A DNA stretch of 64,000 bases, from sequence record PV191315.1; one strand, written 5' to 3'. Of the stretch, positions 1 through 64,000 are shown piece after piece; position 1 is the first letter of the stretch, and every line of letters begins with the position of its first letter. The translations under genes were made by a program, and so were the position numbers. Source of the DNA: Escherichia phage vB_EcoM-P3322. Under the pieces are notes generated by a model. That model searched no databases. It saw nothing but the letters and a program-made list of their open reading frames with translations, and was not told where the DNA came from.

Positions 1-329
1 ACTGTAAACTTTGCAGTTTTTTCACTCTTAATATTCTTGACTAATAAGTATTCTCCTCCAGGGGCATCTTTATACTGTTTAATAGCTACTATTTCATTTT
101 TGCAAGTGGCTATAATCGAATAAAAAGGACGTTCCGTGTTATCTTCTTTTCCTGTATATGCCTCAACATCTTTACACTCTTCTAGAACACCATTTCCAGG
201 TGTATAGTAAAACTTGTTGCCTGTGATCACAACATCTTTACCAATATCTGTTTTAACTGCTACAAATTTTTGAGCGTAAGTGGTGAAGCTTACGGTAGCC
301 AGCAATGTGGCTAAGATTAATTTTTTCAT
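1..329 (-). CDS. secreted protein, 3' end cut by window edge
   Basis: ATG at 329 on minus strand; signal-peptide-like N-terminus MKKLILATLLATVSFTTYAQ; frame stays open to position 1; absent from ORF track because no stop in window. Confidence 0.45.
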   Translation of the reverse strand, partial: MKKLILATLLATVSFTTYAQKFVAVKTDIGKDVVITGNKFYYTPGNGVLEECKDVEAYTGKEDNTERPFYSIIATCKNEIVAIKQYKDAPGGEYLLVKNIKSEKTAKFT

Positions 330-340
330 AAACTTCCCTC

Positions 341-505
341 CTATTCCCACAACATACAAATCGCAGCGACAAACATATTAGCAATAGCCGCACCAAGAAC
401 TATAAACATCGCCAGTTCAGAACAATATTCACCAACCAGAGGGGATACTATTGCACAAAGTAGTCCCAATGTCAAACACAAGTTGATGATGAAGTTTAAA
501 ATCAT
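341..505 (-). CDS. small hydrophobic membrane protein (54 aa)
   Basis: Hand-translated MILNFIINLCLTLGLLCAIVSPLVGEYCSELAMFIVLGAAIANMFVAAICMLWE; AAGGAGAG Shine-Dalgarno upstream of ATG at 505; below track size cutoff. Confidence 0.4.
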   Translation of the reverse strand: MILNFIINLCLTLGLLCAIVSPLVGEYCSELAMFIVLGAAIANMFVAAICMLWE

Positions 506-514
506 ATTCTCTCC

Positions 515-679
515 TTACAACCAACCCTTTGCCTGGTAGCCTTTAGAAAATCCATCTTCCCATTCTTCGAATTCCTTTTTGTGTGTCTTTGGACAATATG
601 GATTTACTTTATTAAACATACCAAACTTGAACCCTGCGGTATACCCCTTCTTAAAAGCTATTGATTCTAAAGAGATCAT
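515..679 (-). CDS. hypothetical protein
   Basis: Track ORF 515..706; start moved to in-frame ATG at 679 preceded by AAGAGGAG. Confidence 0.45.
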   Translation of the reverse strand: MISLESIAFKKGYTAGFKFGMFNKVNPYCPKTHKKEFEEWEDGFSKGYQAKGWL

Positions 680-692
680 ATTCTTTCTCCTC

Positions 693-944
693 TTAGAATT
701 CGACAATGATTTTGTCTAAGTGTTCTGCTTCAACTTGGGATAATGTTAACACCTGCACCAAACCTCTGTCAATGCCTAATTTGATCACTTGCAAATAATC
801 ACCGAAAAGATCAGAGATTTCAATCTGGTGTTCAGTAACCACCACGACCTCGTTACCCTTGGTATACTCTCTCCAGATTCGTCCACACTTGTAAATGAAA
901 TCTTTCTGGTCTTCACTGATCATCTTAGGCTTAACGCTTAACAT
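693..944 (-). CDS. hypothetical protein
   Basis: Track ORF 83 aa, tightly packed in minus-strand gene array. Confidence 0.5.
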   Translation of the reverse strand: MLSVKPKMISEDQKDFIYKCGRIWREYTKGNEVVVVTEHQIEISDLFGDYLQVIKLGIDRGLVQVLTLSQVEAEHLDKIIVEF

Positions 945-1282
945 TACATACTCCCGTATTCTGGTTCAATATTATGTTTACGACAAATGGTATCCCAACG
1001 TTCATTACCAAAACTTCTTCCATGTAGAGCGTTAAATGCGAAATGCTCTGCCAACCACAATACTACATCATCAGGATCTGTGTCAAGAGGAATTCTAAAC
1101 TCTCGATCATAACGCATACGCAGAATAAAATCCTTATCATCTTCAAGGAGATACATGTGACTTTTAGCCCGTGATGCCAAATCAAAGAAAGGAGACTCAT
1201 CTTTCCAAACGTGACGCTCAACTTCAACACCATGATCAACTACCAGAGTAGCGATTACCTCTCTCATTTCTTTACTAAACAT
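944..1282 (-). CDS. hypothetical protein
   Basis: Track ORF 944..1300; start moved to ATG at 1282 (MFSKEM...) preceded by GGAGG. Confidence 0.5.
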   Translation of the reverse strand: MFSKEMREVIATLVVDHGVEVERHVWKDESPFFDLASRAKSHMYLLEDDKDFILRMRYDREFRIPLDTDPDDVVLWLAEHFAFNALHGRSFGNERWDTICRKHNIEPEYGSM

Positions 1283-1292
1283 ATTACCTCCA

Positions 1293-1469
1293 TTAACCAA
1301 TTAGTTCAACCGATTTGCAAATGTAAATCCAAACTGGAGTGAGCATAAGAGCTGTACCGAATACACAATTCCACTTAATTCCCATTTCCTCTATTAGAGA
1401 CATGATTAAGCCAACAGCACTAATAATCAGATAGATCCCTAAGAAAGCCATTGTGAAGAATTCAGACAT
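1293..1469 (-). CDS. small membrane protein (2 predicted TM helices)
   Basis: Track ORF 1293..1481; hydrophobic segments FLGIYLIISAVGLIMSLI and ALMLTPVWIYI; start at 1469 is a guess. Confidence 0.4.
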   Translation of the reverse strand: MSEFFTMAFLGIYLIISAVGLIMSLIEEMGIKWNCVFGTALMLTPVWIYICKSVELIG

Positions 1470-1471
1470 AT

Positions 1472-1828
1472 TTAGCTCCAAAGATTATCAAAATAACTAG
1501 CGAATAAAAGACGGCCCTCTAATCGTGCCTTCCTTTGATCTTCAGCATACACGATTTCTGGATTACCACTATCAATAAAAGCATTCTCCATCTTTTCTAA
1601 AATATTTAACCACTCTCTTCTACCTGTCTCCTCTTCTTCATCTGTATACGGCGCACTTCTATTTGGATACAAAACACGCATCAGTTTAGTGGGGATCATG
1701 ACAAACGTGCTATTGTTTGCCTTCTCACGGAAGGCTTTAATTCCTGCATAGATTACCTTCCCCAAAGCTGCATCCAAATCCATCAGGTCACTTTCTTCTA
1801 TTTGAATTTCATCGTGTACAATTTTCAT
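1472..1828 (-). CDS. hypothetical protein
   Basis: Track ORF 118 aa. Confidence 0.5.
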   Translation of the reverse strand: MKIVHDEIQIEESDLMDLDAALGKVIYAGIKAFREKANNSTFVMIPTKLMRVLYPNRSAPYTDEEEETGRREWLNILEKMENAFIDSGNPEIVYAEDQRKARLEGRLLFASYFDNLWS

Positions 1829-2112
1829 CGTGCCTTCTCCCGATCTGCATCTAATTTCAACAAGAAAGCTGTATACTCTTCCGAACCTTGGTGTAAAAAC
1901 ATGTGATAAGAGCTTACCAGTTTCTTCGTTGTCGTATAACGTTCCATTTCCCCAACAACACCTCCACCTAGTGTGTAGAGCACAATACCTTCAACTCCAA
2001 CATAGGTTACTACTTCAACCAAATCTGTGTTATCCCAATAGTAGTTAGGTGACACAATAAGATCGCCCACTGCCAGTTTAATGTTTGCTACTTCATCTTG
2101 TGAATAATACAT
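1825..2112 (-). CDS. hypothetical protein
   Basis: Track ORF 1825..2211; start moved to ATG at 2112 (MYYSQDE...) preceded by AGAGGAG. Confidence 0.45.
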   Translation of the reverse strand: MYYSQDEVANIKLAVGDLIVSPNYYWDNTDLVEVVTYVGVEGIVLYTLGGGVVGEMERYTTTKKLVSSYHMFLHQGSEEYTAFLLKLDADREKAR

Positions 2113-2149
2113 TTGGTTCTCCTCTCTTAATTGATGGAAATAGTATACC

Positions 2150-2641
2150 TTACCACATAATCTCGCGCAACTCTTTTTCTTCTTTAAAATTACGCAAGTT
2201 TTCCAGTGCACGGTTTAGGTCTTCTTCCGTCTCTGCTTTCTGGACTTTTTCCATCATTTTCGCAACAATATTTTTCTTAACTTGCAAATCTGGAACAGGC
2301 ATACGTTTTTCCATTTCATAAACTTCTCGTTTATGACGTTCCTCCATCTCTGCTTTTTCTTTTACCCAATCCGCCTCGTCCATTGCACCTTTGCAGACAC
2401 AAGTGTAACCTTTAATAGTATAATCACCATGTTCAATACCAGGTTGAAGAGCTAAGGCTTCATTACCACAATACGCGCACAACGGACGACCCGGCATTTT
2501 CAAAGTTTTGGTAGCCTTAGCGCCACATTGACTATCCCAGCTTGTTTTATAACTGGAACCATCATCTCCGTGAGAACGACCGACTAAGAAGTTACGGAAG
2601 AAGCCAGTAGCACGTTCGTCGATGTAGTCAGGGTAAGCCAT
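2150..2641 (-). CDS. hypothetical Cys-rich protein (possible zinc ribbon)
   Basis: Track ORF 163 aa; AAGGAG SD; Cys pairs CAYCGNE...CVCKG. Confidence 0.55.
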   Translation of the reverse strand: MAYPDYIDERATGFFRNFLVGRSHGDDGSSYKTSWDSQCGAKATKTLKMPGRPLCAYCGNEALALQPGIEHGDYTIKGYTCVCKGAMDEADWVKEKAEMEERHKREVYEMEKRMPVPDLQVKKNIVAKMMEKVQKAETEEDLNRALENLRNFKEEKELREIMW

Positions 2642-2654
2642 TGTATTTCTCCTT

Positions 2655-2948
2655 TCACATTAAGACACGTTTTGTGTCGATGGGTGCATTATCAAACATG
2701 TTAAGAACATTGTCAAGCAGTTTTACTAATTCGTTTGTAATTTGTTCCTTTGAACGGGAGGAAGTGAGCACTTTGCTTTCACCAACAATATGCATAACTT
2801 TTATAGGAGCGTCTAAAATGATGTTGTGCTGACGATCCTCTTCAAAAGAAGCCAACCATTTCTCATTGTTACCGTGCAAGGCTACAATCACACCAAAACC
2901 GTTAATTGTTTCAGAAATATTCTTAGTTGCTAAAGTAATGTTCATCAT
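2655..2948 (-). CDS. hypothetical protein
   Basis: Track ORF 97 aa; first gene of leftward block. Confidence 0.5.
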   Translation of the reverse strand: MMNITLATKNISETINGFGVIVALHGNNEKWLASFEEDRQHNIILDAPIKVMHIVGESKVLTSSRSKEQITNELVKLLDNVLNMFDNAPIDTKRVLM

Positions 2949-2973
2949 CTACCTCTCTTGTTAATGTTCATAC

Positions 2974-3001
2974 ATGATACCTGAAAATAATTTCAGATCA
3001 A
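2974..3001 (-). promoter_or_regulatory. candidate sigma70-type promoter for leftward block (TTGATC-N16-TATCAT on minus strand)
   Basis: Hexamers read on minus strand in the divergent intergenic region; near-palindrome CTGAAAATAATTTCAG (2981-2996) sits in the spacer. Confidence 0.3.
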
Positions 3002-3004
3002 GTA

Positions 3005-3032
3005 TTGACATACTTTTTAATCTTGTTAAGAT
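3005..3032 (+). promoter_or_regulatory. candidate sigma70-type promoter (TTGACA-N16-TAAGAT)
   Basis: Consensus -35 at 3005-3010, -10 at 3027-3032, about 30 nt before the first plus-strand gene. Confidence 0.4.
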
Positions 3033-3062
3033 CAACTCCTACCAAACAAAAGGAGAAAACAA

Positions 3063-3506
3063 ATGCAAAACATCCAAAACATCAAACTGACTTGGCCCGA
3101 AGCTAAAGAAGCAATGAAGGAAGGTAGACGTGTTGAGCACCGCCATTTTTGTGGTGGCGAATGGTTTGAGATGCGAGATGGTGTTATTCTCGACGAACAA
3201 GGTTATAACATGGAAACTTGGTTCAGAGGGGAAGCTTGGCAGGAAGAGGGTTGGTCTGTAATTGAAAAAGAAGACAGTAAGGAAGAAGGCGTGTTGTCTA
3301 ATGTAGAACGCGAGATGAGGGAAACAAAGATACCTGCTTTGGATTTTGTATACCTGGAAGAACTTGTGGCAGCATCTTTTGTAGCAGGAAACCTTTGGAA
3401 TACACCTGTTAGCCGACTGGAGAACCTAAATAACCCGTCTGCTCGTAATCACAAGCTTTATAAGGGTAAAGGTCACAACAAATTAAAGAAAGGAAAGAAG
3501 AAATGA
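3063..3506 (+). CDS. hypothetical early protein; N-terminus recalls DUF2829-type small phage proteins
   Basis: Track ORF 147 aa; strong SD AAAAGGAGAAAAC; motif WPEAKEAMKEGRRVEHRHF; Lys-rich tail. Confidence 0.5.
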   Translation: MQNIQNIKLTWPEAKEAMKEGRRVEHRHFCGGEWFEMRDGVILDEQGYNMETWFRGEAWQEEGWSVIEKEDSKEEGVLSNVEREMRETKIPALDFVYLEELVAASFVAGNLWNTPVSRLENLNNPSARNHKLYKGKGHNKLKKGKKK

Positions 3507-3652
3507 TCTACAAAAACAAGTTCACTGGTTGTCTCCGTAAATTTATCAATAAGAAAGGGTATGTTTCTCTTGACAAGGGTGTTACGTGGGTGCAAAATGG
3601 CACTTCAGAACAACTGATCAAGGCTTTACCTTACTATGAGGAGGTTTTATGA
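3503..3652 (+). CDS. small hypothetical protein (49 aa)
   Basis: Not in track; ATG 3503 overlaps upstream stop (ATGA) and its stop overlaps next start; MIYKNKFTGCLRKFINKKGYVSLDKGVTWVQNGTSEQLIKALPYYEEVL. Confidence 0.4.
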   Translation: MIYKNKFTGCLRKFINKKGYVSLDKGVTWVQNGTSEQLIKALPYYEEVL

Positions 3653-3909
3653 CACTTTATCACGTAACTACAGAAGGCGACTGTGAAGGCCGCACTACAA
3701 AAGATTTGGGGTATGTTGAAGCAGATTCACCTGAACATGCTATCAAATACCTGCATTCCATCGGGAAGTATGCGGGTTATGAGTATACTATCTACGAGGT
3801 TGAAATTATTAACCTTATACAAGTGGCAACTCCTATGGCAGAGTTGAAACATCTTAAGGCAAAAGTAAGACCTGGTATAGTGTCCGATTACAAAGGGGAA
3901 GTAAAGTGA
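3649..3909 (+). CDS. hypothetical protein
   Basis: Track ORF 86 aa; SD GAGGAGG. Confidence 0.5.
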   Translation: MTLYHVTTEGDCEGRTTKDLGYVEADSPEHAIKYLHSIGKYAGYEYTIYEVEIINLIQVATPMAELKHLKAKVRPGIVSDYKGEVK

Positions 3910-4118
3910 GTGGATGGATTAAAGTATCTGGTACCGAGGATGTTCCTATCGGAGAGTGGCTTGTAATCATGGCAAACGGCAAGAAGGGATTCTGTGAAGT
4001 TAACAAAACACGCAATGGCACGATAGCTGTTATCAATGGTCATTTTTATTTTGACTTGGCACCTGTGATCGCATACCATGCACTACCAACATATGAAGAG
4101 GAGATTAACAATGGCTAA
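3906..4118 (+). CDS. hypothetical protein
   Basis: Track ORF 70 aa; GTG start overlapping upstream stop. Confidence 0.45.
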   Translation: MSGWIKVSGTEDVPIGEWLVIMANGKKGFCEVNKTRNGTIAVINGHFYFDLAPVIAYHALPTYEEEINNG

Positions 4119-4428
4119 CAAAGAACCACATGTATATACTGCACTGGTAAAGCACTTGAACAAAGAACGTAACAGGATCATTGCAGATTATCGTAAATTT
4201 AAACGTAATAGTCTAAATCGTAAATACATGCCACATGCAGCTTTTGACGCTACACGTGCAGTATTTCGTGCAAAGATTGCGGAAATGGATAATCTGCTTA
4301 AGCTTGCACGATTATCTATTCATGCATCCAAAGTAACAGGAGTCACTCACTTCTTTGACTTCGATACTAAAGCACTATATGCACCAGAAGCAGGTGAACA
4401 ATTGATTTATCTACTTACCAAAAAATAA
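4111..4428 (+). CDS. hypothetical protein
   Basis: Track ORF 4078..4428; start moved to ATG 4111 (MANKEPHVY) after GAAGAGGAG. Confidence 0.5.
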   Translation: MANKEPHVYTALVKHLNKERNRIIADYRKFKRNSLNRKYMPHAAFDATRAVFRAKIAEMDNLLKLARLSIHASKVTGVTHFFDFDTKALYAPEAGEQLIYLLTKK

Positions 4429-4431
4429 GTG

Positions 4432-4460
4432 TTGACTTTTTTCAAAAAATATGCTACCCT
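4432..4460 (+). promoter_or_regulatory. possible promoter (TTGACT -35 with weak -10); shares 15-nt motif AAAATAAGTGTTGAC with 17354-17368
   Basis: Good -35 but only weak -10 candidates; lies at the start of a 175-nt structured intergenic region. Confidence 0.25.
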
Positions 4461-4604
4461 AACCCCGAAGGGTCGAGCGATAGCGAGTATAGATTATGTA
4501 ATAGATTAATCTCTATCGTTAGATGTTCGAAGAACAGAGATTTAAGTACTTGTTCTTATCGGTAGATGATCGTAAGATCAAGAACAATAATAGGAGAGTG
4601 TGTT

Positions 4605-4802
4605 ATGTTAGTCAGTGAAATACTACCTGACTCTAATGGTAATCAGATCACTGTTGATTGGTTTCCTGGTACTGGTACACTAGATCTAACTGCTGAATGG
4701 TCTGGTGATATTTATGGAGAAGGTGTATTATCATTGTCTACAGAACAAATGATCATCCTTCGTGACTTCTTAATTAGTTTAGATCTAGGAGAAAACAAAT
4801 GA
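4605..4802 (+). CDS. hypothetical protein
   Basis: Track ORF 4566..4802; start moved to ATG 4605 after TAGGAGAG. Confidence 0.45.
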   Translation: MLVSEILPDSNGNQITVDWFPGTGTLDLTAEWSGDIYGEGVLSLSTEQMIILRDFLISLDLGENK

Positions 4803-5068
4803 GTAAAACTTCTGTTGAGTTTATCGAGAAATCCCCTGTTCCAAAGTTATACCGTTTATCTGAAATTGAACCTATGTCTGTTTTCTACTACTACGATTCA
4901 GAAGTAAGTGAACAAGAACGGGACTACTACTTAGCTACAGATACAGGTGCAGTGTGCTTAACAGGTTCTCGTGCAGGAGAATACATTGTGACTAGTCGTT
5001 TTAATGAAGCAGATTACTGTTGGGCTAAGGTTGAAACTAAGATTGTCATCAACATCACTAATCATTAA
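4799..5068 (+). CDS. hypothetical protein
   Basis: Track ORF 89 aa; ATGA overlap with upstream gene. Confidence 0.5.
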   Translation: MSKTSVEFIEKSPVPKLYRLSEIEPMSVFYYYDSEVSEQERDYYLATDTGAVCLTGSRAGEYIVTSRFNEADYCWAKVETKIVINITNH

Positions 5069-5090
5069 GACTAATCTGACAAAGAGTTAC

Positions 5091-5120
5091 TTGACATGTG
5101 CAAAGCTCTTTGTGTAGAAT
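5091..5120 (+). promoter_or_regulatory. candidate sigma70-type promoter (TTGACA-N18-TAGAAT)
   Basis: Consensus hexamers 30 nt upstream of 5151; flanked by inverted repeat ACAAAGAG...CTCTTTGT. Confidence 0.4.
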
Positions 5121-5150
5121 AAAGATTCACTTACTAAGGAGATTTTATAA

Positions 5151-5348
5151 ATGGCTACAAAGAAACAGAAAATGAAATGTCTTACTCTCACTGAACTGGG
5201 TCAAGCTTCCAACTGCGTTACTGTTGGTAAGATTTATTCTACAGTTCTTGATAAAGACAACAACAGTTTTACTTTCAAAGATGATAACGGAAACCCTCAA
5301 GTTGGAATCTACCCTTCCTGTGCTTTTGGTACTTGGGAAAAAGTGTAA
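5151..5348 (+). CDS. hypothetical protein
   Basis: Track ORF 65 aa; SD AAGGAG. Confidence 0.5.
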   Translation: MATKKQKMKCLTLTELGQASNCVTVGKIYSTVLDKDNNSFTFKDDNGNPQVGIYPSCAFGTWEKV

Positions 5349-5391
5349 CTAATTAGAGGGTATACTTGTAAACAAGATTAAGGAGGCATTT

Positions 5392-5565
5392 ATGGGAGAT
5401 AAACAAAGTAACATCCGTTACGCGCTTTATGGAAGAATGGGTGCAGATTGTGAATGGATGCTTCTGTCGCAACGTATACCCTCTTACAAAGAGGCTCTTG
5501 AAAAAAGAGACTATTACAAACAAACATGGCGTTTTGTCATTTGTAAACACTATTTGGAGGCGTGA
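5392..5565 (+). CDS. small Cys-containing hypothetical protein (57 aa)
   Basis: Not in track; SD AAGGAGG 5 nt before ATG 5392; stop overlaps next start; preferred over alternative-frame track ORF 5429..5653. Confidence 0.4.
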   Translation: MGDKQSNIRYALYGRMGADCEWMLLSQRIPSYKEALEKRDYYKQTWRFVICKHYLEA

Positions 5566-5873
5566 TGAGTACATTATCATTAGCAGTTACGGTGCACCAG
5601 TATTACGAAGAAGCTGTAAAAGATTCAGAAAATCCATCTACATTAGTATTTGAAGATCGGACTGGTCTTAAGTGGGTAGAATCTTGTGGTGAACTTTACT
5701 TTTGGTATCCACAAGGTTGCACAAGTAATTCTAATTTGTATAGTTATGAATTGGAGTATCGTGCGCCTGTAGACGAAGATGATAATTACATCATGTATTA
5801 TGTTAATAATGGTTGCGGTGAAACGTTTAATGTAGTATTCTCTAAAGCCTTGAAGTCCGACGAGGAAATGTAA
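5565..5873 (+). CDS. hypothetical protein, tandem paralog 1
   Basis: Track ORF 5562..5873; shares LSLAV..H..Y...VKD...P..L.F and YELE(Y/H)RAP..EDD..IM with the next gene. Confidence 0.5.
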   Translation: MSTLSLAVTVHQYYEEAVKDSENPSTLVFEDRTGLKWVESCGELYFWYPQGCTSNSNLYSYELEYRAPVDEDDNYIMYYVNNGCGETFNVVFSKALKSDEEM

Positions 5874-6178
5874 TGCGGCACAATACGACTTTAAGTTTGG
5901 CAGTTGCAGCCCACATGCTGTACAATGATTCTGTGAAGGATGAGTTGTCGCCTGTGAGTTTAGCTTTCCATCTGATAGACAGGGATTGGATGTTCTCTGG
6001 TGAGGATGAAATCTACTACGTAAATTCACGCGGTTTTATTGAAAGTTTTGAACTTGAACATCGCGCACCAACAGCAGAAGATGATCGTTTTATTATGTTC
6101 TGTGTAAATGATGGTTACGGAGAGGTATATGACGTAGTATTCTTCAAAAACCGACAGAAGACTGAAGAGGAATTCTAA
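5873..6178 (+). CDS. hypothetical protein, tandem paralog 2
   Basis: Track ORF 101 aa; TAATG overlap; paralog of 5565..5873. Confidence 0.5.
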   Translation: MRHNTTLSLAVAAHMLYNDSVKDELSPVSLAFHLIDRDWMFSGEDEIYYVNSRGFIESFELEHRAPTAEDDRFIMFCVNDGYGEVYDVVFFKNRQKTEEEF

Positions 6179-6541
6179 ATGAAAAGGCTACTTTGTGTCC
6201 TGATGTTGATGATTGCCACCAATGCTACAGCCGCCCGTGATGGTTTCAAGATTGGGGTGGAAGGTAGCCAATTCTTCACTTGGTATGGTGGTGAAGCTGT
6301 CTACCAGGTGGATGATAAAAAGTATAACTGTAAGTTTGATCGTATAGATCGTGGAGTGGATAATTGGGGTGACGCTTACAAAGCCACAGGTTTCTATTGC
6401 ACAAAAGATTTATATATTACAGTCAAAGAACCACAAGACAACAGAAAGGTGTTGTTCATTGTGGTAAACCCTGCTAAATTTGAAGAACGTAAAGCTTACT
6501 ATGCAGATATGTTCATTGAATACAAAAAGGAGGAAAAATGA
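6179..6541 (+). CDS. secreted/periplasmic protein
   Basis: Track ORF 120 aa; signal peptide MKRLLCVLMLMIATNATAA. Confidence 0.5.
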   Translation: MKRLLCVLMLMIATNATAARDGFKIGVEGSQFFTWYGGEAVYQVDDKKYNCKFDRIDRGVDNWGDAYKATGFYCTKDLYITVKEPQDNRKVLFIVVNPAKFEERKAYYADMFIEYKKEEK

Positions 6542-6900
6542 GAGAAACAATCGTAGATGTTGTTATTAATGGTCAACGTTATGTGCCTGTTGTAGAGAAA
6601 GCTGAACCAGATGCTTTAGATGTTGTTTTTGAAGACGATGATCTTGGCACTGTTACTGTGCGTGAATATTTCAGACGACTGCTCTCTACGCTTTGGGAAG
6701 AAGAAGATAGTTTCAGTGGAAAACGCCCTTTCGGTAACTCTTGCTGGCAGTTCGATTTGATTATTGGTTTGATCGATGCTGGGTACCTGGAAGGTAAAGT
6801 TTATCGTGACGAAGATGGTGGTATAGAAGATACCGACTATGATCGGGAAGAAGCAGATAAACTCATCCAGGGTCTGATCGCACGTATGTGTTTAGGTTAA
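6538..6900 (+). CDS. hypothetical acidic protein
   Basis: Track ORF 120 aa; ATGA overlap. Confidence 0.5.
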   Translation: MRETIVDVVINGQRYVPVVEKAEPDALDVVFEDDDLGTVTVREYFRRLLSTLWEEEDSFSGKRPFGNSCWQFDLIIGLIDAGYLEGKVYRDEDGGIEDTDYDREEADKLIQGLIARMCLG

Positions 6901-6901
6901 T

Positions 6902-7270
6902 ATGAAGGTATTAAACTTTTACCATTTAGGCAAAACAATCCCAGAGGGTGCTGTTTATATTGGTAGAGCAATGCCACATATGGGACTAAAAGCCTCTAAG
7001 TTTGCAAATCCTTTTAAGTTAAAAGATGATGAACCACGAGGATCAACCATACAAAGGTATAAAGAGTGGTTGTGGGAGCAAATTCGTTGTGGTAAGATCA
7101 CTCTTGAAGATTTATTAGAGTTAGAAGCGAAAGATTTAGTTTGCTTCTGCTCACCTCAACCTTGTCATGGAGATGTATTGGTAGCAGCCGTAGCTTGGGC
7201 TAGAAAAGAGTGGGACAAAAGGCATCCTACTTATGTAGACAATTATTGGATTTGGGAGGAGAATTTTTGA
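6902..7270 (+). CDS. hypothetical protein, possibly DUF4326-like
   Basis: Track ORF 122 aa; motif LVCFCSPQPCHGDVL recalled as typical of that family; unverified. Confidence 0.45.
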   Translation: MKVLNFYHLGKTIPEGAVYIGRAMPHMGLKASKFANPFKLKDDEPRGSTIQRYKEWLWEQIRCGKITLEDLLELEAKDLVCFCSPQPCHGDVLVAAVAWARKEWDKRHPTYVDNYWIWEENF

Positions 7271-7620
7271 AAAATATTATTGATGTAGATGTGTTTGGTA
7301 TCACAACACTACAAGACAAACAAGCAACACTGTATTATCATAAAAAAGAGGACCAAGCTTACATCTACATCGGGGCAGAAAAGTTTGGTGTTGGAGATAT
7401 GGTTTTAAATGTTGAAGGAGATCTTCCTTTAGAACAAAAGTTGAAAGTTTTTCGTTTCACAGGAGATGTTAAACTAGACGGCGTTATCGCAATCCTACAA
7501 GAAGACCATTATTACATGGTAACTTTCGTTACTCCTGCTTTCTCTGGCCTTAATGGAGAAGAAGCTCTTAATGATGTTATTATCTTAAAGATTGGTAATG
7601 CTCTAAACGATGTAAACTAA
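7267..7620 (+). CDS. hypothetical protein
   Basis: Track ORF 7210..7620; start tentatively at in-frame TTG 7267 after GGGAGGAG. Confidence 0.4.
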   Translation: MKNIIDVDVFGITTLQDKQATLYYHKKEDQAYIYIGAEKFGVGDMVLNVEGDLPLEQKLKVFRFTGDVKLDGVIAILQEDHYYMVTFVTPAFSGLNGEEALNDVIILKIGNALNDVN

Positions 7621-7633
7621 AGGAGGAGTGAGT

Positions 7634-8143
7634 ATGTTCTTTGATGCAAATTCTCTTTTTGTATCTACAGCAGGGCAATCTGCTGTTAATGCAGAATTTG
7701 AGGAAAGAGAAGAATGGATTGATAATCACAACTACGATCCAAGTAATTTAAACTGGTGCAGTTTGGATGTTGGTAATCTTAGTAGAGATAATGCACTTAG
7801 AGCATACTACTCTGTATATACTGTTGACAATCTTTATCAATACTACGTGTTTCGTAGTCTTATTGTTAATCTTAATTTAGCTGGACGTTTAAAGAACAAT
7901 AAGGCATTCACATTGGGACATTATATTCCCTTCCGTAAAGGTGGTGTGCATTTTCCATGCAATTGGATTATTCAAACACGAAAAGAAAACAGTTTAGCAG
8001 GAGACACCATGCCAAGATTTAAAGATAAGTGGACATGGGAAAAACAAATGGGGTACATTAATGCACATTTGCCACCTAATCTAAAAGAACCTTACGCCAG
8101 CAGAGCTAAGGAAATGATGAGGATTGTCAAGAGTTTTTATTAA
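7634..8143 (+). CDS. hypothetical protein, possible HNH-type nuclease
   Basis: Track ORF 7628..8143, start ATG 7634 after AGGAGG; weak HNH-like stretch GHYIPFRKGGVHFPCNW. Confidence 0.45.
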   Translation: MFFDANSLFVSTAGQSAVNAEFEEREEWIDNHNYDPSNLNWCSLDVGNLSRDNALRAYYSVYTVDNLYQYYVFRSLIVNLNLAGRLKNNKAFTLGHYIPFRKGGVHFPCNWIIQTRKENSLAGDTMPRFKDKWTWEKQMGYINAHLPPNLKEPYASRAKEMMRIVKSFY

Positions 8144-8157
8144 GAGAGGAGAAATAC

Positions 8158-9750
8158 GTGTCTACACAATTGAGTTTTACACCTACTGATGAACAATACG
8201 CTATTGAAAGCGGGTATAAAGAAAATCGTTTCGTTACAATTCAAGCTAAATCTGGATCAGGTAAAACGTCAACACTGTATATGTTGGCTAATGGCACAAA
8301 TGATAGTATTCTATATTTGGCATTTAACAAAAGTATGGCAGAGGAAGCTCGACGTAAAATGCCGCCCAATGTTATGTGCCGAACGCTACATTCTATTTGT
8401 TACCAGCGTCTTCCACAAAACCTTCGACACAAATTATCTCGTCCAGAAGGTCAATATGTTAACGTAGCTGGAACTGGTAGTGAGATTGCCAAGAAATTCA
8501 AGATTCAGAACTTGATCGATAAGAATGGTAAAGTGCTACTGACTCGTGCAATGATCGGGTTAATGGTAAAACAAACTTTAGCTAAATATGAGTTTTCTGA
8601 CGATGAACATATCGGACATAAACATTTTCCTAAAGTGCACATGTCAGACCTAAAACGTAAAAACATCAACGAACAAAAACTTATTAACGAAGTTGTTAAA
8701 TATGCGAAGCAACTTTGGCGTGAGCGTATTGATCCTAAATCAGAAACCATTATGACTCATGACACCTATGTGAAACTCTTTGAATTGAGCAAAGAAGATT
8801 TAGGATACGATATTATTTTTGGAGATGAATTCCAGGATGTTAACCCTGCATTCCTGTCTATCCTTCGTAATGCTAAATCGGCTAAACGTATTGTTGTTGT
8901 GGGTGATGAATTTCAGAGTATTTATCAGTTCCGTGGAAGCCAGAACATGATGAAGCAAACGGCTACATATGGGGTTGAGTTGCCTCTGACAGCTTGTTTT
9001 CGCTTTGGTTCTAAAGTTGCGGACATTGCTAATGCGATCCTTTCTGATCGTTCACCTCTGAAGCATCCGCTGGTAGGCAAAGGTTATGATACTGTCACTG
9101 GAAGTTTTCATTCTGATGTGGTAGATTATAGTAAACCTTACACCATTATTTTCCGTAAGAATTTGACTCTGTTGCTCGAAGCTATGGACCGAATCGCTAA
9201 CGGAGAAGAGATTATTATTAACGTAGATACCAAAGATTTCATTTCTATGGTTGATAGTGTTAATGCTTTACGTAGAGGTGATTTGGACAAAGTTAAACAT
9301 GAGACAGTTCTCCCTTACACTTCTTGGGAAGAATTTGTAGAGTGTGCAGAATCAGATCCTGATGCAAAACGACTTTTAAACATTGTTGTTTCTGGTAAAG
9401 CTAATAATATTGCATATACTTTACGTATGCACCGTAACTCTCCAACGGCTAAAGTTACTTTAACTACAGCCCACAAATCAAAAGGTTTGGAGTGGGATCA
9501 GGTTATTGTTGCAAATGACTTCCCTTCCAATTATGATAAGAAGGGTGAGTGGGTAGGTCTTGAAGAATCAGAACGAAATCTTCTGTATGTTGCACATACA
9601 CGTTGTATTAAATGTCTGCAATGGAACCGAACTGTTCAAGAGATTTTAGACATGCATCGTTTAGGTAAGAGCACGGCTCCTGTATCTGAAGAAGATAAGC
9701 TTATAGCTGCCCTTGCTCGTAAGATTAATCAAATCAGAGAGGATCGTTAA
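8158..9750 (+). CDS. UvrD/Rep-like superfamily 1 DNA helicase
   Basis: Walker A AKSGSGKTS; motif II FGDEFQD; motif III VVVGDEFQSIYQFRG; motif VI-like TTAHKSKGLEWDQVIV; GTG start with SD. Confidence 0.7.
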   Translation: MSTQLSFTPTDEQYAIESGYKENRFVTIQAKSGSGKTSTLYMLANGTNDSILYLAFNKSMAEEARRKMPPNVMCRTLHSICYQRLPQNLRHKLSRPEGQYVNVAGTGSEIAKKFKIQNLIDKNGKVLLTRAMIGLMVKQTLAKYEFSDDEHIGHKHFPKVHMSDLKRKNINEQKLINEVVKYAKQLWRERIDPKSETIMTHDTYVKLFELSKEDLGYDIIFGDEFQDVNPAFLSILRNAKSAKRIVVVGDEFQSIYQFRGSQNMMKQTATYGVELPLTACFRFGSKVADIANAILSDRSPLKHPLVGKGYDTVTGSFHSDVVDYSKPYTIIFRKNLTLLLEAMDRIANGEEIIINVDTKDFISMVDSVNALRRGDLDKVKHETVLPYTSWEEFVECAESDPDAKRLLNIVVSGKANNIAYTLRMHRNSPTAKVTLTTAHKSKGLEWDQVIVANDFPSNYDKKGEWVGLEESERNLLYVAHTRCIKCLQWNRTVQEILDMHRLGKSTAPVSEEDKLIAALARKINQIREDR

Positions 9751-10002
9751 ATGGCAGGGTATCACATAACAGACATTAAGAAACAATCTTACGGAAGCAT
9801 AGAAAAGATTAAAGAGGAAGTGGAAGAACTTTTCGATGCTGTTGAACAGGATTGCAAAATAATGCAACTTGTTGAACTATCTGATATTATAGGTGCTGTC
9901 GAGGGAGTGTTAGAACAACAGTTCCCAGGTACGACTTTACAAGATTTGATCATTATGTCAAACATTACTAAACGTGCGTTTCGCACAGGAGGAAGGTCAT
10001 GA
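9751..10002 (+). CDS. MazG/HisE-like nucleotide pyrophosphohydrolase
   Basis: 83 aa; paired acidic motifs EEVEELFDAVEQD and ELSDIIGAVEGVLE fit the all-alpha NTP pyrophosphatase pattern. Confidence 0.4.
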   Translation: MAGYHITDIKKQSYGSIEKIKEEVEELFDAVEQDCKIMQLVELSDIIGAVEGVLEQQFPGTTLQDLIIMSNITKRAFRTGGRS

Positions 10003-10556
10003 ACACAGGTGTGATTGCCGAAGCCATCCAGAGTTATGGACGCTTTGCTGAAATGTTAGATGTTCCTTATTTAGTAGATGCAGATATTTTGGCATTCACA
10101 CTGCCACCTGGCAAAGAAGATGCTCCTTTGGGGCATCCTAATGGGAAGTTTTATGTTGCCAGTGCCGAGCAATCATTCTTGCAAATGGAAAAGGATGGCT
10201 ACGAGTTTATCGCTGGTCATCCCTACATGGCCCTGACACCATGTTACCGCACAGAGGAAGTGTTGGATGATTCTCACTTCAACATCTTCTTGAAGCTGGA
10301 GTTGATTGAGTTCTATCCCAGCTTTGGTGAAGTGAAAGAGTATGCCGAAGAAATGCGATACTTCTTCTGGACCTACTACAAAGTCCAAACAAGAATTGTA
10401 GAAACAGAAATAGGGCTTGACGTGGAAGACATGAATGGTTTAGAATTAGGGTCATTCGGAACAAGATTGTCCCCACAAGGTCATCCATATATTTATGCAA
10501 CAGCCATAGCCGAACCTCGTGCATCTATGGCAATTAACAGGAGGAATCATGATTAA
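9999..10556 (+). CDS. hypothetical protein
   Basis: Track ORF 185 aa; ATGA overlap. Confidence 0.5.
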   Translation: MNTGVIAEAIQSYGRFAEMLDVPYLVDADILAFTLPPGKEDAPLGHPNGKFYVASAEQSFLQMEKDGYEFIAGHPYMALTPCYRTEEVLDDSHFNIFLKLELIEFYPSFGEVKEYAEEMRYFFWTYYKVQTRIVETEIGLDVEDMNGLELGSFGTRLSPQGHPYIYATAIAEPRASMAINRRNHD

Positions 10557-11937
10557 TAAATTTGCCCGTAAACAGGAAGTTGCTGAAGCAGCACGTCGCG
10601 CTGGTGTGTATGACAAATTGTGTGAAGGTATTGTGAAGGTGTATGGCTGGGAGGGAGAAGATGATCCAACCTGTTCAGGTGATTTTGCAATGAACGATAT
10701 GACCTTCCCATATATTTCCTACAATGCCTCCACTGGTGAAATAAACGGTGTAACCAGCACCAGTGTTGATCGTTATCCAGACGCAGAACAAACCACAGGA
10801 GGTTACATGTTAGATCTGATTCTTAAGAAATCAGGGTTATTGGGAATCGAAGACGTTTTCGTAGATGCAGATAGTTTATCATTAAGAGATGTTGTTAAAC
10901 TACTGGTAGACTTTAGATTTGCAACAGGTAAAAGCTTCTGGAAGCCAGAAGATGCTGAACGTTTGAAGACAATCGACCCAAGTATGTATGAACTGCCACA
11001 ATATAAAGATAAACAATTCCGCAAGGTTATCTTCTTTGATCGTCAAGCAGGCTTAGATGCAATGCATATTGAAGTTGGGGATTTACCACGCCCACACTCT
11101 GCTGCTACTGGTGATCGCGGCCTTGTAGAAGTCACGGCCCAAGAATTTAAAAATATGTTTGCTGCGAAATACGATGAAGCTGCGCCTGTGCCAAGTATTG
11201 AGGAGCAAGAGGAAGAACAGTTTGTAGCGGAAGATACTGCATTTGAATATCTGCCGAACACAGGTGTTATGCCTTCAGAAGATTTCGTGCAGGTTCGCTT
11301 CAACAATGGTCAAACAGATGTTGCTAAGGGAACAGTATTCACTTGGAATATCGACAATCTGGAAGAGTGGGCGATTAAAGAATACTTCATTCTCCCGCGC
11401 ACGGCAAAATACAACTATAATAATGGTGGACACCGCCCTTGTGGTGGTCACGTAGAAGTTCTCTTTCGTGACGGAACTACGGATAGTGGATCGGCTACGC
11501 ATTTCACTTGGGGTCATGTTGGATATGATCGGGATATTGTTGGTTGGCTTCCAACTAACAACCCTAAACCACGTTACCGTAAGCCTCGTAAGAAGCCGCC
11601 AGTAGGTAAGAAGAGTGTCGTTCGTGTCCTTTACACTACACAGCAGACATACACATTTAAAAATGTGGTAGACGTGCAAGTGACCGAGGAGCGAGTTTAT
11701 ATCCAATATGATCGTGAAGTTACAGAGGGTATTAAAGAATCGGTTACTACCGAAATTGAAAATAAGCTTGTTATGGCAATCATTGTTGAAGAAAGTAAAG
11801 TAGAGAACGGTAAAGCCTACACTGTTCGTGATAGCTTCTTGCGTAACATTGATGGAACTTGGGATTATAATGGACACGATGGGACCGCTGTAAAGAACGG
11901 TAAGATCATGGGAAGACAATTCCTCTCCAAACGATAA
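10549..11937 (+). CDS. hypothetical protein (462 aa)
   Basis: Track ORF 10519..11937; start moved to ATG 10549 (MINKFARK) after AGGAGGAATC; followed by strong terminator. Confidence 0.55.
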   Translation: MINKFARKQEVAEAARRAGVYDKLCEGIVKVYGWEGEDDPTCSGDFAMNDMTFPYISYNASTGEINGVTSTSVDRYPDAEQTTGGYMLDLILKKSGLLGIEDVFVDADSLSLRDVVKLLVDFRFATGKSFWKPEDAERLKTIDPSMYELPQYKDKQFRKVIFFDRQAGLDAMHIEVGDLPRPHSAATGDRGLVEVTAQEFKNMFAAKYDEAAPVPSIEEQEEEQFVAEDTAFEYLPNTGVMPSEDFVQVRFNNGQTDVAKGTVFTWNIDNLEEWAIKEYFILPRTAKYNYNNGGHRPCGGHVEVLFRDGTTDSGSATHFTWGHVGYDRDIVGWLPTNNPKPRYRKPRKKPPVGKKSVVRVLYTTQQTYTFKNVVDVQVTEERVYIQYDREVTEGIKESVTTEIENKLVMAIIVEESKVENGKAYTVRDSFLRNIDGTWDYNGHDGTAVKNGKIMGRQFLSKR

Positions 11938-11943
11938 AACTTA

Positions 11944-11966
11944 AAGGCGCACTTTGCGCCTTTTTT
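11944..11966 (+). terminator. rho-independent terminator
   Basis: Stem AAGGCGCA / TGCGCCTT with 3-nt loop, followed by TTTTTT. Confidence 0.6.
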
Positions 11967-12006
11967 GATTTTCCTCAAAGCTTTTTTCGGTTGGAAGAGG
12001 TAGAAT
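11965..12006 (+). promoter_or_regulatory. nrdDG promoter with FNR-like box TTGAT-N4-CTCAA and -10 TAGAAT
   Basis: Box 11965-11978 (one mismatch to TTGAT-N4-ATCAA) centred about 41.5 nt upstream of the predicted start downstream of -10 (12001-12006); no good -35. Confidence 0.35.
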
Positions 12007-12037
12007 AATAGTTCTACTCACAAAATAAGGATTAATA

Positions 12038-13864
12038 ATGAAAGATTTGTACCAAGATGTTTTTTCTTTTTTAGATCGCACTTCAGAAACATACACTAGA
12101 GAGAATGCAAACAAACCTTCCCACCTCGTTAACACGCATAGGGATCTCTTGGCGGGGATTTTAAGCAAACATATGGCAATGACACAGATACTGCCAAAAA
12201 ACTTGTCAGAATGGCATACAGAAGGTTTTGGACATATTCACGACTTGGATTATCTGCTCTCTCCTCTTACAAACTGTTGTCTTGTTAATTATCAAGATAT
12301 GTTAGAAAATGGTTTTAAGATCGGTGCTGCACAGATAGAAAAACCAAAATCTATTGGAGTAGCTACCACAGTGCTAACTCAAATCATCCAAGCTGTAGCA
12401 TCGAGCCAGTATGGTGGACAGACTTGTGCGCATATTGACGAGGGATTAAAACAATACGTAGAAAAAAGCTACAACAAAATCTTTAATAATCTCAGCAAAA
12501 ATTATCGTGGTCCTAATACAGAGGACTTAGAGAAAAGGGCGATGGAAGTGGTGGACAGTCTTGTTTATGACGCAATGCAAACACTTCTGTATCAAGTTAA
12601 TACCTTGATGAGTGTGAATGGTCAATCACCATTCATCACTATCAGCCTCGGCTTGGACACCTCTGTTTTTGGACGAATGATCACTAAGAACTATTTAAAG
12701 GTTCATACAGGAGGTCTTGGGAAGGATCGCGTGACCCCAGTATTCCCGAAAGTCGTGTTCTTCCTGAAAGACGGGGTGAATATGAAACCGGGTGACCCGA
12801 ATTACGATCTCAAGCAACTGGCAATGGAATGTTGTGCAGAAAGGATTTACCCTGATTTCATCTCTGTTCCACTGAACATGGAAGTCACAGGATCTTCAGA
12901 TGGCAAGGTTACAAGCATGGGTTGCAGAAGCTTCCTTTCTCACTATGCCACCGAACAAGGAGAAAAATACGATGGACGATTCAACCTTGGAGTAGTTTCT
13001 ATCAACTTACCTCTGATCGCTGCGGAAGCGAGAAGTAAAGGAGAATCTTTCACCGATCTTCTTAATAAACATATGGAGATAGCCTACGATGCTCACATGC
13101 TACGTGTAAACCGTATCAGACATACCAAAGCATCTGAAAACCCTATTCTTTTCATGGAAGGGGCTTTAGCTCGTTTAAATGCCAACGATGAAATTGGTGT
13201 TTTGTTTGAAGGTGGTTATGCTTCTATTAGTATTGGTTATGTAGGTCTTGCCGAAGCTTTGGAAATCCTTTATCCAGAAGAAAAAGATAAAAAGGAACTT
13301 GGTAAAAACATTCTGCAACATATGAAAGATGTGTGTGCTGTGTTTAAAGAACGATCTAATTTGGCGTTTAGTCTCTATGGAACTCCAGCAGAATCTTTGT
13401 GCTATAAGTTTGCAACAGCTTTAAATGAAAAATACCCAGGTTTGGTAGAAAGAGACTATCTTACTAACTCTTTTCATCAACCTGTGTGGTTGGTAACAAA
13501 CCCTTTTGAAAAATGGGATTATGAAGCAGGTTTTGCACAGATTAGTAATGGTGGTAACATAAGTTATGTCGAAACACCAAACTTAAAGAATAACTTAGAA
13601 GCTTTGGAAACTTTAGTAGACTACGCTTATGAACATATTCACTATTTTGGTATTAATCAGCCCGTGGATCAATGCTTTAAGTGTGGTTTTCATGGGGAAT
13701 TTAAGGCAACGGCTAAAGGGTTTGAGTGTCCTGATTGTGGCAACCATGAAGAAGAAACTATTTCTGTAGTTAGACGTGTATCAGGGTATCTTTCTGCCCC
13801 TAATTCACGGCCTTATAACAAAGGTAAAATGCAGGAAGTTTTGCAAAGGGAGAAACATTTTTGA
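12038..13864 (+). CDS. nrdD: anaerobic ribonucleoside-triphosphate reductase (class III)
   Basis: 608 aa; C-terminal zinc ribbon CFKCGFHGEF...CPDCGNHEE followed by glycyl-radical-type RVSGYLS; next gene is a radical-SAM activase. Confidence 0.8.
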   Translation: MKDLYQDVFSFLDRTSETYTRENANKPSHLVNTHRDLLAGILSKHMAMTQILPKNLSEWHTEGFGHIHDLDYLLSPLTNCCLVNYQDMLENGFKIGAAQIEKPKSIGVATTVLTQIIQAVASSQYGGQTCAHIDEGLKQYVEKSYNKIFNNLSKNYRGPNTEDLEKRAMEVVDSLVYDAMQTLLYQVNTLMSVNGQSPFITISLGLDTSVFGRMITKNYLKVHTGGLGKDRVTPVFPKVVFFLKDGVNMKPGDPNYDLKQLAMECCAERIYPDFISVPLNMEVTGSSDGKVTSMGCRSFLSHYATEQGEKYDGRFNLGVVSINLPLIAAEARSKGESFTDLLNKHMEIAYDAHMLRVNRIRHTKASENPILFMEGALARLNANDEIGVLFEGGYASISIGYVGLAEALEILYPEEKDKKELGKNILQHMKDVCAVFKERSNLAFSLYGTPAESLCYKFATALNEKYPGLVERDYLTNSFHQPVWLVTNPFEKWDYEAGFAQISNGGNISYVETPNLKNNLEALETLVDYAYEHIHYFGINQPVDQCFKCGFHGEFKATAKGFECPDCGNHEEETISVVRRVSGYLSAPNSRPYNKGKMQEVLQREKHF

Positions 13865-14331
13865 ATTTTGCAGGATACGAACCTGTAGATCTTATTAATG
13901 GTGAGGGAGTTAGGTGCTCCCTCTGGGTTAGTGGTTGTAGCCACGGTTGTCGTGGCTGTTTTAACCAAAAAGCCTGGTCTTATTCTTATGGGAAACCGTT
14001 TACTCACGAAAATGTAGAGCAAGTTTTAAAAGATTTGTCAAGACCGTTTGTAAAAGGTTTAACAATTTTAGGAGGAGAGCCATTAGATCCACAGAATATT
14101 TACAATGTTAAAAACCTTATAGAAAAGGTTAGAGACGTTTATGGGTCAAGCAAAGATATAATGGTGTATACAGGGTATACTTTTGAGGAAGTGCCTTTGT
14201 ATATTAAAAATCTTGTTGACATTATTGTAGACGGAAAGTATGAAATAAACAATCCAACTGCAAAACCTTTCAGAGGGTCAGATAATCAAAGATTATGGAC
14301 CAAAACGGCAAGTGGTTGGCAATCAGATTAA
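13861..14331 (+). CDS. nrdG: anaerobic ribonucleotide reductase activating protein (radical SAM)
   Basis: 156 aa; CSHGCRGCFN cluster near N-terminus; TTG start overlapping nrdD stop. Confidence 0.7.
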   Translation: MNFAGYEPVDLINGEGVRCSLWVSGCSHGCRGCFNQKAWSYSYGKPFTHENVEQVLKDLSRPFVKGLTILGGEPLDPQNIYNVKNLIEKVRDVYGSSKDIMVYTGYTFEEVPLYIKNLVDIIVDGKYEINNPTAKPFRGSDNQRLWTKTASGWQSD

Positions 14332-14344
14332 CTTAGGAGGTTTC

Positions 14345-14536
14345 ATGGTTACATATTTTGCTGTAGGAGATAGAGTAGGGACGGCGGGAGAACTTTTGAA
14401 GAACAGTGATCGGGACGTTAAGGACATTCTTGCAACCCTTGTGGATATTTTACAAAGAAAAGAGTTGCTTTCTGATCGAGATGTTGCTAAATTACTTGAT
14501 ATCGGAGGAGATGAACTTCAAAGACTTCCATTTTAA
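14345..14536 (+). CDS. hypothetical protein
   Basis: Track ORF 14312..14536; start moved to ATG 14345 after AGGAGG. Confidence 0.45.
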   Translation: MVTYFAVGDRVGTAGELLKNSDRDVKDILATLVDILQRKELLSDRDVAKLLDIGGDELQRLPF

Positions 14537-14551
14537 GTGAGGAGATAAGTA

Positions 14552-15157
14552 ATGCAACATAGTGTAGTAGTCAACATGCCGAATAGTGGGGATAAATCTT
14601 TTGGTGTCCCTGCTAAAAAAGTGTGGAAAGCCCATTTTCATCTTACTTTATCTAATGTTAGTTCTGAAGAGTTGATGAAAGCAGCTAAGATTATTGGTGC
14701 CAAATGCACAACAATTGATTTACATCGGGATACAAAGTCTCAACGTGATCGTATGTTAACAAAGTATCAAAGCGATCTCGACACTACTTTAATGTTGCAG
14801 TGTGTAGAAAAACTTGAGAATGCAGGTTTCAATGTTGTTCGTTACAAACTGGAACGAATGTTTAAACATGTTGCCTGTGTTCTTTTCATGGATCTAAGTA
14901 AAGAAAATTACGGAGAAGTTCACATTAAGACTTCAGCAAGTGATCCCGAAGTAGAAACAAACTTCTTCCGTATTTCTTCTAATGCTGAAGAAGTTGATTA
15001 CCGATTTTATAATGCTCGCTTATATTCCGCAGAAGATAAGTTGCGTTTCAATGAAGCGTATGATATGCTCTTGAACAGTGGGATACAGATAAAAGGCTAC
15101 CACATAGAACAAGTGGTAGTGGACAGTAATCTTAACTTAGACGCATGGTGGGCTTAA
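14552..15157 (+). CDS. hypothetical protein
   Basis: Track ORF 201 aa; SD GAGGAG; no recognisable motif. Confidence 0.55.
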   Translation: MQHSVVVNMPNSGDKSFGVPAKKVWKAHFHLTLSNVSSEELMKAAKIIGAKCTTIDLHRDTKSQRDRMLTKYQSDLDTTLMLQCVEKLENAGFNVVRYKLERMFKHVACVLFMDLSKENYGEVHIKTSASDPEVETNFFRISSNAEEVDYRFYNARLYSAEDKLRFNEAYDMLLNSGIQIKGYHIEQVVVDSNLNLDAWWA

Positions 15158-15158
15158 T

Positions 15159-15815
15159 ATGACTATTAAACATATCTCTTTTGATGTATGGAACACACTG
15201 ATCACAGCAAACTCCAATTACGCAGACATGCGAGCCTGGACTATCGCAAAATATGGAGATATTACGGAAGTGGAAGCAAGAGCAGCTTATAAAAAGATCA
15301 AAAAGGAACTGGATAATGCAGCACTTCAAGGCAAAGCCGAGTGTGCAGCATATGCTTGGGAAAGACTTGGTTCTGAACTTGGGATAACGCCTTGGAAGTC
15401 TGCAAAGCTTCGTTTCGAGTGTGAACAGTGGTTCCTTAAGTTTCCACCACACGTAGCCGTGGATCTGCCGATGTACTTGCTGTATCTTTCGGGGCGTTAT
15501 GATTTGAGTATTAAGAGCAATACCAACTTCATATCAGGGGATATCCTGCGTCGTGCTTGTAAGTTTGATAGTTGGAATTGTTTTGAGTTCACCCATTTCT
15601 CGGATGAAGCTTTACTTTGTAAACCAGATCCGCGATTCTTTGCTCGCACGCTCACGTATTCTCCGATCCCTCTGTTAGGGCACGAAGTGTTGCACGTAGG
15701 CGATAGTGAAGAATATGATGGAAAATGTGTTGACTTAGGATTTAACTTCTGTCATATTAAGAACCCTAACGACTTACTAGAGAAACTTAAAAGAGGAGAA
15801 ATTGTAAATGCGTAA
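15159..15815 (+). CDS. HAD-superfamily phosphatase-like hydrolase
   Basis: Motif I-like ISFDVWNTLI near N-terminus and motif IV-like HVGDSEEYD. Confidence 0.5.
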   Translation: MTIKHISFDVWNTLITANSNYADMRAWTIAKYGDITEVEARAAYKKIKKELDNAALQGKAECAAYAWERLGSELGITPWKSAKLRFECEQWFLKFPPHVAVDLPMYLLYLSGRYDLSIKSNTNFISGDILRRACKFDSWNCFEFTHFSDEALLCKPDPRFFARTLTYSPIPLLGHEVLHVGDSEEYDGKCVDLGFNFCHIKNPNDLLEKLKRGEIVNA

Positions 15816-16635
15816 TCAAACTCAAATTTTTGCAAATAAATTTGATGACCTGGAAACTGCTACTTTTGATATCCAAGATTATTCAAAATTGAAATTTGGT
15901 AGTAACCAAGCTGCGCGTCGTATGGGTAAAGAATTGGCACTTCAGTTTTTTGCTCAAGTGGCAATGAAACATATTGGGGAACAATTTGTTATCATTCCTT
16001 CTCCTTATAACCATGTGCATAATGCTGCAACAATGATGACAGATCATTTTATTAATTACTTTAATATGTTGCAATCACAATATGATCAAGGTCGTTCAGC
16101 AGAACTGGACATTATTCATCGTAAAGTTAGCTATATCAACGATTATGGTTTCTTGGATAAAGCTAGTCGTAAGAAACTTATTGATGGGGATACATTCTAC
16201 TGCAACAAAGAATTCTGGGGTGATAAGAAGCTTGTATTCATTGATGATGTAAATATCACTGGAACGCATGAAGACAAACTGATTGAGATCCTTGATGAAA
16301 ATCAAGTTAAAAATGATGTTTACTTCCTGTATTTTGCAAAATACGAAGGTAATCAAGCAGATACCGAAGCTAAACTGAATTTTAACTACATTAATACACC
16401 AGAAGCGTTTGTTAAAATGATTAATGAAGAACGTGATGCACAGTGTCTTGTTCGTCCTATTAAGTATCTTATGGGCCAAAATCATGAAGACTTCAAAATC
16501 ATTCTTAGCCAATTGCCACATTACTATGTAGAGCAACTTTTCTTTGGATGCTTGGGAGAAGGTTACAACCGAATTTCAAAGTATGCTGAAAACTTTGAAT
16601 TCTTGGATCGTTACACAAAACAACACATTCTGTAA
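15808..16635 (+). CDS. phosphoribosyltransferase-like protein
   Basis: PRPP-binding-loop-like KLVFIDDVNITGTHED; overlaps HAD gene by 8 nt. Confidence 0.45.
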   Translation: MRNQTQIFANKFDDLETATFDIQDYSKLKFGSNQAARRMGKELALQFFAQVAMKHIGEQFVIIPSPYNHVHNAATMMTDHFINYFNMLQSQYDQGRSAELDIIHRKVSYINDYGFLDKASRKKLIDGDTFYCNKEFWGDKKLVFIDDVNITGTHEDKLIEILDENQVKNDVYFLYFAKYEGNQADTEAKLNFNYINTPEAFVKMINEERDAQCLVRPIKYLMGQNHEDFKIILSQLPHYYVEQLFFGCLGEGYNRISKYAENFEFLDRYTKQHIL

Positions 16636-16648
16636 TAAGGAGCTAAAA

Positions 16649-17122
16649 ATGCTTAAAATTAAAACAGGTAATCTTATTGATGCCGCTAAAGCAGGTGAAG
16701 TAACTGTTATTGCTCATTGTTGCAACTGTATGTGTAATATGGGGGCAGGTATTGCCCCACAAATCAAACGAGCATTTCCTTACGCATATGCAGCAGACTT
16801 AGACACAATGGCTGGTGATCAAAGTAAACTAGGTTGTTTTAGTTTAGGGGTGCCAGACGAACAATCCGACCCTTTGGTATATAATCTATACGGGCAATAC
16901 CGTTACGGATACAATGCTAAAGGTCGTCAGTTGGACTATGATGCACTTTACGATGCACTAATAGCTATGGCTAACGATTTGCTTCTCCGTGACCAAAAAT
17001 GTAAGATCGGCTTACCTATGATTGGCGCTGGATATGCTGGAGGTAATTGGGCTATCATCCAAGTGATGATTGAAGAAACTTTAGTAAAAACAGGTCACGA
17101 TGTGACTATTTATAAACTTTAA
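16649..17122 (+). CDS. macro-domain protein (ADP-ribose binding/processing)
   Basis: Track ORF 16544..17122, start moved to ATG 16649 after AAGGAG; VIAHCCNCMCNMGAGIAPQIKRAFP aligns with the macro-domain Gly-rich loop, second loop LPMIGAGYAGG. Confidence 0.5.
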   Translation: MLKIKTGNLIDAAKAGEVTVIAHCCNCMCNMGAGIAPQIKRAFPYAYAADLDTMAGDQSKLGCFSLGVPDEQSDPLVYNLYGQYRYGYNAKGRQLDYDALYDALIAMANDLLLRDQKCKIGLPMIGAGYAGGNWAIIQVMIEETLVKTGHDVTIYKL

Positions 17123-17134
17123 GAGGAGATTAGT

Positions 17135-17356
17135 ATGGGTGTTTTTGCAGGTATTGTTGCAGTGGTAAGCTTTTTTGTTATTGCTTTTATGCTTAGTTTG
17201 ATTCCAGCTTGGTTACTGTTGCTGGCTTACAACTATGTTGCTGAAGTTATGGGTCATGCAGATATCACTGTCCCAGTAACCTTCTGGACCGTGGTTTGTG
17301 TTTCGTTTATTCTGGCTGTATTACGAGGAATCTTTTCCTCTCATTCAACAAAATAA
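17135..17356 (+). CDS. small membrane protein (2 TM)
   Basis: Track ORF 73 aa; hydrophobic helices; SD AGGAGA. Confidence 0.5.
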   Translation: MGVFAGIVAVVSFFVIAFMLSLIPAWLLLLAYNYVAEVMGHADITVPVTFWTVVCVSFILAVLRGIFSSHSTK

Positions 17357-17359
17357 GTG

Positions 17360-17387
17360 TTGACATAGTTCTTAAAAAGAGTAAGAT
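17360..17387 (+). promoter_or_regulatory. candidate sigma70-type promoter (TTGACA-N16-TAAGAT) preceded by motif AAAATAAGTG
   Basis: Consensus hexamers in the 80-nt gap before the TerC-like gene. Confidence 0.4.
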
Positions 17388-17399
17388 GTATCACATGAA

Positions 17400-17418
17400 G
17401 CGGGGAATAGTTCCCCGC
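17400..17418 (+). promoter_or_regulatory. 5' leader stem-loop GCGGGGAA-TAG-TTCCCCGC
   Basis: Perfect 8-bp GC-rich stem between promoter and RBS, no T-run after it. Confidence 0.3.
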
Positions 17419-17435
17419 AAAGAGAGGAGAAAAGA

Positions 17436-18410
17436 ATGCAACTTGGTTTCCCAATTATTGATGTAGTTGTTTTAGTTGGTATTTTAGCATTGTCTATTGG
17501 TATTGATTTCTTTGGTCACAAAGAAAATAAAGAAATTTCATTCAAATCCGCAGTTGGTTGGTCGATCTTTTGGATTGGTGTATCATTAGCTTATTATGGT
17601 TTTGTATACTTCCAACATGGTGCCGATTTTGCTAACTTGTTTTTAAGTGGATATGTGTTGGAAAAATCTTTGTCGGTAGATAACTTGGTAGTATTTGTAG
17701 CAGTATTCGCAAGTTTTGGTATTAAAAGCACACACTTGCAGCACAAGATTCTACTTTGGGGTATTGCAGGTGCGATTGTCTTCCGAGGTGTGTTTGTAGC
17801 AGTAGGCACTTACTTGTTAAGTTTGGGCTGGTATGTTAATATCTTCTTCGGTGCGGTCATCCTTTTCTGTGCAGCTAAAATGGTATTTGCTGGAGATAAT
17901 GACGCAGAAGTTGATTACTCTAAACACTGGGCTACCCGTATTGTTCGTAAACTGTTCCCTGTATCTAATAAAATGGATGGGGAGAAGTTCTTCACAATCG
18001 AAAATGGTGTTCGTGTAGCAACTCCAGCTTTGGTTTGCGTATTCGTGATGGAAATGGTGGATGTAATCTTTGCAGTAGATTCGGTTCCAGCGGTGATCGC
18101 AGTGACACAAGAACCCCTGCTTGTATTCTCTTCGATGTTATGTGCAATCTTAGGTCTACGTGCTCTGTTCTTTGTTCTTAGTGTCGCACTGAAGTATCTG
18201 GTTCACTTGGAGAAAGCAGTTATTGTGGTTCTGGTGTTTGTAGGCGTTAAACTGATGTATCACCCGTTTGCAGAAACATTGCATGAGAAAATGAGTTTCC
18301 TGCCAGCACATATTGATCCAACTATTAGTATGTATATCGTGCTTGGTACTTTGGCCCTTGGTGTTATTGCAAGCTTTATCTTCCCTGAAAAAGAAGAAGC
18401 TACTGTTTAA
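17436..18410 (+). CDS. TerC-family integral membrane protein
   Basis: 324 aa polytopic membrane protein; SLSVDNLVVFVAVF motif and paired acidic/His TM segments fit TerC/Alx pattern. Confidence 0.55.
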   Translation: MQLGFPIIDVVVLVGILALSIGIDFFGHKENKEISFKSAVGWSIFWIGVSLAYYGFVYFQHGADFANLFLSGYVLEKSLSVDNLVVFVAVFASFGIKSTHLQHKILLWGIAGAIVFRGVFVAVGTYLLSLGWYVNIFFGAVILFCAAKMVFAGDNDAEVDYSKHWATRIVRKLFPVSNKMDGEKFFTIENGVRVATPALVCVFVMEMVDVIFAVDSVPAVIAVTQEPLLVFSSMLCAILGLRALFFVLSVALKYLVHLEKAVIVVLVFVGVKLMYHPFAETLHEKMSFLPAHIDPTISMYIVLGTLALGVIASFIFPEKEEATV

Positions 18411-18416
18411 TAAATG

Positions 18417-18440
18417 AGCCTCCTTCGGGAGGCTATTTTA
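18417..18440 (+). terminator. rho-independent terminator
   Basis: AGCCTCC-TTCG-GGAGGCT hairpin followed by ATTTTA. Confidence 0.55.
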
Positions 18441-18452
18441 TAGGAGAGACTT

Positions 18453-18803
18453 ATGAGTAATTTTGATGAAATTCAAGAACTTGTTTGGGATTTATCTGGT
18501 GATGTGGATTACATTTCAGATTATCTTTCAAAAGTTTACCCTGGGGTAAGCGTTATGATTGTGACCAAAGATCCAATTAATTTGCCTCCTAACGTGGTAG
18601 CTTGTTGTGGAAGTGGTTCAGGAGAAGTAGAGCCTGTATCTCGTTGGGAATTAACTAAAGCTGTTTCAAAACGAAATGGTGAAGTTTTGAATATTGATAT
18701 CGAACAAATATGGACTTCTCCAGCAGCCAAATGGAATGATCCTAATGGTTGGGATTTGTTCTTCTGGGATAATGAAACTGATGATGAGGTATTTTTAAAA
18801 TGA
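18453..18803 (+). CDS. hypothetical protein
   Basis: Track ORF 116 aa. Confidence 0.5.
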   Translation: MSNFDEIQELVWDLSGDVDYISDYLSKVYPGVSVMIVTKDPINLPPNVVACCGSGSGEVEPVSRWELTKAVSKRNGEVLNIDIEQIWTSPAAKWNDPNGWDLFFWDNETDDEVFLK

Positions 18804-19045
18804 AATACTTGTTGGTTGTGTTTGAAAATATTTGTTTTGCAATAGGGTTGTTTGTTGTAATTTTTGTATTGACAAGCGTAATCAACGGCAGTAAAGTGAG
18901 TTTATACCGAGATGGAGAGCAACTCTATTGCTTCTCTGGAGATTTCAAACACAGATGTATTAATAGTCAAAATGAGGAAAGCAAATATGAAAAAACTAGC
19001 CCTGATTTTAATTGGTTGTATCTTTTTAACAGCTTGCGAGGATGA
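18800..19045 (+). CDS. small protein with N-terminal TM helix; overlaps next gene in another frame
   Basis: Track ORF 81 aa; ATGA overlap with upstream gene; TM FAIGLFVVIFVLTSVI; reality uncertain because of 59-nt overlap. Confidence 0.3.
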   Translation: MKYLLVVFENICFAIGLFVVIFVLTSVINGSKVSLYRDGEQLYCFSGDFKHRCINSQNEESKYEKTSPDFNWLYLFNSLRG

Positions 19046-19424
19046 AACAAATCCTGCACAATACCAACAACCTCCTCAACAATACACTCAACAAGGATCT
19101 GACGGAGATACAACTATTATCAACAATGGTGGCGGTTCTAGTAGTAGTGGTGTTGGTGAGTTTGCTACAGGTATGTTGTTAGGGCATATGATGAGTGGCA
19201 GTAGTAATCGTAGCAGTGGTGATTATAACGATAACAGAACGATTATTAATAAGCATTATAATACACCTAAACCGAAAACTAATTTTTATGGTAAGCCTAA
19301 ACAAGAGATAAAAACTTATGAAAAGCCGAGACAAACTTTTAAAACAAATAGTAGCTATACAACTCGTAAATCTTACAATAGCCCTTTAAGTAAAAAGAGT
19401 TCATCTCGTAGCAAGCGACGTTAA
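18987..19424 (+). CDS. lipoprotein, low-complexity Q/S/N-rich with basic C-terminus
   Basis: Track ORF 18912..19424; start moved to ATG 18987 after GAGGAAAG; lipobox LTAC in MKKLALILIGCIFLTACEDE. Confidence 0.5.
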   Translation: MKKLALILIGCIFLTACEDETNPAQYQQPPQQYTQQGSDGDTTIINNGGGSSSSGVGEFATGMLLGHMMSGSSNRSSGDYNDNRTIINKHYNTPKPKTNFYGKPKQEIKTYEKPRQTFKTNSSYTTRKSYNSPLSKKSSSRSKRR

Positions 19425-19438
19425 TAAGGAGAAAAACA

Positions 19439-20032
19439 ATGACAATTTCTATTCGTACTTCCATCGTAGGTGTTAAAAGGTTGCCTAATGCTTTGCAAAT
19501 CACACGCGCTTTGAGGGATACATTCTCTGCTGTGGACGAGCATAAGATGCTTGATAATCTTTCAAATTGGCCCTATTTCCATTATTTTAAAAATGAAGAT
19601 GACGAGTTTATAGACGCTGTTTCTTATGGTTATGATTTCGGTAAGGAGGTTTCTGCTGAAGAATTTGTAGCTATGGTGTTCCCAAACGGTTTGCCTACTC
19701 GCAGTAAACGTAAAAAAGGACCAAAAAACAAGAAACGTGCTACTAATAAAGCTACCATTTTCTTTACTGATGGCACACAATATACGATTAAAGATTTTGA
19801 AGAGGTATCTTATACAGCAGGTGGGAATCTTTCTTTCTACACCATCAAAAAACAAAACTCTACGTTCAGCCATGTTTCTAACATGATTGAAATGTTAGTA
19901 GAAGATATTGAAAGCGTGGCTGTGTTAGGTATGCATAAAAGCTTTTTAATTACAAATATTTCAGATTTCAGTGCAAGTTTATCTGGCCCTGATTTTGAAG
20001 CCACGACCACGCATTTCGCTTTTAAGGTGTAA
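19439..20032 (+). CDS. hypothetical protein
   Basis: Track ORF 197 aa; SD AAGGAGAAAAAC. Confidence 0.55.
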   Translation: MTISIRTSIVGVKRLPNALQITRALRDTFSAVDEHKMLDNLSNWPYFHYFKNEDDEFIDAVSYGYDFGKEVSAEEFVAMVFPNGLPTRSKRKKGPKNKKRATNKATIFFTDGTQYTIKDFEEVSYTAGGNLSFYTIKKQNSTFSHVSNMIEMLVEDIESVAVLGMHKSFLITNISDFSASLSGPDFEATTTHFAFKV

Positions 20033-20035
20033 GTT

Positions 20036-20626
20036 ATGCATACCGAGAGAGACTTGCAACTCTTGTGGTGGGAAGTGATGCAGGAAATAAAAGAAGATTT
20101 TCCTGCTTACTACAACATGTTACGTGAAGCAGGATATAAAGCTTGTGTTAGAAACAAAGTGAATAACTCTTTCGGTTGGTGCAACTACCGAGATAAAATT
20201 GTTGTTGTAAATTGGCACTTGCATAAGAACTCCACAAGAGATATGATCGTGGATACAATGAAGCACGAAATTGCTCATGCTATTGATGGTTGTATGGGTA
20301 AGTTTAGTAGGCACGGTGCTCATTGGCAAAAACTGGCAGCAGAATTAGGGGCTAATCCTAAAGCCACTTCCAAAGAGCCGTTGAACCACGAATATAAATA
20401 TGTTCTTGTTCTGGTAGATAGGTTTGCGACAAGATGTGTTAGAGGTTATAATCGTAAACCTAATCGCATGTACCCAGGTAAGCAACCTAATATGTGGTTG
20501 AAATCAGATAAAGAAGGGACCGAAGGAAAATTATGGTTGTATAAATGGGACGATTGGGTTAAAGTAGCTAAAGAGTACGGTGTTTCACCATATATAAGAG
20601 ATGCAGAAGAGGAGAATGAAGAATGA
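20036..20626 (+). CDS. SprT-like zinc metalloprotease-domain protein
   Basis: HExxH in TMKHEIAHAI with downstream HGAHW and upstream GWCNYRDKIVVVNWHL, matching SprT-like layout. Confidence 0.5.
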   Translation: MHTERDLQLLWWEVMQEIKEDFPAYYNMLREAGYKACVRNKVNNSFGWCNYRDKIVVVNWHLHKNSTRDMIVDTMKHEIAHAIDGCMGKFSRHGAHWQKLAAELGANPKATSKEPLNHEYKYVLVLVDRFATRCVRGYNRKPNRMYPGKQPNMWLKSDKEGTEGKLWLYKWDDWVKVAKEYGVSPYIRDAEEENEE

Positions 20627-21735
20627 CAAGTCCATTTTTAAAAGCAGCTACTGGTGGTCAGAAGAAGCCTGAAATGAGCGTATTTGCTGCAACAACAGAT
20701 GCAAGTAAATCTGTATTCGCTCCAAGCGTGTTAGATGCCAGTCCTGTTTATGCACCAGCGGCACCGCAAGAAGTTCCAGTTTTGCCTTCTATGACCCGAC
20801 AAGAGATCGAAGAGATTGGGGCAGAGGCAGGAACAACCTTGCGTTCCTTGAATGCCGAGGTATTAAAACATCAACGTAGTAATCAAGGCGATCAGATGAG
20901 TGAACGACTCACAGCTTTGATTAAACAGGCAAAACAACTTGATCCAAACTCTATTAAACAAAGCAAGGGTATTACTAAACTCATTAAAAAAGTTATGGGT
21001 ATGAAAGAAGATCTGTTTGGGGAGTTTGATAATGTTAATAACCGTATTGAAGAGTTGGTAAAGAACCTTCAAATGGATATTCGCAAAGAAGAAGATTCCT
21101 TGGTATATCTTGAAAAGCTACATCAAGCTATTGGACAATATGCTGCAAGTTTGAACCGAGATATGCAGCTTCTAACAGCAACCTATGAAAAAGAAGAACA
21201 AGCTTTGGCTGCTCTTCCAGAAGATGCAGTAGAACAGCGACAAGTGATCCGAGATACTTTGGATCTTCTGGAGATTCGTATTGCAGATTTAAAAGCATTG
21301 CGCCTACTGTGTGTCCAAATGGGACCGCGTGTACAAGGTATGCAAAAAGTTTCTGCAAGCTTAATGCGATCTGCGCGTAACATAGTAAATAATGTTATTC
21401 CTGCTTACTCTGCTAACTTCTCAATGTATATCGAGAGCTTACGTCAAATGAAAGCAGCAGAGACGCAGAATAACGTTCTTGATGAATTTAACCTGGCAAT
21501 TAAACTGGGTAGCGATCTTGCCACACAGAATCAGATCGAAGCAGCAGCACTGGCTAACCGTCAAGTGTTGGATATTGAAACTCTGCGTCACGATCAGGAA
21601 AACTTGGTTAAGATGTTGGAAGAAACTAACCGCATCAATACGGAAGCCCGTGCTGCTCGTGTTGATTATATTAATGAAGTTCAATCTCTGGAAGACGGGA
21701 TGGTAGCTGCTGTGAAACGAGGGCTTGGTAAATGA
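20623..21735 (+). CDS. TelA-like (toxic anion resistance family) coiled-coil protein, tentative
   Basis: 370 aa helical, Gln/Leu-rich with heptad-like stretches; call by size, composition and Ter-gene context only. Confidence 0.35.
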   Translation: MTSPFLKAATGGQKKPEMSVFAATTDASKSVFAPSVLDASPVYAPAAPQEVPVLPSMTRQEIEEIGAEAGTTLRSLNAEVLKHQRSNQGDQMSERLTALIKQAKQLDPNSIKQSKGITKLIKKVMGMKEDLFGEFDNVNNRIEELVKNLQMDIRKEEDSLVYLEKLHQAIGQYAASLNRDMQLLTATYEKEEQALAALPEDAVEQRQVIRDTLDLLEIRIADLKALRLLCVQMGPRVQGMQKVSASLMRSARNIVNNVIPAYSANFSMYIESLRQMKAAETQNNVLDEFNLAIKLGSDLATQNQIEAAALANRQVLDIETLRHDQENLVKMLEETNRINTEARAARVDYINEVQSLEDGMVAAVKRGLGK

Positions 21736-21929
21736 GAATCCGTATCTATATAATTGATGAAGACATTGGTGTCCGTTATGATGACGAAAAACGATTCGCA
21801 CCGATGGGAGGTATATATCCCCCAAGTGTTCTAGCAGTTTGTCGTGATTGTTATATTTATGAAGGTTGTCGTAACTTCCGTAAATTCGAACTCCTTGCAG
21901 ATATTGACTTCAATGAGGAGGAGGAGTAA
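21732..21929 (+). CDS. hypothetical protein
   Basis: Track ORF 65 aa; ATGA overlap. Confidence 0.45.
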   Translation: MRIRIYIIDEDIGVRYDDEKRFAPMGGIYPPSVLAVCRDCYIYEGCRNFRKFELLADIDFNEEEE

Positions 21930-22099
21930 TGAAAATATTACGAGTGAATATTGAAACTGCTTGGTGTGGATGCAATGAGGTTGTGGATATCGAAATTGAA
22001 GATGATATGTCTCAAGAGGATATAGAAGATCTTGCGCACGAAACCTTTCAGGATTATTGTAATTACGGGTTCCATATTTTAGAGGAGGAAGAAGATGTT
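21929..22099 (+). CDS. small acidic hypothetical protein (56 aa)
   Basis: Not in track; TAATG overlap upstream, SD GAGGAGGAG, stop overlaps next start; MKILRVNIETAWCGCNEVVDIEIEDD... Confidence 0.4.
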
Positions 22100-22298
22100 T
22101 AACTACGATAACGATCCTAATATTATCCAGTTAACCCGACAAGAACTGATCACAATCATTGAAGATGCTTTTATTGATGGCTGGAATACACAAGATAATG
22201 ACTGGGGTGGACCCGAAGCTTTTCTGGAACATCATAAAACTTATGGAGACTCTTGTGAAACCACTGTAGCTCTTGATAATCTGAAGGAGGGTTTGTAA
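22095..22298 (+). CDS. hypothetical protein
   Basis: Track ORF 67 aa; SD GAGGAGG. Confidence 0.5.
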   Translation: MFNYDNDPNIIQLTRQELITIIEDAFIDGWNTQDNDWGGPEAFLEHHKTYGDSCETTVALDNLKEGL

Positions 22299-22861
22299 TG
22301 GGTTGTTTTAGCTTTTTGTGCAAAGAATCGGGCAAAGCTGCCCTTTCTACTTCTTTCGACGGATCACCTTGCTACCTCTTTCTTTTGAAGGACGGTGTTG
22401 TTATTGAAGAGATGTATGGCAACTATGATAGTTATGGTTGTGTTTTCTCTGGAAAGGAGGATGAAAACGGCGTTCGTGAACGGTTCGAATGGGCTATGGA
22501 TTGGGGTAAGGTTTGTGATTTGATGCATTCCTCAAATCCAAGGGACGGTATCGCTATGGTGCTGGAAGAGTACTTTACAGGTGAAATCCCTACAGAACAA
22601 TCTGACGGAGATCCTAACCAAGGTTGGGGTGATGGTGAAGAAGATCCAGATTGTTTTTTCAGCACAGAAAAGAATAAGTTTAAACGTGTTGACAACCCTT
22701 ATCACAAAGTGCATAATACTCTCATTGAAACAGAAGATGACAAGATGGAAATTGAAGAAGATGATCCTCTTGTAACACTTCCTATAAGTGAGTTACAAAA
22801 GATCACTAAGGAAGCTTACGATTTGGGCTTCAAAATTGGTAGAGGAGGTATGCGTGTTTAG
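22298..22861 (+). CDS. hypothetical protein
   Basis: Track ORF 187 aa. Confidence 0.5.
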   Translation: MGCFSFLCKESGKAALSTSFDGSPCYLFLLKDGVVIEEMYGNYDSYGCVFSGKEDENGVRERFEWAMDWGKVCDLMHSSNPRDGIAMVLEEYFTGEIPTEQSDGDPNQGWGDGEEDPDCFFSTEKNKFKRVDNPYHKVHNTLIETEDDKMEIEEDDPLVTLPISELQKITKEAYDLGFKIGRGGMRV

Positions 22862-23132
22862 ATTCAATATTCAAGAAGAAAAAAGTCAGGATTTACCTAT
22901 TGCTTTCGAAGATCTTGACGTAGGGGCCACATTCATGTATTATGATGCCTATGAAGACGCAGGGTTGGATACCTACCGTAACTTGGTGTTCATTAAAAAT
23001 TCCACAAACAGTGCGATTTGTATTAATGGATCACTAGCACAACGAGGCTATACTCATTGCATCCCACCAGATACAAATATGGTGGAAGTAGATTTAGAAG
23101 TTACCAATATTACACTTAAGAAGGAGAAATAA
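22854..23132 (+). CDS. small protein, paralog A (of 24154..24423)
   Basis: Track ORF 22788..23132; start moved to GTG 22854 after AGAGGAGG; shares DLDVG(A/D)TF and EV(D/E)L.VT.ITLK with paralog B. Confidence 0.45.
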   Translation: MFRFNIQEEKSQDLPIAFEDLDVGATFMYYDAYEDAGLDTYRNLVFIKNSTNSAICINGSLAQRGYTHCIPPDTNMVEVDLEVTNITLKKEK

Positions 23133-23133
23133 T

Positions 23134-23928
23134 ATGTCCGAGAAAATCAGCCTGAAAAAACGTCAAGAAAACCTTGCTTTCTCTCTGAAAAAGAATAAGA
23201 ACCTGAACGAAGGTAAGATTGTTCTTCGTGTAGCATGTGCTCTAGATATTTCTGGTAGTATGCATGGTCTATATTCTAGTGGGGTAGTGAGTGATTTTGT
23301 AGGTAAACTGCTTCCTTTTGGTATGCTGTTCGACGATAATCAACAAATTGATATGTGGGCCTTCAATACGAGTTCCCAAGAGCTTACTCCAGCAACAGCA
23401 GATGTTTACGATGACTATGTTGGTAAATGTATGCGTAATGTTCGTATCGGAGGTGGAACAAATTACGCCCCTGTAATGGCGGATATCTACGATGAGTATT
23501 TTGGCACTGTTACTAAATATATTACCACTAAACAAGTGGTACAAGAGGAGGCTCCAAAGAAAGGTTTCTTTAATCGTCTACTTGGTAAAACTGAAACAGT
23601 ATCTGTAGAGCGTGAAAAGGTCGTAGCTGTATCTGAACCAGGTGCTGACGTTACCCCTGGTGTTGTATTCTTCCAAACGGATGGTGAGAATGGTGATCCT
23701 AGTGCTGTTCGTCGTCTTATCGAAGAGAATAAGAATAAACCTATTTATTGGTTCATGGTTGGCGTTGGTAATGAGAAGTTTGGCTTCCTGAAAGAACTGG
23801 CAAATGCTTATGATAATGTTGGTTTTATTGGTATTAAAGATTTAGACTTGACAGATTCAGAGCTTTATGACAAACTCTTATCTGAAGAGTTCGGAGAGTG
23901 GGTTGTTAAAGTAGGTGCTAAAAAATGA
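23134..23928 (+). CDS. von Willebrand factor A domain protein, TerY-like
   Basis: MIDAS-type LDISGSMHG after hydrophobic strand VLRVACA; N-terminus EKISLKK echoes TerD N-terminal motif. Confidence 0.5.
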   Translation: MSEKISLKKRQENLAFSLKKNKNLNEGKIVLRVACALDISGSMHGLYSSGVVSDFVGKLLPFGMLFDDNQQIDMWAFNTSSQELTPATADVYDDYVGKCMRNVRIGGGTNYAPVMADIYDEYFGTVTKYITTKQVVQEEAPKKGFFNRLLGKTETVSVEREKVVAVSEPGADVTPGVVFFQTDGENGDPSAVRRLIEENKNKPIYWFMVGVGNEKFGFLKELANAYDNVGFIGIKDLDLTDSELYDKLLSEEFGEWVVKVGAKK

Positions 23929-24173
23929 TCGACGAGCTTGCCTCTCAAGTCATAGAAAATTATTGGCGCGAGAGAGAAGCTTTCATTATGCGCAGTCTCA
24001 AAGAGTATTTCATTGGGACTGTGCGAATGGAAGATATTGTAAGTAGAGTAGAGATTCATGTATGGCCTGATTATGAAGAATGGGTTGACAAAGAAAATGA
24101 AAATGCTATAATTCTTCGTATATACAAACCGGAGATAACATTAGGAGGAAGAAGTGTTAAACTTCGAAATTGA
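23925..24173 (+). CDS. hypothetical protein
   Basis: Track ORF 82 aa; ATGA overlap. Confidence 0.45.
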   Translation: MIDELASQVIENYWREREAFIMRSLKEYFIGTVRMEDIVSRVEIHVWPDYEEWVDKENENAIILRIYKPEITLGGRSVKLRN

Positions 24174-24423
24174 TGAGCAAAAAGTAAATAAACGATGCCT
24201 TACCATTAAAGATTTGGATGTAGGAGATACTTTCGTCTATGAAAATGCATTTGACGAAAATGGTTTAGACCTTAGTGAAATCATTGTTTATTTAAAAGTA
24301 GATGATGGGGAAAACGATTATTCTGCTGTAGAACTAAACCATCATGCACAATTAGTATCAATCCAAAACACATCTAAGCTTTTGGAAGTAGAATTGACTG
24401 TAACTGGTATTACACTTAAATAA
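24154..24423 (+). CDS. small protein, paralog B (of 22854..23132)
   Basis: Track ORF 89 aa; GTG start after AGGAGG; paralog motifs as above. Confidence 0.45.
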   Translation: MLNFEIDEQKVNKRCLTIKDLDVGDTFVYENAFDENGLDLSEIIVYLKVDDGENDYSAVELNHHAQLVSIQNTSKLLEVELTVTGITLK

Positions 24424-24438
24424 TAGAGGAGACAAAAG

Positions 24439-25041
24439 ATGACTGATAAAATTTCCCTGAAAAAAGGCTCTAGCGAAAAAATTTCCCTGAAGAAAGTTGC
24501 TCCGGCTCTGAAAGAACTGCGCCTGGAATTCTCTTGGAAATCTGATTCTAAACTGGATCTGGATGTAAGTGCACTGGTTTGTCGTCATAATGCCGCTGGC
24601 AATCCTGAAATGTTGTCTGCACGTCATCTGGTTTGCTATGCTAACAAGTTTGATCCTGAACGTTCTACCTTCGCTGGTGACGATGTTCGTGATGGAACTG
24701 GTAGCATGGAGCAGATTGATATTACTCTGGCTAAAATCTCTCCTGATGCACAAGAGATTGCCTTTGTTCTGACCATTGATGATGATACAGGTCTGAAACG
24801 TTTTGGTCATGCTTCTGAAGGTATGCTTAAAATCTTCGACTCCGAGCGCAATGTGGAAATTCTGGATTTTGACTTCCTGGCTCCTGAAGTAGCTGGCAAC
24901 ACAATCTGCCACGTGGCTTCCTTGGTTCGTGAAGATGGGGAATGGAAGCTGAAAGCATATGGTGTAGGTAAAGCTGGTCTGGATATTTGTGATGTGGTGA
25001 TGGCCTTCGGTGGTAAAAAAGAATGGTATGAATGTCCATAA
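24439..25041 (+). CDS. TerD-domain protein
   Basis: N-terminal KISLKKG..EKISLKK, central Ca-binding-type AGDDVRDGTGS, C-terminal EWKLKAYGVGKAGL all fit TerD; strong host-like codon bias. Confidence 0.65.
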   Translation: MTDKISLKKGSSEKISLKKVAPALKELRLEFSWKSDSKLDLDVSALVCRHNAAGNPEMLSARHLVCYANKFDPERSTFAGDDVRDGTGSMEQIDITLAKISPDAQEIAFVLTIDDDTGLKRFGHASEGMLKIFDSERNVEILDFDFLAPEVAGNTICHVASLVREDGEWKLKAYGVGKAGLDICDVVMAFGGKKEWYECP

Positions 25042-25059
25042 TAATTAACAAATGATTTT

Positions 25060-25079
25060 GAGGGGGAGAAATCCCCCTC
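25060..25079 (+). terminator. hairpin terminator candidate (GAGGGGGA-GAAA-TCCCCCTC)
   Basis: 8-bp GC stem with tetraloop right after TerD gene; weak T-tract; same stem recurs at 42912-42930. Confidence 0.35.
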
Positions 25080-25108
25080 TTGCAATAAAGCCTCTATCGT
25101 GTTATACT
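25080..25108 (+). promoter_or_regulatory. candidate sigma70-type promoter (TTGCAA-N17-TATACT)
   Basis: Near-consensus hexamers 30 nt upstream of endolysin-like gene. Confidence 0.45.
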
Positions 25109-25140
25109 AGAAATTCGTTAACTTAAAAAGGAGGCAAAAT

Positions 25141-25662
25141 TTGCTGATAAAAAACTTTGTAACAGTTGCGTTACTATCCTTAACTGCTTTTACATTTACA
25201 CCTGTTGTGGCGAAAGCCGAAGCTGCAAACGTAAAAACCGCTAAAGTAGTTCACAAATGTACAAAGCAATATAATGATAAAATTCTATTAGCTTGTGCAA
25301 TTTACGCAGAAGGTCGCGGTCTGGGTAAAAAAGGAATGAATGCCGTTGGGAATGTGGTAATCAACAGAAGAAATGATACATACTTCCCTAACACAGTCAG
25401 AGGAGTCTTGTTCCAGAAAGGGCAATTCTCATATGCGAAAACTTTTAACGTAACAGAGAAAGATAAGTGGCAGGAAGCAAAAGCAATAGCGGAGCGTTTA
25501 CTTTATTTAGAGAAACATTTTCCTGAATTGCGGTCTGTTTTAGATGTTACTAAAGGTGCTCTATACTTCAAGAAACGGAATATAAGAACACACTGGGAAC
25601 GTGATATGCGTCTTGTTTATCGAGATAAAGTGCATGGTTTCTATCTACCAAAGGGGAGTTAA
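25141..25662 (+). CDS. SleB-like cell wall hydrolase (putative endolysin) with N-terminal signal peptide
   Basis: TTG start after AAAGGAGG; signal sequence LIKNFVTVALLSLTAFTFTPVVAKA; core LLACAIYAEGRGLGKKGMNAVGNVVINRRN typical of SleB-type hydrolases. Confidence 0.55.
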   Translation: MLIKNFVTVALLSLTAFTFTPVVAKAEAANVKTAKVVHKCTKQYNDKILLACAIYAEGRGLGKKGMNAVGNVVINRRNDTYFPNTVRGVLFQKGQFSYAKTFNVTEKDKWQEAKAIAERLLYLEKHFPELRSVLDVTKGALYFKKRNIRTHWERDMRLVYRDKVHGFYLPKGS

Positions 25663-25663
25663 A

Positions 25664-25948
25664 ATGCAAGAAGATAATACTGTTGTTGTAGCAAGTTACC
25701 TGGTTGTCGGTCTTACTGAAGAGGATGTATACTACACCCGTAAGCATTTAGAAGCATACGCTACTTTGTTTATGGAAGATGAAAAGGATGTAGATAAATA
25801 TAGCATTGACATGATCAACGACAGTATTTATCCTTGTATGGTTCTTAAAGTAGATGCTGTGTTGTGGGAGCGTTTTGCAAGGACTCATGATGCTGTAGAA
25901 TGCTCCGCAGTAATGTCTCAAAACAACATTTTAGGGGAGATTCATTGA
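25664..25948 (+). CDS. hypothetical protein
   Basis: Track ORF 25601..25948; start moved to ATG 25664 after AAGGGGAG. Confidence 0.45.
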   Translation: MQEDNTVVVASYLVVGLTEEDVYYTRKHLEAYATLFMEDEKDVDKYSIDMINDSIYPCMVLKVDAVLWERFARTHDAVECSAVMSQNNILGEIH

Positions 25949-26178
25949 TGGGAGAAGTCATTGAAGTCAATTTTCGCACTAAACAGAAAGTGCAAAAATA
26001 TGTCGTTATTAAAAACATTTGCGTTGTCTGCTTCAATACGGTAATATACGACTCACGACGCGGAGAAAACGAAAATGAACCTTACATTGAAATTTCTAAG
26101 AACAAAGGTCAATGTATTTGTAAGAACTGTGCAGTAGCTATTAAGGAGGTTGTAAATGAAAACGCTTGGGACCAATGA
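25948..26178 (+). CDS. small Cys-rich zinc-finger-like protein
   Basis: Track ORF 25900..26178; start ATG 25948 overlapping upstream stop; CVVCFN...CICKNC. Confidence 0.45.
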   Translation: MGEVIEVNFRTKQKVQKYVVIKNICVVCFNTVIYDSRRGENENEPYIEISKNKGQCICKNCAVAIKEVVNENAWDQ

Positions 26179-26347
26179 AACTGGCGAGATCTCTCTTCAA
26201 GAAGTGACAAACGACAAACTGATTAAACTACGGGACGTAGCCCGTGACCATCTCCAAGAATCTTTTAAAGAATATATGGAAGCACGAGATCGTGTGATCC
26301 AAATCCAACAAGAAATGATTAAACGTGGGATTGTAGCTGACAGTTAA
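26156..26347 (+). CDS. hypothetical protein
   Basis: Track ORF 63 aa; SD AAGGAGG. Confidence 0.45.
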   Translation: MKTLGTNETGEISLQEVTNDKLIKLRDVARDHLQESFKEYMEARDRVIQIQQEMIKRGIVADS

Positions 26348-26363
26348 TATAACGGAGGGGAGA

Positions 26364-26927
26364 ATGATTTATTATATTACTCCCTATCTGACAGGAAATA
26401 TCGGCAAGGCTATCAATGAAGCCATTGCCGTTCTTCCAGATGATAGTTGGGTGTGTTTAAGAGATACCGATACAATGTTCCTCCTACCTGATCAACCGTC
26501 TATGCTTGAAGAGCTTGTTATGTCAAACCCGCCTTTTGATGTAATAGGTGCAACTTGTAACAGGTTAGGCAGTGGTTATCAACTTTTCTCTAACCAAATT
26601 AACGATGATCCAGATATTCTAAACCATATAGAATATGCTAAGATTGCAAGAGAATATCATAAAGTGAGTGTTGAAGAAGTTCCTTTCGGAACACCTCTGG
26701 CAGGTTTCTTTTTGCTTTTTAGAAAATCATTGTGGAATGAAATTCCTTTCGAAGAAAAATCTATCCAATTCGACTTAATTTTCTCTCGCACTTTACATGA
26801 AAAAGGAAAGAGGTTAGGATTGATGCGGGGAATGTATCTGTTTCACATTTACAGATTAGGTCAAACAAATCCTCAACGGTCTATACATCATTTATTACAC
26901 TGTCATGATCACAGTAAAACTATTTAG
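26364..26927 (+). CDS. glycosyltransferase-like protein (tentative)
   Basis: 187 aa; LRDTDTMF acidic motif; first of four adjacent sugar-transferase-like genes. Confidence 0.3.
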   Translation: MIYYITPYLTGNIGKAINEAIAVLPDDSWVCLRDTDTMFLLPDQPSMLEELVMSNPPFDVIGATCNRLGSGYQLFSNQINDDPDILNHIEYAKIAREYHKVSVEEVPFGTPLAGFFLLFRKSLWNEIPFEEKSIQFDLIFSRTLHEKGKRLGLMRGMYLFHIYRLGQTNPQRSIHHLLHCHDHSKTI

Positions 26928-26935
26928 GAGAGAAA

Positions 26936-27619
26936 ATGGAAAATATTAAAATCGGAGTGGGTGTTATCACTGTAGGTGTCCGTCCACTTAAAGACTACCT
27001 TGTAACAGATCCACGTGCAGATTTTCGAGTATTCAACGATCCAGATCGTAAAGGTGTAGCTTATGCCAGGAATGAACTTATGCACCAGTTTTATGAAGAA
27101 GGTTATGATTATTGGTTTATTTTTGACGATGATTGCTACCCAGTCATGGAGGGATGGGAAACATACTTTGTAGATCAAGCTGTCTCTGGAGGATGGGATT
27201 TCTTTGGTATGCCGGAGTATTTCAAAGATAAAGTTGTTGGAAGCAAAGGAGAAGTTATTCTCTGGGAACTTGCAATGTGTCAATTTGCAATGTATTCTCG
27301 TGCCGTTGTTGAGAAGATGGGTTATTTCCGTCCTTACACTCACGGTTATGGTTTTGAAGATGCTGAATGGGGACACCGTTTGCAAGCTGCTGGTTTGAAT
27401 CATGGTATTCAGGCAACACCTTGTCCACTTCGTATCATGGCTTATATCCACCCAGACGATGTTTTTGGAAACAATCCTATGCCTTTTGCTAACCTGACAA
27501 AAGAAGAGAAAGAGGCTGCTATTGGGATTAACTGGGAAGAATATAAAGCATCTTTAGAGGATATTAAAAATGGGAAAATCCGAATTTCCTATGAGGAGGC
27601 ACTAGCACATGTCAAATAA
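26936..27619 (+). CDS. glycosyltransferase, GT-A-like (tentative)
   Basis: 227 aa; DxD-type YWFIFDDDCYP after a beta-strand. Confidence 0.35.
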   Translation: MENIKIGVGVITVGVRPLKDYLVTDPRADFRVFNDPDRKGVAYARNELMHQFYEEGYDYWFIFDDDCYPVMEGWETYFVDQAVSGGWDFFGMPEYFKDKVVGSKGEVILWELAMCQFAMYSRAVVEKMGYFRPYTHGYGFEDAEWGHRLQAAGLNHGIQATPCPLRIMAYIHPDDVFGNNPMPFANLTKEEKEAAIGINWEEYKASLEDIKNGKIRISYEEALAHVK

Positions 27620-28559
27620 AAAATGGTCTAAACTAAAAATTGATGCAAAACCTCACAGCGGTTGTGACTATCATCGTATTGTTATACCATTTAACAACAA
27701 CAATAATATTCAACCTAAGAAAGATGTTGTTGTGTTTAACCGTATCCACTCTAAAGGTGCAGAATACGTTTTATCTTTGAAACGTCAAGGTGTTAAGGTT
27801 GTTGTAGACTTAGATGATTTTTACCAACTTAATCCAGAACATTATTTAGCAAGTCTATACGAGTCAAACACTCATGCTATTGTAGCTATGGTTAAGCTTG
27901 CTGATGTGGTTATTGTGACTACGGAATATTTGGCATATAAGATCCGTCACTTAAATAGGAATGTTGTTGTGATCCGAAATGCACTTCCTTTTGATAGCGG
28001 ACAATTCACTTTGTCAAATGATCGTTCATCCGGTACCCCTGTTGTATGGGCTGGCGGTGCTAGTCACGAACCAGACTTACGACTAGTCTCTAATACTTTC
28101 GATGATGAACTTCTTACTATTGCGGGATATGAAGCATCACAAAGCATCACGGGACAAGAGTGGATTAAGATTCGCAGAAATTTACCAAATGCCAAATATA
28201 AAGCCGCTGTAAAAGATTTAGATAATTACATGAGTGTTTACGAAAGTCATGCTATTGCTATAGCTCCTTTGGTAGATAATGATTTTAATAATTGTAAAAG
28301 TAATCTCAAAATCCTGGAAGCTGGAGCAAAAGGTATTCCAATTGTTTGTTCTAAGGTATTACCTTATTTTAACCCTGTAGATGCTCGCGCTGTTGCTTAC
28401 GCAGAGAATAAAGCAGAATGGCATTACGAAATTGTTAAGCTTCTTCGCAATCCAAACTATCGGGAAGATCGTGGCTTGTTCTTGGCTGAACATGTTCGAA
28501 CACATTATAATCTGGCAGATGCAAACGAGTTGCGACGCCAGGTTATTGAAAGTTTGTAG
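27609..28559 (+). CDS. glycosyltransferase, GT-B fold, paralog 1
   Basis: 316 aa; C-terminal NNCKSNLKILEAGAKGIPIVCS resembles the GT4-type EGFGL..LEAMA.G.PVI motif. Confidence 0.45.
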   Translation: MSNKKWSKLKIDAKPHSGCDYHRIVIPFNNNNNIQPKKDVVVFNRIHSKGAEYVLSLKRQGVKVVVDLDDFYQLNPEHYLASLYESNTHAIVAMVKLADVVIVTTEYLAYKIRHLNRNVVVIRNALPFDSGQFTLSNDRSSGTPVVWAGGASHEPDLRLVSNTFDDELLTIAGYEASQSITGQEWIKIRRNLPNAKYKAAVKDLDNYMSVYESHAIAIAPLVDNDFNNCKSNLKILEAGAKGIPIVCSKVLPYFNPVDARAVAYAENKAEWHYEIVKLLRNPNYREDRGLFLAEHVRTHYNLADANELRRQVIESL

Positions 28560-28566
28560 GTGAAGT

Positions 28567-29511
28567 ATGGGACAAATAATTCTTGACAATCGTAACGGAA
28601 TCAATTATAGTGTCTGCGATTTCCATAGGGTAGTGCTGCCTTACTCAAGGCAGTTCTCTTCACAACCTAAACACAACGTTTTCGTTTTTAACGGGGTGCC
28701 AACAAAAGGTAAAGAGGGCTTTTTAGCCCTTAAAAACCTAGGCTTTAAAATGGTTATGGATTTGGATGACTCTTTAGTTATTCCAAAAGGACACATGTTA
28801 GAAGGTATTTTTGAATCAGGTATTCGTGAACATTTAAAATGGTTTTTAGAGCACAGCGATCTCGTTACAACTACGACACCTGCTTTGCAAGTTGAACTTT
28901 CACAATACAATGATAATGTGCACATAATCCCTAATGGACTTCCTTACGATGAAGGTCAATTTGTGTTGACCCGTGATCGCTACTCCAAAACTCCATTAGT
29001 CTGGGCTGGAAGTGAAACACATAAACAAGACTTGGCTATCTTGCCCGATTTTGGTAAAGATCTTACAATATGTGGTTTTCGTAGGGATTCTGAAGTTTTA
29101 AGTAGTCGTGAATGGTCTGTGATCAGAGAAAATGTAGCACCAACTTGTGTTTATGAAGGTGTAAGACCATATGCCAACTACATGGAATCTTACGATGGTC
29201 ATCAAATCAGTCTTGCGCCATTGATTGATAACGTGTTTAATAATGCAAAAAGCAATCTTAAAATTCTTGAGGCAGGTGCTAAGGGTTTACCTTTGATCTG
29301 TTCTCCTCGTGAGAATTATCATACACAAGAGTTTAAAGATTTGTTATTCTTTGCTGAAACACCTTCCGAGTGGAAAGATATTACGGAATACTTATTAAGT
29401 GCTCCCGATGTTTGCATGGAGAAAGGATTAGCATTAGCTAAGTATGTCAGGACTCATTATCACATTGATGTGTTGAATGAGCGTCGTAGACTTTTATTTG
29501 AGGAGCTATAA
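28567..29511 (+). CDS. glycosyltransferase, GT-B fold, paralog 2
   Basis: 314 aa; NNAKSNLKILEAGAKGLPLICS; collinear similarity to 27609..28559 (CD(Y/F)HR(I/V)V.P, VVWAG/LVWAG). Confidence 0.45.
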   Translation: MGQIILDNRNGINYSVCDFHRVVLPYSRQFSSQPKHNVFVFNGVPTKGKEGFLALKNLGFKMVMDLDDSLVIPKGHMLEGIFESGIREHLKWFLEHSDLVTTTTPALQVELSQYNDNVHIIPNGLPYDEGQFVLTRDRYSKTPLVWAGSETHKQDLAILPDFGKDLTICGFRRDSEVLSSREWSVIRENVAPTCVYEGVRPYANYMESYDGHQISLAPLIDNVFNNAKSNLKILEAGAKGLPLICSPRENYHTQEFKDLLFFAETPSEWKDITEYLLSAPDVCMEKGLALAKYVRTHYHIDVLNERRRLLFEEL

Positions 29512-29789
29512 TGATTAACACTTTTGATTTTGAATACACCACTCGTAACGGGAAAGCTTTAGTCGTGGAGGTGGATTACTATTATGAAGAGCCTAACCCG
29601 CTTTCTCGTGAAAGTGATTGGGATTACCACGGAGGGCTTTTAATTGACGGTATTCGTTTTTATGAAGGCTCTACAGAAGTTTTTGAAAAAGATTTAAATG
29701 TAACTGTAGCAGAAATTGCTTTCCAATTTAGAAAGCATATGGAAGAACTAGAAGCAGAATATATGATGGAGACTAACGAACCATTTTAA
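29511..29789 (+). CDS. hypothetical protein
   Basis: Track ORF 92 aa; TAATG overlap. Confidence 0.5.
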   Translation: MINTFDFEYTTRNGKALVVEVDYYYEEPNPLSRESDWDYHGGLLIDGIRFYEGSTEVFEKDLNVTVAEIAFQFRKHMEELEAEYMMETNEPF

Positions 29790-29801
29790 CAGGAGAACAA
29801 A

Positions 29802-31580
29802 GTGTCGCACATTATAACTAAATATGGATTTGATGTTGATCTTAGCAAGGAAGGACATACAGGTTGTCCGCGCTGCATGAAAAATGGCAAGGATCGCTCT
29901 CGTAATAACCTGATGGTTTATGGATTAGATTCTAATGGAGAGCATAAAGGTGCTAAGTGCTTTGCGTGTGAATACACTATTCCTAGCGTAGAATGGTTAC
30001 GAGAAAATGGTGAAGTTTTAGAAGAAGAGGAGGAGATTGTGGGTTCGGAATTTAATAAACAGATTCATCGTAAAATTGTTCAAGAAACATCAACCAACCC
30101 ACGTGGTTATCGAGGCATTAAAGAAAAAGTTTCATCTTTCTATGGTGTTCGTTATGAATACCGCCAGGAAGGGGATCAGATGGTAGTAGAAAGTTGTTTA
30201 TATCCAACTACTATCGGTAAAGAATTAGTTGGTTTTAAGCGTCGTATTCATCCTAAAGATTTCAGTAAACCTATTGGTCAAGTAGGTAAAGATGTAGATC
30301 TTTTTGGACAAATTCGTTTTGCAGACCGTTCTCATACTGTGGTAATTACAGGTGGTGAACACGATGCTCTGGCAGCTTATCAAATGCTGTCTGAAAACTT
30401 GGACAACAAATATGAACTTCCAGCAGTAGTTAGTGGCACAACTGGTGAAACCAGTATGTATAAACAAGTTCAGGCACAATATCCTTTCTTTGAAAAATTT
30501 AAGAAGATTATTGTTTGCATGGATAATGACAAAGCAGGTAATGAGGCATTTGAAAATATTGTTAAGGTGTTGCCTCGTAACAAAGTCTACCGTATGCAGA
30601 TGGATCTTAAGGATGCCAATCAGTATCTGGAAGAAGGTCGTGCAAAAGATTTCGTAAAAGCTTTTTGGAGTGCTCGTCTATACACCCCAGCAGGTGTTTA
30701 TGCTTCTAATGTCTTGTATGAAGCTGCATTAGAATGCTTGGAATCCAAGATGATTACCTTGCCTCCTTTTATGCGTGTTGCTGCAAATATGCTGGGTGGT
30801 GGTTTAGTAGAGGAAGAGATTACAGTTATCCTGGCGAAGACCAGTATCGGTAAAACTTTGATGGTGAACGAGATCACCAAACATATTATTGTTGCGCACC
30901 CAGAACATACCCTAGGTATTCTGTCCTTGGAAGCAACTTATAAGAAATATTCTCGTAACCTGTTGTCCTCGTTCCTGCATATTCCTCTACACAGGAAAAC
31001 ACCGGAAGAGAAATTTCAAATCTTGGAAGAGAATAAAGAAAAAATCCTAGATTTTTACGAAAGAGAAGATGGATCACCACGTTTTTATGTGTGTGATGAT
31101 CGTGGAGCAGATGTGGAGTCTATCAAAGAAAAAGTTTTGGAGATGATCATCTATTTTGGAGTAACAATTCTTGTTATCGACCCTTATTCTGATTTGCTTT
31201 CTGGTATGGATGTTCAAGCCCAGGAAGAGTTAGCAACATGGTTGAAGCGCATCATGAAAGAGTATGCTATAACTATTATTGTCATCTCACACGTTAAGAA
31301 ATCGGCTAATGGTGGCAATGAACACTTAACAGAGGACGATGCAATGGGTAGTAGTTTCTTGGCTAAAGGTGCTGGTATTACCTTGGCTTTGGAACGAGAT
31401 AAAGCCGCTGAAGACCCTGTAGAACGCAATACGACTCATTGCTTTATCCTAAAAAACCGTGAGTTCTCAGAAACTGGTCCGGCAGGGCAGTTTTACTATG
31501 ACATTAGAACTGCAACTCTGCATGACAAAGAGCAGTATTTCAACAATCCTGCTAATTTGCCTACGGATAGCAACTATTAA
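29802..31580 (+). CDS. bifunctional DNA primase-helicase (T7 gp4-like)
   Basis: N-terminal zinc ribbon CPRCMKNGKD...CFACEY; TOPRIM-like VVITGGEHDALAAYQ and CMDNDKAGNEA; helicase Walker A AKTSIGKT and Walker B-like LVIDPY. Confidence 0.7.
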   Translation: MSHIITKYGFDVDLSKEGHTGCPRCMKNGKDRSRNNLMVYGLDSNGEHKGAKCFACEYTIPSVEWLRENGEVLEEEEEIVGSEFNKQIHRKIVQETSTNPRGYRGIKEKVSSFYGVRYEYRQEGDQMVVESCLYPTTIGKELVGFKRRIHPKDFSKPIGQVGKDVDLFGQIRFADRSHTVVITGGEHDALAAYQMLSENLDNKYELPAVVSGTTGETSMYKQVQAQYPFFEKFKKIIVCMDNDKAGNEAFENIVKVLPRNKVYRMQMDLKDANQYLEEGRAKDFVKAFWSARLYTPAGVYASNVLYEAALECLESKMITLPPFMRVAANMLGGGLVEEEITVILAKTSIGKTLMVNEITKHIIVAHPEHTLGILSLEATYKKYSRNLLSSFLHIPLHRKTPEEKFQILEENKEKILDFYEREDGSPRFYVCDDRGADVESIKEKVLEMIIYFGVTILVIDPYSDLLSGMDVQAQEELATWLKRIMKEYAITIIVISHVKKSANGGNEHLTEDDAMGSSFLAKGAGITLALERDKAAEDPVERNTTHCFILKNREFSETGPAGQFYYDIRTATLHDKEQYFNNPANLPTDSNY

Positions 31581-31599
31581 GGGCTTCGGCCCTTTTATT
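31581..31599 (+). terminator. rho-independent terminator
   Basis: GGGCTTCGGCCC hairpin followed by TTTTATT directly after primase-helicase stop. Confidence 0.65.
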
Positions 31600-31610
31600 A
31601 AAAATACCTG

Positions 31611-31639
31611 TTGACAACTTTACGGAAGAGACTTATACT
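31611..31639 (+). promoter_or_regulatory. strong candidate sigma70-type promoter (TTGACA-N17-TATACT)
   Basis: Near-consensus hexamers with optimal spacing, about 30 nt before 31673. Confidence 0.55.
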
Positions 31640-31672
31640 TGTCTCATCAACCAAACAAGAGGAGAAGTAAAA

Positions 31673-32104
31673 ATGCGTATGACAATCGATCTGAATGCAA
31701 AAGTTAAAGCTGCTGGTGCTCTGGGTGCTGGTGTTATTAAACACAAACAAGCGTTGGCATTTGCCATCCCACATATGATTGTTGAGGATCATCCTGAAGA
31801 GTTTGCTGTAAAAGTTGTTGAGAACAATGTCTCTGTTATTGAACATCTTCCAACTGGACGTTCTTACCGTGTTGTTTCTTCTAAAGGTTTCCGTTTCGAT
31901 GTAAGCCCTTCTTTCACAAAAGGTGCTGGTCGTAGTAAAGTGGGTATTCTTTCTTACAAATATTATATCGATAAAGTTGCAGATGGTGTCGCATTCTGTC
32001 GTGTAAGTGAAGGTAAAGTAGATATCATCTTTAAAAATACCAAAAACATGGTTATTTCTGACGATGGTAAAGTTGACCTCACTATTGAGTTCGCTAACAA
32101 CTAA
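31673..32104 (+). CDS. hypothetical protein, expression-optimised (143 aa)
   Basis: SD AGGAGAAG; heavy CTG/GGT/GCT/CGT codon usage like TerD and SSB genes; strongest promoter in window. Confidence 0.6.
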   Translation: MRMTIDLNAKVKAAGALGAGVIKHKQALAFAIPHMIVEDHPEEFAVKVVENNVSVIEHLPTGRSYRVVSSKGFRFDVSPSFTKGAGRSKVGILSYKYYIDKVADGVAFCRVSEGKVDIIFKNTKNMVISDDGKVDLTIEFANN

Positions 32105-32113
32105 GGAGGACTA

Positions 32114-32908
32114 TTGAGCAAGTTGAATACACTTGATCAATATTACACTAACCCCGCTTATGCGGGGTTCTTATGTGATAAGATCAAAGAAATTTTTGGA
32201 GAGGAAGCTAACTACGTAGAACCATCTGCGGGAGAAGGAGCTTTCTCTTCTTGTTTTAAAAACATAACTTCTTTTGATATTGACCCTAAGTTTGAAGATT
32301 GTATTGAGGCAGATTTTTTAGCTCAATCTGTTGAGTCTGTTGGCAGTGTAACTGCTTTTGTCGGTAATCCTCCGTTTGGAAAAAATGCTAGTCTTGCCAT
32401 TAAGTTCTTTAACCATTGTGCTGAAATGTTGGATAACGAAGGTGGTATTTGTTTTATCTTGCCTCGCACATTTCAAAAAATCTTTTTTGCACACAAACTA
32501 AATCCCCACATGCATCTTCTTTACGAAGAAGAATGTCCAAAAGGATCTTTTATTCTTCATGGGGAACCTTGGGATGTTCCTTGTGTATTCCAGATATGGA
32601 TTAAACGCAACGAGAAGCGTTCTCCCGTTGTTTTAGGAGAGAATAGACTGTTCGTATTAGGTAACAGTAAAGACTACGATATAGCCGTTAGGAGAGCGGG
32701 AGCAAGTGCAGGTAAAGTGTTATCAGAAGAAGATTCTTTATCTGAAGCATCTACCTACTTTTTAAAAGCCTTGACTTCTGATCTTAAAACACGTATCATT
32801 GAGGCTTACCCGTTACTTAAAGCTGAAGCTAGTAAAACTGCGGGAGTAAGAAGTTTAAGTTTAAAAGAACTTCAGTGGGTTCTGGAGAACATTAGAAAGG
32901 AGGAATAG
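32114..32908 (+). CDS. DNA N6-adenine methyltransferase-like protein
   Basis: 264 aa; catalytic-type FVGNPPFGKN; N-terminal YYTNP..AGFLCD consistent with AdoMet-binding region; TTG start after AAGGAGG. Confidence 0.5.
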   Translation: MSKLNTLDQYYTNPAYAGFLCDKIKEIFGEEANYVEPSAGEGAFSSCFKNITSFDIDPKFEDCIEADFLAQSVESVGSVTAFVGNPPFGKNASLAIKFFNHCAEMLDNEGGICFILPRTFQKIFFAHKLNPHMHLLYEEECPKGSFILHGEPWDVPCVFQIWIKRNEKRSPVVLGENRLFVLGNSKDYDIAVRRAGASAGKVLSEEDSLSEASTYFLKALTSDLKTRIIEAYPLLKAEASKTAGVRSLSLKELQWVLENIRKEE

Positions 32909-35505
32909 TGAGTAAGTTTACATGGGATATTGAAGCAAACGGATTGTTGAATAATGACACTATTGATTATTTAGCTAGTCCTTATCGTCTCAAAGACACA
33001 TTTCAAATGCACTGTATTGTCTTAGAGAACCATGAAACAGGAGAAATAGTAGCTTTCCACGATGGCCCTAAATACATCTTTGATGGGCGTCCTTATGAAG
33101 AGTCAGATGGTAAATACACATATGTTCTTAAAGAGTATGTGGCGCAAGATTACACACATTTTCAACTAAAAGATTTCCCAGATTTTATTAATCATGAAGG
33201 TTATTTTAAAGACAAGCCTGAATATCTGGTTGAAATGGCTGTGGCTCACAACGGTATCAACTACGACTGGTTGGCTACAAAACTGTTTTATGGATTAGAT
33301 TACAGTGTTAAATATAATACGTGGGGCAAAAATAAGGTAAAACTTATTGACTCTTTGATTTTGAGTAAAGTGTTAAACCCAGATAGAAAGATTGAGGGCA
33401 AATCAGGACATAGTTTGGCAGCACTTTCTCGAAAAGCAGGTGGTGATGTAAAAATAGATTTCCGTAAAGAGATTCCAGAAGAAGATCGATTTAAGACTTT
33501 TGCTGCGGATATGCTTTATTACTGTATCTATGACAACAAAGCCAATACGAGCGTATATAATTACCTTATGGAAGAATGGGGTGATTATGATAAATGGGAA
33601 GGTCCATTTGAACTTGAACAACGTGTAGCAGACATTATTACACGCCAGGAACACCGTGGGTTTGCTTTTAACATGAAACAAGCAGAAGAGAACCTTGCTT
33701 TTTTGGATGCAGAAATGGAGCGTCTTCGTTTACTCGTTGAGCCTATTTTGCCACCTAAACCAGCAACAAAAGGTTATCTTAAGGCTTTTATTCCACCTAA
33801 GTTGCAAATTAAAAAGAACTTAGAGCCAACTAACCATATGATCAATTTTGCTAAGAAACACGATGGTCATTTGGAAGAGAGGGATGGCGATTGGTGGTTA
33901 GTTATGTTGGGGAAAGAGTGGAAACTGCCAGTTGCAGCAGATGAACCTCTATGTGATCCTAACATCCCTGCAACATTGAACGATACAACCCATATTAAAA
34001 ACTGGCTTGTAGGATTAGGTTGGGTACCGTCTGAATATAAAGATAAAGACTTGACTCTTAAATCTGGCACCAAGATTAAAAAGAGCGAGGAAGAACTTCA
34101 GAAAGGTATTCGAGCTTACGTTGAGCAAACTCTATCTTCTAATTTTTGTCAGGATCGTTGTGATCATCTGGAGTGCACACCGGAAACCCTGGAAAGGAAG
34201 ATTCAAGAGCGTATAGCAAAAGGTAAAGGTCGCGGTCTTAAAGTATTGACTAACCCATGTTTTACCAAAGGTCAGGAAAAAGAAATTTGTCCTAACCTGC
34301 AAGCTTTGGGTGAGAAGTTTCCTTATGCTACACAGATTGTAGAATACTTAACGTATAAGCATCGTAGGAACTCTATTTTAGGTGGCGGTGCTGATTGGGA
34401 AGAAGACGAAGAAGATCAAGAATACGATAAAGGTTTCTTAGCCGCAGTAAGGGCGGATGGGCGTATTCCTACCCCAGCCGCTACATGTGATGCTGCAACC
34501 TCTCGTATGAAGCATAGATCTGTAGCTAATATTCCTCGTGTCACATCTTTGTTTGGATGGGAGATGCGTAACTTGTTTGGTGTAGAAGTTCCTAAATACT
34601 TCCAGATCGGCTACGACTTCGACTCTTTGGAAGCAAAAATTGAATCACACTACTGTTGGCGGTACGAGCCGGAGCCACACGAATATTGTAACGCTCTGTT
34701 GTTAGAGAAACCTAACGATGTTCACACAATGATGGCAAAACGTATCACTGAAACTATTGGACGTAAATTTGAACGTAGTCCTGCTAAATCTGTTAAGTAT
34801 GGTATTACCTATGGTGCACAAGCCGACAAGGTTGCTAAAACAATTGGTAGCGATAAGTTTACAGGTCAATTGGTGTTTGATGCTTTCTGGGAAGCTGCAT
34901 TCCCATTGGCGCGTCTTAAAGAACGTTTAAACGATTTCTGGGTTAAGACTGGTAAACAATATGTTTTGGGTATTGACGGTCGTAAGGTTCCTACTCGTTC
35001 TGCTCACGCGATTCTTAACTCTCTGTTCCAAAGTGGTGGGGTTATCTGTGCTAAACGTGCAATGGTTATTTATGACGACATGATCGAAGAAGAAGGACTA
35101 AGTGTTGACTTCTTTAAAGATGACTGGAAGAATAAAGACTTCGTACAACAAATGATTGCATATCACGATGAAGCCCAGCTTGAAGTTTCTCGTAACCTTG
35201 TAGAATTCAAATGGTTTTCACCTGAATCGTTAGGTTGGAAGAAAGTGGACGATCCTGAAGAACAAAAGAAAATTGATAAAGAATGCCTTGCTAAAGTTGA
35301 AGAATGGAAGCATAATAAGGAAAAAGAGACGGGGCAAATTTGGGCTAACATTCATGAATCTCCCAAAGGTGGATGGTTTACAGCTTATAGTCGAGCAGGA
35401 GAACTTGCTGCTTTAGCTGTTACTAAAGCCGGAGAATTCTACAATCTTAATGTTCAGCTTACTGCTGGATATGATGTGGGTAACTCCTGGGCCAGTTGTC
35501 ACTGA
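32908..35505 (+). CDS. family A DNA polymerase with 3'-5' exonuclease domain
   Basis: Exo I FTWDIEANGL; motif B RSPAKSVKYGITYGAQ; motif C IAYHDEAQLEV; GTG start after GGAGGAA. Confidence 0.8.
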   Translation: MSKFTWDIEANGLLNNDTIDYLASPYRLKDTFQMHCIVLENHETGEIVAFHDGPKYIFDGRPYEESDGKYTYVLKEYVAQDYTHFQLKDFPDFINHEGYFKDKPEYLVEMAVAHNGINYDWLATKLFYGLDYSVKYNTWGKNKVKLIDSLILSKVLNPDRKIEGKSGHSLAALSRKAGGDVKIDFRKEIPEEDRFKTFAADMLYYCIYDNKANTSVYNYLMEEWGDYDKWEGPFELEQRVADIITRQEHRGFAFNMKQAEENLAFLDAEMERLRLLVEPILPPKPATKGYLKAFIPPKLQIKKNLEPTNHMINFAKKHDGHLEERDGDWWLVMLGKEWKLPVAADEPLCDPNIPATLNDTTHIKNWLVGLGWVPSEYKDKDLTLKSGTKIKKSEEELQKGIRAYVEQTLSSNFCQDRCDHLECTPETLERKIQERIAKGKGRGLKVLTNPCFTKGQEKEICPNLQALGEKFPYATQIVEYLTYKHRRNSILGGGADWEEDEEDQEYDKGFLAAVRADGRIPTPAATCDAATSRMKHRSVANIPRVTSLFGWEMRNLFGVEVPKYFQIGYDFDSLEAKIESHYCWRYEPEPHEYCNALLLEKPNDVHTMMAKRITETIGRKFERSPAKSVKYGITYGAQADKVAKTIGSDKFTGQLVFDAFWEAAFPLARLKERLNDFWVKTGKQYVLGIDGRKVPTRSAHAILNSLFQSGGVICAKRAMVIYDDMIEEEGLSVDFFKDDWKNKDFVQQMIAYHDEAQLEVSRNLVEFKWFSPESLGWKKVDDPEEQKKIDKECLAKVEEWKHNKEKETGQIWANIHESPKGGWFTAYSRAGELAALAVTKAGEFYNLNVQLTAGYDVGNSWASCH

Positions 35506-35523
35506 TCTAACGTATTGTTTTAT

Positions 35524-35543
35524 AAGGGGCTTCTGCCCCTTTA
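35524..35543 (+). terminator. weak terminator/attenuator hairpin
   Basis: AAGGGGC-TTCT-GCCCCTT stem-loop followed by TATAGG; short T-tract only. Confidence 0.3.
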
Positions 35544-35554
35544 TAGGAGAAGAT

Positions 35555-35746
35555 ATGGGTTACGATTTAGATTGTCTTGGTATGCCTTACCTACCAGATG
35601 AATTTGAAGGTGAAGAAGAACGTGAATGGGACGATGGGGATATCCGTTGTTGGTCTTGTGGTAAAGATATGTCTTATGAACAACATATGCACAATGATGG
35701 TTTCTGCATACATTGTTATAATGAAATTGATCTGGAGGAAGATTAA
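35555..35746 (+). CDS. small acidic Cys-rich zinc-ribbon-like protein
   Basis: Track ORF 35450..35746; start moved to ATG 35555 after AGGAG; CWSCGKD...CIHCYNE. Confidence 0.45.
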   Translation: MGYDLDCLGMPYLPDEFEGEEEREWDDGDIRCWSCGKDMSYEQHMHNDGFCIHCYNEIDLEED

Positions 35747-35913
35747 TGGGAAATGGTATCATGATTTGCTATAAAATTGTGCGTATTGTCGGAGACGAAG
35801 TTATCACTCGTTATTTTATGATAGAGTCTCAAGCCGATGAGGTTTACAATGACTGGCTTGAAAAAGGTGGATACGATTTTGTATCTAAAGAAACTTTCCG
35901 TTTAGAAGTATAA
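35746..35913 (+). CDS. small hypothetical protein (55 aa)
   Basis: Not in track; TAATG overlap upstream, SD GGAGGAAG; MGNGIMICYKIVRIVGDEVITRYFMIESQADEVYNDWLEKGGYDFVSKETFRLEV. Confidence 0.4.
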   Translation: MGNGIMICYKIVRIVGDEVITRYFMIESQADEVYNDWLEKGGYDFVSKETFRLEV

Positions 35914-35923
35914 GGAGAAAACA

Positions 35924-36142
35924 ATGCGTAAATTAGTGAGCTTTAATGTTTCAATTCTTGTTGATGAACAAAATGAAGATGTTATTAAAGGTCTTGCAAA
36001 TAAGATTGCAGGTGGAATGACGGAAGCTGAAGTGTGGGAAGAATGTGCTCGACTTTATGAGGAAGGTGTTATTGAGGTCTTGGGAGATGAGATTAATATG
36101 GACGATATTGTTAAAGTAACTGTGGAGCGTATCAATGACTAA
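35924..36142 (+). CDS. hypothetical protein
   Basis: Track ORF 72 aa; SD AAGGAGAAAAC. Confidence 0.5.
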   Translation: MRKLVSFNVSILVDEQNEDVIKGLANKIAGGMTEAEVWEECARLYEEGVIEVLGDEINMDDIVKVTVERIND

Positions 36143-36728
36143 ATCAAAACAAATCAATATTGCCAAAGAAATTCTTACCGTATTAAAGATCGCTGATCCT
36201 AATTCTGTCTTGGCTGGCGGTGCTGTTCGTGATTGGCGTATTCTTGATATTGCTGGACGTGATCTGGATTTCTATACATCCCTTCCTGCACATCGGACTG
36301 AAGAACAAATACAAGGATTAATTGCATCTGCTTTAATGGGAACCAATATTCGTAAACTAGGAAACAAAGAGGCTTCTGACAATTATGAAGGTGTTACTGG
36401 TCTTAAACACGTTTTTGAGTTTGAACGTGATGGTCAGCTTTGCAACCTTATGATTATGGAACCAAGCGTAATGACAACCTTTCTAAATGAGTTCGATCTG
36501 TCCATCTGCCAGGCTGCATTTGATGGGAAGGACTGTTATTATTCTAAAGATTTTGAAACAACCTTGGAAACAGGGATCTGCTTCTTGCACAAAGATGTTA
36601 GAGAAGATGCCAAACATGTTATTAAAATTGCTACACGTTTCCCATATCTTCGTTTTGTGAAAGAGGTTAAGGTTCCACGTCCACCTCAAGTAGATACCAG
36701 ATTGGAAGAAGATGATATTCCTTGGTAA
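36135..36728 (+). CDS. minimal nucleotidyltransferase of the CCA-adding/poly(A) polymerase head-domain type, with SSB-like C-terminal tail
   Basis: 197 aa; LAGGAVRDWRILDIAGRDLDFY matches the GGxVRD...D.D catalytic signature; C-terminus LEEDDIPW resembles the SSB tail DDDIPF. Confidence 0.5.
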   Translation: MTKSKQINIAKEILTVLKIADPNSVLAGGAVRDWRILDIAGRDLDFYTSLPAHRTEEQIQGLIASALMGTNIRKLGNKEASDNYEGVTGLKHVFEFERDGQLCNLMIMEPSVMTTFLNEFDLSICQAAFDGKDCYYSKDFETTLETGICFLHKDVREDAKHVIKIATRFPYLRFVKEVKVPRPPQVDTRLEEDDIPW

Positions 36729-36735
36729 TTAAAGC

Positions 36736-36765
36736 TTGACAATATTAAACATTTTATGATAGGAT
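36736..36765 (+). promoter_or_regulatory. possible promoter (TTGACA-N18-TAGGAT)
   Basis: Good -35, mediocre -10; predicted start almost at the ATG of 36774 and no SD, so the downstream gene may be leaderless. Confidence 0.25.
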
Positions 36766-36773
36766 AGCATTCA

Positions 36774-37166
36774 ATGACTGAACGTTCTAAGATAGCTGTT
36801 GAAACTGTTTATGGAAACTATACCAGTTTGACACTAGTTGAGAAAAATGTTGTAGGTCTTGACAACTCTTTTTATTTTCAAATTTTGGTTATTCAAGGTG
36901 GAAACAAGAAGCTAACTGCTCGTGTTGAAACATCTGAAATAATTGAAACCACTGTTACAAACAAAGAATTCATTTCACTGCAAGATACAATCCGAAACGT
37001 TATAGACGAAGAAGGCAAAGCTGCCACAATTAAACTCGGAGGTTTCCCAGTGCAAATAGTTCATTTTCCTAATGGTGAAATTGGAGTTGGAATAGGTAAA
37101 GGTAAATACCTGTTAGAGCAAGATGATATGGAAAGACTCCGCTCTTTCTGTGCAAAATTAATGTAA
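36774..37166 (+). CDS. hypothetical protein
   Basis: Track ORF 130 aa; no obvious SD. Confidence 0.45.
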   Translation: MTERSKIAVETVYGNYTSLTLVEKNVVGLDNSFYFQILVIQGGNKKLTARVETSEIIETTVTNKEFISLQDTIRNVIDEEGKAATIKLGGFPVQIVHFPNGEIGVGIGKGKYLLEQDDMERLRSFCAKLM

Positions 37167-37182
37167 TGTAGAGGAGATAATA

Positions 37183-38070
37183 ATGTCCGTAATTAATACT
37201 GAAACTGATCGTAAAGGCAAAACCGTAACTTATGCAACTGGTATCGTAGACTACGTTAAACTGGATAAATTCGCTGAACCTAAAACTTTTCATTGGGAAG
37301 GAAAAACGATTGTTTCAACTCACCGAGCCTCTCTTGTTCTGAAAGAGAAAGGTGCTAAACCAGATGAGAAAGGTGTTTGGATTTCTCTTGGTGACATTGA
37401 ACTGAAAGAAGGTTATGAAAACCTGCAAGTCAAAGAAGGTGATAATTGGATCACTATTGAAAAAGGTGTAGAAGTAAGTATTGATATTGATCGCGTTGAT
37501 AATAAAGGCGGTAAAACTTACTACAATACTAAAAAATCTCGTATTACAGTATTGTCTACCGATGGTGTTCAGAAGTCTAACAAATCTTCTGGCAATAAAG
37601 GTTCCAACGATGCTGCTCCTAAGCAGTCCTATAAAAAACGTGATACTGTAGGTCTGGAAACTGGTCACGCAGTAAATGGTGCACTGGAACTGATTCGTAA
37701 TGGTGTTAAAGGCGATGCTTTCGATATCGCTGGGGTTGTTCAATCTGCAACTGTCACACTGAAATCTGAAATTGCTGAATCTCGTGGCGTTGATATTAAT
37801 GATTATGATCTTGGGGCATCTGTTGGTCACGCTATTCTCAATGCTTGTAAAGACCATACCATTAAGACTGTCTCTGTAGAAGATCTGATTGATTCTGCTC
37901 GTAAAGTTCTGGCTCTGTCTGATAAAGTTGCTGCTGCCATTCGTGGTTCCGCAGAACAGCCTAAGAAAGAAGAGAAGAAAGAAGTTAAGAAACCTGAACC
38001 ACAACCAGAACCAACTCCAAGTAATCAAGAAGAACCTCCAATGGACTTCGACGATGATATTCCATTCTGA
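37183..38070 (+). CDS. single-stranded DNA-binding protein-like, with E. coli SSB-type C-terminal tail
   Basis: 295 aa; last residues PMDFDDDIPF match the conserved E. coli SSB tip; Pro/Glu/Lys-rich linker before it; host-like optimal codons; SD AGAGGAG. Confidence 0.5.
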   Translation: MSVINTETDRKGKTVTYATGIVDYVKLDKFAEPKTFHWEGKTIVSTHRASLVLKEKGAKPDEKGVWISLGDIELKEGYENLQVKEGDNWITIEKGVEVSIDIDRVDNKGGKTYYNTKKSRITVLSTDGVQKSNKSSGNKGSNDAAPKQSYKKRDTVGLETGHAVNGALELIRNGVKGDAFDIAGVVQSATVTLKSEIAESRGVDINDYDLGASVGHAILNACKDHTIKTVSVEDLIDSARKVLALSDKVAAAIRGSAEQPKKEEKKEVKKPEPQPEPTPSNQEEPPMDFDDDIPF

Positions 38071-38102
38071 TCTTATTGATTTATAAAGAGTTTTTATAAA
38101 AG

Positions 38103-38132
38103 AAAAGGGAACCTTTGCGGGTTCCCTTTTTT
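38103..38132. terminator. bidirectional rho-independent terminator between convergent early/middle and tail modules
   Basis: GGGAACC-loop-GGTTCCC hairpin flanked by AAAA upstream and TTTTTT downstream, between plus-strand stop (38070) and minus-strand stop (38134). Confidence 0.7.
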
Positions 38133-38133
38133 A

Positions 38134-40809
38134 TTAGTCGTAATATTTCAAACCTGTAATGAACTTCGATCCCCAATCCGCACTTGCGGCGGTGAACGTC
38201 AACATCCAAGTTGTAGCTGTACCAGTGAAGACCTCTCGTTGCACAGTACCATCAGTGTGGTAAATGTCCACGCCAGTATGTCCATTCTTAGGAATAGTGA
38301 AGGTAACAGCACTGGTAGTGTCTCGTGCATAAGAACAAACAAATGGTGTCCCCGCCCAAACTGGATTTGTCATATCACCCATCTCAAGCTGTGGAACCCA
38401 AGCAATAAGACCTGCCGTACCATCTCCTGCGAAAGTGTCTGATCCACTTGCATTCAAAGCTATAATCTCATAGGTTATAGATGCTTGTTTGGCAACTGTC
38501 ACTTTGTGTAGAATTACACGATACCAACCATTCCCCATATCGATTATGTTTGCATCTGCACCTGTAAATGTTCCAGCTACAAGATCATAAGTCCCTTCGT
38601 TAATCTCATCTCCTGAAGTCAATTTGAGTTTCACTTTAGTGATCCCATCTGGCTTCAAGAATACGGATGCCGCCCAGTGCTTACCTGCTGTAATATCAGA
38701 AGCTGTATTCACTGCTGATAAAATATGTTGTCCTGAAGTTGTAGAAGGTGTTAACTTGTAAGTGTTAGCCGTAGTTCCAACCGGAGAGTTGATTGTTGAT
38801 GCTGTGACTGTCAAGTTCGTCTTCAACCACGGGGAAGCTGTTGTCAAGTTATTGTTGATAAAGATATGTGTACGGTTGGCTGCTACAACACGTCTACCTT
38901 GTGGAGTTGTACCAACATATTCTAAAGGTGCTACGGGAGCAGAACTCTCTGTAGGTACAAGGATATCTCCAGAAGCCCTGGCATAACGGTTACTCCTGTT
39001 GACCTTTACATCCGCCGGAATAGTTTCTTGCGTCAAATCATAATCCATCACAATCACCACAGCATTCACTGTGAGATAAGAACTATCTTCGGCAGTTACC
39101 ACACCTTGATAAGTTGCTCTACAACCGATACGACAACCTCCATCAGCAACCGCTGTAATAACGCCTGTAACAGGGTCAACTGTTGCTACCGTAGGGTCAT
39201 TAGAGAAATACTCAACAACCATACCAGGTAAGCTTGCTGCTCCTGTTGGCGTTATTTCTGCTACCATTGTTTGTGTTGTTCCTACATCCATCGCAGATAA
39301 GCTAGGGGTGTAAACACTCAATGTTGAAGCATATCCTCCAGAGGTATCTGATAAAGTTGTTCCTTCGGCGTTTAAGGCTGTCATACCTGCATCAAAACCA
39401 CCTTCTGCATGGAAAGTCATTAAACCAGTAGATGATATTGTCATGTTTGCAGGGGCAGAAGAAGTGTATTTAATATTGAAAAGTTTACCTCCTTCTGGGC
39501 TAACAGAATGTGTCAACTGTTTAGTTCCACCTACAATACAAATTCCTAAAGAATCTGTAGTTAAGCCAGTTGCCAGAATATCACCCGTAATCACGGAGCT
39601 TGCTATTGGTGTGAATTTATTATAGTTTAGACCGCTATTGAACAGATACGAGGCTTTCCCATCTTTCCAAATACCGGAATAATACATATCTCCATTATAA
39701 ACGAAAAAGGTTCCTTGATAACCTAATTGGTTAGTAACATCCATATTCAGCGTATGAACGCTTGTGAGCTTGTTTATATCCCAAGAACCAACTCCTTCAG
39801 GTTTAACTGGTTTTCCCACTTGGAGTGGATCTCCGCTCGCAGAATCATACCCCAAACCTAAGTTTGCAGTGTAGTTCTTACCAATAGCCCACAAGGAATT
39901 ATTGATCCCAACGAAAAAAGAGTGGCGGCTTGGTGGAAACTTCCATGTTGAGAAACCTGCTGCAAAGGTATCCAGTTTAGTGTAGGTTGTTTCTGTATTA
40001 GACCTAACATATAAGTAGTTTACTGTACCCGTGCCACCGGAGGTATCTCCTACAACTATTGTCTGGGAAACTGTATTGATGTAATCTTTGACATACACTG
40101 TTTCAGTAGCGGATATCTTAGCATTGACAAAAGCTGTTGTTGTGTTATTATTACCTGCTAAACCTTTACTAGCTCCACAAACACGCAAGGTTCCCACATT
40201 GTTGACATAAGAGCATTGGTTGTAACCTGCATCAAAAGCAACTGCTGCACTTGTTATCTGACGAGGAGTAGAAACTTCGTTAGTAGTACTTGCACCTAAA
40301 CTGCCTACTGTGTTTTGACCTGATCCATAAAGAACACCACTATTCATTAACCAGAGAGTGTTGTTATATCCTCCCTTAACCTCTTTAAGATTAGCTAAAG
40401 AGATAGTCCCTGTTATTACAGATGGAAAGCTGGTCCAAGTAGTTACACATGCGTCCGTACCACCTGCTGCTATAGATCCTACCAATCCTGCTGTCAATCC
40501 TGAATATTGCCATCCTCCACTGTTAGTTTTAATAACAAAACAACGATCTGCGGTAAACACATCCGCTACTACAGTAGAAGCCAAGTGGAAATTATTGAAT
40601 CGTGCACTACGAGTTCCATCTGCAATCTCACCAAAAAGGTTTGCGCCTTGAGTAAACAATCTACCATCATTAAGCAAAATTGCTAAACTGCTGTTAGAAT
40701 TACCAGCATTATCTGGGTAATCTAAAGTGATTACTTTTTTAACAATACCCGCTGGCAGAGGAACGACACCAGTGCTGGTCATAATAGTAAATATTGGAAT
40801 TGGAAACAT
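38134..40809 (-). CDS. tail fibre / receptor-binding protein (891 aa)
   Basis: Large Gly/Thr/Ser/Asn-rich beta-type protein at the distal end of the tail module; SD GGAGGG. Confidence 0.45.
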   Translation of the reverse strand: MFPIPIFTIMTSTGVVPLPAGIVKKVITLDYPDNAGNSNSSLAILLNDGRLFTQGANLFGEIADGTRSARFNNFHLASTVVADVFTADRCFVIKTNSGGWQYSGLTAGLVGSIAAGGTDACVTTWTSFPSVITGTISLANLKEVKGGYNNTLWLMNSGVLYGSGQNTVGSLGASTTNEVSTPRQITSAAVAFDAGYNQCSYVNNVGTLRVCGASKGLAGNNNTTTAFVNAKISATETVYVKDYINTVSQTIVVGDTSGGTGTVNYLYVRSNTETTYTKLDTFAAGFSTWKFPPSRHSFFVGINNSLWAIGKNYTANLGLGYDSASGDPLQVGKPVKPEGVGSWDINKLTSVHTLNMDVTNQLGYQGTFFVYNGDMYYSGIWKDGKASYLFNSGLNYNKFTPIASSVITGDILATGLTTDSLGICIVGGTKQLTHSVSPEGGKLFNIKYTSSAPANMTISSTGLMTFHAEGGFDAGMTALNAEGTTLSDTSGGYASTLSVYTPSLSAMDVGTTQTMVAEITPTGAASLPGMVVEYFSNDPTVATVDPVTGVITAVADGGCRIGCRATYQGVVTAEDSSYLTVNAVVIVMDYDLTQETIPADVKVNRSNRYARASGDILVPTESSAPVAPLEYVGTTPQGRRVVAANRTHIFINNNLTTASPWLKTNLTVTASTINSPVGTTANTYKLTPSTTSGQHILSAVNTASDITAGKHWAASVFLKPDGITKVKLKLTSGDEINEGTYDLVAGTFTGADANIIDMGNGWYRVILHKVTVAKQASITYEIIALNASGSDTFAGDGTAGLIAWVPQLEMGDMTNPVWAGTPFVCSYARDTTSAVTFTIPKNGHTGVDIYHTDGTVQREVFTGTATTWMLTFTAASADWGSKFITGLKYYD

Positions 40810-40820
40810 TTAAACCCTCC

Positions 40821-40849
40821 ATAAAAAGAAAGCCCCTTTCGGGGCTTCT
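40821..40849 (-). terminator. intercistronic terminator/attenuator (minus strand)
   Basis: On minus strand GAAGCCCCGAAAGGGGCTTTC hairpin followed by TTTTTAT, then RBS of next gene. Confidence 0.45.
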
Positions 40850-40850
40850 G

Positions 40851-42875
40851 TTATCGTGTTACAACAACCATGTCCACGATATCACCCACACCAGGATACG
40901 TTAATTGCAAAATTGTTACTGCGTTAGCAGTAGTTGCTATTTCTGTATCATTTAGTGCTCCATAAGACGCATCTAGTGTAACCGTGTGTCCCGTTGTATC
41001 TTGAATCAAATAAATCATTGCTGAAAACGCTTTAGGTTTTGTAGAGCCAGTGACACCAGGCCATGCTCCAACTGTCAGAGCGTCAGTTACTGTAACAACA
41101 TACATATTGGAAGTTCCAGGAGGAGTCCAAGATGCTCCAGAGTTGGCAGTAGTTGTTTCAAGTTCCATGAAACCTGCTGTAACTCTAGTTGGTGTTATAG
41201 CTTCCGTAGGATCTGATCCTGATATTTCGATCCAGTTTCCATCAGAACGACCATACGTCAAGCCGTCTTGAGGGGCTTCTGGTATACTAGGAAGAGTTCC
41301 TATAAGTGTCCACGTAGAAGAATCTGTTTTCTTAAACACTGCTCCAGTGGTAGTATTGAAGGCGTAATCATTGATAACACCGTCTCCTGCGACTGGATTA
41401 GTTGTTGCTACAAACCACTGTGCGCCGTCCTTACCGTTGGTCCCATCAGTACCGTTGGTTCCATTTGTTCCAGGATCACCCTTATCACCTTTGTCGCCCT
41501 TCTCACCTTTGTCACCTTTAATACTTCCCATGTCAACAAAAGATGCGGAATTGGTGTCTTGATCGTAAGTATAGATGTAAAGATTACTAGTGTCTTCAGT
41601 TAAGTAAGCATCACCATAGTTATTGTAAACAGGGAGAGCTTCACTGTTCGGAACATGACCTTTAGCTGTAATTGATGTTCCTCCAAGACTGCCAACATTC
41701 ATCCATTCCGTAGCATCTTGGACCCAAACATACAAATCATTATTAATTTTATATGCATCACCTACTTCTCCAGTCGGGGGAAGTTCAGCTTCGCTGTTCA
41801 GAACCCCGATAATCTCTAAGCCTGATCCTGTTGCACCAACTGGTCCTTGTGGACCTAATTCACCTTGTGGACCTTGCTCTCCTTGATCACCCTTGTCTCC
41901 TTTTGGACCTTTAAGCGAGGCAATGAAATCTACTTCTGTCCCTTCATTACCAGCATCCAGCCAACTTTGATATGCAGATTTCCCTTCATCTCCATCTGTT
42001 CCATCTAGACCGTCTTTACCTGCCTCACCTTGTGGACCTTGAGGACCAACAATATTACCCATGTTGACCCAAGCTGTCCCATTAGAGACATAAAGATTAC
42101 CATTGATAGAGTAAGCTTGGCTTACGTTTTCAGAGTTAGGTTGTGGTAAGTTACTTGTAGAAGGCAAATCCCCACGATAATCAAAACCGTTGGCGTTAAC
42201 ACCAGGTGCTCCCTGTGGCCCTGTAGGACCAACATCGCCTTTATCACCTTTTATAGAGGTAAGAAAATCATAAACAGACCCTGTATTACCATCTGCCAAC
42301 CATACCTCGTAAGCTGATTTACCTTCTGGCCCAAGAGAAGAAATAAGTTTCCAAACAGAACCATCCCAAGCGTAGATTACATCACCTACGATATAACCAT
42401 CCCCTGCAACGTTACCTGTAGATGGTAGTTCACTAGTGCTTGCTAATGATCCTTTAATATTAAGTTGAGCACCAGTATCCCCTTTCAAAGAAGCAAGCCA
42501 TTGTGCTTCTGTTCCAACAAAACCATTATCAAGTGCGATCTGATAAGCCGATTTACCAGCTTCAGGTATTGTTTCCGACAGATCATCAATCTGTTGCTGC
42601 ATTGCCGTAAACTTGGCATTGATAATTGCTATATCATCAGCGGTCCCAACACTTTGCCATGCAAGGGAAGAAATACCACCTGTGGTGGCTGGCGTAGAGT
42701 TTGCTGGAACTACTTTAGGAAAAGTTCCTTTCCATTGGTAATAATTCCCTTCTGCTGCTAACAGCAAAACTTCACGGGAATTACGTAATGTAAAACCTGC
42801 CTCAAAGCTGCGACGTTTTCGATAAGTAGCTTCTACCAGATCGGCTATCGCACTATTAGGTCTTGTTAAATTCAT
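40851..42875 (-). CDS. tail fibre protein with collagen-like Gly-X-Y repeats
   Basis: Four interrupted Gly-X-Y runs; a module GKSAY(Q/E)..L..G..G....(F/W)L.S(L/I)KG repeated three times, as in many phage side tail fibres. Confidence 0.55.
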   Translation of the reverse strand: MNLTRPNSAIADLVEATYRKRRSFEAGFTLRNSREVLLLAAEGNYYQWKGTFPKVVPANSTPATTGGISSLAWQSVGTADDIAIINAKFTAMQQQIDDLSETIPEAGKSAYQIALDNGFVGTEAQWLASLKGDTGAQLNIKGSLASTSELPSTGNVAGDGYIVGDVIYAWDGSVWKLISSLGPEGKSAYEVWLADGNTGSVYDFLTSIKGDKGDVGPTGPQGAPGVNANGFDYRGDLPSTSNLPQPNSENVSQAYSINGNLYVSNGTAWVNMGNIVGPQGPQGEAGKDGLDGTDGDEGKSAYQSWLDAGNEGTEVDFIASLKGPKGDKGDQGEQGPQGELGPQGPVGATGSGLEIIGVLNSEAELPPTGEVGDAYKINNDLYVWVQDATEWMNVGSLGGTSITAKGHVPNSEALPVYNNYGDAYLTEDTSNLYIYTYDQDTNSASFVDMGSIKGDKGEKGDKGDKGDPGTNGTNGTDGTNGKDGAQWFVATTNPVAGDGVINDYAFNTTTGAVFKKTDSSTWTLIGTLPSIPEAPQDGLTYGRSDGNWIEISGSDPTEAITPTRVTAGFMELETTTANSGASWTPPGTSNMYVVTVTDALTVGAWPGVTGSTKPKAFSAMIYLIQDTTGHTVTLDASYGALNDTEIATTANAVTILQLTYPGVGDIVDMVVVTR
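41427..42251 (-). repeat. collagen-like Gly-X-Y repeat-encoding segments within tail fibre gene
   Basis: Runs KGDKGDVGPTGPQGAPG, GPQGPQGEAGKDGLDGTDGDEG, GPKGDKGDQGEQGPQGELGPQGPVGATG, KGDKGEKGDKGDKGDPGTNGTNGTDGTNGKDG; opposite strand gives a Pro/Leu/Ser-rich pseudo-ORF. Confidence 0.6.
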
Positions 42876-42911
42876 TTATCTCTCCTATCATTAGACCATT
42901 CTATTGGAAGA

Positions 42912-42930
42912 AGAGGGGGAATCCCCCTCT
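42912..42930 (-). terminator. intercistronic hairpin (AGAGGGGGA / TCCCCCTCT)
   Basis: GC-rich inverted repeat between tailspike-like and collagen-like fibre genes; no clear U-tract. Confidence 0.3.
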
Positions 42931-42936
42931 ATTCCA

Positions 42937-45900
42937 TTAGGTTGTTGGCACATCTACTACTGGCGTTGGGCGAATAACCGCAGTATTACCTACAGAAACA
43001 TTACTGGAATCATTAGGTATGGTTTTAATTCTAACTCCAGCACTTGTAGGCGTTACAATTGGATCTGCAATGTCTATTTTAACTGGGTTAGTCCACGTAT
43101 CATTATCTTGATAAGGTGCACGAGTAATAACTGTGTCCAAATCTGCTCCACCTACGCCAGCACCAGGAATACGGATACGTGTCCCTGCTGACAGAGGGTA
43201 ATGATACAACCAAGAAGCATTTGTTGCTGTCCCGTTAGGAGTCAAGTTCTGTGTCAGGAAGGTATCTCCTGCCTGTGTAGCTCGAATACCGAAAGCTGGG
43301 ATATCTGGAATATATGCCCCACTTGTTGTTACAAGGAAGAACGTATTATCCGCCTTGACTATCATATCACCTTTGTCAAACTCTTTCCCTGTTGGGAAAT
43401 GCATTCCATCAATGTTTCGACTAGGATTAGGCTCTAAGTAATAAACTTTGCCCGTTGTCCCTACAATAGCTCCAATACCACCTGCGATATTGGTATACAT
43501 ATTAGCTTCAACATTACAGTTGACACGATGAATATCCGAGTAACGGCAACGGCTCCACTGTGGACGACCAGTAACCATCGTCTTGCCATCTGGGTAACAG
43601 TTTACGTTAACCATTTCAAGAACAGATTTTTCTCTACGGAAGAATCCATCATAAAATGTCCCTGGACCAGATTCAGGTTGACCAACACAATCGAAGATAT
43701 TACAGGTGATGTTAGACATTGAAAGCCAAGAAGCTATACCGAACAACTGCAATGCAGCGCAACGAATATTTTCAAAGCTAACTCTGTTTTCATAACCTGG
43801 CCCAGCGGAAACTCCCGCAAAAACACGCCCAGTTTTGGTGTGAATGTTACGAACAGAATAGTTAAAGCATGGGTTTGAAGGTCTACCCTGTGCCGGAACT
43901 ACCGGATTACCCTCTTCGTCCAGAACTGCGTTAGTTCCCCACTCCAAATAAATCATACGGATATTACTTGCAAGTGTGCTACCGTCTGTTTTAGGCTCTC
44001 CGTAAACACCGTCAATCGTAAAATCTTTACTTCCATACATTACAACTGCGCCAGTTGCCAAACCTGTCCCAACAGATACGGTTTGATCTGGATCGCCATG
44101 AATGTTTTCGATAGAGATATTACGACCAACTTCTACGTGGACAATCTGACGACAACGTTTTGCAAAAACGTTACGAATTGTAATATTCTTGCAATATTGA
44201 TCATCAGGGATTCCGTAACCATATGGTCCTTTACCAGCTACACCGATACCGATACCCCAGTTGGACAGAGGAATAGGAGCGTTAGTCCCATCGATATTAG
44301 ACAGGTAAATATTCTCAATCACACAACCATCGTCATAATGTTTATTGATGACGTTCAGTTCTATTGCATCACCTTGCATGTCCATGAAGGTAAGGTTACG
44401 GAAGACACCACGTGTTACTGGTTCCCCTGTTCCTTGTTGAAGGATGCCATACAACCCGTTTTTAAAAGTACAGTTATCAATTTCAAAAGTACCTGATATT
44501 GGGTTGCCTTGGAATACCAAGCTACCAACTTGACCTGGGCGAGGAGCACCGTCCCACAAACAATCGAACATGCGCACAGCACCACCCCAATACATAACAC
44601 GAGAGTTACGGAAAGTTGTGCCTTCTACTGTAGCATTCTGCACACGATAGTCGCGTTGACCACGGAACACACCACCACGCAAAGTGATATCTTGAATATC
44701 AAAAGAGCTTGTCGTGAAAGTCATATCGCAACCATAAGCATCGAGAATCTTGCTTTTCGAAGCTTTTGCTGCTAACAGTGCCGCTTGGAAAGCTGCTTCT
44801 GGTGTGGTATATGTTGTTGTGTTGTTAGCAAATTCTGATAAGTAGACAACATCGAATAAATCGTTGTATGTTCCACCACGAGGGGTTAACAGTCCTTCTG
44901 TATTGGTCAGAACCCATGCATTTGGACCTAATCCACCGCTTGTCTCCAATGTATCGGAGGCCAAAATACTTTTTGGTAAACTTCCAGCCCAACGATAACG
45001 ACCAGCACCACGCCCAATCGTCTGATTTTTAGCTGTCAGAGTTACGTTATTACCAAAGCTTGTAGGCAAATGAACAAACTGTCCACGTTCAACAGCTAGT
45101 GCAGAAAGATCTACAGACCCCCCAGAATAAGTCATTACTCCAGAAACAGACAAGGATGTTAAAGTTCCTGTGATGTTAGGAGGTAATGTGTAGGAAGACT
45201 GTGCTACTGGATCATACAGAGCTTTAATCCCTGTTAACGATTGACCTGCTGTTGCGTAAGCCACCTCATCATCTAACAAACCATATTTACGAGCAATAGT
45301 TTGCAGAGGGACTTTATCCATGCTTTCTGTTAGTTCTTCCGTTTTTGTTTCTAAACTAACAAGACGGTTCTCTAGATTAGGATCTGTATCTGCTGAAGCT
45401 ACGATTTTACCAATATAAGCAAAAAGCTTGTTTGGCAGTCCTGTTGCAGGATCGTGTCCCAAAGGTTCAGATAAGATGATCTTACTATCTTCTATACGGA
45501 AAGCTTCCCCCAGAACCTGAATAACACCATTGATCGTAACAATAGCACTATCAAAGATGTAAGGAGGACTAATTACTGTTTCATAACCAGTTGCACCAGA
45601 ATATACCCAAGGGGTGACTTCTGTTGCCAATTGTTCTGTCTTCAGTCCCCACAATACCCAGTTGTTATCTCCTACTGGAGTCCCTTGCATAGGGATAGGG
45701 TTAACCAATGTAGCGTTAGGAGCATAGTAATAACCGCTCAATACTCCATTCTGGAAATAACGAAGTTGGTTAAAAACCGTTTCATTTGTGCCTTGCGCCC
45801 AATCCAATGGGCTTTTAAAGAAAAAGTTATCAACAAGGGCTTTTCTCAGGGTTGGTATCAACCCTGATTCTGTTTCAATACTCTCTGTAGCACTTCCATT

Positions 45901-45990
45901 AATAACGTCATGGAGTTGGTTAGATGAGAAAATAACCAGGTCTACGCCCTGTTCGAGAGACGTTGCTGGATATGTTGGGAATGTTGCCAT
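42937..45990 (-). CDS. large tailspike-like protein (1017 aa)
   Basis: Very long beta-rich protein with many N-x-T/S and Gly-rich turns; possible depolymerase, enzymatic motif not confirmed. Confidence 0.45.
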   Translation of the reverse strand: MATFPTYPATSLEQGVDLVIFSSNQLHDVINGSATESIETESGLIPTLRKALVDNFFFKSPLDWAQGTNETVFNQLRYFQNGVLSGYYYAPNATLVNPIPMQGTPVGDNNWVLWGLKTEQLATEVTPWVYSGATGYETVISPPYIFDSAIVTINGVIQVLGEAFRIEDSKIILSEPLGHDPATGLPNKLFAYIGKIVASADTDPNLENRLVSLETKTEELTESMDKVPLQTIARKYGLLDDEVAYATAGQSLTGIKALYDPVAQSSYTLPPNITGTLTSLSVSGVMTYSGGSVDLSALAVERGQFVHLPTSFGNNVTLTAKNQTIGRGAGRYRWAGSLPKSILASDTLETSGGLGPNAWVLTNTEGLLTPRGGTYNDLFDVVYLSEFANNTTTYTTPEAAFQAALLAAKASKSKILDAYGCDMTFTTSSFDIQDITLRGGVFRGQRDYRVQNATVEGTTFRNSRVMYWGGAVRMFDCLWDGAPRPGQVGSLVFQGNPISGTFEIDNCTFKNGLYGILQQGTGEPVTRGVFRNLTFMDMQGDAIELNVINKHYDDGCVIENIYLSNIDGTNAPIPLSNWGIGIGVAGKGPYGYGIPDDQYCKNITIRNVFAKRCRQIVHVEVGRNISIENIHGDPDQTVSVGTGLATGAVVMYGSKDFTIDGVYGEPKTDGSTLASNIRMIYLEWGTNAVLDEEGNPVVPAQGRPSNPCFNYSVRNIHTKTGRVFAGVSAGPGYENRVSFENIRCAALQLFGIASWLSMSNITCNIFDCVGQPESGPGTFYDGFFRREKSVLEMVNVNCYPDGKTMVTGRPQWSRCRYSDIHRVNCNVEANMYTNIAGGIGAIVGTTGKVYYLEPNPSRNIDGMHFPTGKEFDKGDMIVKADNTFFLVTTSGAYIPDIPAFGIRATQAGDTFLTQNLTPNGTATNASWLYHYPLSAGTRIRIPGAGVGGADLDTVITRAPYQDNDTWTNPVKIDIADPIVTPTSAGVRIKTIPNDSSNVSVGNTAVIRPTPVVDVPTT

Positions 45991-45993
45991 TAA

Positions 45994-46329
45994 TTACCCC
46001 TTATTCTGTGTACGTTTAACTATGTCATCTAGCATCATTTGGATAGTCGCATTCTTGAGGTCCATAATCTTTTCAATTTTTTGCTCAAGGGTGTTGTTAT
46101 TTGCCATTAATGTAGAGTTAATTTGATTTAGCATCTGGGTAAGTTCGGCTTTAGTTGCGTAAGTTGATTCAACAAAGACCAACTTCTTCTCTAGCTCTCG
46201 ACTTTTCTCCTCCATTTCCTCAAGATCAGAGCCGAATTTATCCATTTTTTGTTTGAAAAAGAACCAGATGACTCCGATTAAAGGGATTATTGCATCCTTT
46301 GCAAGTCCCCATGCTTCTTGAAATTCCAT
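45994..46329 (-). CDS. small protein with N-terminal TM helix and coiled coil
   Basis: Track ORF 111 aa; IIPLIGVIWFFF then heptad-rich charged region. Confidence 0.45.
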   Translation of the reverse strand: MEFQEAWGLAKDAIIPLIGVIWFFFKQKMDKFGSDLEEMEEKSRELEKKLVFVESTYATKAELTQMLNQINSTLMANNNTLEQKIEKIMDLKNATIQMMLDDIVKRTQNKG

Positions 46330-46338
46330 AATGATCCC

Positions 46339-46884
46339 TTATTCCGTTGGTAATGTAGGCCAATCTATAGTGTAAGGATAGTCTTTTTGAAGCGGAACAC
46401 GGTTTAGTTTAACCACATAAACTTGAAGATTTTTAAGATAAGCTAATTCATCTTCAGTAGCCATTTCTAAATCTTTAGCATACTGTAAAGGTGTTATAAG
46501 TGCTACCGCTGTTTCTTGTAAAGAGCGAATTTTTGCACTAACTTGTGTCATCAACTCTTCACGGGAATACTCTTTATCCTTAAGAGTCAAAGTTTCTAAA
46601 TCCAGAACCTTGTTTCTAATATCCTCAAAAGTGTCTATATTAAAGTCCACTTGTGCTATAGAAAGATCTTCAGGGCAAAGTAATGTAGGATCAGTGTTCC
46701 AAAACACAATACGATTTTGATCGTCAAAAACGACTTTCATTTTATCGTTATTGAATTCTGTGCTACGTAAATCATACCAATCGTAACCTTGATCGCAACG
46801 AAGAAAAAGAATGTTCTCTACTTCTACCAATTCTTTTAGTTCGGGATCTTCGGGAATATATCTTTTAAAATTTGTAAATATCAT
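46339..46884 (-). CDS. tail fibre assembly/chaperone-like protein (tentative)
   Basis: 181 aa immediately after a fibre gene; call by position only. Confidence 0.3.
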   Translation of the reverse strand: MIFTNFKRYIPEDPELKELVEVENILFLRCDQGYDWYDLRSTEFNNDKMKVVFDDQNRIVFWNTDPTLLCPEDLSIAQVDFNIDTFEDIRNKVLDLETLTLKDKEYSREELMTQVSAKIRSLQETAVALITPLQYAKDLEMATEDELAYLKNLQVYVVKLNRVPLQKDYPYTIDWPTLPTE

Positions 46885-47946
46885 TTAGCCTCCGATATCG
46901 TACCAGTTTCCGTTAACGTTGCGCTGGAGGCGTTTGAAATAAACCCCACCGATGTTATCCGCAGAACTACGTCCTGTTTCCTGTACAATAATACCAGAAA
47001 GAACATAACCAGAAGAACAGATATAAGTCCAAGAAACCTCGTTCCCTGGTGGATAATACACACCTTGGCTAGTATAACGAATATCTCTTACAAAGGTTCC
47101 GTTAGCATAATTGTAGTTGTTTGTAATCTGACTTTGATGATTACTTTCTACATTGTTTATACGGGAAGAGAGGTTGCTGTTAACACTATTCAGGTTGTTT
47201 TGAACAGTGTTAATATTCGTCTGCAATGTGTTCTGAAGAGAAGTCAAACGAGAATTCAGATAATCTAAGCGAACTAAAGCATTTCCGTTAGAAGTATCTT
47301 GTCCACTGTTTGATCTTGGACTGTCTATTAGAACATAACCTGCATCATATAAACGAACACCTGCTGATACACTACCTGTGCTAGGATTTCTACGATAGAT
47401 GTAAAGCTGACCTCCGCTTTGATACTCGGCAGAAATCTCACCATTTGTTTGTCCTGCAAAGTTTTTGAAGAACAGTGTTGCAGGATCTGTTGTGGAAGTA
47501 CCGTTAACATAAACATCACCACCATAAATAGCACCACCCGCATCACGTTTTACCAACACGTTTGGTGTTACTGTTGAACTAGTAGCATCTGTAATGTTTG
47601 CTGACAAGTGATTATGACTGTTATCTTGAACTTGGATAGATAAAGTAACTTCTTTGTTACCGTTCCAAGTGGCCTCACCAGTAGCATCACCCGCCATTGT
47701 AATCTTAGTTCCCACTAAAGGCAAGTAGGTATTAGGTAAAGTTGGAAGAAAATCATCCACCAAATAGCGAATCCATAAACCGATATTATTAAGAATCCAG
47801 TTCATCTCTTCGCAAGTCATGATTTGACCATAATCCATACCAATTGTGCGGATGGTTTCTTTAGGTCTAATTTTGTTTGTGTTTAAAGTTCCTGGGAGCG
47901 TTACAGTTTGTGTAGCCCAGTCAGGATAATATATTGGCTTCGCCAT
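46885..47946 (-). CDS. tail fibre protein
   Basis: 353 aa; Asn/Ser/Thr/Gly-rich with repetitive N..N..S tracts; follows baseplate-like genes. Confidence 0.4.
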   Translation of the reverse strand: MAKPIYYPDWATQTVTLPGTLNTNKIRPKETIRTIGMDYGQIMTCEEMNWILNNIGLWIRYLVDDFLPTLPNTYLPLVGTKITMAGDATGEATWNGNKEVTLSIQVQDNSHNHLSANITDATSSTVTPNVLVKRDAGGAIYGGDVYVNGTSTTDPATLFFKNFAGQTNGEISAEYQSGGQLYIYRRNPSTGSVSAGVRLYDAGYVLIDSPRSNSGQDTSNGNALVRLDYLNSRLTSLQNTLQTNINTVQNNLNSVNSNLSSRINNVESNHQSQITNNYNYANGTFVRDIRYTSQGVYYPPGNEVSWTYICSSGYVLSGIIVQETGRSSADNIGGVYFKRLQRNVNGNWYDIGG

Positions 47947-47955
47947 TTAAACTCC

Positions 47956-48585
47956 TTAATCTATTTGCTTGAGAAGCGTACACATGCGTCCTGTTTCATC
48001 CCCAGTAGATTCCATGTACAGGGAACCTAAACCACCAATACCATGAGGCGGTTTGGTAGCATAATAAGAACTAAAACCAAAAGCTGATCCTGCTTTTGCT
48101 CCAAGACGGTAGCTACTAATAATAGGGAAAACACTTAGCAACTGCTCTAAAGCTTGATCAGATTGAAGACACAGGTTGTAGAAAAACACATCAAAGGTTT
48201 TATTCAAACCTACGTAAGTATTAAGCGTTTCACGTTCTGTTCCTGTGAAACGGGCGAAGATATCAATTATGTCACCACGAGTCCCCGACGAGGCTACGCG
48301 GTAAGCCCTGATTTTTAATATTGTTCTATACTCTTCATCATCAGAGCCATTACGTTCGATCCCCATTTCTTCTCCTAAGATATCTAGGTATTTGCCTGTG
48401 GCTGTGGAGATCAAGCGGTGTTTAGCAAGATAGATCATTGCCTGATCTATCTTTTGCTTTTCACTGGATACGATGTAGAGGAGCTTGACAATGTTAGGAG
48501 AAGATTTAAAATCTTCAATCAGAAGGTTTTTAACGTCTTCATTGATACTGGCCCAAGTTGTTACATGGTCAACACTCACTGCCAT
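47956..48585 (-). CDS. baseplate protein, gpI/YmfQ-like (tentative)
   Basis: 209 aa; YLDILGEEMGIERNGSDDEEYRTILK resembles the family signature. Confidence 0.35.
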   Translation of the reverse strand: MAVSVDHVTTWASINEDVKNLLIEDFKSSPNIVKLLYIVSSEKQKIDQAMIYLAKHRLISTATGKYLDILGEEMGIERNGSDDEEYRTILKIRAYRVASSGTRGDIIDIFARFTGTERETLNTYVGLNKTFDVFFYNLCLQSDQALEQLLSVFPIISSYRLGAKAGSAFGFSSYYATKPPHGIGGLGSLYMESTGDETGRMCTLLKQID

Positions 48586-48587
48586 TT

Positions 48588-50075
48588 TTACACTCCATAC
48601 TCGTAAGAAATGTTATCAAGGTCAAAAGAAGGGACAACATTATAAGCAGGAACTATATTATTCTCTGTATATTTACTGTCATCCTCAGTATTAAGTTTAA
48701 CATAAACACGAAGAGAAGTCAAGCGTCCAAAAGCAAGTGCTGCATAAATAACACCTTTGATTTGATCGTTCGTTACTGAAGAACCTAACTCAAAGTAAGC
48801 TTGTAGGTTTTGTAGAGCTTCTACGATGTTTTGTTTTTCTGTTCCACTTAAAGTTGTTCCGTTGACAGTTTGATAAACAAGTTTTACGGAATACATAGCA
48901 GAAGCACCAGGAGAGAAGCGAATAATTTCTTGTCCTCCGTCTTCTGTTGTAACTGTTATGTTAGTTGTTCCGTGTGTCAAAGTGTTGATTGGCTTGGTTT
49001 TATAGATAACATTTGCAATTTCTTCTGCACTGCCACCATAAACTATAGTCTGGAAAGTCATAGCTGGAGCATGTTCTTGATCATGTAATGTAGGGTTATC
49101 ATAAATCTTCACCTTAGTAACACCATCTGTAAGTAGCAGAGCTTTCACAATAGCTGCTCGTGTCCCTGCGTTAGCTTCGTCAACGTTGTCATTGAAACGA
49201 GAGCGGAATTCTGCGTCTGTCTCAACATCTCGACCAGGGGAAAATGAATAGAAGTTACCACTATCAAGATAACCTGTAAAGGTAGAAGATATCCCTGTAA
49301 TAGACTCCACACCAACAGGATTGTATCCTTTCTCTGCTGCAACTACCGGAATCTCACTCCACTTGGTTCCAACCGGAACACTAGCATAAAATTTAATAGG
49401 AGTTACCAGCCCCACTGGAGTATCACTGGTTAAAGAAGTAAAACCAATTGATAAGTTACCTGAATCAGAAAATACAAGACTACGATCAGCTTCTGTTAAA
49501 TTCGCCTTGATAAAAGTTTCAAGATCGGTTATAAATGTAGAAGAACCAGGTGCAAGTGTTTTACTGTTTAGTCCTCCATCCACCGCACTTTGTGCATAAA
49601 AAGTAATATTTGGAACACCTGTAGCAGTTGCATTAGCACGAGAGATTTGATAAGCTGCAATCTTAGCATTCAACATAGTTGGTGTGCTAACATAGTAGTT
49701 CATATCACTATCAGAGTTGAAGTAAATATCCGTGCCTAACTCATAAGTCCAAGCTGCTTTGTTATTACTCTTAACATATGCATAACCTGTACTTGCTGCT
49801 GCCCCTGCTCGATAGAAACCGCGTTTAGAAAAGATTTCGTCAAGATAAATACCTTCTGCACCATCCAGTGTTTGAGTATTATAAACACCTTGCATACCTT
49901 CCCACAATGTGTAATCTGTGTATGCAATTATTCTAAACAGTTGCCCGATCACAGTATCTTCCGAAGTGGCTGCATCTGCACCAAATGTGTTTTTTACTGC
50001 TGTCATGTAGTTGTTTAAAACATCGTCAAAAGTCGGGATTACAAATCCCGCATCTGTCAAACCATATTCGTCCAT
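48588..50075 (-). CDS. baseplate J-like protein (tentative)
   Basis: 495 aa directly upstream of gpI-like gene; N-terminal region of the J type. Confidence 0.35.
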   Translation of the reverse strand: MDEYGLTDAGFVIPTFDDVLNNYMTAVKNTFGADAATSEDTVIGQLFRIIAYTDYTLWEGMQGVYNTQTLDGAEGIYLDEIFSKRGFYRAGAAASTGYAYVKSNNKAAWTYELGTDIYFNSDSDMNYYVSTPTMLNAKIAAYQISRANATATGVPNITFYAQSAVDGGLNSKTLAPGSSTFITDLETFIKANLTEADRSLVFSDSGNLSIGFTSLTSDTPVGLVTPIKFYASVPVGTKWSEIPVVAAEKGYNPVGVESITGISSTFTGYLDSGNFYSFSPGRDVETDAEFRSRFNDNVDEANAGTRAAIVKALLLTDGVTKVKIYDNPTLHDQEHAPAMTFQTIVYGGSAEEIANVIYKTKPINTLTHGTTNITVTTEDGGQEIIRFSPGASAMYSVKLVYQTVNGTTLSGTEKQNIVEALQNLQAYFELGSSVTNDQIKGVIYAALAFGRLTSLRVYVKLNTEDDSKYTENNIVPAYNVVPSFDLDNISYEYGV

Positions 50076-50317
50076 TAGTCATCCTCTTTGGTAGATTGTG
50101 ATCTGCCCCAACGTAAATCAATAAGATTTTTCATGAGGCGAGAAGGGGTTATCATGAAAACAAAAGCCCAACCCATCCATTCAGGAATTTCTTTTTCTAT
50201 TCCTAAAAAGATAAACATGCCTGTCATAACCGACATGCCTACAGCGTTCCAGACTTTCGTAGAACTGACTTTATTATCAGGATATGTACAGAACATACCT
50301 ATTAAAAATTTTCTCAT
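50075..50317 (-). CDS. small membrane protein (2 predicted TM), holin-like topology
   Basis: 80 aa; hydrophobic segments MSVMTGMFIFLGI and WMGWAFVFMI; charged C-terminus. Confidence 0.4.
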   Translation of the reverse strand: MRKFLIGMFCTYPDNKVSSTKVWNAVGMSVMTGMFIFLGIEKEIPEWMGWAFVFMITPSRLMKNLIDLRWGRSQSTKEDD

Positions 50318-50622
50318 AGTGCGTTCTCATTACTTTTTAAATCACGATATACAGCTAATTCCCCAAGGTCTACAAAACCCGCTGAATGCACAAGTACAGC
50401 AGCACTAAGACTAATGGCAGTAGTACCTGGGGCAATATCAGCAGGTAGGGAATACGCCCTTTGCGTCTCCTTATCATAGATAACCTTATACCCACCCAAA
50501 TCCACACCTACTGAGAAGTAAACAACCTCAGATTGTTTAACTCCAAAGTGACGGGCTACTGCTTGTTTATTGGTTAAGATTCCGGTTGAACCTTTACCAC
50601 CTTGGGAGAACATTTCGTTCAT
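50314..50622 (-). CDS. hypothetical protein
   Basis: Track ORF 102 aa; SD AAGAGG; preceded by leader hairpin. Confidence 0.5.
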   Translation of the reverse strand: MNEMFSQGGKGSTGILTNKQAVARHFGVKQSEVVYFSVGVDLGGYKVIYDKETQRAYSLPADIAPGTTAISLSAAVLVHSAGFVDLGELAVYRDLKSNENAL

Positions 50623-50644
50623 AACAACCTCTTTGTTTTTCTAA

Positions 50645-50670
50645 GTAAGCCCCTCCAAAGAGGGGCTTAC
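50645..50670 (-). promoter_or_regulatory. 5' leader stem-loop (11-bp stem) just upstream of RBS of 50314..50622
   Basis: GTAAGCCCCTC-CAAA-GAGGGGCTTAC inverted repeat; no U-tract; same position relative to RBS as the TerC leader hairpin. Confidence 0.3.
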
Positions 50671-50849
50671 AGTGGTAGTGACAACACTTTGAGTTAGTAC
50701 GATAGTAACTAAAGACAAGATTAACCCTGCTACGATATGTTTTCATCATTTTATCACATGGCGATGATATGCGCTTGCAGGACATAGCTTGTGTGGATTG
50801 TGCTGAATGCAATTTTGGCCTATTGTCATCAGTAAGAAAGCATTCATTC

Positions 50850-50873
50850 CCCCGCCGAAGCGGGGTTTTTGTT
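50850..50873 (-). terminator. hairpin terminator after 50872..53160 (A-tract/hairpin/T-tract, possibly bidirectional)
   Basis: CCCCGC-CGAA-GCGGGG stem; T5 on plus side, A-run on the other; related stem at 62283-62298. Confidence 0.4.
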
Positions 50874-53160
50874 ATATAACTGAAGTAACAACACCATTGA
50901 TTGTTGCTTTTATCTGTGCAGTTGGATGAGGTCTAACATTAATGGTGCCTCTATTACTTGATGCCCCAATAAATACATCATACCCTGAAGTTGCGTTGAA
51001 ATCCGAGAACAGGCTAACCGGGCTTGCATTCTGAGTGGCAGGCACAGCAGATGAGGTTCCACAACGCTTCAGGATACCTGGTGTTGCTAAGGATGATGCA
51101 GCATCGCGACGGCAAGTAACGTCAAGATCAAATGTGTATCCATCAAATCCGTATTGTGTTGAATCCTGATAAAGTTTCATTACTTCTACTGTTGAACCTC
51201 CGGCAGAAGAGTTATGGTTGAGTCCTGTGAACTTCATTCTGGTAAATCGATTGTCCTGCACAACTGTATCGAATGTCTTTTCAATTTTAAGACTGCTTAA
51301 ACCGTATACACCGTTCAGAAGTATAGGGTTCTGGACACGCGTACTCATGCTTATATCAATAGTCGGCGCGTTATACAGGTCAATCCTGTCACCAATGGAA
51401 CCTGAACGATCTTTGATATTTACGGCAATAGAAAATGTAGCATCATTATTATCAATTTTTATTGTCGATCTCTTATCTACCTCTATTGTCATAGATGGAG
51501 ATGACTCTGCTACTGAAGTTCCTGTTATTGTCAAAGAACGTGGATATTTAGTTACATATATTTTTGCTTCTTCGCTATAGTTTCCCGCCACAAAGGTTGC
51601 CTGGCTGTCTCCTATGCGTATTTCACCAGTTTCAACAGTTGCAGCAATGACAGACGTTCCAATAATCGGAACCTCTACTTTAGTTCCGGAAGGGAAATCA
51701 GATGTCATTGCTCGATCAAGAGTAATGACGTTTCCCGATATTGCTGTAATTCTTCGAGTCTCAACACCGCCAGTCGAGTTTGTAAAAGCAATCTCAAACC
51801 AGGTATCAAAACCAGAGGCATCTGCAACAGTAACAGTGTTGTCATTGATAGATGCTGGCGATGTCAGTGTGGTGCTCATACCCTCAATAGACAAAGTACA
51901 TTGGGCTTTGTCACTACTACCAATGTAACCCATCAACTTGATGGAGTTATTACGAACTCGAACACCGTACTTAGTTCTGGTGGAGCCGTTTTTTGTTCCC
52001 TGTGAGTGTCCATACCAATACATAACAAGATGTAAAAGATCGTAGTTGCTGATACGGTGATCAATTGATTTATTACGAACAGTAGCATAAGGCGCAGTAT
52101 AGATAGCTCTGGCTGCTGCGCTGGCACCATTATTAGAAATGTTTCCATTTACGGTGAAACCTTCAACTGTTTGGTGCCAGTGGAGACGATCTCTGCTCCT
52201 GTCACGCGGATCAATTCCGACATGGTGCAGTGAAATGTCAGATGACGTTGACATGATTATTGTTGCGTCATTTCCGGCACCGGAAAAAGTAAATCCTCGA
52301 CGATCAACATCAAGGTTGATTGTATTTGATAGATAGCTTCCGGAAGGGAATGATAACTTAGATATTATACTGTTAGCCCTTGCAACCCTGTTTGCTTCAT
52401 CTATAGCAACTGAGTTTTCATCTGCGTCTGCACCGCCAAAACCAAATTCATCATACCCCATGCTCTCTCTTACAATTAAGTTGGCATTAAACCCGCCCGC
52501 TATTGGGATTGAGTATGTATCATCATTTTGTGTTGTTGATATTAACCATTCTGACTCAGATCTTATTCCATGTTTGTTTTTATATGTTTTTACAATCATC
52601 CCTTCGCTGAATGTGGCACCATCCCCTGATGGCAGAATTCCAGATATTAACTCTGAAACGCTATTAAATATTATAGTTGTGTTTTTATTAACCCACAATC
52701 TCAAAGAAGCATCGCCAACACTAACCCACGCACTAGGACCAACGCCACCAGTTGATGTAGGGGTTGATTTAGGTGGTACATCTTTAGGGAAACCAGACCC
52801 CCATGTGTAGCACTGAGCACCCGCTATGTACCAGACAGCATCAGTTACACTGCCCACTGTAGCCCCTTCTTCAAAACTACCATCAACAAGAGTTAACCCA
52901 GCCTCGGCAAGACTACGACGCCACTGTTCACGATCATTAAGAAGATTGTTATTCAACTCTTCCTGAACAGTATTACCATTTGAAGATTGTATGAAATCTG
53001 CTCCATCTGTATCTTTCAACTGGGTGGCTAAAACCACCCCAGTGTCAGTAAGAAAGTTGGAAACTGTGCTTTTAACAGTCTTATCAGGTTGGTCTAAAAC
53101 CAGGTAATCAGAATCATTAACTTTTGATGTTTCGGGTAAATTAGTAATTGTAGTTGACAT
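50872..53160 (-). CDS. tail fibre/tailspike-like protein (762 aa)
   Basis: Large beta-rich Ser/Thr/Asn/Gly-rich protein in the tail module. Confidence 0.4.
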   Translation of the reverse strand: MSTTITNLPETSKVNDSDYLVLDQPDKTVKSTVSNFLTDTGVVLATQLKDTDGADFIQSSNGNTVQEELNNNLLNDREQWRRSLAEAGLTLVDGSFEEGATVGSVTDAVWYIAGAQCYTWGSGFPKDVPPKSTPTSTGGVGPSAWVSVGDASLRLWVNKNTTIIFNSVSELISGILPSGDGATFSEGMIVKTYKNKHGIRSESEWLISTTQNDDTYSIPIAGGFNANLIVRESMGYDEFGFGGADADENSVAIDEANRVARANSIISKLSFPSGSYLSNTINLDVDRRGFTFSGAGNDATIIMSTSSDISLHHVGIDPRDRSRDRLHWHQTVEGFTVNGNISNNGASAAARAIYTAPYATVRNKSIDHRISNYDLLHLVMYWYGHSQGTKNGSTRTKYGVRVRNNSIKLMGYIGSSDKAQCTLSIEGMSTTLTSPASINDNTVTVADASGFDTWFEIAFTNSTGGVETRRITAISGNVITLDRAMTSDFPSGTKVEVPIIGTSVIAATVETGEIRIGDSQATFVAGNYSEEAKIYVTKYPRSLTITGTSVAESSPSMTIEVDKRSTIKIDNNDATFSIAVNIKDRSGSIGDRIDLYNAPTIDISMSTRVQNPILLNGVYGLSSLKIEKTFDTVVQDNRFTRMKFTGLNHNSSAGGSTVEVMKLYQDSTQYGFDGYTFDLDVTCRRDAASSLATPGILKRCGTSSAVPATQNASPVSLFSDFNATSGYDVFIGASSNRGTINVRPHPTAQIKATINGVVTSVI

Positions 53161-53168
53161 TTTTACTC

Positions 53169-55322
53169 CTATATATAAAATTTTTGTGTTGTTACTAAAT
53201 CTTCTCCAGATTTAGTAGCTAATGTAATTCCACTTATGGTAGCAATCTCAACATTTGCTTGTTTAAGAGTGATATCTTGCAAATAACAATTCAAAGGCAC
53301 ATTACCCATATAGAAAACTTGGGATTGAGAATTAACTACCGTGATGGAATCATGCATTATTTGAGGATAGGCCCATATATATTGTGTAAGCCCATTGAAC
53401 TTATTGGCGTTCAACACTATATTACCTATAATCATTTTCCAAAGATACGTGCGGTAGTTTGATTCAGGATCGAAGCCATACAAAGGTGCAAGAGTAGCAT
53501 CTGGAACAAAACCCGAAAGATAGTGAATATCAGAATATTCAAAACCTAATTTTTCATGTGGTATGGTAATTGCATCGAATGCTTTCATCATTTTACCTTC
53601 CAGAAGCCAGTCGTAACACTCTGAACAGTAAAAATCAAAAGTTTCAGGAATGTAGTAATCAGACGGAAAGTTAACTTTCTCCATCAAACCGTTGCCAATA
53701 ATTGACGGTAAGAACGGAAGCAATGTTACTTTAGCTCCTGGATAAGTTGCTCTAGTGTCTGTTGCAAACTTTGTAACTCTTAATCCTAGTTTACGAGACA
53801 AAAATGCATAGTATTCGTCAAACGGTGTTCCTGTTTTATAATTATCTATTGTTCCTGCATCTTGTGCAAATAAGCCTGTTTCTGTATTGAATGCTAGTTT
53901 GGTAGTGTAATCATATATACAAGGCATTTTACTTGCTGTATTATACCACCACCAAGGTTCACCAATTTGAATGACGACTGGAATATTGTTAGTTTGAGAA
54001 ATAGATGCTATTTTGTTAATAACATTTTGCAAATATTCCATACCTTCATCAATAGTTGGAGACAACACGTAACTAGGAGGCTTATACCCTGTTGCTGCAA
54101 GAGCATCGTTCCAATCATGCTGGACCCATTCAACAGGACAAACTGTGCTCATCAACTCAAAACTCAAAGAGTTCATTATTGTGTAGCCATTTTCATTAGC
54201 TATAGAATGGAAACTGTTAAGCCAAGCTTCTGTAGCCGGATTCAGGAAAACAGATCTATTTAAAGCCCAAGATGTTCCGTTCCATGAGAACTCATAATAG
54301 TGAGACATTCCGTTGTAATGGTTAATCATTCCACGATAACCTAGTGCATATGTATTATAAATAACTCTCTCTGGAGTCAGGTTATACATATCATCATAAG
54401 ATGTGCACATGCGAATATCATGTTCAGGCTGGACAAGGTTGCTGACTTTCATCATACTGTAACCAGAAGTAGGTTCAAGAAGAGTGAAAGTAAACCAAGC
54501 CTCTTGACTGGCAATAGGTACAATCTCTTCTATTTCTTCATACCTTGCTGTAATCAAAGAGAAGAAAATATTATCTACAGCATTCATATCCAAAGGAATA
54601 TCATTATTAGGGCCAGAAAAGATATTACCAAAATCTAACTTTATTGTGGCTGTTTTACCATCTTCTGAAATATCTGAAGCGTAGAATCCTAAACTGACAT
54701 AATGAACACTTTTATCCAGGAGAGTTACAGTCAAAGTCGGCACCAAAGGTTCTTCTTTAAAACCTGGCATGTTTTGACTAATTTCCATTTTAAACCAAAG
54801 TTTCTCTGAACTTAAATCTGTGTGAGGCAAATACCCAACACCTTTATGGTCATATTTGTCAACTGTGCTCCAGATAACCCCTGCCAAACCTGCTGTTGTT
54901 CTGTTTACAAATCTTGCAGTAAAAGAGTCTCCATGAGATACAATAGAACAACTTTCCGTTGCTTGAGAATCTATTGTCCAATACATAGGAGAGAACATTT
55001 TAACGTCTTTTGTAGTCCAAGTTATTGGAGTAGTGTTTTCTTGGATAGTAGTTATAATACAATTGATGGTTGTTTCAACCATCATGTTATTTTGACTAAT
55101 CCCTGAAACTTGGAGGGAGAAGTTAAGATCTATTGAGTTCTTTGGTCGTTCAAATACTTCAACCACAATAGTAGCAGAATCAGCATCATCAGGGAACACA
55201 AGTGTTCCCGATTTTGCAATATAATCTCTACCAGCGACTGCTGTTCCGTCAACAGTCGTGTAGTTAAATGAACTCGCATTTACTCTCTTGTCTCGCGTGA
55301 CAGTAAATATAGCTTGTTTCAT
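53169..55322 (-). CDS. large virion structural protein (717 aa)
   Basis: Track ORF with strong coding continuity in structural operon; no motif recognised. Confidence 0.45.
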   Translation of the reverse strand: MKQAIFTVTRDKRVNASSFNYTTVDGTAVAGRDYIAKSGTLVFPDDADSATIVVEVFERPKNSIDLNFSLQVSGISQNNMMVETTINCIITTIQENTTPITWTTKDVKMFSPMYWTIDSQATESCSIVSHGDSFTARFVNRTTAGLAGVIWSTVDKYDHKGVGYLPHTDLSSEKLWFKMEISQNMPGFKEEPLVPTLTVTLLDKSVHYVSLGFYASDISEDGKTATIKLDFGNIFSGPNNDIPLDMNAVDNIFFSLITARYEEIEEIVPIASQEAWFTFTLLEPTSGYSMMKVSNLVQPEHDIRMCTSYDDMYNLTPERVIYNTYALGYRGMINHYNGMSHYYEFSWNGTSWALNRSVFLNPATEAWLNSFHSIANENGYTIMNSLSFELMSTVCPVEWVQHDWNDALAATGYKPPSYVLSPTIDEGMEYLQNVINKIASISQTNNIPVVIQIGEPWWWYNTASKMPCIYDYTTKLAFNTETGLFAQDAGTIDNYKTGTPFDEYYAFLSRKLGLRVTKFATDTRATYPGAKVTLLPFLPSIIGNGLMEKVNFPSDYYIPETFDFYCSECYDWLLEGKMMKAFDAITIPHEKLGFEYSDIHYLSGFVPDATLAPLYGFDPESNYRTYLWKMIIGNIVLNANKFNGLTQYIWAYPQIMHDSITVVNSQSQVFYMGNVPLNCYLQDITLKQANVEIATISGITLATKSGEDLVTTQKFYI

Positions 55323-55330
55323 TTTACCCC

Positions 55331-58207
55331 TTACTCGGTAACGTCCACACTAATGTTTGCCATTGTCAAAACAGTAAGTGCAGGAATATTGCTCGAATCC
55401 AAAACAGGTAATGCATTTTGGGGATTAAGTTTTTTGTATAAAGCATACAACCCAAAACCACGTAACAACTCTCCGGCGTGGAAGCCAAAGAAGACTCCGT
55501 TATCACTGTCTGGTCTAGGGGCAGCACTCCAACAACCATTCATAACGTGATTAGGACCAAGAACAATATAATTTTCCTGAATAAGTTCAAAACAGCGATC
55601 TGCTACTATTTTAATGTTAGGAATTTCTGAATCATATCCAGCCATCCCCATTATAGCACATCCCGCCATAAAGAGCGCAGACATGTGACTTGTAAAGTCA
55701 TCTACAGGCGCAGCCACTTCTCCGTTGGGATAAAATATTGTTGGTGTTCTTCCTTCGTTGTTATCTTGGAACCACTTCAGATAATTGATCCAGTTTTTAC
55801 AAACTGTTAAAAGTTTTGCAGGAACTTCTGCTCCTCGTTGCTTCAGTTCGTATACTGTATGACACGCACAGAAGAATGCTCGTGCTTCATAACCATCCCA
55901 AGCTTTATCGTTCCAATGATACATTGTGAACTCATTCTTGTTTCCGTATTTATGAGCATCCCAACGATCCCAAACATAAGCTTGTGCCATTGGCCCAGGC
56001 ATCACAGGGGCAAACTTATTATAAAACCACATTTGTGAATCATATAAAAAGTCTATACTGTTGTTCATACGAACCCAATCAATATCTCTCCCTTTAAAAC
56101 AATATAAGGATGGGTATTGATAACCTGGGTAAGGAATACCACGCCAACCGTCATATAAGGCTGTGTTAGGATCACTGATATTGGAAAATGGAATGATTCC
56201 TGGAGTATAATTCAAACTGTTAAGTTTGTAGTCCAGTATTGTACAATCTCCAAGTTTTGCTGTATAAGGATTTTCAGATGAAACTGTAACCCTGAAATAC
56301 ATTGTGTAATCATCACCAGTGGCTGAAGAATACAAAGATGGGATATCGTTAACGCAATAAAAATCGATTGCCCCTGTCAAGCCATTTGCAGGTTCAGAAT
56401 CCAATGCAATATTGATCTGATCAACAGCAGTCAGGTTTATTGACGAAGGTTTTGCCTCTGTGTCTTCGTGATTAGGTTGCCAAGTACTTAATTTGAAATC
56501 GGCAGGACTTAAAGCTTTAGTAACCCATGCAGAATTTGTTTTTTCTAACATGGCCCACCATCTCCAACCTGCGGAATCCGTAATAGTGATGTTAAAATCA
56601 TCTGCGTATGAACGATACGTAATAGATTTTAAATTGGCTGTTTTAGTTGGTGTTAACCAAAACCCAACAGTAAAACCACCATCTGAATCCATATTAGCAG
56701 AAACTATCTGATCACTATTTGTCCCAGCAATACCAGTTGCATATTTATATTGTATCACAGTATTGCTTCCCCAGTCAACAATAATTCTGGGTTCAGCAAT
56801 AATATATACACCACCTCCAGGAGGTTCGGTGCGCATAAAACTAGATAAAGGTATATCCATCTTAGTCATATTAGCTGCACCAAGAGGTAAGCCACAACGA
56901 TATGTCACTGTGTCTGTTTCACTCTTAGTTTTGCTTAATTCTAGCTCTGGACGGAAAAGAACACCTTCCCCTGCATCATCTACACCTTGAAACTCAATAC
57001 GCAGTTTTGAATTCTGATCTACTCTGAACCAAACTGCCTGTTGTTCTAGAGTTGTTTGTGCTGCAACATCTTGGCGAATTACTGTGTATCCTAACTCGTC
57101 ACGAGAATATTTAGGTATTGCTGTAGATGGGTATGAGTAATCATACGAGATACCATCTGTAAAAGGAATTATTGCTGTCGTAGATCTACGGAAGAATTTA
57201 TCAAACATATCGATGTTTGAGTAGTCTTGACACAACAATAAAGAAGATTGCCAGCAAAGCCAGTATTTTCTCTCTCCTGTGATTTGATACATCAAGTAGT
57301 TTGCATCACACCACCACGTTTCAGCATCGGAAGCATTATCTTGATAGCCTAACTCTACCGGAACGTTTACAGGACGGTTATGCCACATCTCATTACGCTT
57401 AAGCAGATATCCACCGTGTTCTACAGGATTGCATGTAGCGTAGTTGAATTTATAGTCCCCGTTCACAGAAGCATTTTTAAGTTGCACTGTTCCATATTCT
57501 GCAAAGCTATGACCAGTAGATAAAATGTTACCATCCCAATCAACTTTACGTCCTAGACGGTCTATAATCCATTCAACGTCCCACTGATCTCCATATTCTT
57601 TCCAGTTGGTTGAACCATCTGGGTTAGTTGCATAAACTGTTGCGTTAACGGAGTTCCAACCAAGATTGCCATTGAAAGCAAACCAAGCTTTATCTAAGTA
57701 TTCCCCCCAATGCGGTGCACCTTTAGGAATAACAGTCCTTCCGTTAATCCAAGTCATCATGCTACCTTTGAACCCGCCGTGCGTAGGATACCCATCATCT
57801 GTGAGAGGGTAATGTGCTAAACGTGGTTCTTTACCATTGATGATCCAATTGGGACGATATTTAGCTGGAGGATCAGGAATAGGTTGGCCCCCGAAGAAGT
57901 GATCTATATAGGCTTGCCAATACTTCTCGGCAGATTCAAGATATTTTTTATCCCCTGTAGCCAAATATGCATAAGCAAAACCAGTGATAAGCACAGATTG
58001 ACCTTCGGTAGTAGCGTCACCGTTTGGTTGCCCTTCCTGCGCTGTCCAGTTAATAAAGTGTCTGTTGTTCGCCAATACGTTTTGTGGGTTGATAATGTAA
58101 TGCTGAACCGTAGGATCTATGGTAAGCCCAGTATTTCTTTCCAAAAACTGAACCAACCCTTCAATCAACTGAAACGTGTTGTCAATATTGTGCTTAACTC
58201 TTGACAT
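55331..58207 (-). CDS. large virion structural protein (958 aa), aromatic-rich, possible carbohydrate-active domain
   Basis: Trp/Tyr/Asn-rich composition typical of glycan-binding or glycosidase-like tail proteins; unverified. Confidence 0.45.
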   Translation of the reverse strand: MSRVKHNIDNTFQLIEGLVQFLERNTGLTIDPTVQHYIINPQNVLANNRHFINWTAQEGQPNGDATTEGQSVLITGFAYAYLATGDKKYLESAEKYWQAYIDHFFGGQPIPDPPAKYRPNWIINGKEPRLAHYPLTDDGYPTHGGFKGSMMTWINGRTVIPKGAPHWGEYLDKAWFAFNGNLGWNSVNATVYATNPDGSTNWKEYGDQWDVEWIIDRLGRKVDWDGNILSTGHSFAEYGTVQLKNASVNGDYKFNYATCNPVEHGGYLLKRNEMWHNRPVNVPVELGYQDNASDAETWWCDANYLMYQITGERKYWLCWQSSLLLCQDYSNIDMFDKFFRRSTTAIIPFTDGISYDYSYPSTAIPKYSRDELGYTVIRQDVAAQTTLEQQAVWFRVDQNSKLRIEFQGVDDAGEGVLFRPELELSKTKSETDTVTYRCGLPLGAANMTKMDIPLSSFMRTEPPGGGVYIIAEPRIIVDWGSNTVIQYKYATGIAGTNSDQIVSANMDSDGGFTVGFWLTPTKTANLKSITYRSYADDFNITITDSAGWRWWAMLEKTNSAWVTKALSPADFKLSTWQPNHEDTEAKPSSINLTAVDQINIALDSEPANGLTGAIDFYCVNDIPSLYSSATGDDYTMYFRVTVSSENPYTAKLGDCTILDYKLNSLNYTPGIIPFSNISDPNTALYDGWRGIPYPGYQYPSLYCFKGRDIDWVRMNNSIDFLYDSQMWFYNKFAPVMPGPMAQAYVWDRWDAHKYGNKNEFTMYHWNDKAWDGYEARAFFCACHTVYELKQRGAEVPAKLLTVCKNWINYLKWFQDNNEGRTPTIFYPNGEVAAPVDDFTSHMSALFMAGCAIMGMAGYDSEIPNIKIVADRCFELIQENYIVLGPNHVMNGCWSAAPRPDSDNGVFFGFHAGELLRGFGLYALYKKLNPQNALPVLDSSNIPALTVLTMANISVDVTE

Positions 58208-58680
58208 TAAATAACTCCTGCTAAAACTAAGCTACCTGTCCAAGTTGCTCCATTATCATAACTGATAAACTCAAAAGTGTCTGTTGCACCTTGACGATAA
58301 CTCAAAACTGGGGAACGACCAAAACTCCATTTTACAGAAGAAGGCCATACGACTTTATTTGCACCACTTCCTTGACGCAAAGCTAAAGTAAAGTTTAAAA
58401 CTGCATTTGTTGCTACTGGAATATTAGTAAAACTAATTGTGCATGTTGCAGAAGATAAAGTTGCCGAAAAATATTCTGCTGAACTAATATCTAATGCCAA
58501 GGTGCTAGTTACTGTTCCACGTGCATTTAAACGGTTTCTAGTTACCCCTGCACCACTCAACAGCACTTTCAAAGAAGTTTTCTTTGTTATTCCAGCCTGA
58601 TCTGTTACAAAGAAATCTGTATCAGACACAGAGGTTGTTTGTGTAAGATCAGAAATTTTGATCGTAGTTAAATCTGCCAT
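58207..58680 (-). CDS. hypothetical structural protein
   Basis: Track ORF 157 aa; ATGA-type coupling to neighbours. Confidence 0.45.
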   Translation of the reverse strand: MADLTTIKISDLTQTTSVSDTDFFVTDQAGITKKTSLKVLLSGAGVTRNRLNARGTVTSTLALDISSAEYFSATLSSATCTISFTNIPVATNAVLNFTLALRQGSGANKVVWPSSVKWSFGRSPVLSYRQGATDTFEFISYDNGATWTGSLVLAGVI

Positions 58681-59306
58681 TACTCTTCTACTCCTGTCAT
58701 AGCTGTTATACCGAAATTATTGTTTGTAGCTAATGCATCACCTTTTTCGTTAACCATGATTCTTTCCACTGATGACTCTGTAGACCATTCATTCCACCAA
58801 GTAGAGTAGGTATCACGTGGCAAACCAACAAAGTTGATAAAGCGATAAAGTCTATTCGAATTCTCAACAATACTGTAAGCTTCACAAATGATCGCTGCAT
58901 TGTCTTCACCAGCTTCAGGGTAAATAAACTCTTCAGAAGGTTGAGTATTGAATATAGATGTTACTGTATCTGCTCCAACTGTGACCATAACTGTCATTGA
59001 GTAATAACGTTGATCCATGTCATAAGCAGATTTATAACTGTTTATTGTATCTATGTAAACGTTTTTGGCAATCTCTGCTAAAAATATTCTGTCTACAATA
59101 TCTTTCTTTCTAGCAACACCAATAATCTCTTGTAAGTAAGGAACACCGAAGTTAGTATTTAAAAACCACTCCCCACGATACGTGTTCAGAGTTATCCCAA
59201 GAGTTTGTGCTGCAATTTCTGTTCTGGTTGTAGTGAGGACCAAATCCCCATCATCCATGATGAGGTCGTTGTTTGGTCCAAGTTTTAAGTCAAAAGGGAT
59301 TCCCAT
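58680..59306 (-). CDS. baseplate wedge-like protein (gp25/GpW-type region, tentative)
   Basis: 208 aa; N-terminal DDGDLVLTTTRTEIAAQTLGITLNTYRGEWFLNTNFGVPY resembles the small baseplate wedge family. Confidence 0.3.
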   Translation of the reverse strand: MGIPFDLKLGPNNDLIMDDGDLVLTTTRTEIAAQTLGITLNTYRGEWFLNTNFGVPYLQEIIGVARKKDIVDRIFLAEIAKNVYIDTINSYKSAYDMDQRYYSMTVMVTVGADTVTSIFNTQPSEEFIYPEAGEDNAAIICEAYSIVENSNRLYRFINFVGLPRDTYSTWWNEWSTESSVERIMVNEKGDALATNNNFGITAMTGVEE

Positions 59307-59307
59307 G

Positions 59308-60042
59308 TTAGGCTCCTGTTGGTTTTAAGGACTCGGCACTTGAGCTACCGCTCTGAATGTTACGAACCGTGTGCGTGTGAGTATGGAATCCGATGCCATT
59401 ACCATCTGTCATCAAACCGTTCTGATCTATTTTAAGACCATTGATATCTGCCACGCCGCCTTTGAAAGTTAAATTACCACCTTTTAGATCCAAAGTCCCT
59501 GTGCCATCTGTAATAGTAATACCGGAGGTAGTAATATCTATTTTCATCCCTTGACTATTCCATATTGAAATATTACCTGTAGGGTCGAAAGAAGCGTACG
59601 TGTTTTTGTTATTAGAAATAACTACCTTTTCAGAATCTACAGCTTCTGTTGAATCTGTTCCTGTAGCTATTTTGGGAATAAAACAAATAGGGTATAATCC
59701 ACAAGGCTGCATAAAAGTGGATGATGAAGAGGTTTCTCCACTAGTTTGCAGTGCATTAGAAGGATCTCTTTCAGAAAATATAACAGTTCCTAAATCGCCA
59801 GCTTTAATAGGGAATGAGATTCTTCCTGTCCCACCACCATTAACCATAAAAGGAACATCTTCAAAAGTAGGGTAATCTATTTCATCTTCGCTAGATCGTG
59901 TGTTTTTAACAATAGATTCTAAGGTGACAGTCTTAGCACCATAATTAACACCAGTCACACGGACTGGCAGGGCTGTATGGACTTCTGCTAATTGTTCTGT
60001 CATTAAGCCACGCATTGCTGTGACAAAATTCAATGCATCCAT
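59308..60042 (-). CDS. baseplate central spike protein (gpV/gp5-like)
   Basis: 244 aa; OB-fold-like N-terminus, Gly/Thr-rich beta-helix-like repeats, C-terminal HTHTHT as in metal-binding spike apex domains. Confidence 0.4.
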   Translation of the reverse strand: MDALNFVTAMRGLMTEQLAEVHTALPVRVTGVNYGAKTVTLESIVKNTRSSEDEIDYPTFEDVPFMVNGGGTGRISFPIKAGDLGTVIFSERDPSNALQTSGETSSSSTFMQPCGLYPICFIPKIATGTDSTEAVDSEKVVISNNKNTYASFDPTGNISIWNSQGMKIDITTSGITITDGTGTLDLKGGNLTFKGGVADINGLKIDQNGLMTDGNGIGFHTHTHTVRNIQSGSSSAESLKPTGA

Positions 60043-61052
60043 TATTTCTCCTTAGTCATTATTTCAGACACGGATACACACTCCACTTCAGTAACCCACT
60101 CTTTACCCTCTTTATCCCCATTGTGAGAAACAGAAACAACTTTAAACGGACCATCATAATCTCGGCTTTTTAACCAGATTGTTTTTTCTGGTAATATTGC
60201 ACCATTCATTTGGCATTTGAATTTAACACCGTCTGTAGGTTTCTTTGCCTTCTTAGAGGATTTGGTAACTTTTTTAGTAGGTTTTATATCGTTGTGGAAT
60301 GGTTCTGGACTTCCTATCAGACCAGTTTCAGGGCTAATATAGGCGCTACGTGCACTAGACATTTGTGAACGAGGAGTGACATAAACAGATCCATCTTGTA
60401 TTGACACATTGTGATCAATACTTTTACAAATATGTTCTAGGTAATGTGAAGTGTTTCCACACATAGCTGTTGCTGAAGATAAGGTTTGATCATTATCTAC
60501 GTGTATATTACCTTCTGTAGTTCCTAAATCCTTTACCAAATCTGTCACAACACGTTTGATTTTAGTTCCTTTTGGATAACTGCGGCTTGTTCTTGCTTCT
60601 GCAATGTTAATACCGCCATCCAAACAGTGTAAAGTGGTTTTCCTGTCTACCGAGTCAAAAGTATCACTAACCCACTGGATAGTTCCTTTGAAGATCATAA
60701 CCAACTCTTCACCTTCGTATCCTACCGCTAAAGCAACAGCCAAGTTATTTCGGATACCACGGTTTATATAGTTAACAGTATCATCTGAAAGGTTATAAAC
60801 TACAATCTCTGCTTGGTTAGGATCTTTGTTATTATCTTTCTTAATACTGAAGGTTATTTGATGGTCTTGCAACAAATACAAATTAGAAGAGGATTTTTCT
60901 GTTGTCCCTAACTTGGTATCCAAATCTACTGTAGATTTAAATGCCGAGTTCTTAGTTCTCTTCTGTATTGTGTTTGTGGCAGAACCAATTAATAATTTGT
61001 ATGCCCTGTTTAAATTAGGGGCAGGAGCTTTTGTATACTCTCTTTCTGCCAT
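60042..61052 (-). CDS. baseplate hub-like protein (tentative)
   Basis: 336 aa between tail-completion-like genes and spike. Confidence 0.3.
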   Translation of the reverse strand: MAEREYTKAPAPNLNRAYKLLIGSATNTIQKRTKNSAFKSTVDLDTKLGTTEKSSSNLYLLQDHQITFSIKKDNNKDPNQAEIVVYNLSDDTVNYINRGIRNNLAVALAVGYEGEELVMIFKGTIQWVSDTFDSVDRKTTLHCLDGGINIAEARTSRSYPKGTKIKRVVTDLVKDLGTTEGNIHVDNDQTLSSATAMCGNTSHYLEHICKSIDHNVSIQDGSVYVTPRSQMSSARSAYISPETGLIGSPEPFHNDIKPTKKVTKSSKKAKKPTDGVKFKCQMNGAILPEKTIWLKSRDYDGPFKVVSVSHNGDKEGKEWVTEVECVSVSEIMTKEK

Positions 61053-61061
61053 ATTATCTCC

Positions 61062-61475
61062 TTACGCCTGATTAGGTTTGTTATCAATATAAACCAATAC
61101 AAAACGTTTATCTCGACCTGTAGTTGTATACCCAGGACGACCATTAATCTTGACTGTATCTACTATATATAATTGACCATCTGGCACACTTTCAAGATAT
61201 TTATAAGGTTTAAGAAGATCTAAACCATTTGTAACTTTGAAACTTATACTCGGATCATCCCCAGATAATCCCATCTGACATTGCCAAGATTCGTCCCTAG
61301 TGTTCCACCTTAAACGAATGTCATAATCAACCCCATCCAATGTAACTGTATATGTTTGATCAGGGTACTCTTCAGTTTTCAGATACCATGCAAAATAAGT
61401 AGAATGGTCCTCCAGATAAACTGCACTGTAGCCAGTGTTACTTGTAGACCTTGTTGTTTTAGAATAAGTTGTCAC
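61062..61475 (-). CDS. hypothetical tail protein
   Basis: Track ORF 137 aa. Confidence 0.45.
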   Translation of the reverse strand: MTTYSKTTRSTSNTGYSAVYLEDHSTYFAWYLKTEEYPDQTYTVTLDGVDYDIRLRWNTRDESWQCQMGLSGDDPSISFKVTNGLDLLKPYKYLESVPDGQLYIVDTVKINGRPGYTTTGRDKRFVLVYIDNKPNQA

Positions 61476-61477
61476 TA

Positions 61478-62179
61478 TTAACCTCCGTTGTTTGTTGGGG
61501 TATTAGTAGCTTTGCCAGTTCTTACTGTAATATCTGACTTAGGACCATCTGAAGAAACTTGTCCTTTCACATCACCACCAGTTGACTTATTTGGTGCTGT
61601 TTTTACAGCGATAGCGTTAGTAGTGGCCTTAGAGACTAGACGGATTTGTTCGAACTCTAAATCAAATTGCATAGCAAATTCAGATTTATAATCATAAGAG
61701 TAGCCTTTGAGAATAACATTTTCAAAAGTTCTGTGTTCTGTCAAAAGAACTATTGGTTGTCTTGACTCAAATATTTGGTCCAGATATTCTATTGCTTGAG
61801 AAATCCTTGCTCCATTTACACCTGCACTATATAATTGATCTCGCATAAGTCGAATTGGTGTTTCGGTAATTATACCTGAAAGTTTAAATCTGTTATTTTT
61901 TATCTGAACGTGATCGCTTACATCCGATCCTGATTCCACAGGAAAACTTGTAACATCTGCTTCACGAGTTACACCTATTTCAGGGACTGAATCGAAAGTA
62001 ATTGCTTTAAAGTTTTGAATGTATTGATCGCTTGAACTATTATAAACACTTGCTAAAATACAGAAACCATTATCACCCTTTACGGTAGATGCCGAGGTAT
62101 TTTTATTCTCGGTAGAGTTGATTTCCTGTTCTGCCTTGTAGACGGCTCTCACCGACTGTTGTGGAGTCATTGCTGCCAT
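61478..62179 (-). CDS. hypothetical tail protein
   Basis: Track ORF 233 aa; first gene after internal promoter. Confidence 0.45.
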   Translation of the reverse strand: MAAMTPQQSVRAVYKAEQEINSTENKNTSASTVKGDNGFCILASVYNSSSDQYIQNFKAITFDSVPEIGVTREADVTSFPVESGSDVSDHVQIKNNRFKLSGIITETPIRLMRDQLYSAGVNGARISQAIEYLDQIFESRQPIVLLTEHRTFENVILKGYSYDYKSEFAMQFDLEFEQIRLVSKATTNAIAVKTAPNKSTGGDVKGQVSSDGPKSDITVRTGKATNTPTNNGG

Positions 62180-62238
62180 GATAACCTCGTGGTAATGATA
62201 ATGCCAAAAGGAAGATGCAAGATCTTCCCATATTGATT

Positions 62239-62268
62239 ATTGTAACACATATAGAAACTTCGTGTCAA
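62239..62268 (-). promoter_or_regulatory. candidate sigma70-type promoter inside tail module (TTGACA-N18-TACAAT on minus strand)
   Basis: Hexamers read on minus strand just downstream of the tape-measure terminator; inverted repeat GGAAGATCTTGCATCTTCC in the leader. Confidence 0.35.
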
Positions 62269-62276
62269 GGGAAACG

Positions 62277-62298
62277 AAAAAACCCCGCCGAAGCGAGG
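62277..62298 (-). terminator. rho-independent terminator after tape-measure gene (minus strand)
   Basis: On minus strand CCUCGC-UUCG-GCGGGG (one G-U pair) followed by UUUUUU. Confidence 0.5.
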
Positions 62299-62305
62299 TA
62301 TTTTA

Positions 62306-64000
62306 TTAACCACCAGTGTTAGATTGTCCACTTAGAGTTGAAAGAGATAAACGTTGGAAAATACTATTTCCGCTATTTTGAATTCTTGCATCAAGAATAT
62401 TTCCAAACTCTGAAGAAGGGCTGATCGTAACTTTGATAAGATCACTTGGTATTGCTACCGTATTCTCAACAACAGGTTGATTACGAGCCAAACTTACATT
62501 AGGTGTATATGCCGACTGACGTAAATCTTCCAGAGGATTACCAAATCCAAAAGCACGTGTCCTTGTTTGTTCTCCTCTCCACATACGACCAATATCTTGT
62601 GTATCAATACCTGTTAAATTGTACAACCAATCTGCTACAGGATTGCTGTCTCCACTTTGCGTTGCCTCGTATGCTTTTTGTGCCAAAGATTTATTAGGAT
62701 CTGTGTTGTCTCCGAAGGTATCTGGGAATGTTTCTTTAAGCCAATTGGTAAAAGATCCGAAACCATCTCCTAATTCTTTAGCAAAACCACCAAGTTGAAC
62801 TGTTGTTTTACCAAGTTCTTCACCTAAATCTTTGGCGAACTGATCTAGCACTTTAACGTTATCCAACCAAGAATCATCTTTAGGTAAAGCTTTTACAAAA
62901 CCTTCTAAGAAATGGTTCTGCATACCTTGACCTACAAGCTGAACTGTTGCAGCAAAACGAGTAAACTCTTTAGAAGCGTCTATTTGTTCTTGAGTTAATG
63001 TTGCACCTGTTCTTTGAAGCATTTTCAATGTTTCATTGTATCCTTCGCCGTTTTTACTAAACATTCGTTGGTAGTGCATAAGGTCGTCACCAAGGTTTTC
63101 AAGAAGTCGCCCGATTTGAGCAGAGTTCATACCTCGACGCTCACCCTCATTAACAGTAGCCTGAATAAAAGCTAAAGGATCGTTCTGTAAAGGTTTAAGC
63201 TGTTCTGGATTCCATCCAAACAAGTTCATAATGTCGTTTATGCCATTATCACCGCCTTTCCACTTCCCTTCTTTCTCATTCCATTTTGAGGCTAAAACTG
63301 TATTACCAAGACGTTCACGAACGTCTTTAATATTATCTATTGACTTAATAATATTTGCAGAGTCTACACCGTTCTGTTCACCCCAAGCTGTCATCGTTAA
63401 AATAGAGTTGGCGTTTGTCTGAACGTTTTCAGCGCCACGGCTTACAAGTTTAATTCTTTCGTTAGTATTCATCAAAGTGTTACCAACTACAGAACCACCT
63501 GCAAACAGTCCAGCACCGATCAAAGAGGATGCAATCATGCGTGGATTAAGACCTGCTGCACCTTCTTTTAATTGTCCATATCGACGATCACGATCACGTT
63601 TTTGTTGAGCTAATTCACGCTTACGGTTGCGTTCTATATCTCTAAGTTCACGATTTCGCATACGTATACGCATTTTAGCTTCTGCTTCTAGCTCTCTACG
63701 AATACGGCGACGACCGCGAACCTCGTCTTCTATTTCAGCATTCTTTTCACGATGAGATCTGCGTAAAGCATCCAACTGGTGAGCAAGAGCTTGGTTCATA
63801 CGTTGAAGAGTTATTTCACCCTTTTTGTATTGCTCTACAGCTTTACCCATAACGTCTCTAGCTTCTTGCATAGCGCCAGGACTAGCTTTACTAAATGCTC
63901 TTGCTCGATAGTTAAAGTTCTGCAAACGAAGATTACCTAAATCTTCCCTACGTGCTGCTGCTTTAGCTTCGCGTTCAGCAGCTTTACGAGCTTTTTCTTC
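62306..64000 (-). CDS. tail tape measure protein, N-terminal part beyond window
   Basis: Track ORF 62306..63925 begins at an internal TTG; frame stays open to 64000; Arg/Glu/Lys-rich coiled-coil stretches and Gly-rich hydrophobic segment IASSLIGAGLFAGG; sits upstream of baseplate genes. Confidence 0.45.
   Translation of the reverse strand, partial: EEKARKAAEREAKAAARREDLGNLRLQNFNYRARAFSKASPGAMQEARDVMGKAVEQYKKGEITLQRMNQALAHQLDALRRSHREKNAEIEDEVRGRRRIRRELEAEAKMRIRMRNRELRDIERNRKRELAQQKRDRDRRYGQLKEGAAGLNPRMIASSLIGAGLFAGGSVVGNTLMNTNERIKLVSRGAENVQTNANSILTMTAWGEQNGVDSANIIKSIDNIKDVRERLGNTVLASKWNEKEGKWKGGDNGINDIMNLFGWNPEQLKPLQNDPLAFIQATVNEGERRGMNSAQIGRLLENLGDDLMHYQRMFSKNGEGYNETLKMLQRTGATLTQEQIDASKEFTRFAATVQLVGQGMQNHFLEGFVKALPKDDSWLDNVKVLDQFAKDLGEELGKTTVQLGGFAKELGDGFGSFTNWLKETFPDTFGDNTDPNKSLAQKAYEATQSGDSNPVADWLYNLTGIDTQDIGRMWRGEQTRTRAFGFGNPLEDLRQSAYTPNVSLARNQPVVENTVAIPSDLIKVTISPSSEFGNILDARIQNSGNSIFQRLSLSTLSGQSNTGG

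Follow-up and report, generated by a model that had tools for sequence, protein, structure and literature searches.

A GC-rich leader hairpin ahead of a TerC-like gene in a Phapecoctavirus appears to be one copy of a repeated early-gene expression cassette

Introduction

The TerC-like locus of Escherichia phage vB_EcoM-P3322 (sequence record PV191315.1) carries a GC-rich hairpin between its promoter and its ribosome-binding site, and this raises the question of what such a hairpin is and what it does for the gene. In this study, we analysed the whole stretch of 64,000 nt around this locus, which is called the window below. The window comes from a Phapecoctavirus, one of the rV5-like myoviruses (Stephanstirmvirinae). 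Over 3 kb, the window matches Escherichia phage tuntematon at 99.2% identity, and its position 1 corresponds to about position 21908 of the tuntematon record. Early and middle genes on the plus strand extend to approximately 38.2 kb, and past this point come tail genes on the minus strand.

Phages of the Phapecoctavirus, Justusliebigvirus and rV5-like groups are widely isolated and serve as therapeutic coliphages, with an essentially unmapped transcription programme. Our literature search returned no transcriptomics, start-site or RNA half-life data on these genera, and no paper on the family of cassettes that is described here. Public records give the TerC leader different names. The phAPEC8 record places a 'host dependent promoter (MEME)' at this leader. 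The ASO2A record also has a promoter there, and in the same record WebGeSTer labels the leader hairpin a rho-independent terminator.

Materials and Methods

TerC loci were gathered from IMG/VR, GenBank phages and metagenomes. The profile scans of viral contigs for TerC gave 7 loci. The TerC-profile scan of metagenomes gave mostly bacterial homologues of at most 48% identity, together with two useful phage leaders (L017 and L018). A covariance model was built from the TerC orthologues only and was applied with a cut-off of E ≤ 0.01. The transcription start of TerC was inferred from the usual spacing of 7 ± 1 nt to the -10 hexamer and is a predicted, unmapped position.

Results

Layout and fold of the TerC leader

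The initial annotation had described a perfect, GC-rich 8-bp stem in a short leader between the promoter and the ribosome-binding site of a TerC-like gene. The leader at 17357-17438 of the window reads GTG-TTGACA-(16 nt)-TAAGAT-GTATCACATGAA-GCGGGGAA-TAG-TTCCCCGC-AAAGA-GAGGAG-AAAAGA-ATG, and the features of the locus are as follows.

17135-17356: upstream ORF, with its stop codon at 17354-56
17360..17365, plus strand: -35 hexamer TTGACA of a sigma70-type early promoter, starting 4 nt past the stop of the upstream ORF
17382..17387, plus strand: -10 hexamer TAAGAT, after a 16-bp spacer
17388..17399, plus strand: discriminator and initial transcribed segment GTATCACATGAA, with the predicted start at A17393 or A17395
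17400..17418, plus strand: leader stem-loop GCGGGGAA-TAG-TTCCCCGC, 8 bp with a 3-nt loop, -14.6 kcal/mol
17419..17435, plus strand: A/G-rich linker with the Shine-Dalgarno (SD) sequence GAGGAG (17424-17429), predicted to be unpaired
17436..18410, plus strand: gene of a TerC/Alx-family integral membrane protein, 324 aa (Pfam PF03741, E = 9.9e-39)
18417..18434, plus strand: 3' hairpin AGCCTCC-TTCG-GGAGGCT followed by ATTTTAT, terminator-like, directly 5' of the SD of the next gene

This layout agrees with the initial annotation in the stem, in its place between TTGACA/TAAGAT on the 5' side and the SD on the 3' side, and in the family of the gene, which the Pfam match assigns to TerC and which relatives annotate as TerC, Alx or membrane protein. 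The two hexamers match the promoter consensus at 10 of 12 positions in the scan of the window. The hairpin is located in an intergenic gap of 79 nt, 44 nt after the upstream stop codon, and the predicted start leaves 3-6 unpaired nucleotides ahead of the stem.

When the predicted transcript 17393-17440 was folded, the hairpin was both the minimum free energy and the centroid structure (z = -4.13, with 0 of 200 shuffles as stable), and the SD and the AUG were unpaired. The 91-nt stretch 17360-17450 folded with a z of only -1.87, because untranscribed promoter DNA was included. The 64-kb window contains five perfect hairpins whose stem has 8 or more base pairs, 6 or more of them GC; dinucleotide shuffles gave an expectation of 0.07. 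A switch between the SD and an anti-SD was considered, given the purine-rich 5' arm and pyrimidine-rich 3' arm of the stem, and was rejected: pairing of the 3' arm with the SD did not exceed 4-5 bp by eye, the folds kept the SD largely open, and G-run/C-run stems are general among the hairpins of this phage.

The missing U-tract that had also been reported was confirmed. There is no T in the 8 nt 3' of the stem (tail AAAGAGAG), whereas the canonical terminators of the window (11943, 18417, 38103, 40830 and 62282) each have 5-6 T after the stem, and the leader hairpin is absent from the terminator list of the window scan. The sequence thus argues against efficient intrinsic termination at the TerC hairpin. 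Elsewhere in the window the order is reversed, with a T-tract hairpin first and the promoter after it (gaps at about 11938, 25042 and 31581). Therefore, the promoter-then-hairpin order is a defined class, of which TerC is the sole example in the window. The other promoters of the window (3005, 5091, 31611 and 36736) have no leader hairpin.

Conservation of the leader among orthologous TerC genes

Five stem haplotypes were found among 12 distinct orthologous TerC leaders, and all of them keep the pairing.

Window, tuntematon, nepoznato and L017: GCGGGGAA-TAG-TTCCCCGC
phAPEC8, phiWec186 and L003: GCGGGGAg-TGG-tTCCCCGC
phi92, L002 and L004: GCGGAGGA-TTG-TCCTCCGC
L005 and L018: AGGGAGAG-ATAGG-CTCTCCCT (arms AGGGAGAG/CUCUCCCU)
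L006 and Klebsiella phage KP13-26: AGAGGGAG-ATAGG-CTCCCTCT (arms AGAGGGAG/CUCCCUCU)

Seven core pairs are 100% paired in 12/12 leaders, and five of these show changes on both sides. In the alignment of the TerC leaders, 88.9% of the cells pair, compared with 51-60% when the partners are slid, and these covariation statistics rest on few independent lineages. These data support a stem in the TerC leader that is maintained by selection as a structure. G.U pairs are confined to the sense orientation (2 cells among the TerC leaders and 13 cells in the family alignment described below). Together with the different stems that are present within one genome, this favours an RNA structure over an operator in duplex DNA.

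The elements around the stem are kept as well. TTGACA or TTGACT is present in every orthologous leader, with a diverging spacer, and the -10 hexamer keeps the form TAnnnT (TATAGT, TAGAAT, TAAAGT and TAACAT). In all orthologues, GGAG lies 7-9 nt past the stem, which itself starts 8-12 nt past the -10 hexamer. The U and the G of the loop are invariant among the TerC orthologues. Such semi-conserved loop bases are not needed by a pure stability element, and they hint at a binding factor.

The promoter, the hairpin and the SD are retained behind at least three distinct upstream contexts (the window, phi92, and L005/KP13-26). Because the upstream gene varies while the promoter and hairpin are retained, the hairpin travels with the promoter and TerC and not with the preceding gene. 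The TerC loci that have no promoter (FBKp34, L007 and L010) also have no hairpin. In the unrelated phages A24, BUCT194, BUCT695 and Wc4, the TerC genes lie in tight operons without the cassette promoter, and the cassette is therefore not a TerC-linked feature.

A multi-copy family of early cassettes

The reading of the TerC hairpin as the leader stem-loop of a repeated early-gene expression cassette, shared by Phapecoctavirus and related phages, is well supported. The cassette begins with the stop codon of the previous ORF, which is followed by an AT-rich stretch, TTGACA, 16-17 bp and TAnnnT. After approximately 10 nt (often GTATCACATAG) come a GC stem-loop of 6-9 bp, an A/C/G-rich linker, a purine-rich SD and the ATG. 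The loop is often AAT(A/G)GT (AATRGT). The AT-rich stretch ahead of the -35 hexamer is seen in the copies of the early cluster, for example aataaaaagtaTTGACA. The string GTATCACATAG is conserved across many paralogous cassettes, and the string TAAGAT plus GTATCACAT also recurs in them.

Most copies were found outside the window. In tuntematon, the region of 6.3-17.4 kb, just outside the window, is a run of small minus-strand ORFs separated by gaps of 73-97 nt, and 16-18 copies lie ahead of these small early ORFs. Among the tuntematon small ORFs with TTGAC..TAnnnT, 18/19 have a hairpin of -8 kcal/mol or lower between the promoter and the SD. The genome ends of phAPEC8 hold 13 copies (14 with TerC). 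There, many MEME promoters stand directly before 20-mers labelled 'promoter determined with PHIRE', and the MEME and PHIRE sequences together have the same arrangement as the TerC leader. Four examples from phAPEC8 are given below.

TTGACA-16-TAAGAT-gtatcacata-GGGGCGACAAGCGCCCC-...agagag...ATG
TTGACA-16-TAATAT-...gta-GGGCGGCAATGGTGCCGC-tcacaacagaagagag
TAAACT-gtattacatca-GGCGGGGAATAGTTCCCCACC
TAATAT-gttacataaa-GCGGGAATAGTTCCCGC

The cassettes with GGCGGGGAATAGTTCCCCACC and GCGGGAATAGTTCCCGC have the core GGGAATAGTTCCC in common with the TerC hairpin of the window. At E ≤ 0.01, the stretch of 1-21.9 kb in tuntematon gave about 19 matches to the covariance model, and the analysed genome ends of phAPEC8 added about 13. 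In this phage group, the element is present in approximately 15-20 copies per genome ahead of early ORFs. In the window, the TerC copy was the sole family member (94.8 bits); the next-best match was a promoter without a hairpin (E = 0.02), and neither the covariance model nor a search for the loop and stem pattern found a further copy in the 64 kb. The TerC copy is an isolated outlier within a block of nucleotide-metabolism and replication genes.

In the family alignment, 89% of the cells were paired, compared with 41-75% in the slid controls, and 7 of 9 pairs had double-sided changes; this alignment was fitted to the covariance model and leans towards structure. BLAST with one cassette hit 590 places in 160 phage records. 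The BLAST-detectable cassettes typically number 3-8 places per genome in Phapecoctavirus and Justusliebigvirus and are fewer in the 137-kb phages (W70, nimi and NHEP1).

Across 32 cassettes, the stem starts at a median of 10 nt past the -10 hexamer, and the 8 nt past the stem contain a mean of 1.0 T with a maximum of 4. The hairpin energies of the family range from -9 to -20 kcal/mol. Taken over the orthologues and the family, the distance from the -10 hexamer predicts 0-6 unpaired 5' nucleotides from a start that is unmapped. The element is not specific to TerC, and the leader studied here represents one outlying copy of a repeated cassette.

The early cluster also contains ORFs with a hairpin and an SD and no recognisable promoter (8007, 8298 and 9658). 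The hairpins at these ORFs would be internal ones, which suits a barrier or processing role at least as well as it suits a 5' cap.

The TerC transcription unit

The homology between phi92 and the window spans only the part from the promoter to just past the hairpin 3' of TerC, and the flanks are unrelated, a pattern that suits a cassette. The 3' hairpin is conserved, with compensatory changes in phi92 (AAGCCCC-TTCG-GGGGCTT). Because the homology is bounded by the promoter and the 3' hairpin, TerC appears to behave as a self-contained, moron-like unit consisting of promoter, 5' hairpin, SD, gene and 3' hairpin.

Compared with nepoznato and phAPEC8, the flanks and the leader of the window are 96-100% identical, and the interior of TerC (about 17530-18380) is only 48-86% identical per 50-nt window. 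The divergent interior is an allele replacement with breakpoints inside the coding sequence, about 100 nt past the ATG and about 30-70 nt ahead of the stop codon, and thus away from the hairpin. A role of the hairpin as the recombination joint for the divergent allele was rejected because of these positions. The relatives show all four combinations of leader type (A/A') and TerC allele (about 95% or about 73%), which implies recombination nearby.

The hairpin at 50645-50670

The initial annotation had pointed to a similar arrangement in the tail module, and its 11-bp stem is real.

50645..50670, minus strand: second hairpin GTAAGCCCCTC-TTTG-GAGGGGCTTAC, 11-bp stem with a 4-nt loop, -21.8 kcal/mol

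The similarity itself did not hold. The hairpin stands 22 nt ahead of the ATG (50622) of a minus-strand tail-module gene of 102 aa with the SD AAGAGG, and a non-coding stretch of about 180 nt separates it from the preceding ORF, a tailspike gene of 762 aa. No sigma70 promoter was found ahead of it, and the covariance model gave no match at 50645-50670. In tuntematon, the homologous gap is 73 nt long and contains CCCCTC-TTCG-GAGGGG with TTTTTT, a canonical terminator. At the window's hairpin this T-run corresponds to CTTACTT, and its pairing with a GTAAG further upstream extends the stem. The minus-strand gene, the missing promoter, the terminator homology and the missing covariance-model match ruled it out as a second example of the family. 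From the sequences compared, this intergenic hairpin is best read as a derivative of a terminator, located at the border of a receptor-binding module that has been swapped.

Discussion

Proposed function of the leader hairpin

Studies have shown that RppH and RNase E need single-stranded 5' ends in E. coli, and that 5' secondary structure stabilises E. coli mRNA (reviewed in PMC3997798, citing Emory et al. 1992, Bouvet & Belasco 1992 and Bricker & Belasco 1999). A 5'-protective role is favoured here because of this requirement for single-stranded ends. In this study, the explanation that we rated best, with about an even chance of being right, is that the hairpin is the leader stem-loop of a repeated early cassette that protects the 5' end of the mRNA and also forms a barrier to read-through from upstream. 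Most likely, the hairpin forms a cap at the 5' end of the TerC mRNA and is not a gene-specific switch, and a stabilising 5' stem-loop would be the best single guess for its function.

The mechanism that we propose is plausible and would run as follows. The promoter would be read by host sigma70 RNA polymerase, and with a start 3-6 nt ahead of the stem, the stem-loop would be 5'-terminal in the TerC mRNA. In this position, it would impede RppH and the 5'-end-dependent entry of RNase E, which would lengthen the life of the mRNA and leave the SD free. Reportedly, according to the Emory/Belasco and RppH work, 3-6 unpaired 5' nucleotides are at the edge of the range that is still protective. An 8-bp stem is an unlikely substrate for RNase III-type processing. 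Transcripts from the hairpin's own promoter should not terminate at it, since it lacks a U-tract. In read-through RNA from upstream genes, the same hairpin could serve as a 3' barrier or weak attenuator. This second role is likely because the hairpin would be the first stable structure past the preceding ORF in a tandem array, and because the upstream read-through RNA also contains it.

Alternative explanations

The hairpin may instead be a PeSL-type (promoter-early stem-loop) attenuator or 3'-end element that acts only on the upstream RNA, by terminating or attenuating read-through or by blocking 3' exonucleases and so stabilising the upstream message; its presence in the TerC transcript would then be incidental. 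We considered this rather unlikely. The PeSLs of T4-like phages share the make-up of a sigma70 early promoter, a GGGG..CCCC stem-loop and an SD, one PeSL subclass has its stem-loop 3' of the -10 hexamer, and one PeSL cut lacZ expression about as strongly as rrnB T1 (PMC2839356). The terminator label in the ASO2A record, the similar hairpins at promoterless ORFs of the early cluster and the unrelated phages that also have a hairpin directly 5' of the TerC SD point in the same direction. However, a U-tract was present in 0/32 cassettes, with a mean of 1.0 T where terminators of the same genome have 5-6, and the other terminator hairpins of the window sit 5' of the next promoter. The conserved promoter-then-hairpin order and the distance of about 10 nt would also be needless for an element that serves upstream RNA only, and such a hairpin would terminate the cassette's own transcripts too. 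Another explanation is a shared RNA operator, through which a phage or host RNA-binding factor would recognise all early transcripts; the factor could be an early shut-off nuclease or translational repressor, an antitermination factor of the nut/boxB kind, or one through which phage mRNA is spared while host mRNA decays. Such an operator would fit an element common to about 20 transcripts per genome and missing from the non-early promoters of the window. Its stems covary and its loops are semi-conserved (U and G invariant in the TerC orthologues, AAT(A/G)GT in many paralogues), as in boxB and the MS2 operator, which are hairpins bound by proteins. Several copies have quite different loops (ACAAG, ATAGG, TAAC and ATTAAT), though, and the likeness of the others may reflect recent duplication or gene conversion among the copies. 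The cassettes also show no boxA-like element and no GNRA-like pentaloop, and no candidate binding protein was found for the putative factor. We regarded the operator as distinctly unlikely, and the same low probability applies to the view that about 20 immediate-early transcripts, including TerC, carry a regulon-wide RNA tag by which one factor treats them as a class. If the tag were real, a phage protein could shut off or stabilise early mRNAs at the early-to-middle switch; alternatively, phage messages would escape a phage-induced attack on the 5' ends of host mRNA.

A role at the level of DNA appears very improbable. The hairpin is a perfect palindrome just past the start site and could be the operator of a dimeric repressor (a roadblock at about +5 to +25), a recombination hotspot or a cruciform that promotes the shuffling of modules; PeSLs have been proposed as recombination sites (PMC2839356), and the four combinations of leader and TerC allele among the relatives imply recombination nearby. 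Against this, the half-sites differ between the copies in one genome and between orthologues with the pairing kept, the loop length varies from 3 to 5 nt, and the sense-strand G.U pairs counted above (2 and 13 cells for the TerC and family alignments) would be A.C mismatches on the opposite strand. The mapped breakpoints of the TerC allele swap are in the coding sequence, away from the hairpin. The family of the gene suggests a further reading, in which the leader is a remnant or miniature yybP-ykoY Mn2+ riboswitch or alx pH-responsive leader, since the gene belongs to the TerC/Alx family. Bacterial members of this family are often under yybP-ykoY control. The TerC leader is only about 40 nt long, however, and the same cassette stands ahead of about 20 unrelated ORFs, which effectively refutes this reading and leaves it a practically negligible probability. 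At gathering thresholds, Rfam gave no match anywhere in the window, a permissive Rfam scan of 17100-17700 gave only chance-level matches and nothing relevant at E ≤ 10, and a riboswitch scan of twenty metagenomic TerC loci found none.

A standard early 5' leader, as proposed in the preferred reading, would resolve the conflict between records in which the same hairpins are called promoters or terminators. The cassette would predict the immediate-early genes of these phages, including a TerC/Alx-type membrane protein among later-looking genes. It may also provide a compact, naturally optimised promoter-and-leader part.

Comparison with known systems

The cassette hairpin shares with intrinsic terminators a GC-rich stem in an intergenic gap. 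It differs from them in the absence of T past the TerC stem, in a U-tract that is missing family-wide, and in its place 3' of its own promoter. The nut sites of phage lambda (boxA plus boxB hairpin) and the put RNAs of HK022 are small hairpins that form in nascent RNA soon after an early promoter, and they share with the cassette stems that covary and loop bases that are conserved in part. In contrast to nut and put, the cassette has about 20 copies and not 2, its loops are non-uniform (UAG, GUGGU, UUG, AUAGG, AUGG and ACAAG), and neither a boxA-like string nor a GNRA-like pentaloop was seen in the cassettes. Assignment to the intrinsic terminators, to the yybP-ykoY riboswitch or to the nut sites failed, respectively, on the missing U-tract, the missing Rfam match, and the missing boxA and GNRA loop.

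T7 gene 10 transcripts carry a 5' stem-loop, and there is a functional likeness between them and the TerC leader. The 5'-terminal stabilising stem-loops of ompA and papA (Emory, Bouvet & Belasco 1992, cited in PMC3997798) share with the TerC leader a short stable hairpin near the predicted 5' end, an open SD and the lack of a terminator tail. Unlike these, the cassette hairpin is repeated and sequence-related instead of being a gene-specific leader, and its 5' end is a predicted one.

Among described elements, the PeSL cassettes of T4-like phages (Arbiol et al. 2010, PMC2839356; Comeau et al. 2014, PMC4122927) come closest to the cassette described here. Both are composite elements between genes that follow the stop codon of the previous ORF and contain an AT-rich stretch, a sigma70 early promoter, a G-run/C-run stem-loop, an SD and a start codon, and both are multi-copy and clustered in a plastic region of small ORFans. 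The TerC copy itself has the consensus promoter, the G/C-run stem-loop and the stop and SD boundaries, and it belongs to a multi-copy family. The stem-loops of PeSLs take variable positions, mostly within or overlapping the promoter, and they have been shown to terminate; a role as read-through barrier or attenuator has been proposed and partly shown for them (PMC2839356). In the phages studied here, by contrast, the stem-loop is fixed at about 10 nt past the -10 hexamer, is predicted to be transcribed from its own promoter and has no U-tract, and the breakpoints of the one mapped allele swap lie away from the hairpin. The lineage is the rV5-like Stephanstirmvirinae and not the T4-like phages, so the cassette is an analogue of the PeSLs and not a member by descent. 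A PeSL-like cassette architecture thus extends beyond the T4-like phages.

Hairpins before the TerC gene and early ORFs

The interior of the TerC gene (window approximately 17530-18380, plus strand) had only 48-86% identity per 50-nt window with phages nepoznato and phAPEC8 and the metagenomic TerC locus L017, while the flanks on either side were 96-100% identical to these three. Two TerC alleles (approximately 95% and approximately 73% amino acid identity classes) circulate among otherwise near-identical genomes, and all four combinations of leader type and TerC allele were found. Upstream, the ORF at 16544-17122 (plus strand), labelled "phosphatase" in relatives, had a weak Macro-domain match in Pfam (E = 1.2e-4, slightly above the curated cut-off).

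In the early ORF array of the relative tuntematon, some ORFs have a GC hairpin and an SD upstream without the TTGAC promoter:

Tuntematon ORF start 8007, minus strand, hairpin GGGCGGTAACGCCC
Tuntematon ORF start 8298, minus strand, hairpin GGGGCGGCAACGCCCC
Tuntematon ORF start 9658, minus strand, hairpin GGCGGGATTAATCCCGCC

Therefore, the hairpin module also exists independently of the promoter module. A G-run/C-run hairpin immediately upstream of the TerC SD was also present in the unrelated phages BUCT194 (Vibrio) and Wc4 (Pectobacterium), with no recognisable promoter in either:

BUCT194 (L098), approximately 365-390, TAGGGGA-GTAA-TCCCCTA, without a T-tract
Wc4 (L100), approximately 325-350, GGGGAG..CTCCCC followed by TTTTT

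Leader and hairpins at 4432-32169

4432-4616, plus strand, promoter TTGACT-17-TACCCT with a non-coding, repeat-rich leader of 169 nt
13903-13957, plus strand, two adjacent strong hairpins just within the 5' end of the nrdG frame
32150-32169, plus strand, strong hairpin AACCCCGC-TTAT-GCGGGGTT (-15.3 kcal/mol)

The leader precedes the ORF at 4617 and has a predicted fold of -35 kcal/mol (z = -2.0), and the same promoter and core cgagcgatagcgagta were found at a second place in phAPEC8 (approximately 20467, minus strand). A small RNA and a long structured leader are both possible readings of this repeat-rich stretch. The two adjacent hairpins, GAGGGAG..CTCCCTC (-14.5 kcal/mol) and AGCCACG..CGTGGCT (-12.4 kcal/mol), are located 40-95 nt past the nrdD end, within the frame of nrdG (small subunit). 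The hairpin at 32150-32169 falls within the N6-adenine methyltransferase gene, approximately 35 nt from its annotated 5' end; either relatives are annotated with the wrong start codon or the hairpin is an internal structure.

Tailspike region

53160-50872, minus strand, tailspike ORF of 762 aa
50850-50865, minus strand, hairpin CCCCGC-TTCG-GCGGGG, 6 nt past the tailspike stop, without a U-tract

This hairpin is followed by approximately 180 nt (50672-50850) without a convincing ORF. Because tuntematon has a different gene at this locus and a gap of only 73 nt, this region looks like a receptor-binding-protein module swap with hairpins at its bounds. Approximately 80 nt upstream of the hairpin at 50645-50670 lies TGATAAAATG (50748-50757, minus strand), which could be a late promoter of the 102-aa tail-module gene and resembles the late-gene motif of phage rV5, TggTAaAAtA (PMC3606486).

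Follow-up and report, generated by a model that had tools for sequence, protein, structure and literature searches.

Duplicated small acidic proteins beside the vWA and TerD genes of a Phapecoctavirus Ter cluster: possible accessory partners of a phage Ter module

The Ter cluster of the window (the whole stretch of DNA analysed, 64 kb long) encodes two small acidic proteins, A and B, that are paralogues of each other; the gene for A precedes that of a vWA protein and the gene for B that of a TerD-domain protein. The best explanation, put tentatively at a little under an even chance, is that their family serves as an accessory part of the module that TerF-type vWA and TerD form in Stephanstirmvirinae-type phages; its members are proposed to act as protein-binding adaptor or modulator subunits. 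The pairing of one small protein with each Ter protein is not general: one copy is what is usually found, and the doubled small-partner/Ter-protein pattern is peculiar to Phapecoctavirus types.

By its sequence, the window can be assigned to Phapecoctavirus (phAPEC8-like E. coli myophage, Stephanstirmvirinae), region 20600-25100 being 98.5-99.7% identical to many Phapecoctavirus genomes, with phage TSP7_1 as the best match. It carries an extended Ter system on the + strand (ComF-like PRTase, TerC, TelA, TerF-type vWA and TerD), and PF03741, PF05816, PF02342, PF10138 and PF15610 all score above their cut-offs on this strand within 15808-25041. The genes of the region are as follows.

15159-15815, + strand: HAD-like, weak match
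15808-16635, + strand: ComF-like PRTase
16544-17122, + strand: Macro, weak match
17436-18410, + strand: TerC membrane protein (PF03741, 1e-38)
20036-20626, + strand: SprT-like protein
20623-21735, + strand: TelA, upstream member of the Ter cluster (PF05816, 3e-33; phrog_5890)
22298-22861, + strand: acidic 187-aa ORF with no assigned function (phrog_14928)
22854-23132, + strand: small protein A, 92 aa, pI 4.4, 'pre-vWA' clade (PHROG 11278)
23134-23928, + strand: vWA protein of the TerF C-terminal type, 264 aa (PF10138, vWA-TerF-like, 1.6e-37)
23925-24173, + strand: 82-aa ORF, containing the putative promoter of B and TerD (phrog_22387)
24154-24423, + strand: small protein B, 89 aa, pI 4.3, 'pre-TerD' clade, paralogue of A (PHROG 11278)
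24439-25041, + strand: TerD-domain protein, 200 aa (PF02342, 3.2e-28)

Many further tiny ORFs without an assigned function crowd the region around A and B. The TerD gene has a GC content of 0.439, as against 0.393 in the window. PADLOC models gave no match for A, B, vWA, TerD, TelA, the 82-aa ORF or the 187-aa ORF. The original prediction placed A before the vWA gene, which is correct, but called that gene TerY-like, whereas its product is of the TerF C-terminal type (PF10138). It likewise placed B upstream of TerD, as found; the 82-aa ORF, however, separates the vWA gene from B, so that B does not directly follow vWA.

Both small ORFs are present where they had been predicted, and the same ORFs are annotated in the GenBank records of near-identical phages. 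Each begins with GTG behind a Shine-Dalgarno sequence, as claimed (GGAGG, 5 nt before the GTG, for A; AGGAGG for B), and the chosen starts are supported by diverged relatives, which have ATG at the equivalent position. The two proteins share the motifs DLDVG(A/D)TF and EV(D/E)L(E/T)VT(N/G)ITLK, on which the proposed paralogy was based. Pairwise alignment bears this paralogy out: BLASTP aligns them from end to end at 34% identity (E=2e-14), and the A-B score of 51.6 bits exceeds those of 300 shuffles of B, which average 7.5 and reach 20 at most. Both match the phrog_11278 profile, A at 4.2e-51 (positions 1-92 of 92) and B at 7e-45 (positions 1-89 of 92), and a family profile search found no third copy in the 64-kb window. 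Nei-Gojobori dN/dS for A is 0.19 against phi92 and 0.28 against contig L011, for B it is 0.17, and for a distant family pair (L007 and L008) 0.26; the neighbouring vWA and TerD genes give 0.19 and 0.12. A and B are thus real genes under purifying selection, with a constraint about like that of the vWA gene.

The expression signals differ between the two copies. The stop of the conserved 187-aa ORF overlaps the start of A by 8 nt. All pre-vWA copies end in ...(K/E)EK-stop, and the last codons (AGGAGAAATAA) form the Shine-Dalgarno sequence of the vWA ATG, with a 1-nt gap, an arrangement that has the marks of classic translational coupling. Copy B, whose start is overlapped by the 82-aa ORF by 20 nt, is followed by a 15-nt spacer that contains GAGGAG and leads to the TerD ATG. 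Two further elements flank B and TerD.

24085-24112, + strand: predicted sigma-70 consensus promoter with extended -10, TTGACA-16-TGcTATAAT, 12/12 match
25060-25079, + strand: GC-rich hairpin just after TerD, 8-bp stem, GAAA loop (folding -17.2 kcal/mol, z = -2.9)

The promoter sits inside the 82-aa ORF, 42 nt upstream of the B start codon. It is the only exact match to the perfect sigma-70 consensus in the window, in which 0.12 are expected, and at least one such match occurred in 11 of 100 shuffles. In phiWec179 and L011 both hexamers are retained in the corresponding place, though the flanking positions differ. The hairpin was not called in a terminator scan because its T-tract is weak; transcription of B and TerD probably ends there. 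The consensus promoter and the downstream hairpin together make it probable that host RNA polymerase transcribes B and TerD as one short unit, at a high level.

The expected co-occurrence in other phages holds: a family member adjoins vWA and/or TerD in all contexts examined, down to 22-30% identity. The order of the genes varies. In phi92 (Justusliebigvirus) and Klebsiella phage 05F01 it is small-vWA-TerD, with a single copy and none before TerD, while the metagenomic relatives L006, L007, L008-L010 and L016 (22-30% identity) have a single copy in the order vWA-small-TerD, and L015 shows small-TerD at a contig end. Copies at both positions, as in the window, are found in phiWec179, and contig L011 contains three, a tandem pair ahead of vWA and a single copy ahead of TerD. 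The suggested design of one small partner per Ter protein is therefore not conserved, given the single copy of the phi92 and 05F01 types and of the metagenomic relatives and the three copies of L011; copy number (1-3) does not follow the number of Ter proteins. In a neighbour-joining tree, the sequences fall into a pre-vWA clade, a Phapecoctavirus pre-TerD clade and a metagenomic 'between' clade, although the sequences are short and the rooting is unreliable. As for the neighbouring ORFs, that of 187 aa is conserved ahead of the pre-vWA copy both in phi92, as gp175, and in L011. The 82-aa ORF is seen only alongside the pre-TerD copy in Phapecoctavirus-type phages; it is present in L004 and L011 and absent in phi92, 05F01 and L006-L010. 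Two origins were considered for it and rejected: a comparison with the family by hhalign gave nothing that would make it a diverged member, and its BLASTP match to the 187-aa ORF, of which it might have been a duplicated piece, is not significant.

The family is narrowly distributed. It occurs in 126 records of the phage collection, essentially all of Stephanstirmvirinae types. Homologues of the vWA protein are more widely spread: their 219 records come from many additional groups, among them phages of Pseudomonas, Caulobacter, Rhizobium and Brevundimonas. A HMMER search of 1.84 billion representative proteins with the family profile recovered ~15 clusters of standalone homologues (87-93 aa); the remaining matches are giant repeat proteins and are regarded as spurious. 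No family member turned up in bacterial Ter operons in this search, and a search of IMG/VR with a single family protein (P0035) returned nothing. The family is also absent from other phage Ter clusters: FBKp34, Caulobacter phage CcrSC and Pseudomonas phage phiPsa374, which have vWA and TerD but lie outside the group, contain no detectable homologue. Three candidates for remote homologues were set aside in these phages: phiPsa374 gp014 (84 aa, directly before vWA) is unrelated by eye and has no hmmsearch match, FBKp34 gp130 is unrelated, and for FBKp34 gp129 the hhalign score is no more than marginal (P=0.0075) and hmmsearch has no match. Given that vWA+TerD phages exist without a homologue and that none appears in a bacterial Ter operon, Ter proteins do not seem to depend generally on such a partner.

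This distribution bears on the main rival explanation, a serious if somewhat unlikely one, in which A and B are bystanders: small early phage genes with a role outside Ter, such as host takeover or anti-defence, that lie beside vWA and TerD through inherited gene order. The carriers are related phages that share flanking synteny, with TelA upstream and a cell-wall hydrolase (Hydrolase_2) downstream of TerD, and the adjacency may for this reason partly reflect common descent. The wider order TelA ... vWA ... TerD, then Hydrolase_2, is common to all carriers; the region is packed with tiny ORFs of no assigned function; the Ter modules of other phages do without the family; and barrels similar to the one predicted for A and B (see below) recur in many uncharacterised small phage proteins. 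Inherited order alone, however, accounts poorly for a gene that has moved or been duplicated around vWA (before it, after it, or both) and has kept its adjacency to vWA and/or TerD at 22-30% identity, while the 82-aa, 187-aa and 57-67-aa ORFs nearby are not retained likewise. The putative translational coupling to vWA and the promoter common to B and TerD also speak against it. Were A and B bystanders after all, they would amount to an ordinary duplicated phage ORF without assigned function. The reading as partners is favoured because the gene switches side of vWA yet stays adjacent to vWA and/or TerD.

The vWA protein itself offers a plausible binding site. It has the DxSxS...T...D pattern of a MIDAS, of which D38, S40, S42, T109 and D183 are invariant in an alignment of 8 phage homologues; as this MIDAS is intact, the protein appears built to capture a ligand protein. 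In carriers, vWA has a longer insertion (alignment columns ~127-185) than in non-carriers, a loose correlation. In the small proteins, the best-conserved acidic residue is the nearly invariant D39 of the GLD motif, which is, with low confidence, a candidate ligand of the vWA MIDAS; the presence of N or S in its place in two members weakens the case for a universal MIDAS ligand. These two substitutions, and a copy number that does not track the Ter proteins, weigh against the adaptor reading.

As proposed, the accessory-subunit mechanism would involve a small acidic barrel of SH3-like type that binds the vWA and/or the TerD protein. Translational coupling would cause copy A to be made in a fixed ratio with vWA, whereas a strong host-type early promoter would cause copy B to be made together with TerD, and both copies would descend from one ancestral partner gene that was duplicated. 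We infer physical binding to vWA and/or TerD, and, with it, a possible effect on Ter function (superinfection exclusion or membrane/metal stress protection), from gene context and from a fold of generic protein-binding type. A reading that goes further, and is distinctly unlikely, is that the small barrels are obligatory third subunits, which would either join the separate vWA and TerD proteins non-covalently into a TerF-like unit or dock both onto TelA/TerC at the membrane, with A adapted to the vWA side and B to the TerD side.

The fold is a prediction. A and B have no hydrophobic segments and are regarded as soluble. An AF2 model built on an alignment of 17 diverse sequences reached pLDDT 83.6 and pTM 0.71 (an alignment of 7 sequences gave an unusable model, pLDDT 47) and consists of a short strand, a 3-10 turn, a strand (26-29), a helix (30-36) and four strands. 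A and B are predicted to be SH3-like small beta-barrels with one helix, and the prediction fits this fold class as defined by a barrel of ~60-90 residues with five to six strands that superposes on known SH3-like, KOW or Tudor domains. Foldseek found no significant match in the PDB, the structural matches being weak and at fold level only. A similar barrel is seen in many uncharacterised small proteins of phages in BFVD. Among sequence profiles, the sole Pfam match listed is that of B to DUF5006, which is sub-threshold (E 0.046; 13.3 bits against a cut-off of 34.1 bits); NCBIfam gave no match for either protein, and the PDB sequence search none with E < 0.09. Neither protein matches TerD (PF02342) at E <= 0.1, and the predicted fold is not the TerD sandwich; fragments of TerD and remnants of a TerF N-terminus are ruled out as identities of A and B by this absent profile match and different fold. 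There is also no match to the FeoA, KOW or Tudor families in Pfam, NCBIfam or the PDB sequences.

Parts of the model suggest how the proteins might associate. In the monomer model, the conserved segments at the two ends (MFxF at the N-terminus, V.L.V..I.L at the C-terminus) do not pack as strands (DSSP '-'), and residues 1-4 have pLDDT < 50; such unpacked ends might pair as strands with a partner or with another copy of the protein. They would also suit a transient assembly or folding helper, or an inhibitor, of vWA/TerD, for instance one that blocks the MIDAS or Ca-binding sites until the membrane is reached. This explanation draws on the same context evidence as the accessory-subunit reading, and present data do not separate helper from adaptor; searches of Pfam, PDB sequences and NCBIfam show no homology to a known chaperone family, and its chance of being right is small.

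SH3-, KOW- or Sm-like barrels can also suggest a nucleic-acid-binding regulator, one that binds RNA or DNA and controls the adjacent Ter genes. The composition of the proteins makes this very improbable: both are strongly acidic (pI 4.3-4.4, with 15-18 D+E against 7-8 K+R), and a pI this low points to a protein or a metal as the partner rather than to RNA or DNA. In addition, Pfam contains no match to KOW or any other family above the cut-off, NCBIfam has none at all, and the structural resemblance to such barrels goes no further than the weak fold-level matches already described. Lastly, a single calcium-binding domain of Ig-like or cadherin-like type (He_PIG/DUF11) is effectively refuted, because the giant proteins that the profile search lists, with 4-22 matching stretches and E down to 4e-26, several of them made of He_PIG, DUF11 or HYR Ig-like repeats, are heterogeneous (an ankyrin-repeat protein is included) and owe their scores to summed short partial matches of 16-54 positions, while a Pfam search of A and B shows no member of these families down to E <= 0.1 and the predicted fold is an SH3-like barrel.

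Ter systems (TerC, TerD, TelA and TerF-type vWA) occur widely, in bacteria and plasmids as well as in large phages, and their assembly and action are largely conjecture. If A and B are dedicated small partners of vWA-TerD, they would provide an easy entry point to Ter assembly and could reveal the partner-binding surfaces of vWA (MIDAS) or TerD; if they are obligatory third subunits, they would add a new component to Ter systems and make the assembly of the Ter proteins accessible in a simple and tractable way. In bacterial TerF, a TerD domain is fused to a C-terminal vWA domain, and the phage encodes the same two domains as neighbouring genes. The phage version differs in that the proteins are separate, the order is vWA then TerD, and the small protein lies beside or between them; it is speculation that the small protein substitutes for the covalent vWA-TerD link of TerF. 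Compared with other small barrels, A and B have no sequence similarity to FeoA, the DtxR/IdeR C-terminal domain, KOW, Tudor or HspQ/YccV, and they are unlike SH3-like modules in having an extra helix after strand 2 and GxTF and YExxGLD motifs that differ from those of FeoA, KOW and Tudor.

Phage-borne Ter systems comprising TelA, TerC, TerD, TerF-type vWA and PRTase/HAD proteins have been described (Iyer et al., 2021, PMC7824862, citing Anantharaman, Iyer and Aravind, 2012), and a Ter system has also been noted for Klebsiella phage phiKp34 (PMC8386662). Superinfection exclusion or protection against membrane/metal stress has been proposed as the role of phage Ter genes (PMC7824862). As far as the passages on these systems go (PMC7824862; PMC8386662), they have the same component set as the window (TerC, TelA, vWA-TerF-like, TerD and ComF-like PRTase on one strand). 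The same passages contain no mention of a small barrel protein, which only Stephanstirmvirinae-type phages have, in 1-3 copies directly beside vWA and TerD. A literature search, which did not reach the 2012 Ter survey (Anantharaman et al.), found no paper that discusses the A/B family. The family was already catalogued as PHROG 11278, of which A and B are full-length members and whose entry carries no statement of function, fold or context, and phage Ter clusters were likewise known; new here are the link of PHROG 11278 to the vWA-TerD module, the fold assignment and the duplication history. Judged from sequence, A and B are probably accessory partners, and the finding is a modest addition to a known system.

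Three members of PHROG 11278, the family of acidic small proteins to which A (22854-23132) and B (24154-24423) belong, occur at 5728-7582 of L011, a 56-kb Phapecoctavirus-like metagenomic contig. Because this contig carries three copies, the family is one that readily duplicates in tandem or is shuffled by recombination. The copies are arranged as follows:

5728-6000: first tandem copy, before the vWA gene, 96% identical to the pre-vWA copy of phiWec179
6001-6279: second tandem copy, before the vWA gene, nearest to A of the window (68%)
7301-7582: third copy, before the TerD gene

In the window, B has the lowest GC content of the cluster (0.315), while that of TerD is 0.439 vs 0.393 for the window, giving a sharp contrast between these neighbours (24154-25041). 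Two further elements precede the small genes:

22298-22861, + strand: 187-aa ORF (phrog_14928), very acidic and Cys-containing
24085-24112, + strand: perfect sigma-70 consensus promoter with extended -10, within the 82-aa ORF between vWA and B and directed at B-TerD

The 187-aa ORF, for which a Pfam search returned no match, is coupled to A in translation by an overlap of 8 nt; it is kept in phi92 (gp175) and L011 and is absent from phiWec179. The promoter is the sole perfect sigma-70 consensus in the 64-kb window, and both of its hexamers are kept in phiWec179 (L004:3935-3962) and in L011 (7235-7262).

Upstream of A and B, the segment 14552-18410 (+ strand) carries the Ter system's 'metabolite' arm. 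This group and a gene just 5' of its HAD/PRTase/Macro/TerC members comprise:

12038-13864: NrdD, anaerobic ribonucleotide reductase, just 5' of the others
15159-15815, + strand: HAD-like protein (weak match)
15808-16635, + strand: ComF-like PRTase (PF15610, 2e-41)
16544-17122, + strand: Macro domain (weak match)
17436-18410, + strand: TerC

Klebsiella phage FBKp34 encodes an 85-aa protein, gp129 (L012:4391-4648), two genes 5' of vWA. Its 'FEVGDVF ... YLFVKEVGINAVYL' pattern resembles the family, the hhalign comparison with the family is marginal (P=0.0075 over 48 columns), and hmmsearch with the family does not recover it; gp129 may be a very diverged member. Four records are named as Campylobacter, Acinetobacter and Klebsiella phages (MG065650.1, MG065639.1, OP562383.1, MH252123.1). 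Campylobacter phage B15 and Klebsiella phage ZCKP1 show ~99% nucleotide identity across 20600-25100, and the vWA protein of the Acinetobacter phage record shows 100% identity. Because the region in all four is essentially unchanged from the E. coli Phapecoctavirus or Justusliebigvirus version, sequence comparison suggests mislabelled hosts or isolations contaminated by other phages.

One of the distant relatives encodes an SPFH/Band_7 protein directly 3' of TerD (L006:2095-2574), a further membrane-scaffold type protein in the module. In the vWA protein (23134-23928), the MIDAS threonine is separated from the TDG motif by an insertion (columns ~127-185 in an alignment of eight phage vWA homologues). 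Phages whose small gene precedes vWA have the longest form of this insertion, those with the small gene between vWA and TerD have an intermediate one, and family-less phages have a short one or none. The N-termini of vWA (23134-23160) and TerD (24439-24500) are near-identical and basic (MSEKISLKK... and MTDKISLKKGSSEKISLKK...), so that the genes 3' of both acidic small proteins share their opening motif, which is the usual TerD-type 'xSLxK' start.

Follow-up and report, generated by a model that had tools for sequence, protein, structure and literature searches.

What do the four adjacent glycosyltransferase (GT) genes of a virulent coliphage glycosylate? The question is raised by a stretch of 64,000 nucleotides from Escherichia phage vB_EcoM-P3322 (PV191315.1; the whole stretch is called the window here), which belongs to a phAPEC8-like Phapecoctavirus infecting E. 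coli and is 99.8% identical to phage vB_EcoM_ASO2A. The genes themselves are not new, because all four already carry the label "glycosyltransferase" in RefSeq (phAPEC8 gp071-074), and the substrate alone is the question. What is new here is that this GT module is mobile and recurs beside head and packaging genes in unrelated phages.

Locus and Genomic Setting

The four ORFs that an earlier note on this DNA had described as adjacent are all present on the + strand at the coordinates given there, each with a Shine-Dalgarno-like sequence upstream, and gap analysis gave intergenic spacings of -23 to +16 nt between adjacent genes. They do lie, as that note had it, between an endolysin and replication genes, with small ORFs intervening. 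On one side there is a SleB-type endolysin (25141-25662; Hydrolase_2 at 1.9e-17), separated from ORF1 by three small ORFs, and on the other a primase/helicase (29802-31580), which comes after ORF4 and one small ORF. The latter (29511..29789, + strand) is translationally coupled to ORF4 and encodes a gp075-like acidic protein of 92 aa (pI 4.2; phrog_4240 at 6.4e-33). It is kept 3' of the GT-B pair in the Stephanstirmvirinae-like phages L008, L009, L011, and L109, has no homolog in the Serratia prophage L007 and is missing from the prophage versions of the module; its membership of the GT module is uncertain.

In the gap of 99 nt 5' of the endolysin, a consensus scan located a promoter-like site (25080..25108, + strand; TTGCAA-17-TATACT, the -10 being extended by TG). 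The block is apparently driven from this sigma70-like site, which would be the putative start of a transcription unit made up of SleB, the three small ORFs, ORF1-4, the gp075-like ORF and the primase/helicase. No terminator-like sites were found on the + strand from 25141 to 30681, and the following promoter-like site (31611-31639) agrees in position with a promoter annotated in phAPEC8. Throughout the subfamily a Ter-type cluster (HAD, PRTase_3, Macro, TerC, TelA, vWA-TerF, and TerD) is syntenic with the GT module. Neither ORF1-4 nor the flanking small ORFs contain TM-like segments (maximum KD of 1.65 in 19-residue Kyte-Doolittle windows), and the products of ORF1-4 are therefore probably soluble.

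The Glycosyltransferase Genes

Folds, motifs, family matches, and paralogy all support the overall interpretation of the block as glycosyltransferases. ORF1 (26364..26927, + strand; 187 aa; phAPEC8 gp071) matches phrog_14179 'glycosyltransferase' at 8.5e-113. It had been proposed to be GT-A-like, and it has indeed a single Rossmann-like alpha/beta/alpha nucleotide-sugar-binding fold, i.e., a minimal GT-A. The DXD motif D34-T-D36, inside 'RDTDT' (nt 26460-26474), is invariant in 23 homologs and would have a catalytic role. Comparisons that included hhalign of the profiles revealed no detectable kinship between ORF1 and ORF2, and hhalign of both profiles against the PLOD-type GT cluster, the neighbour GT-like clusters and Che8 gp108-110 recovered only the expected relationships. 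ORF1 therefore represents a distinct GT-A family, which is made up of about 1,000 representative clusters and whose domains are found fused to TOD1/MUCI70-like GT, GT2, and Methyltransf_24 domains.

ORF2 (26936..27619, + strand; 227 aa; gp072; phrog_2456 at 1.2e-78) contains the DDD motif that had been pointed out before (D64-D65-D66, nt 27125-27133, within FDDD at nt 27122-27133), invariant in 17 homologs, as is E141-D142 of a downstream YGFED (residues 138-142, nt 27347-27361); R45-N46 was also noted. By its DXD and the downstream ED motif with the predicted catalytic base, ORF2 is a predicted GT2-like, inverting GT-A. Its Pfam matches (TAGT, GT2, and Glyco_transf_7C) are all sub-threshold: Glycos_transf_2 reached 13.3 bits against a cut-off of 23.3, and TAGT (PF20691) 19.5 bits against 27.5, over residues 32-68 only, that is, the DXD region. 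At the level of the family, six of the 17 members have GT2 matches at E up to 0.01 (best 3.5e-5), and TAGT is the commonest match, in 12 of the 17 homologs (best E=1.1e-4), its score being below the cut-off for the ORF2 of the window. ORF2 also finds GTs of cluster F mycobacteriophages by tblastn (E about 1e-8), in a region that corresponds to the N-terminal domain of Che8 gp108; to this domain itself its similarity is weak but significant (23% identity, pairwise E=8e-4).

ORF3 (27609..28559, + strand; 316 aa; gp073; phrog_7162 at 3e-149) and ORF4 (28567..29511, + strand; 314 aa; gp074; phrog_7162 at 1.9e-145) are the tandem collinear paralogs that the earlier note had recognized, with 41% identity over 303 residues (E=5e-79), ORF3 being the ancestral-type copy and ORF4 a derived duplicate. 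The family has two Rossmann-like domains and an interdomain cleft, a GT-B fold of the GT4-like type. The residues invariant in ORF3 are H22-R23, D67-x-D69-D70, H78, N124, H153, D156, and KSNLKILE 230-237 (nt 28296-28319), and ORF4 retains every family-invariant residue (H20-R21, DLDD 65-68, and KSNLKILE 228-235, nt 29248-29271). The GT4-type C-terminal motif that had been claimed for both copies holds in part: the second Glu of EX7E is there (E237 in ORF3), but the first is not, the invariant motif being KSNLKxLE with Cys or Ala eight residues upstream of E237. With EX7E reduced to its second Glu, the family therefore has a variant motif. Pfam scores are low, with ORF4 barely above the 25-bit cut-off of Glyco_trans_1_2 (25.2 bits) and ORF3 below threshold against Glyco_trans_1_x (22.8 and 20.4 bits); among the family members, PF13524 matches were found in 16 of 22 at E up to 0.01. 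There are also ORF3/ORF4 hybrid genes, for which an origin as assembly chimeras seems unlikely because the paralogs do not share any identical 12-nt stretch. PDB sequence searches with single sequences and profiles of ORF1, ORF2, and the GT-B family gave nothing useful, a match to 7mcd (a designed TIM barrel) being a repeat artefact, and there were zero matches to NCBIfam.

Homologous Modules in Other Phages

The module is mobile. Genes of the ORF1, ORF2, and ORF3 types recur in unrelated small phages and prophages of Serratia, Pseudomonas, Chitinophaga, and Cellulophaga, and the GT-B family is present in more than 567 viral contigs. All three types occur in the same order in the Serratia prophage L007 (41, 36, and 51% identity, respectively), where they are packed between lysis genes and HNH/TerS/TerL/capsid genes. 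In the Pseudomonas prophages L012-L015 an ORF2-/ORF3-type pair is found immediately 5' of DUF2280/TerL/portal, while in L010 such a pair sits between TerL and portal. A Chitinophaga locus (L017) has a GT-B, a hexapeptide acyltransferase and an ORF2-type GT immediately 5' of TerS/TerL. The order in L043 is TerL, a portal-cluster gene, GT-B, ORF1-type, ORF2-type, a PLOD-type GT and a methyltransferase, and in L039 the GT-B adjoins a head-tail adaptor. Seven of the 88 loci analysed belong to one lineage (A) in which an XkdF prohead protease, the GT-B, a scaffold-like protein and a putative MCP follow one another, with the portal farther 3'; for the MCP and the scaffold the assignments are weak (SU10_MCP E=0.003). 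Independently, Cellulophaga phage phi18:2 has an ORF1-type domain (gp39) and a Methyltransf_24 protein (gp38) between portal/minor capsid and prohead protease/MCP. Several of these loci, coming from phage lineages that are related, are only partly independent of one another.

The modules located beside or inside head and packaging genes often carry extra GTs, sugar O-methyltransferase-like and acyltransferase genes. These partners are glycan-tailoring enzymes, such as CmcI/rhamnosyl-O-methyltransferase-like proteins, hexapeptide acyltransferases, and PLOD-type GTs. No flippase, polymerase or membrane GT was found to accompany the module. In the prophages the GT genes point the same way as the late, lysis, and packaging genes and overlap them or lie close against them; they are not autonomous morons.

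A complete set of genes for dTDP-rhamnose synthesis (rmlB/A/C/D), located outside the window, is conserved in the same genomes as the GT module. The numbers of RmlD and GT-B records are equal in four name groups (Escherichia, 106; Campylobacter-labelled, 5; Phapecoctavirus, 3; Justusliebigvirus, 3), and in L034 an RmlB-like gene adjoins the module.

Candidate Acceptors

We tentatively favour a reading in which ORF1-4 work together in the cytoplasm to glycosylate proteins of the virion, the sugar probably being rhamnose. The two unrelated GT-As and the duplicated GT4-like GT-B, all probably soluble and cytoplasmic, would act in sequence to build a short glycan, one of them attaching the first sugar to protein and the others extending or branching it. 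The likeliest acceptor would be a virion protein of the phage itself, or several of them, modified while accumulating in the cytoplasm before or during assembly, and at least one of the donors is probably dTDP-L-rhamnose made by the phage rmlB/A/C/D products, while a further linkage or sugar specificity was probably gained with the duplication that gave ORF3 and ORF4. A possible benefit would be a glycan coat acting on stability, adhesion or immune recognition.

In favour of a virion acceptor are the company that homologous modules keep with packaging and structural genes (L007, L010, L012-15, L017, L039, L043, lineage A, and phi18:2), their glycan-tailoring partner genes and, for rhamnose as the sugar, the conserved rmlB/A/C/D set. 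The gene-context argument is one of guilt by association, and the terminase-adjacent region is also a common site for cargo genes. Against a virion acceptor, the module of the window is not beside head genes but in a block with Ter-type genes, the endolysin, and replication genes, and the commonest, albeit sub-threshold, Pfam match of the ORF2 family is TAGT, a family of DNA glycosyltransferases. No experiments on the virion of any Stephanstirmvirinae were found in the literature searched. The one glycoprotein-staining study of E. coli phages that was found, with negative outcome (published in 2025; PMC12894461), is not a refutation, as the phages involved are unrelated (JEP7 is a Rosemountvirus and JEP6 a Tequatrovirus).

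Phages that decorate their own virions do exist. Che8, Corndog, and Myrna are reported, in the accounts of PMC12363180 and PMC11256854 that cite Freeman 2023, to use GTs of their own to glycosylate proteins of the capsid and tail tube. In Che8 three adjacent GTs (gp108-110) precede an HNH gene that sits at the end of the genome, and in both phages we are dealing with a cluster of several phage-encoded soluble GTs. We read the Che8 terminase as lying across the genome end, which would match the position of the homologs in the Serratia and Pseudomonas prophages. ORF2 and gp108 share a GT2-type domain and a YG(x)EDxxW..RL motif ('YGEDADW' in gp108), and gp108 continues past this domain in a C-terminal extension that appears methyltransferase-like. 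However, no orthology to the GTs of Che8, Corndog or Myrna was found: what similarity there is joins ORF2 to the N-terminal domain of gp108 and extends over a generic GT2 domain only, and nothing homologous to gp108-110 could be detected in ORF1 or the GT-B paralogs. Here, moreover, a 150-kb virulent myovirus of a Gram-negative host is involved, and its module lies away from structural genes.

Among eukaryotic viruses, chlorovirus PBCV-1 (A064R) and mimivirus have capsid or fibril glycosylation systems. Their capsids are unrelated, and the likeness is one of fold and architecture only.

It is also conceivable, if unlikely, that the GTs modify an envelope glycan of the host at the cytoplasmic face, acting on undecaprenyl-linked or lipid A-core intermediates (O-antigen, ECA, colanic acid or LPS core) and thereby giving infected cells or lysogens a changed surface. 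Superinfection could be blocked in this way, or progeny kept from adsorbing to debris. Lysogenic conversion is inapplicable here because the phage is virulent, and the BASEL authors regarded a complete modification of surface glycans within a lytic cycle as futile (PMC11990801), which counts against such a role. Known systems of this kind also look different: GtrABC comprises a membrane GtrA flippase, GtrB, and a polytopic GtrC, and both it and TarP of S. aureus act in lysogens, whereas ORF1-4 and the small ORFs around them are free of membrane segments and nothing resembling a flippase, polymerase or membrane GT lies alongside. The prophage copies, in turn, are embedded in late operons among lysis and packaging genes and not set apart as morons would be, and an envelope target would hardly explain why a GT should lie between prohead protease and capsid genes.

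DNA hypermodification was speculated for these phages by Olsen et al. (2020). The GTs would then put rhamnose or other sugars on a hydroxylated base of the phage DNA, as in the glucosylation of 5hmC in T-even phages or with TET-associated GTs, a proposal that we regard as improbable. ORF2 and the TAGTs (Pyle et al. 2023 preprint) are both GT-As with an R..DDD..ED signature, but in ORF2 the ED is followed by Ala, not Tyr or Phe, and no C5-methyltransferase/5mYOX or ThyS partner was found near the module. The alpha-GT and beta-GT of T-even phages and the arabinosyl-5hoC transferases (RB69, HY126) need a ThyA-homolog hydroxymethylase or hydroxylase and yield restriction-resistant DNA (PMC13326640); here neither a hydroxylated-pyrimidine enzyme nor restriction resistance was found, and ORF3 is nearer to generic GT4 enzymes than to the T-even DNA glucosyltransferases. 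The earlier note had seen no hydroxymethylase in the window, and we likewise saw no thymidylate-synthase or hydroxymethylase homolog there, and the annotations of phAPEC8 and tuntematon list no ThyA-homolog hydroxymethylase or hydroxylase. A tblastn with ThyA, which covered tuntematon except for positions 88001-100499, was negative. All that is present is a divergent, ThyX-like protein of 332 aa (Thy1, 33 bits). No TET/JBP, C5-methyltransferase or hydroxymethylase Pfam matches were found around the annotated 'Dcm' and 'DNA methyltransferase' of the reference genome, where the 'Dcm' protein itself matches no Pfam family. The combination of a C5-methyltransferase with 5mYOX/TET was absent from the window, from the tested candidates of the reference genome and from the recurrent neighbours in the 88 loci, and among the neighbours profiled the only DNA-type methyltransferases were ParB-N6/N4. 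Besides, phi92-like relatives that share the module have been described as "exceptionally susceptible" to RM systems (PMC8594841), a report that concerns these relatives and not Phapecoctavirus. Neither PMC13326640, on glycosylated 5-hydroxycytosine, nor the 2023 preprint on TET-associated GTs mentions these phages.

We give little credence to a third kind of acceptor, namely a host protein (in takeover or anti-defence), a small molecule, or the nucleoside-like product predicted for the neighbouring Ter-associated PRTase/HAD/Macro genes. The synteny with the Ter-type cluster, in an apparently common transcriptional block, would fit such a role, as would the small-molecule GTs found among the structural neighbours of ORF3 (BshA, TreT, sucrose-phosphate synthase, and SenB). 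However, in all the unrelated phages examined the module travels without any Ter genes; the two are therefore separable, and we reject a functional link between them. That the module comprises three or four different GTs, in many cases accompanied by tailoring enzymes, suggests an oligosaccharide and not a single glycoside, and there is no specific pointer to a host protein target. Most improbable of all is that the module and dTDP-rhamnose rhamnosylate phage DNA without the known ThyA-type or TET-type hydroxylated precursors. The divergent ThyX-like enzyme might then provide the precursor; alternatively, only a few specific sequences might be modified, and such sparseness could also explain the restriction-sensitive relatives.

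Implications

The coliphages of the Phapecoctavirus and phi92-like groups have a broad host range, are isolated time and again and have been put forward for therapy and biocontrol, and all of them retain the four-GT module together with the complete dTDP-rhamnose pathway. No experimental test of the function of the module was found in the literature searched. Were the target DNA or the host envelope, the module would bear on defence evasion or superinfection exclusion, and DNA rhamnosylation without the known precursors would be a new kind of DNA modification. If instead the module builds a virion coat, virion glycosylation would extend from actinobacteriophages to phages of Gram-negative bacteria, and the system, widespread and phage-specific, would be the first in these phages. 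Such a coat could change how the particles are recognized by antibodies, cleared and held in mucus, and how stable they are, and a large phage-specific enzyme family would become a signature of glycosylated virions.

The glycosyltransferase genes and their surroundings

Among the 67 phage records that matched the 26000-30000 region by megablast, the best match was vB_EcoM_ASO2A (99.8% identity), with phAPEC8 at 99.0%. Because of these identities we place the window in Phapecoctavirus (Stephanstirmvirinae), i.e., in a virulent myovirus of ca. 150 kb; it is roughly equivalent to 22.1-86.1 kb of the related phage tuntematon. Several records with other host names are also near E. coli Stephanstirmvirinae over this region: Campylobacter-named ones (B15, A145, A110a and others; ORF3 protein identity 98.7% in B15 and about 71% in A145 and A110a), Acinetobacter phage vB_AbaM_ABPW7 and "Dompiswa phage" TSP7_1 (the last two at 98-99% nucleotide identity). 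These host names probably reflect contamination or misassignment.

The four ORFs described in the earlier note, ORF1 (26364-26927), ORF2 (26936-27619), ORF3 (27609-28559) and ORF4 (28567-29511), are all present on the + strand, closely packed (intergenic distances from -23 to +16 nt), and a Shine-Dalgarno-like sequence precedes every one of them. The HMM classification proposed there puts all four in PHROG families annotated as glycosyltransferase (ORF1, phrog_14179, 8.5e-113; ORF2, phrog_2456, 1.2e-78; ORF3 and ORF4, both phrog_7162, 3e-149 and 2e-145). Pfam matches were far weaker: sub-threshold TAGT (the TET-associated GT family), GT2 and Glyco_transf_7C for ORF2, group-1 GT C-terminal domains with scores near threshold for ORF3 and ORF4, and none for ORF1. 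ORF3 and ORF4 are indeed collinear paralogs (41% identity, E=5e-79), and no relationship was found between ORF1 and ORF2. The genes had been correctly read as glycosyltransferases that include a tandem GT-B duplication; being publicly annotated, this is not new. RefSeq already gives all four as glycosyltransferases (phAPEC8 gp071-074; tuntematon and others), and for the orthologs in phi92-like phages the BASEL annotators used the labels "putative glycosyltransferase" and "putative disaccharide synthase".

R45-N46, D64-D65-D66 (the DDD motif already noticed) and Y138-G-x-E141-D142 of ORF2 are invariant or nearly so across 17 homologs, a set that we read as a GT2-type pattern. The invariants of the GT-B family (H22-R23, D67-x-D69-D70, H78, N124, H153, D156 and KSNLKxLE) are retained in both ORF3 and ORF4; of the GT4-type C-terminal motif ascribed to them, the second Glu of the classical EX7E is kept, although the first is absent. 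No membrane-spanning segment was found in any of ORF1-4, which are predicted to be soluble. ORF4 is regarded as the derived duplicate, because the single copy of a Serratia prophage is nearer to ORF3 (51%) than to ORF4 (39%). Some Klebsiella relatives also have a single GT-B copy, and elsewhere one hybrid gene replaces the tandem pair (L109:4001-4945, also P0045, P0046 and P0052), with a clean in-frame change from ORF3-type to ORF4-type at about codon 140 in L109 and and at the KSNLKILEAGAKG motif in other hybrids. The paralogs share no identical stretch of 12 nt, which disfavours assembly chimeras and makes the hybrids look like products of real unequal recombination.

As had been described, the block lies between the endolysin (25141-25662), with three small ORFs before ORF1, and the replication genes, with a 92-aa ORF between ORF4 and the primase/helicase. 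Its GC content (0.382) is like that of its flanks, and it seems to share a transcript, starting at a sigma70-like promoter, with endolysin and primase/helicase. The endolysin (SleB/Hydrolase_2 type) has a TTG start and a hydrophobic N-terminus, MLIKNFVTVALLSLTAFTFTPVVAKAEA, that resembles a signal peptide or signal anchor and suggests export without a canonical holin; no holin was identified near it. Further downstream, the product of 32114-32908 is probably an N6-adenine DNA methyltransferase (it has an NPPF motif and matches the Eco57I type weakly), and the DNA polymerase gene (32908-35505) is translationally coupled to it.

Upstream of the module there is a complete, phage-borne Ter-type cluster (15159-25041, all on the + strand) that comprises HAD-like (15159-15815), ComF-like PRTase_3 (15808-16635), Macro (16544-17122), TerC (17436-18410), SprT-like (20036-20626), TelA (20623-21735), vWA-TerF-like (23134-23928) and TerD (24439-25041) genes. 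We take its PRTase and Macro genes to resemble a biosynthetic module whose product, according to predictions in the literature, would be a nucleoside-like metabolite. In phage PaulScherrer (L026:8057-9623) the names that the BASEL annotators independently gave to such genes of the Ter cluster are "putative phosphoribosyltransferase" and "putative macrodomain protein", in agreement with our matches at 15808-17122.

The module in other phages and prophages

The module is mobile, and its gene context in other phages is informative. In the Serratia prophage, genes of the ORF1, ORF2 and ORF3 types (identities of 41%, 36% and 51%) follow one another as they do here, overlapping or almost touching, with the lysis cassette on one side and HNH/TerS/TerL/capsid/portal on the other. 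In Pseudomonas prophages an ORF2- plus ORF3-type pair is immediately 5' of a phage metallopeptidase, DUF2280, TerL and portal, and in a P22/Sf6-like contig the pair is flanked by TerL and portal. The order in a Chitinophaga prophage is primase-helicase, GT-B, HTH protein, hexapeptide acyltransferase, DUF7448, ORF2-type GT, TerS and TerL. The GT-B family was found in >567 loci in an IMG/VR scan; 15 came from a pattern-limited scan over 185,579 species genomes, and each of these that we inspected was a prophage.

In a comparison of 88 loci we called the ORFs, searched them with HMMs and clustered them all against all. An ORF2-type GT-A occurs together with GT-B in 49 of 86 loci. Seven loci have the order XkdF-type prohead protease, GT-B, scaffold-like protein and putative major capsid protein; the portal comes later. 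Locus L043 reads TerL, portal-cluster gene, GT-B, ORF1-type, ORF2-type, PLOD-type GT and Methyltransf_24/CmcI-like methyltransferase, and in another lineage GT-B, GT-A, PLOD-type GT and methyltransferase are immediately 5' of TerS and TerL.

The ORF1 family (977 representative clusters; stand-alone, or fused to TOD1/MUCI70-like GT, GT2 or Methyltransf_24 domains) gives independent support to the head-gene context. In Cellulophaga phage phi18:2 its domain is the C-terminal half of gp39, which adjoins a Methyltransf_24 protein and is flanked by portal/minor capsid and prohead protease/major capsid genes. The gene of the Methyltransf_24 neighbour, gp38 (L108:7868-8335), overlaps the ORF1-type gene within this head module and is annotated "DNA methylase" via PF13578 (Methyltransf_24); homologous partners elsewhere match the CmcI/rhamnosyl O-methyltransferase family, and gp38 is more likely a sugar O-methyltransferase.

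By tblastn, ORF2 has significant matches (E about 1e-8) in GTs of >300 cluster F mycobacteriophages, the equivalent in Che8 being the N-terminal GT2 domain of gp108. Che8 has three adjacent GTs (gp108-110) and then, where the genome ends, an HNH gene; we read its terminase as following across that end, which would make the layout like that of the Serratia prophage. For Che8, Corndog and Myrna it is reported that the GTs they encode glycosylate capsid and tail-tube proteins (Freeman 2023, cited in PMC12363180 and PMC11256854). Because the likeness of ORF2 is to a generic GT2 domain only, and ORF1 and GT-B have no Che8 counterpart, the two systems are to be seen as analogous, not orthologous.

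Possible sugar donor and acceptors

We found no experimental work on these GTs in the literature searched; the E. coli phages for which PMC12894461 gives a negative glycoprotein stain are unrelated ones. Enzyme classes, conserved motifs, paralogy, predicted solubility, mobility and gene contexts come directly from the sequence comparisons, and from them we infer acceptor, donor and order of action as follows: the enzymes would build a glycan stepwise in the cytoplasm, the most likely acceptor being one or more virion proteins, with donors that probably include dTDP-L-rhamnose made by the phage itself. This proposal is tentative. No rml genes are in the window; rmlB, rmlA, rmlC and rmlD are in the same genomes, about 70 kb off (tuntematon 121.3-124.6 kb). 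RmlD and GT-B gave equal tblastn record counts in four name groups (Escherichia 106, Campylobacter-labelled 5, Phapecoctavirus 3, Justusliebigvirus 3), and since both are kept throughout the subfamily this is lineage-wide co-conservation, not independent co-occurrence. Olsen et al. noted the rml genes and speculated on rhamnosylated hydroxymethyl bases (PMC7552041); besides this DNA rhamnosylation, a "putative dTDP glycosylation machinery" (PMC8594841) and surface-polysaccharide modification have been proposed.

Modification of host envelope glycans, which structural neighbours and receptor biology favour, seems unlikely to us given the virulent lifestyle, the prophage copies embedded in late operons and the lack of membrane partners. 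Hypermodification of phage DNA is quite improbable. ORF2 has the R..DDD..ED pattern in common with TAGT, phage DNA GT-A enzymes, and 12 of 17 ORF2-family members match that family, but the ORF2 of the window does so under the curated threshold and over about 37 residues only, and neither set of TAGT partners (C5-methyltransferase plus 5mYOX, or ThyS) turned up in the window, among the candidates tested in the reference genome or among the recurrent neighbours in the 88 loci. The earlier note had seen no hydroxymethylase in the window, and we too found none there; neither this enzyme nor a ThyA homolog or TET/JBP was found in the window or among candidates in the reference genome (tuntematon outside 88001-100499), and no precursor pathway in the lineage genomes as searched. 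The annotated "Dcm" protein of the lineage matches no Pfam family. Furthermore, ORF2 is acidic (pI 4.9), and the BASEL study reports RM systems to be a defence to which the phi92-like phages, which share the four GTs (~70% protein identity) and rml, are "exceptionally susceptible" (PMC8594841; also PMC10844046). One loose end keeps the DNA reading alive, a divergent 332-aa ThyX-like protein of tuntematon (L006:14803-15801, outside the window), the lineage's only thymidylate-synthase-like gene, which matches Thy1 with 33 bits over residues 22-174 only, has a long C-terminal extension and is adjoined by an NT5C-like deoxypyrimidine 5'-nucleotidase gene. Another cytoplasmic acceptor, e.g., the product of the Ter-associated genes, is very doubtful, as the Ter cluster, although kept in distant Stephanstirmvirinae-like contigs, is missing beside the GT module in other phages.

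The comparative evidence points to virion glycosylation. What weakens this reading most is the place of the module in the present phage, outside the head genes; moreover, gene context is circumstantial, and several supporting loci share related lineages and so are partly non-independent. If true, virion glycosylation by this module would be the first case among phages that infect Gram-negative bacteria.
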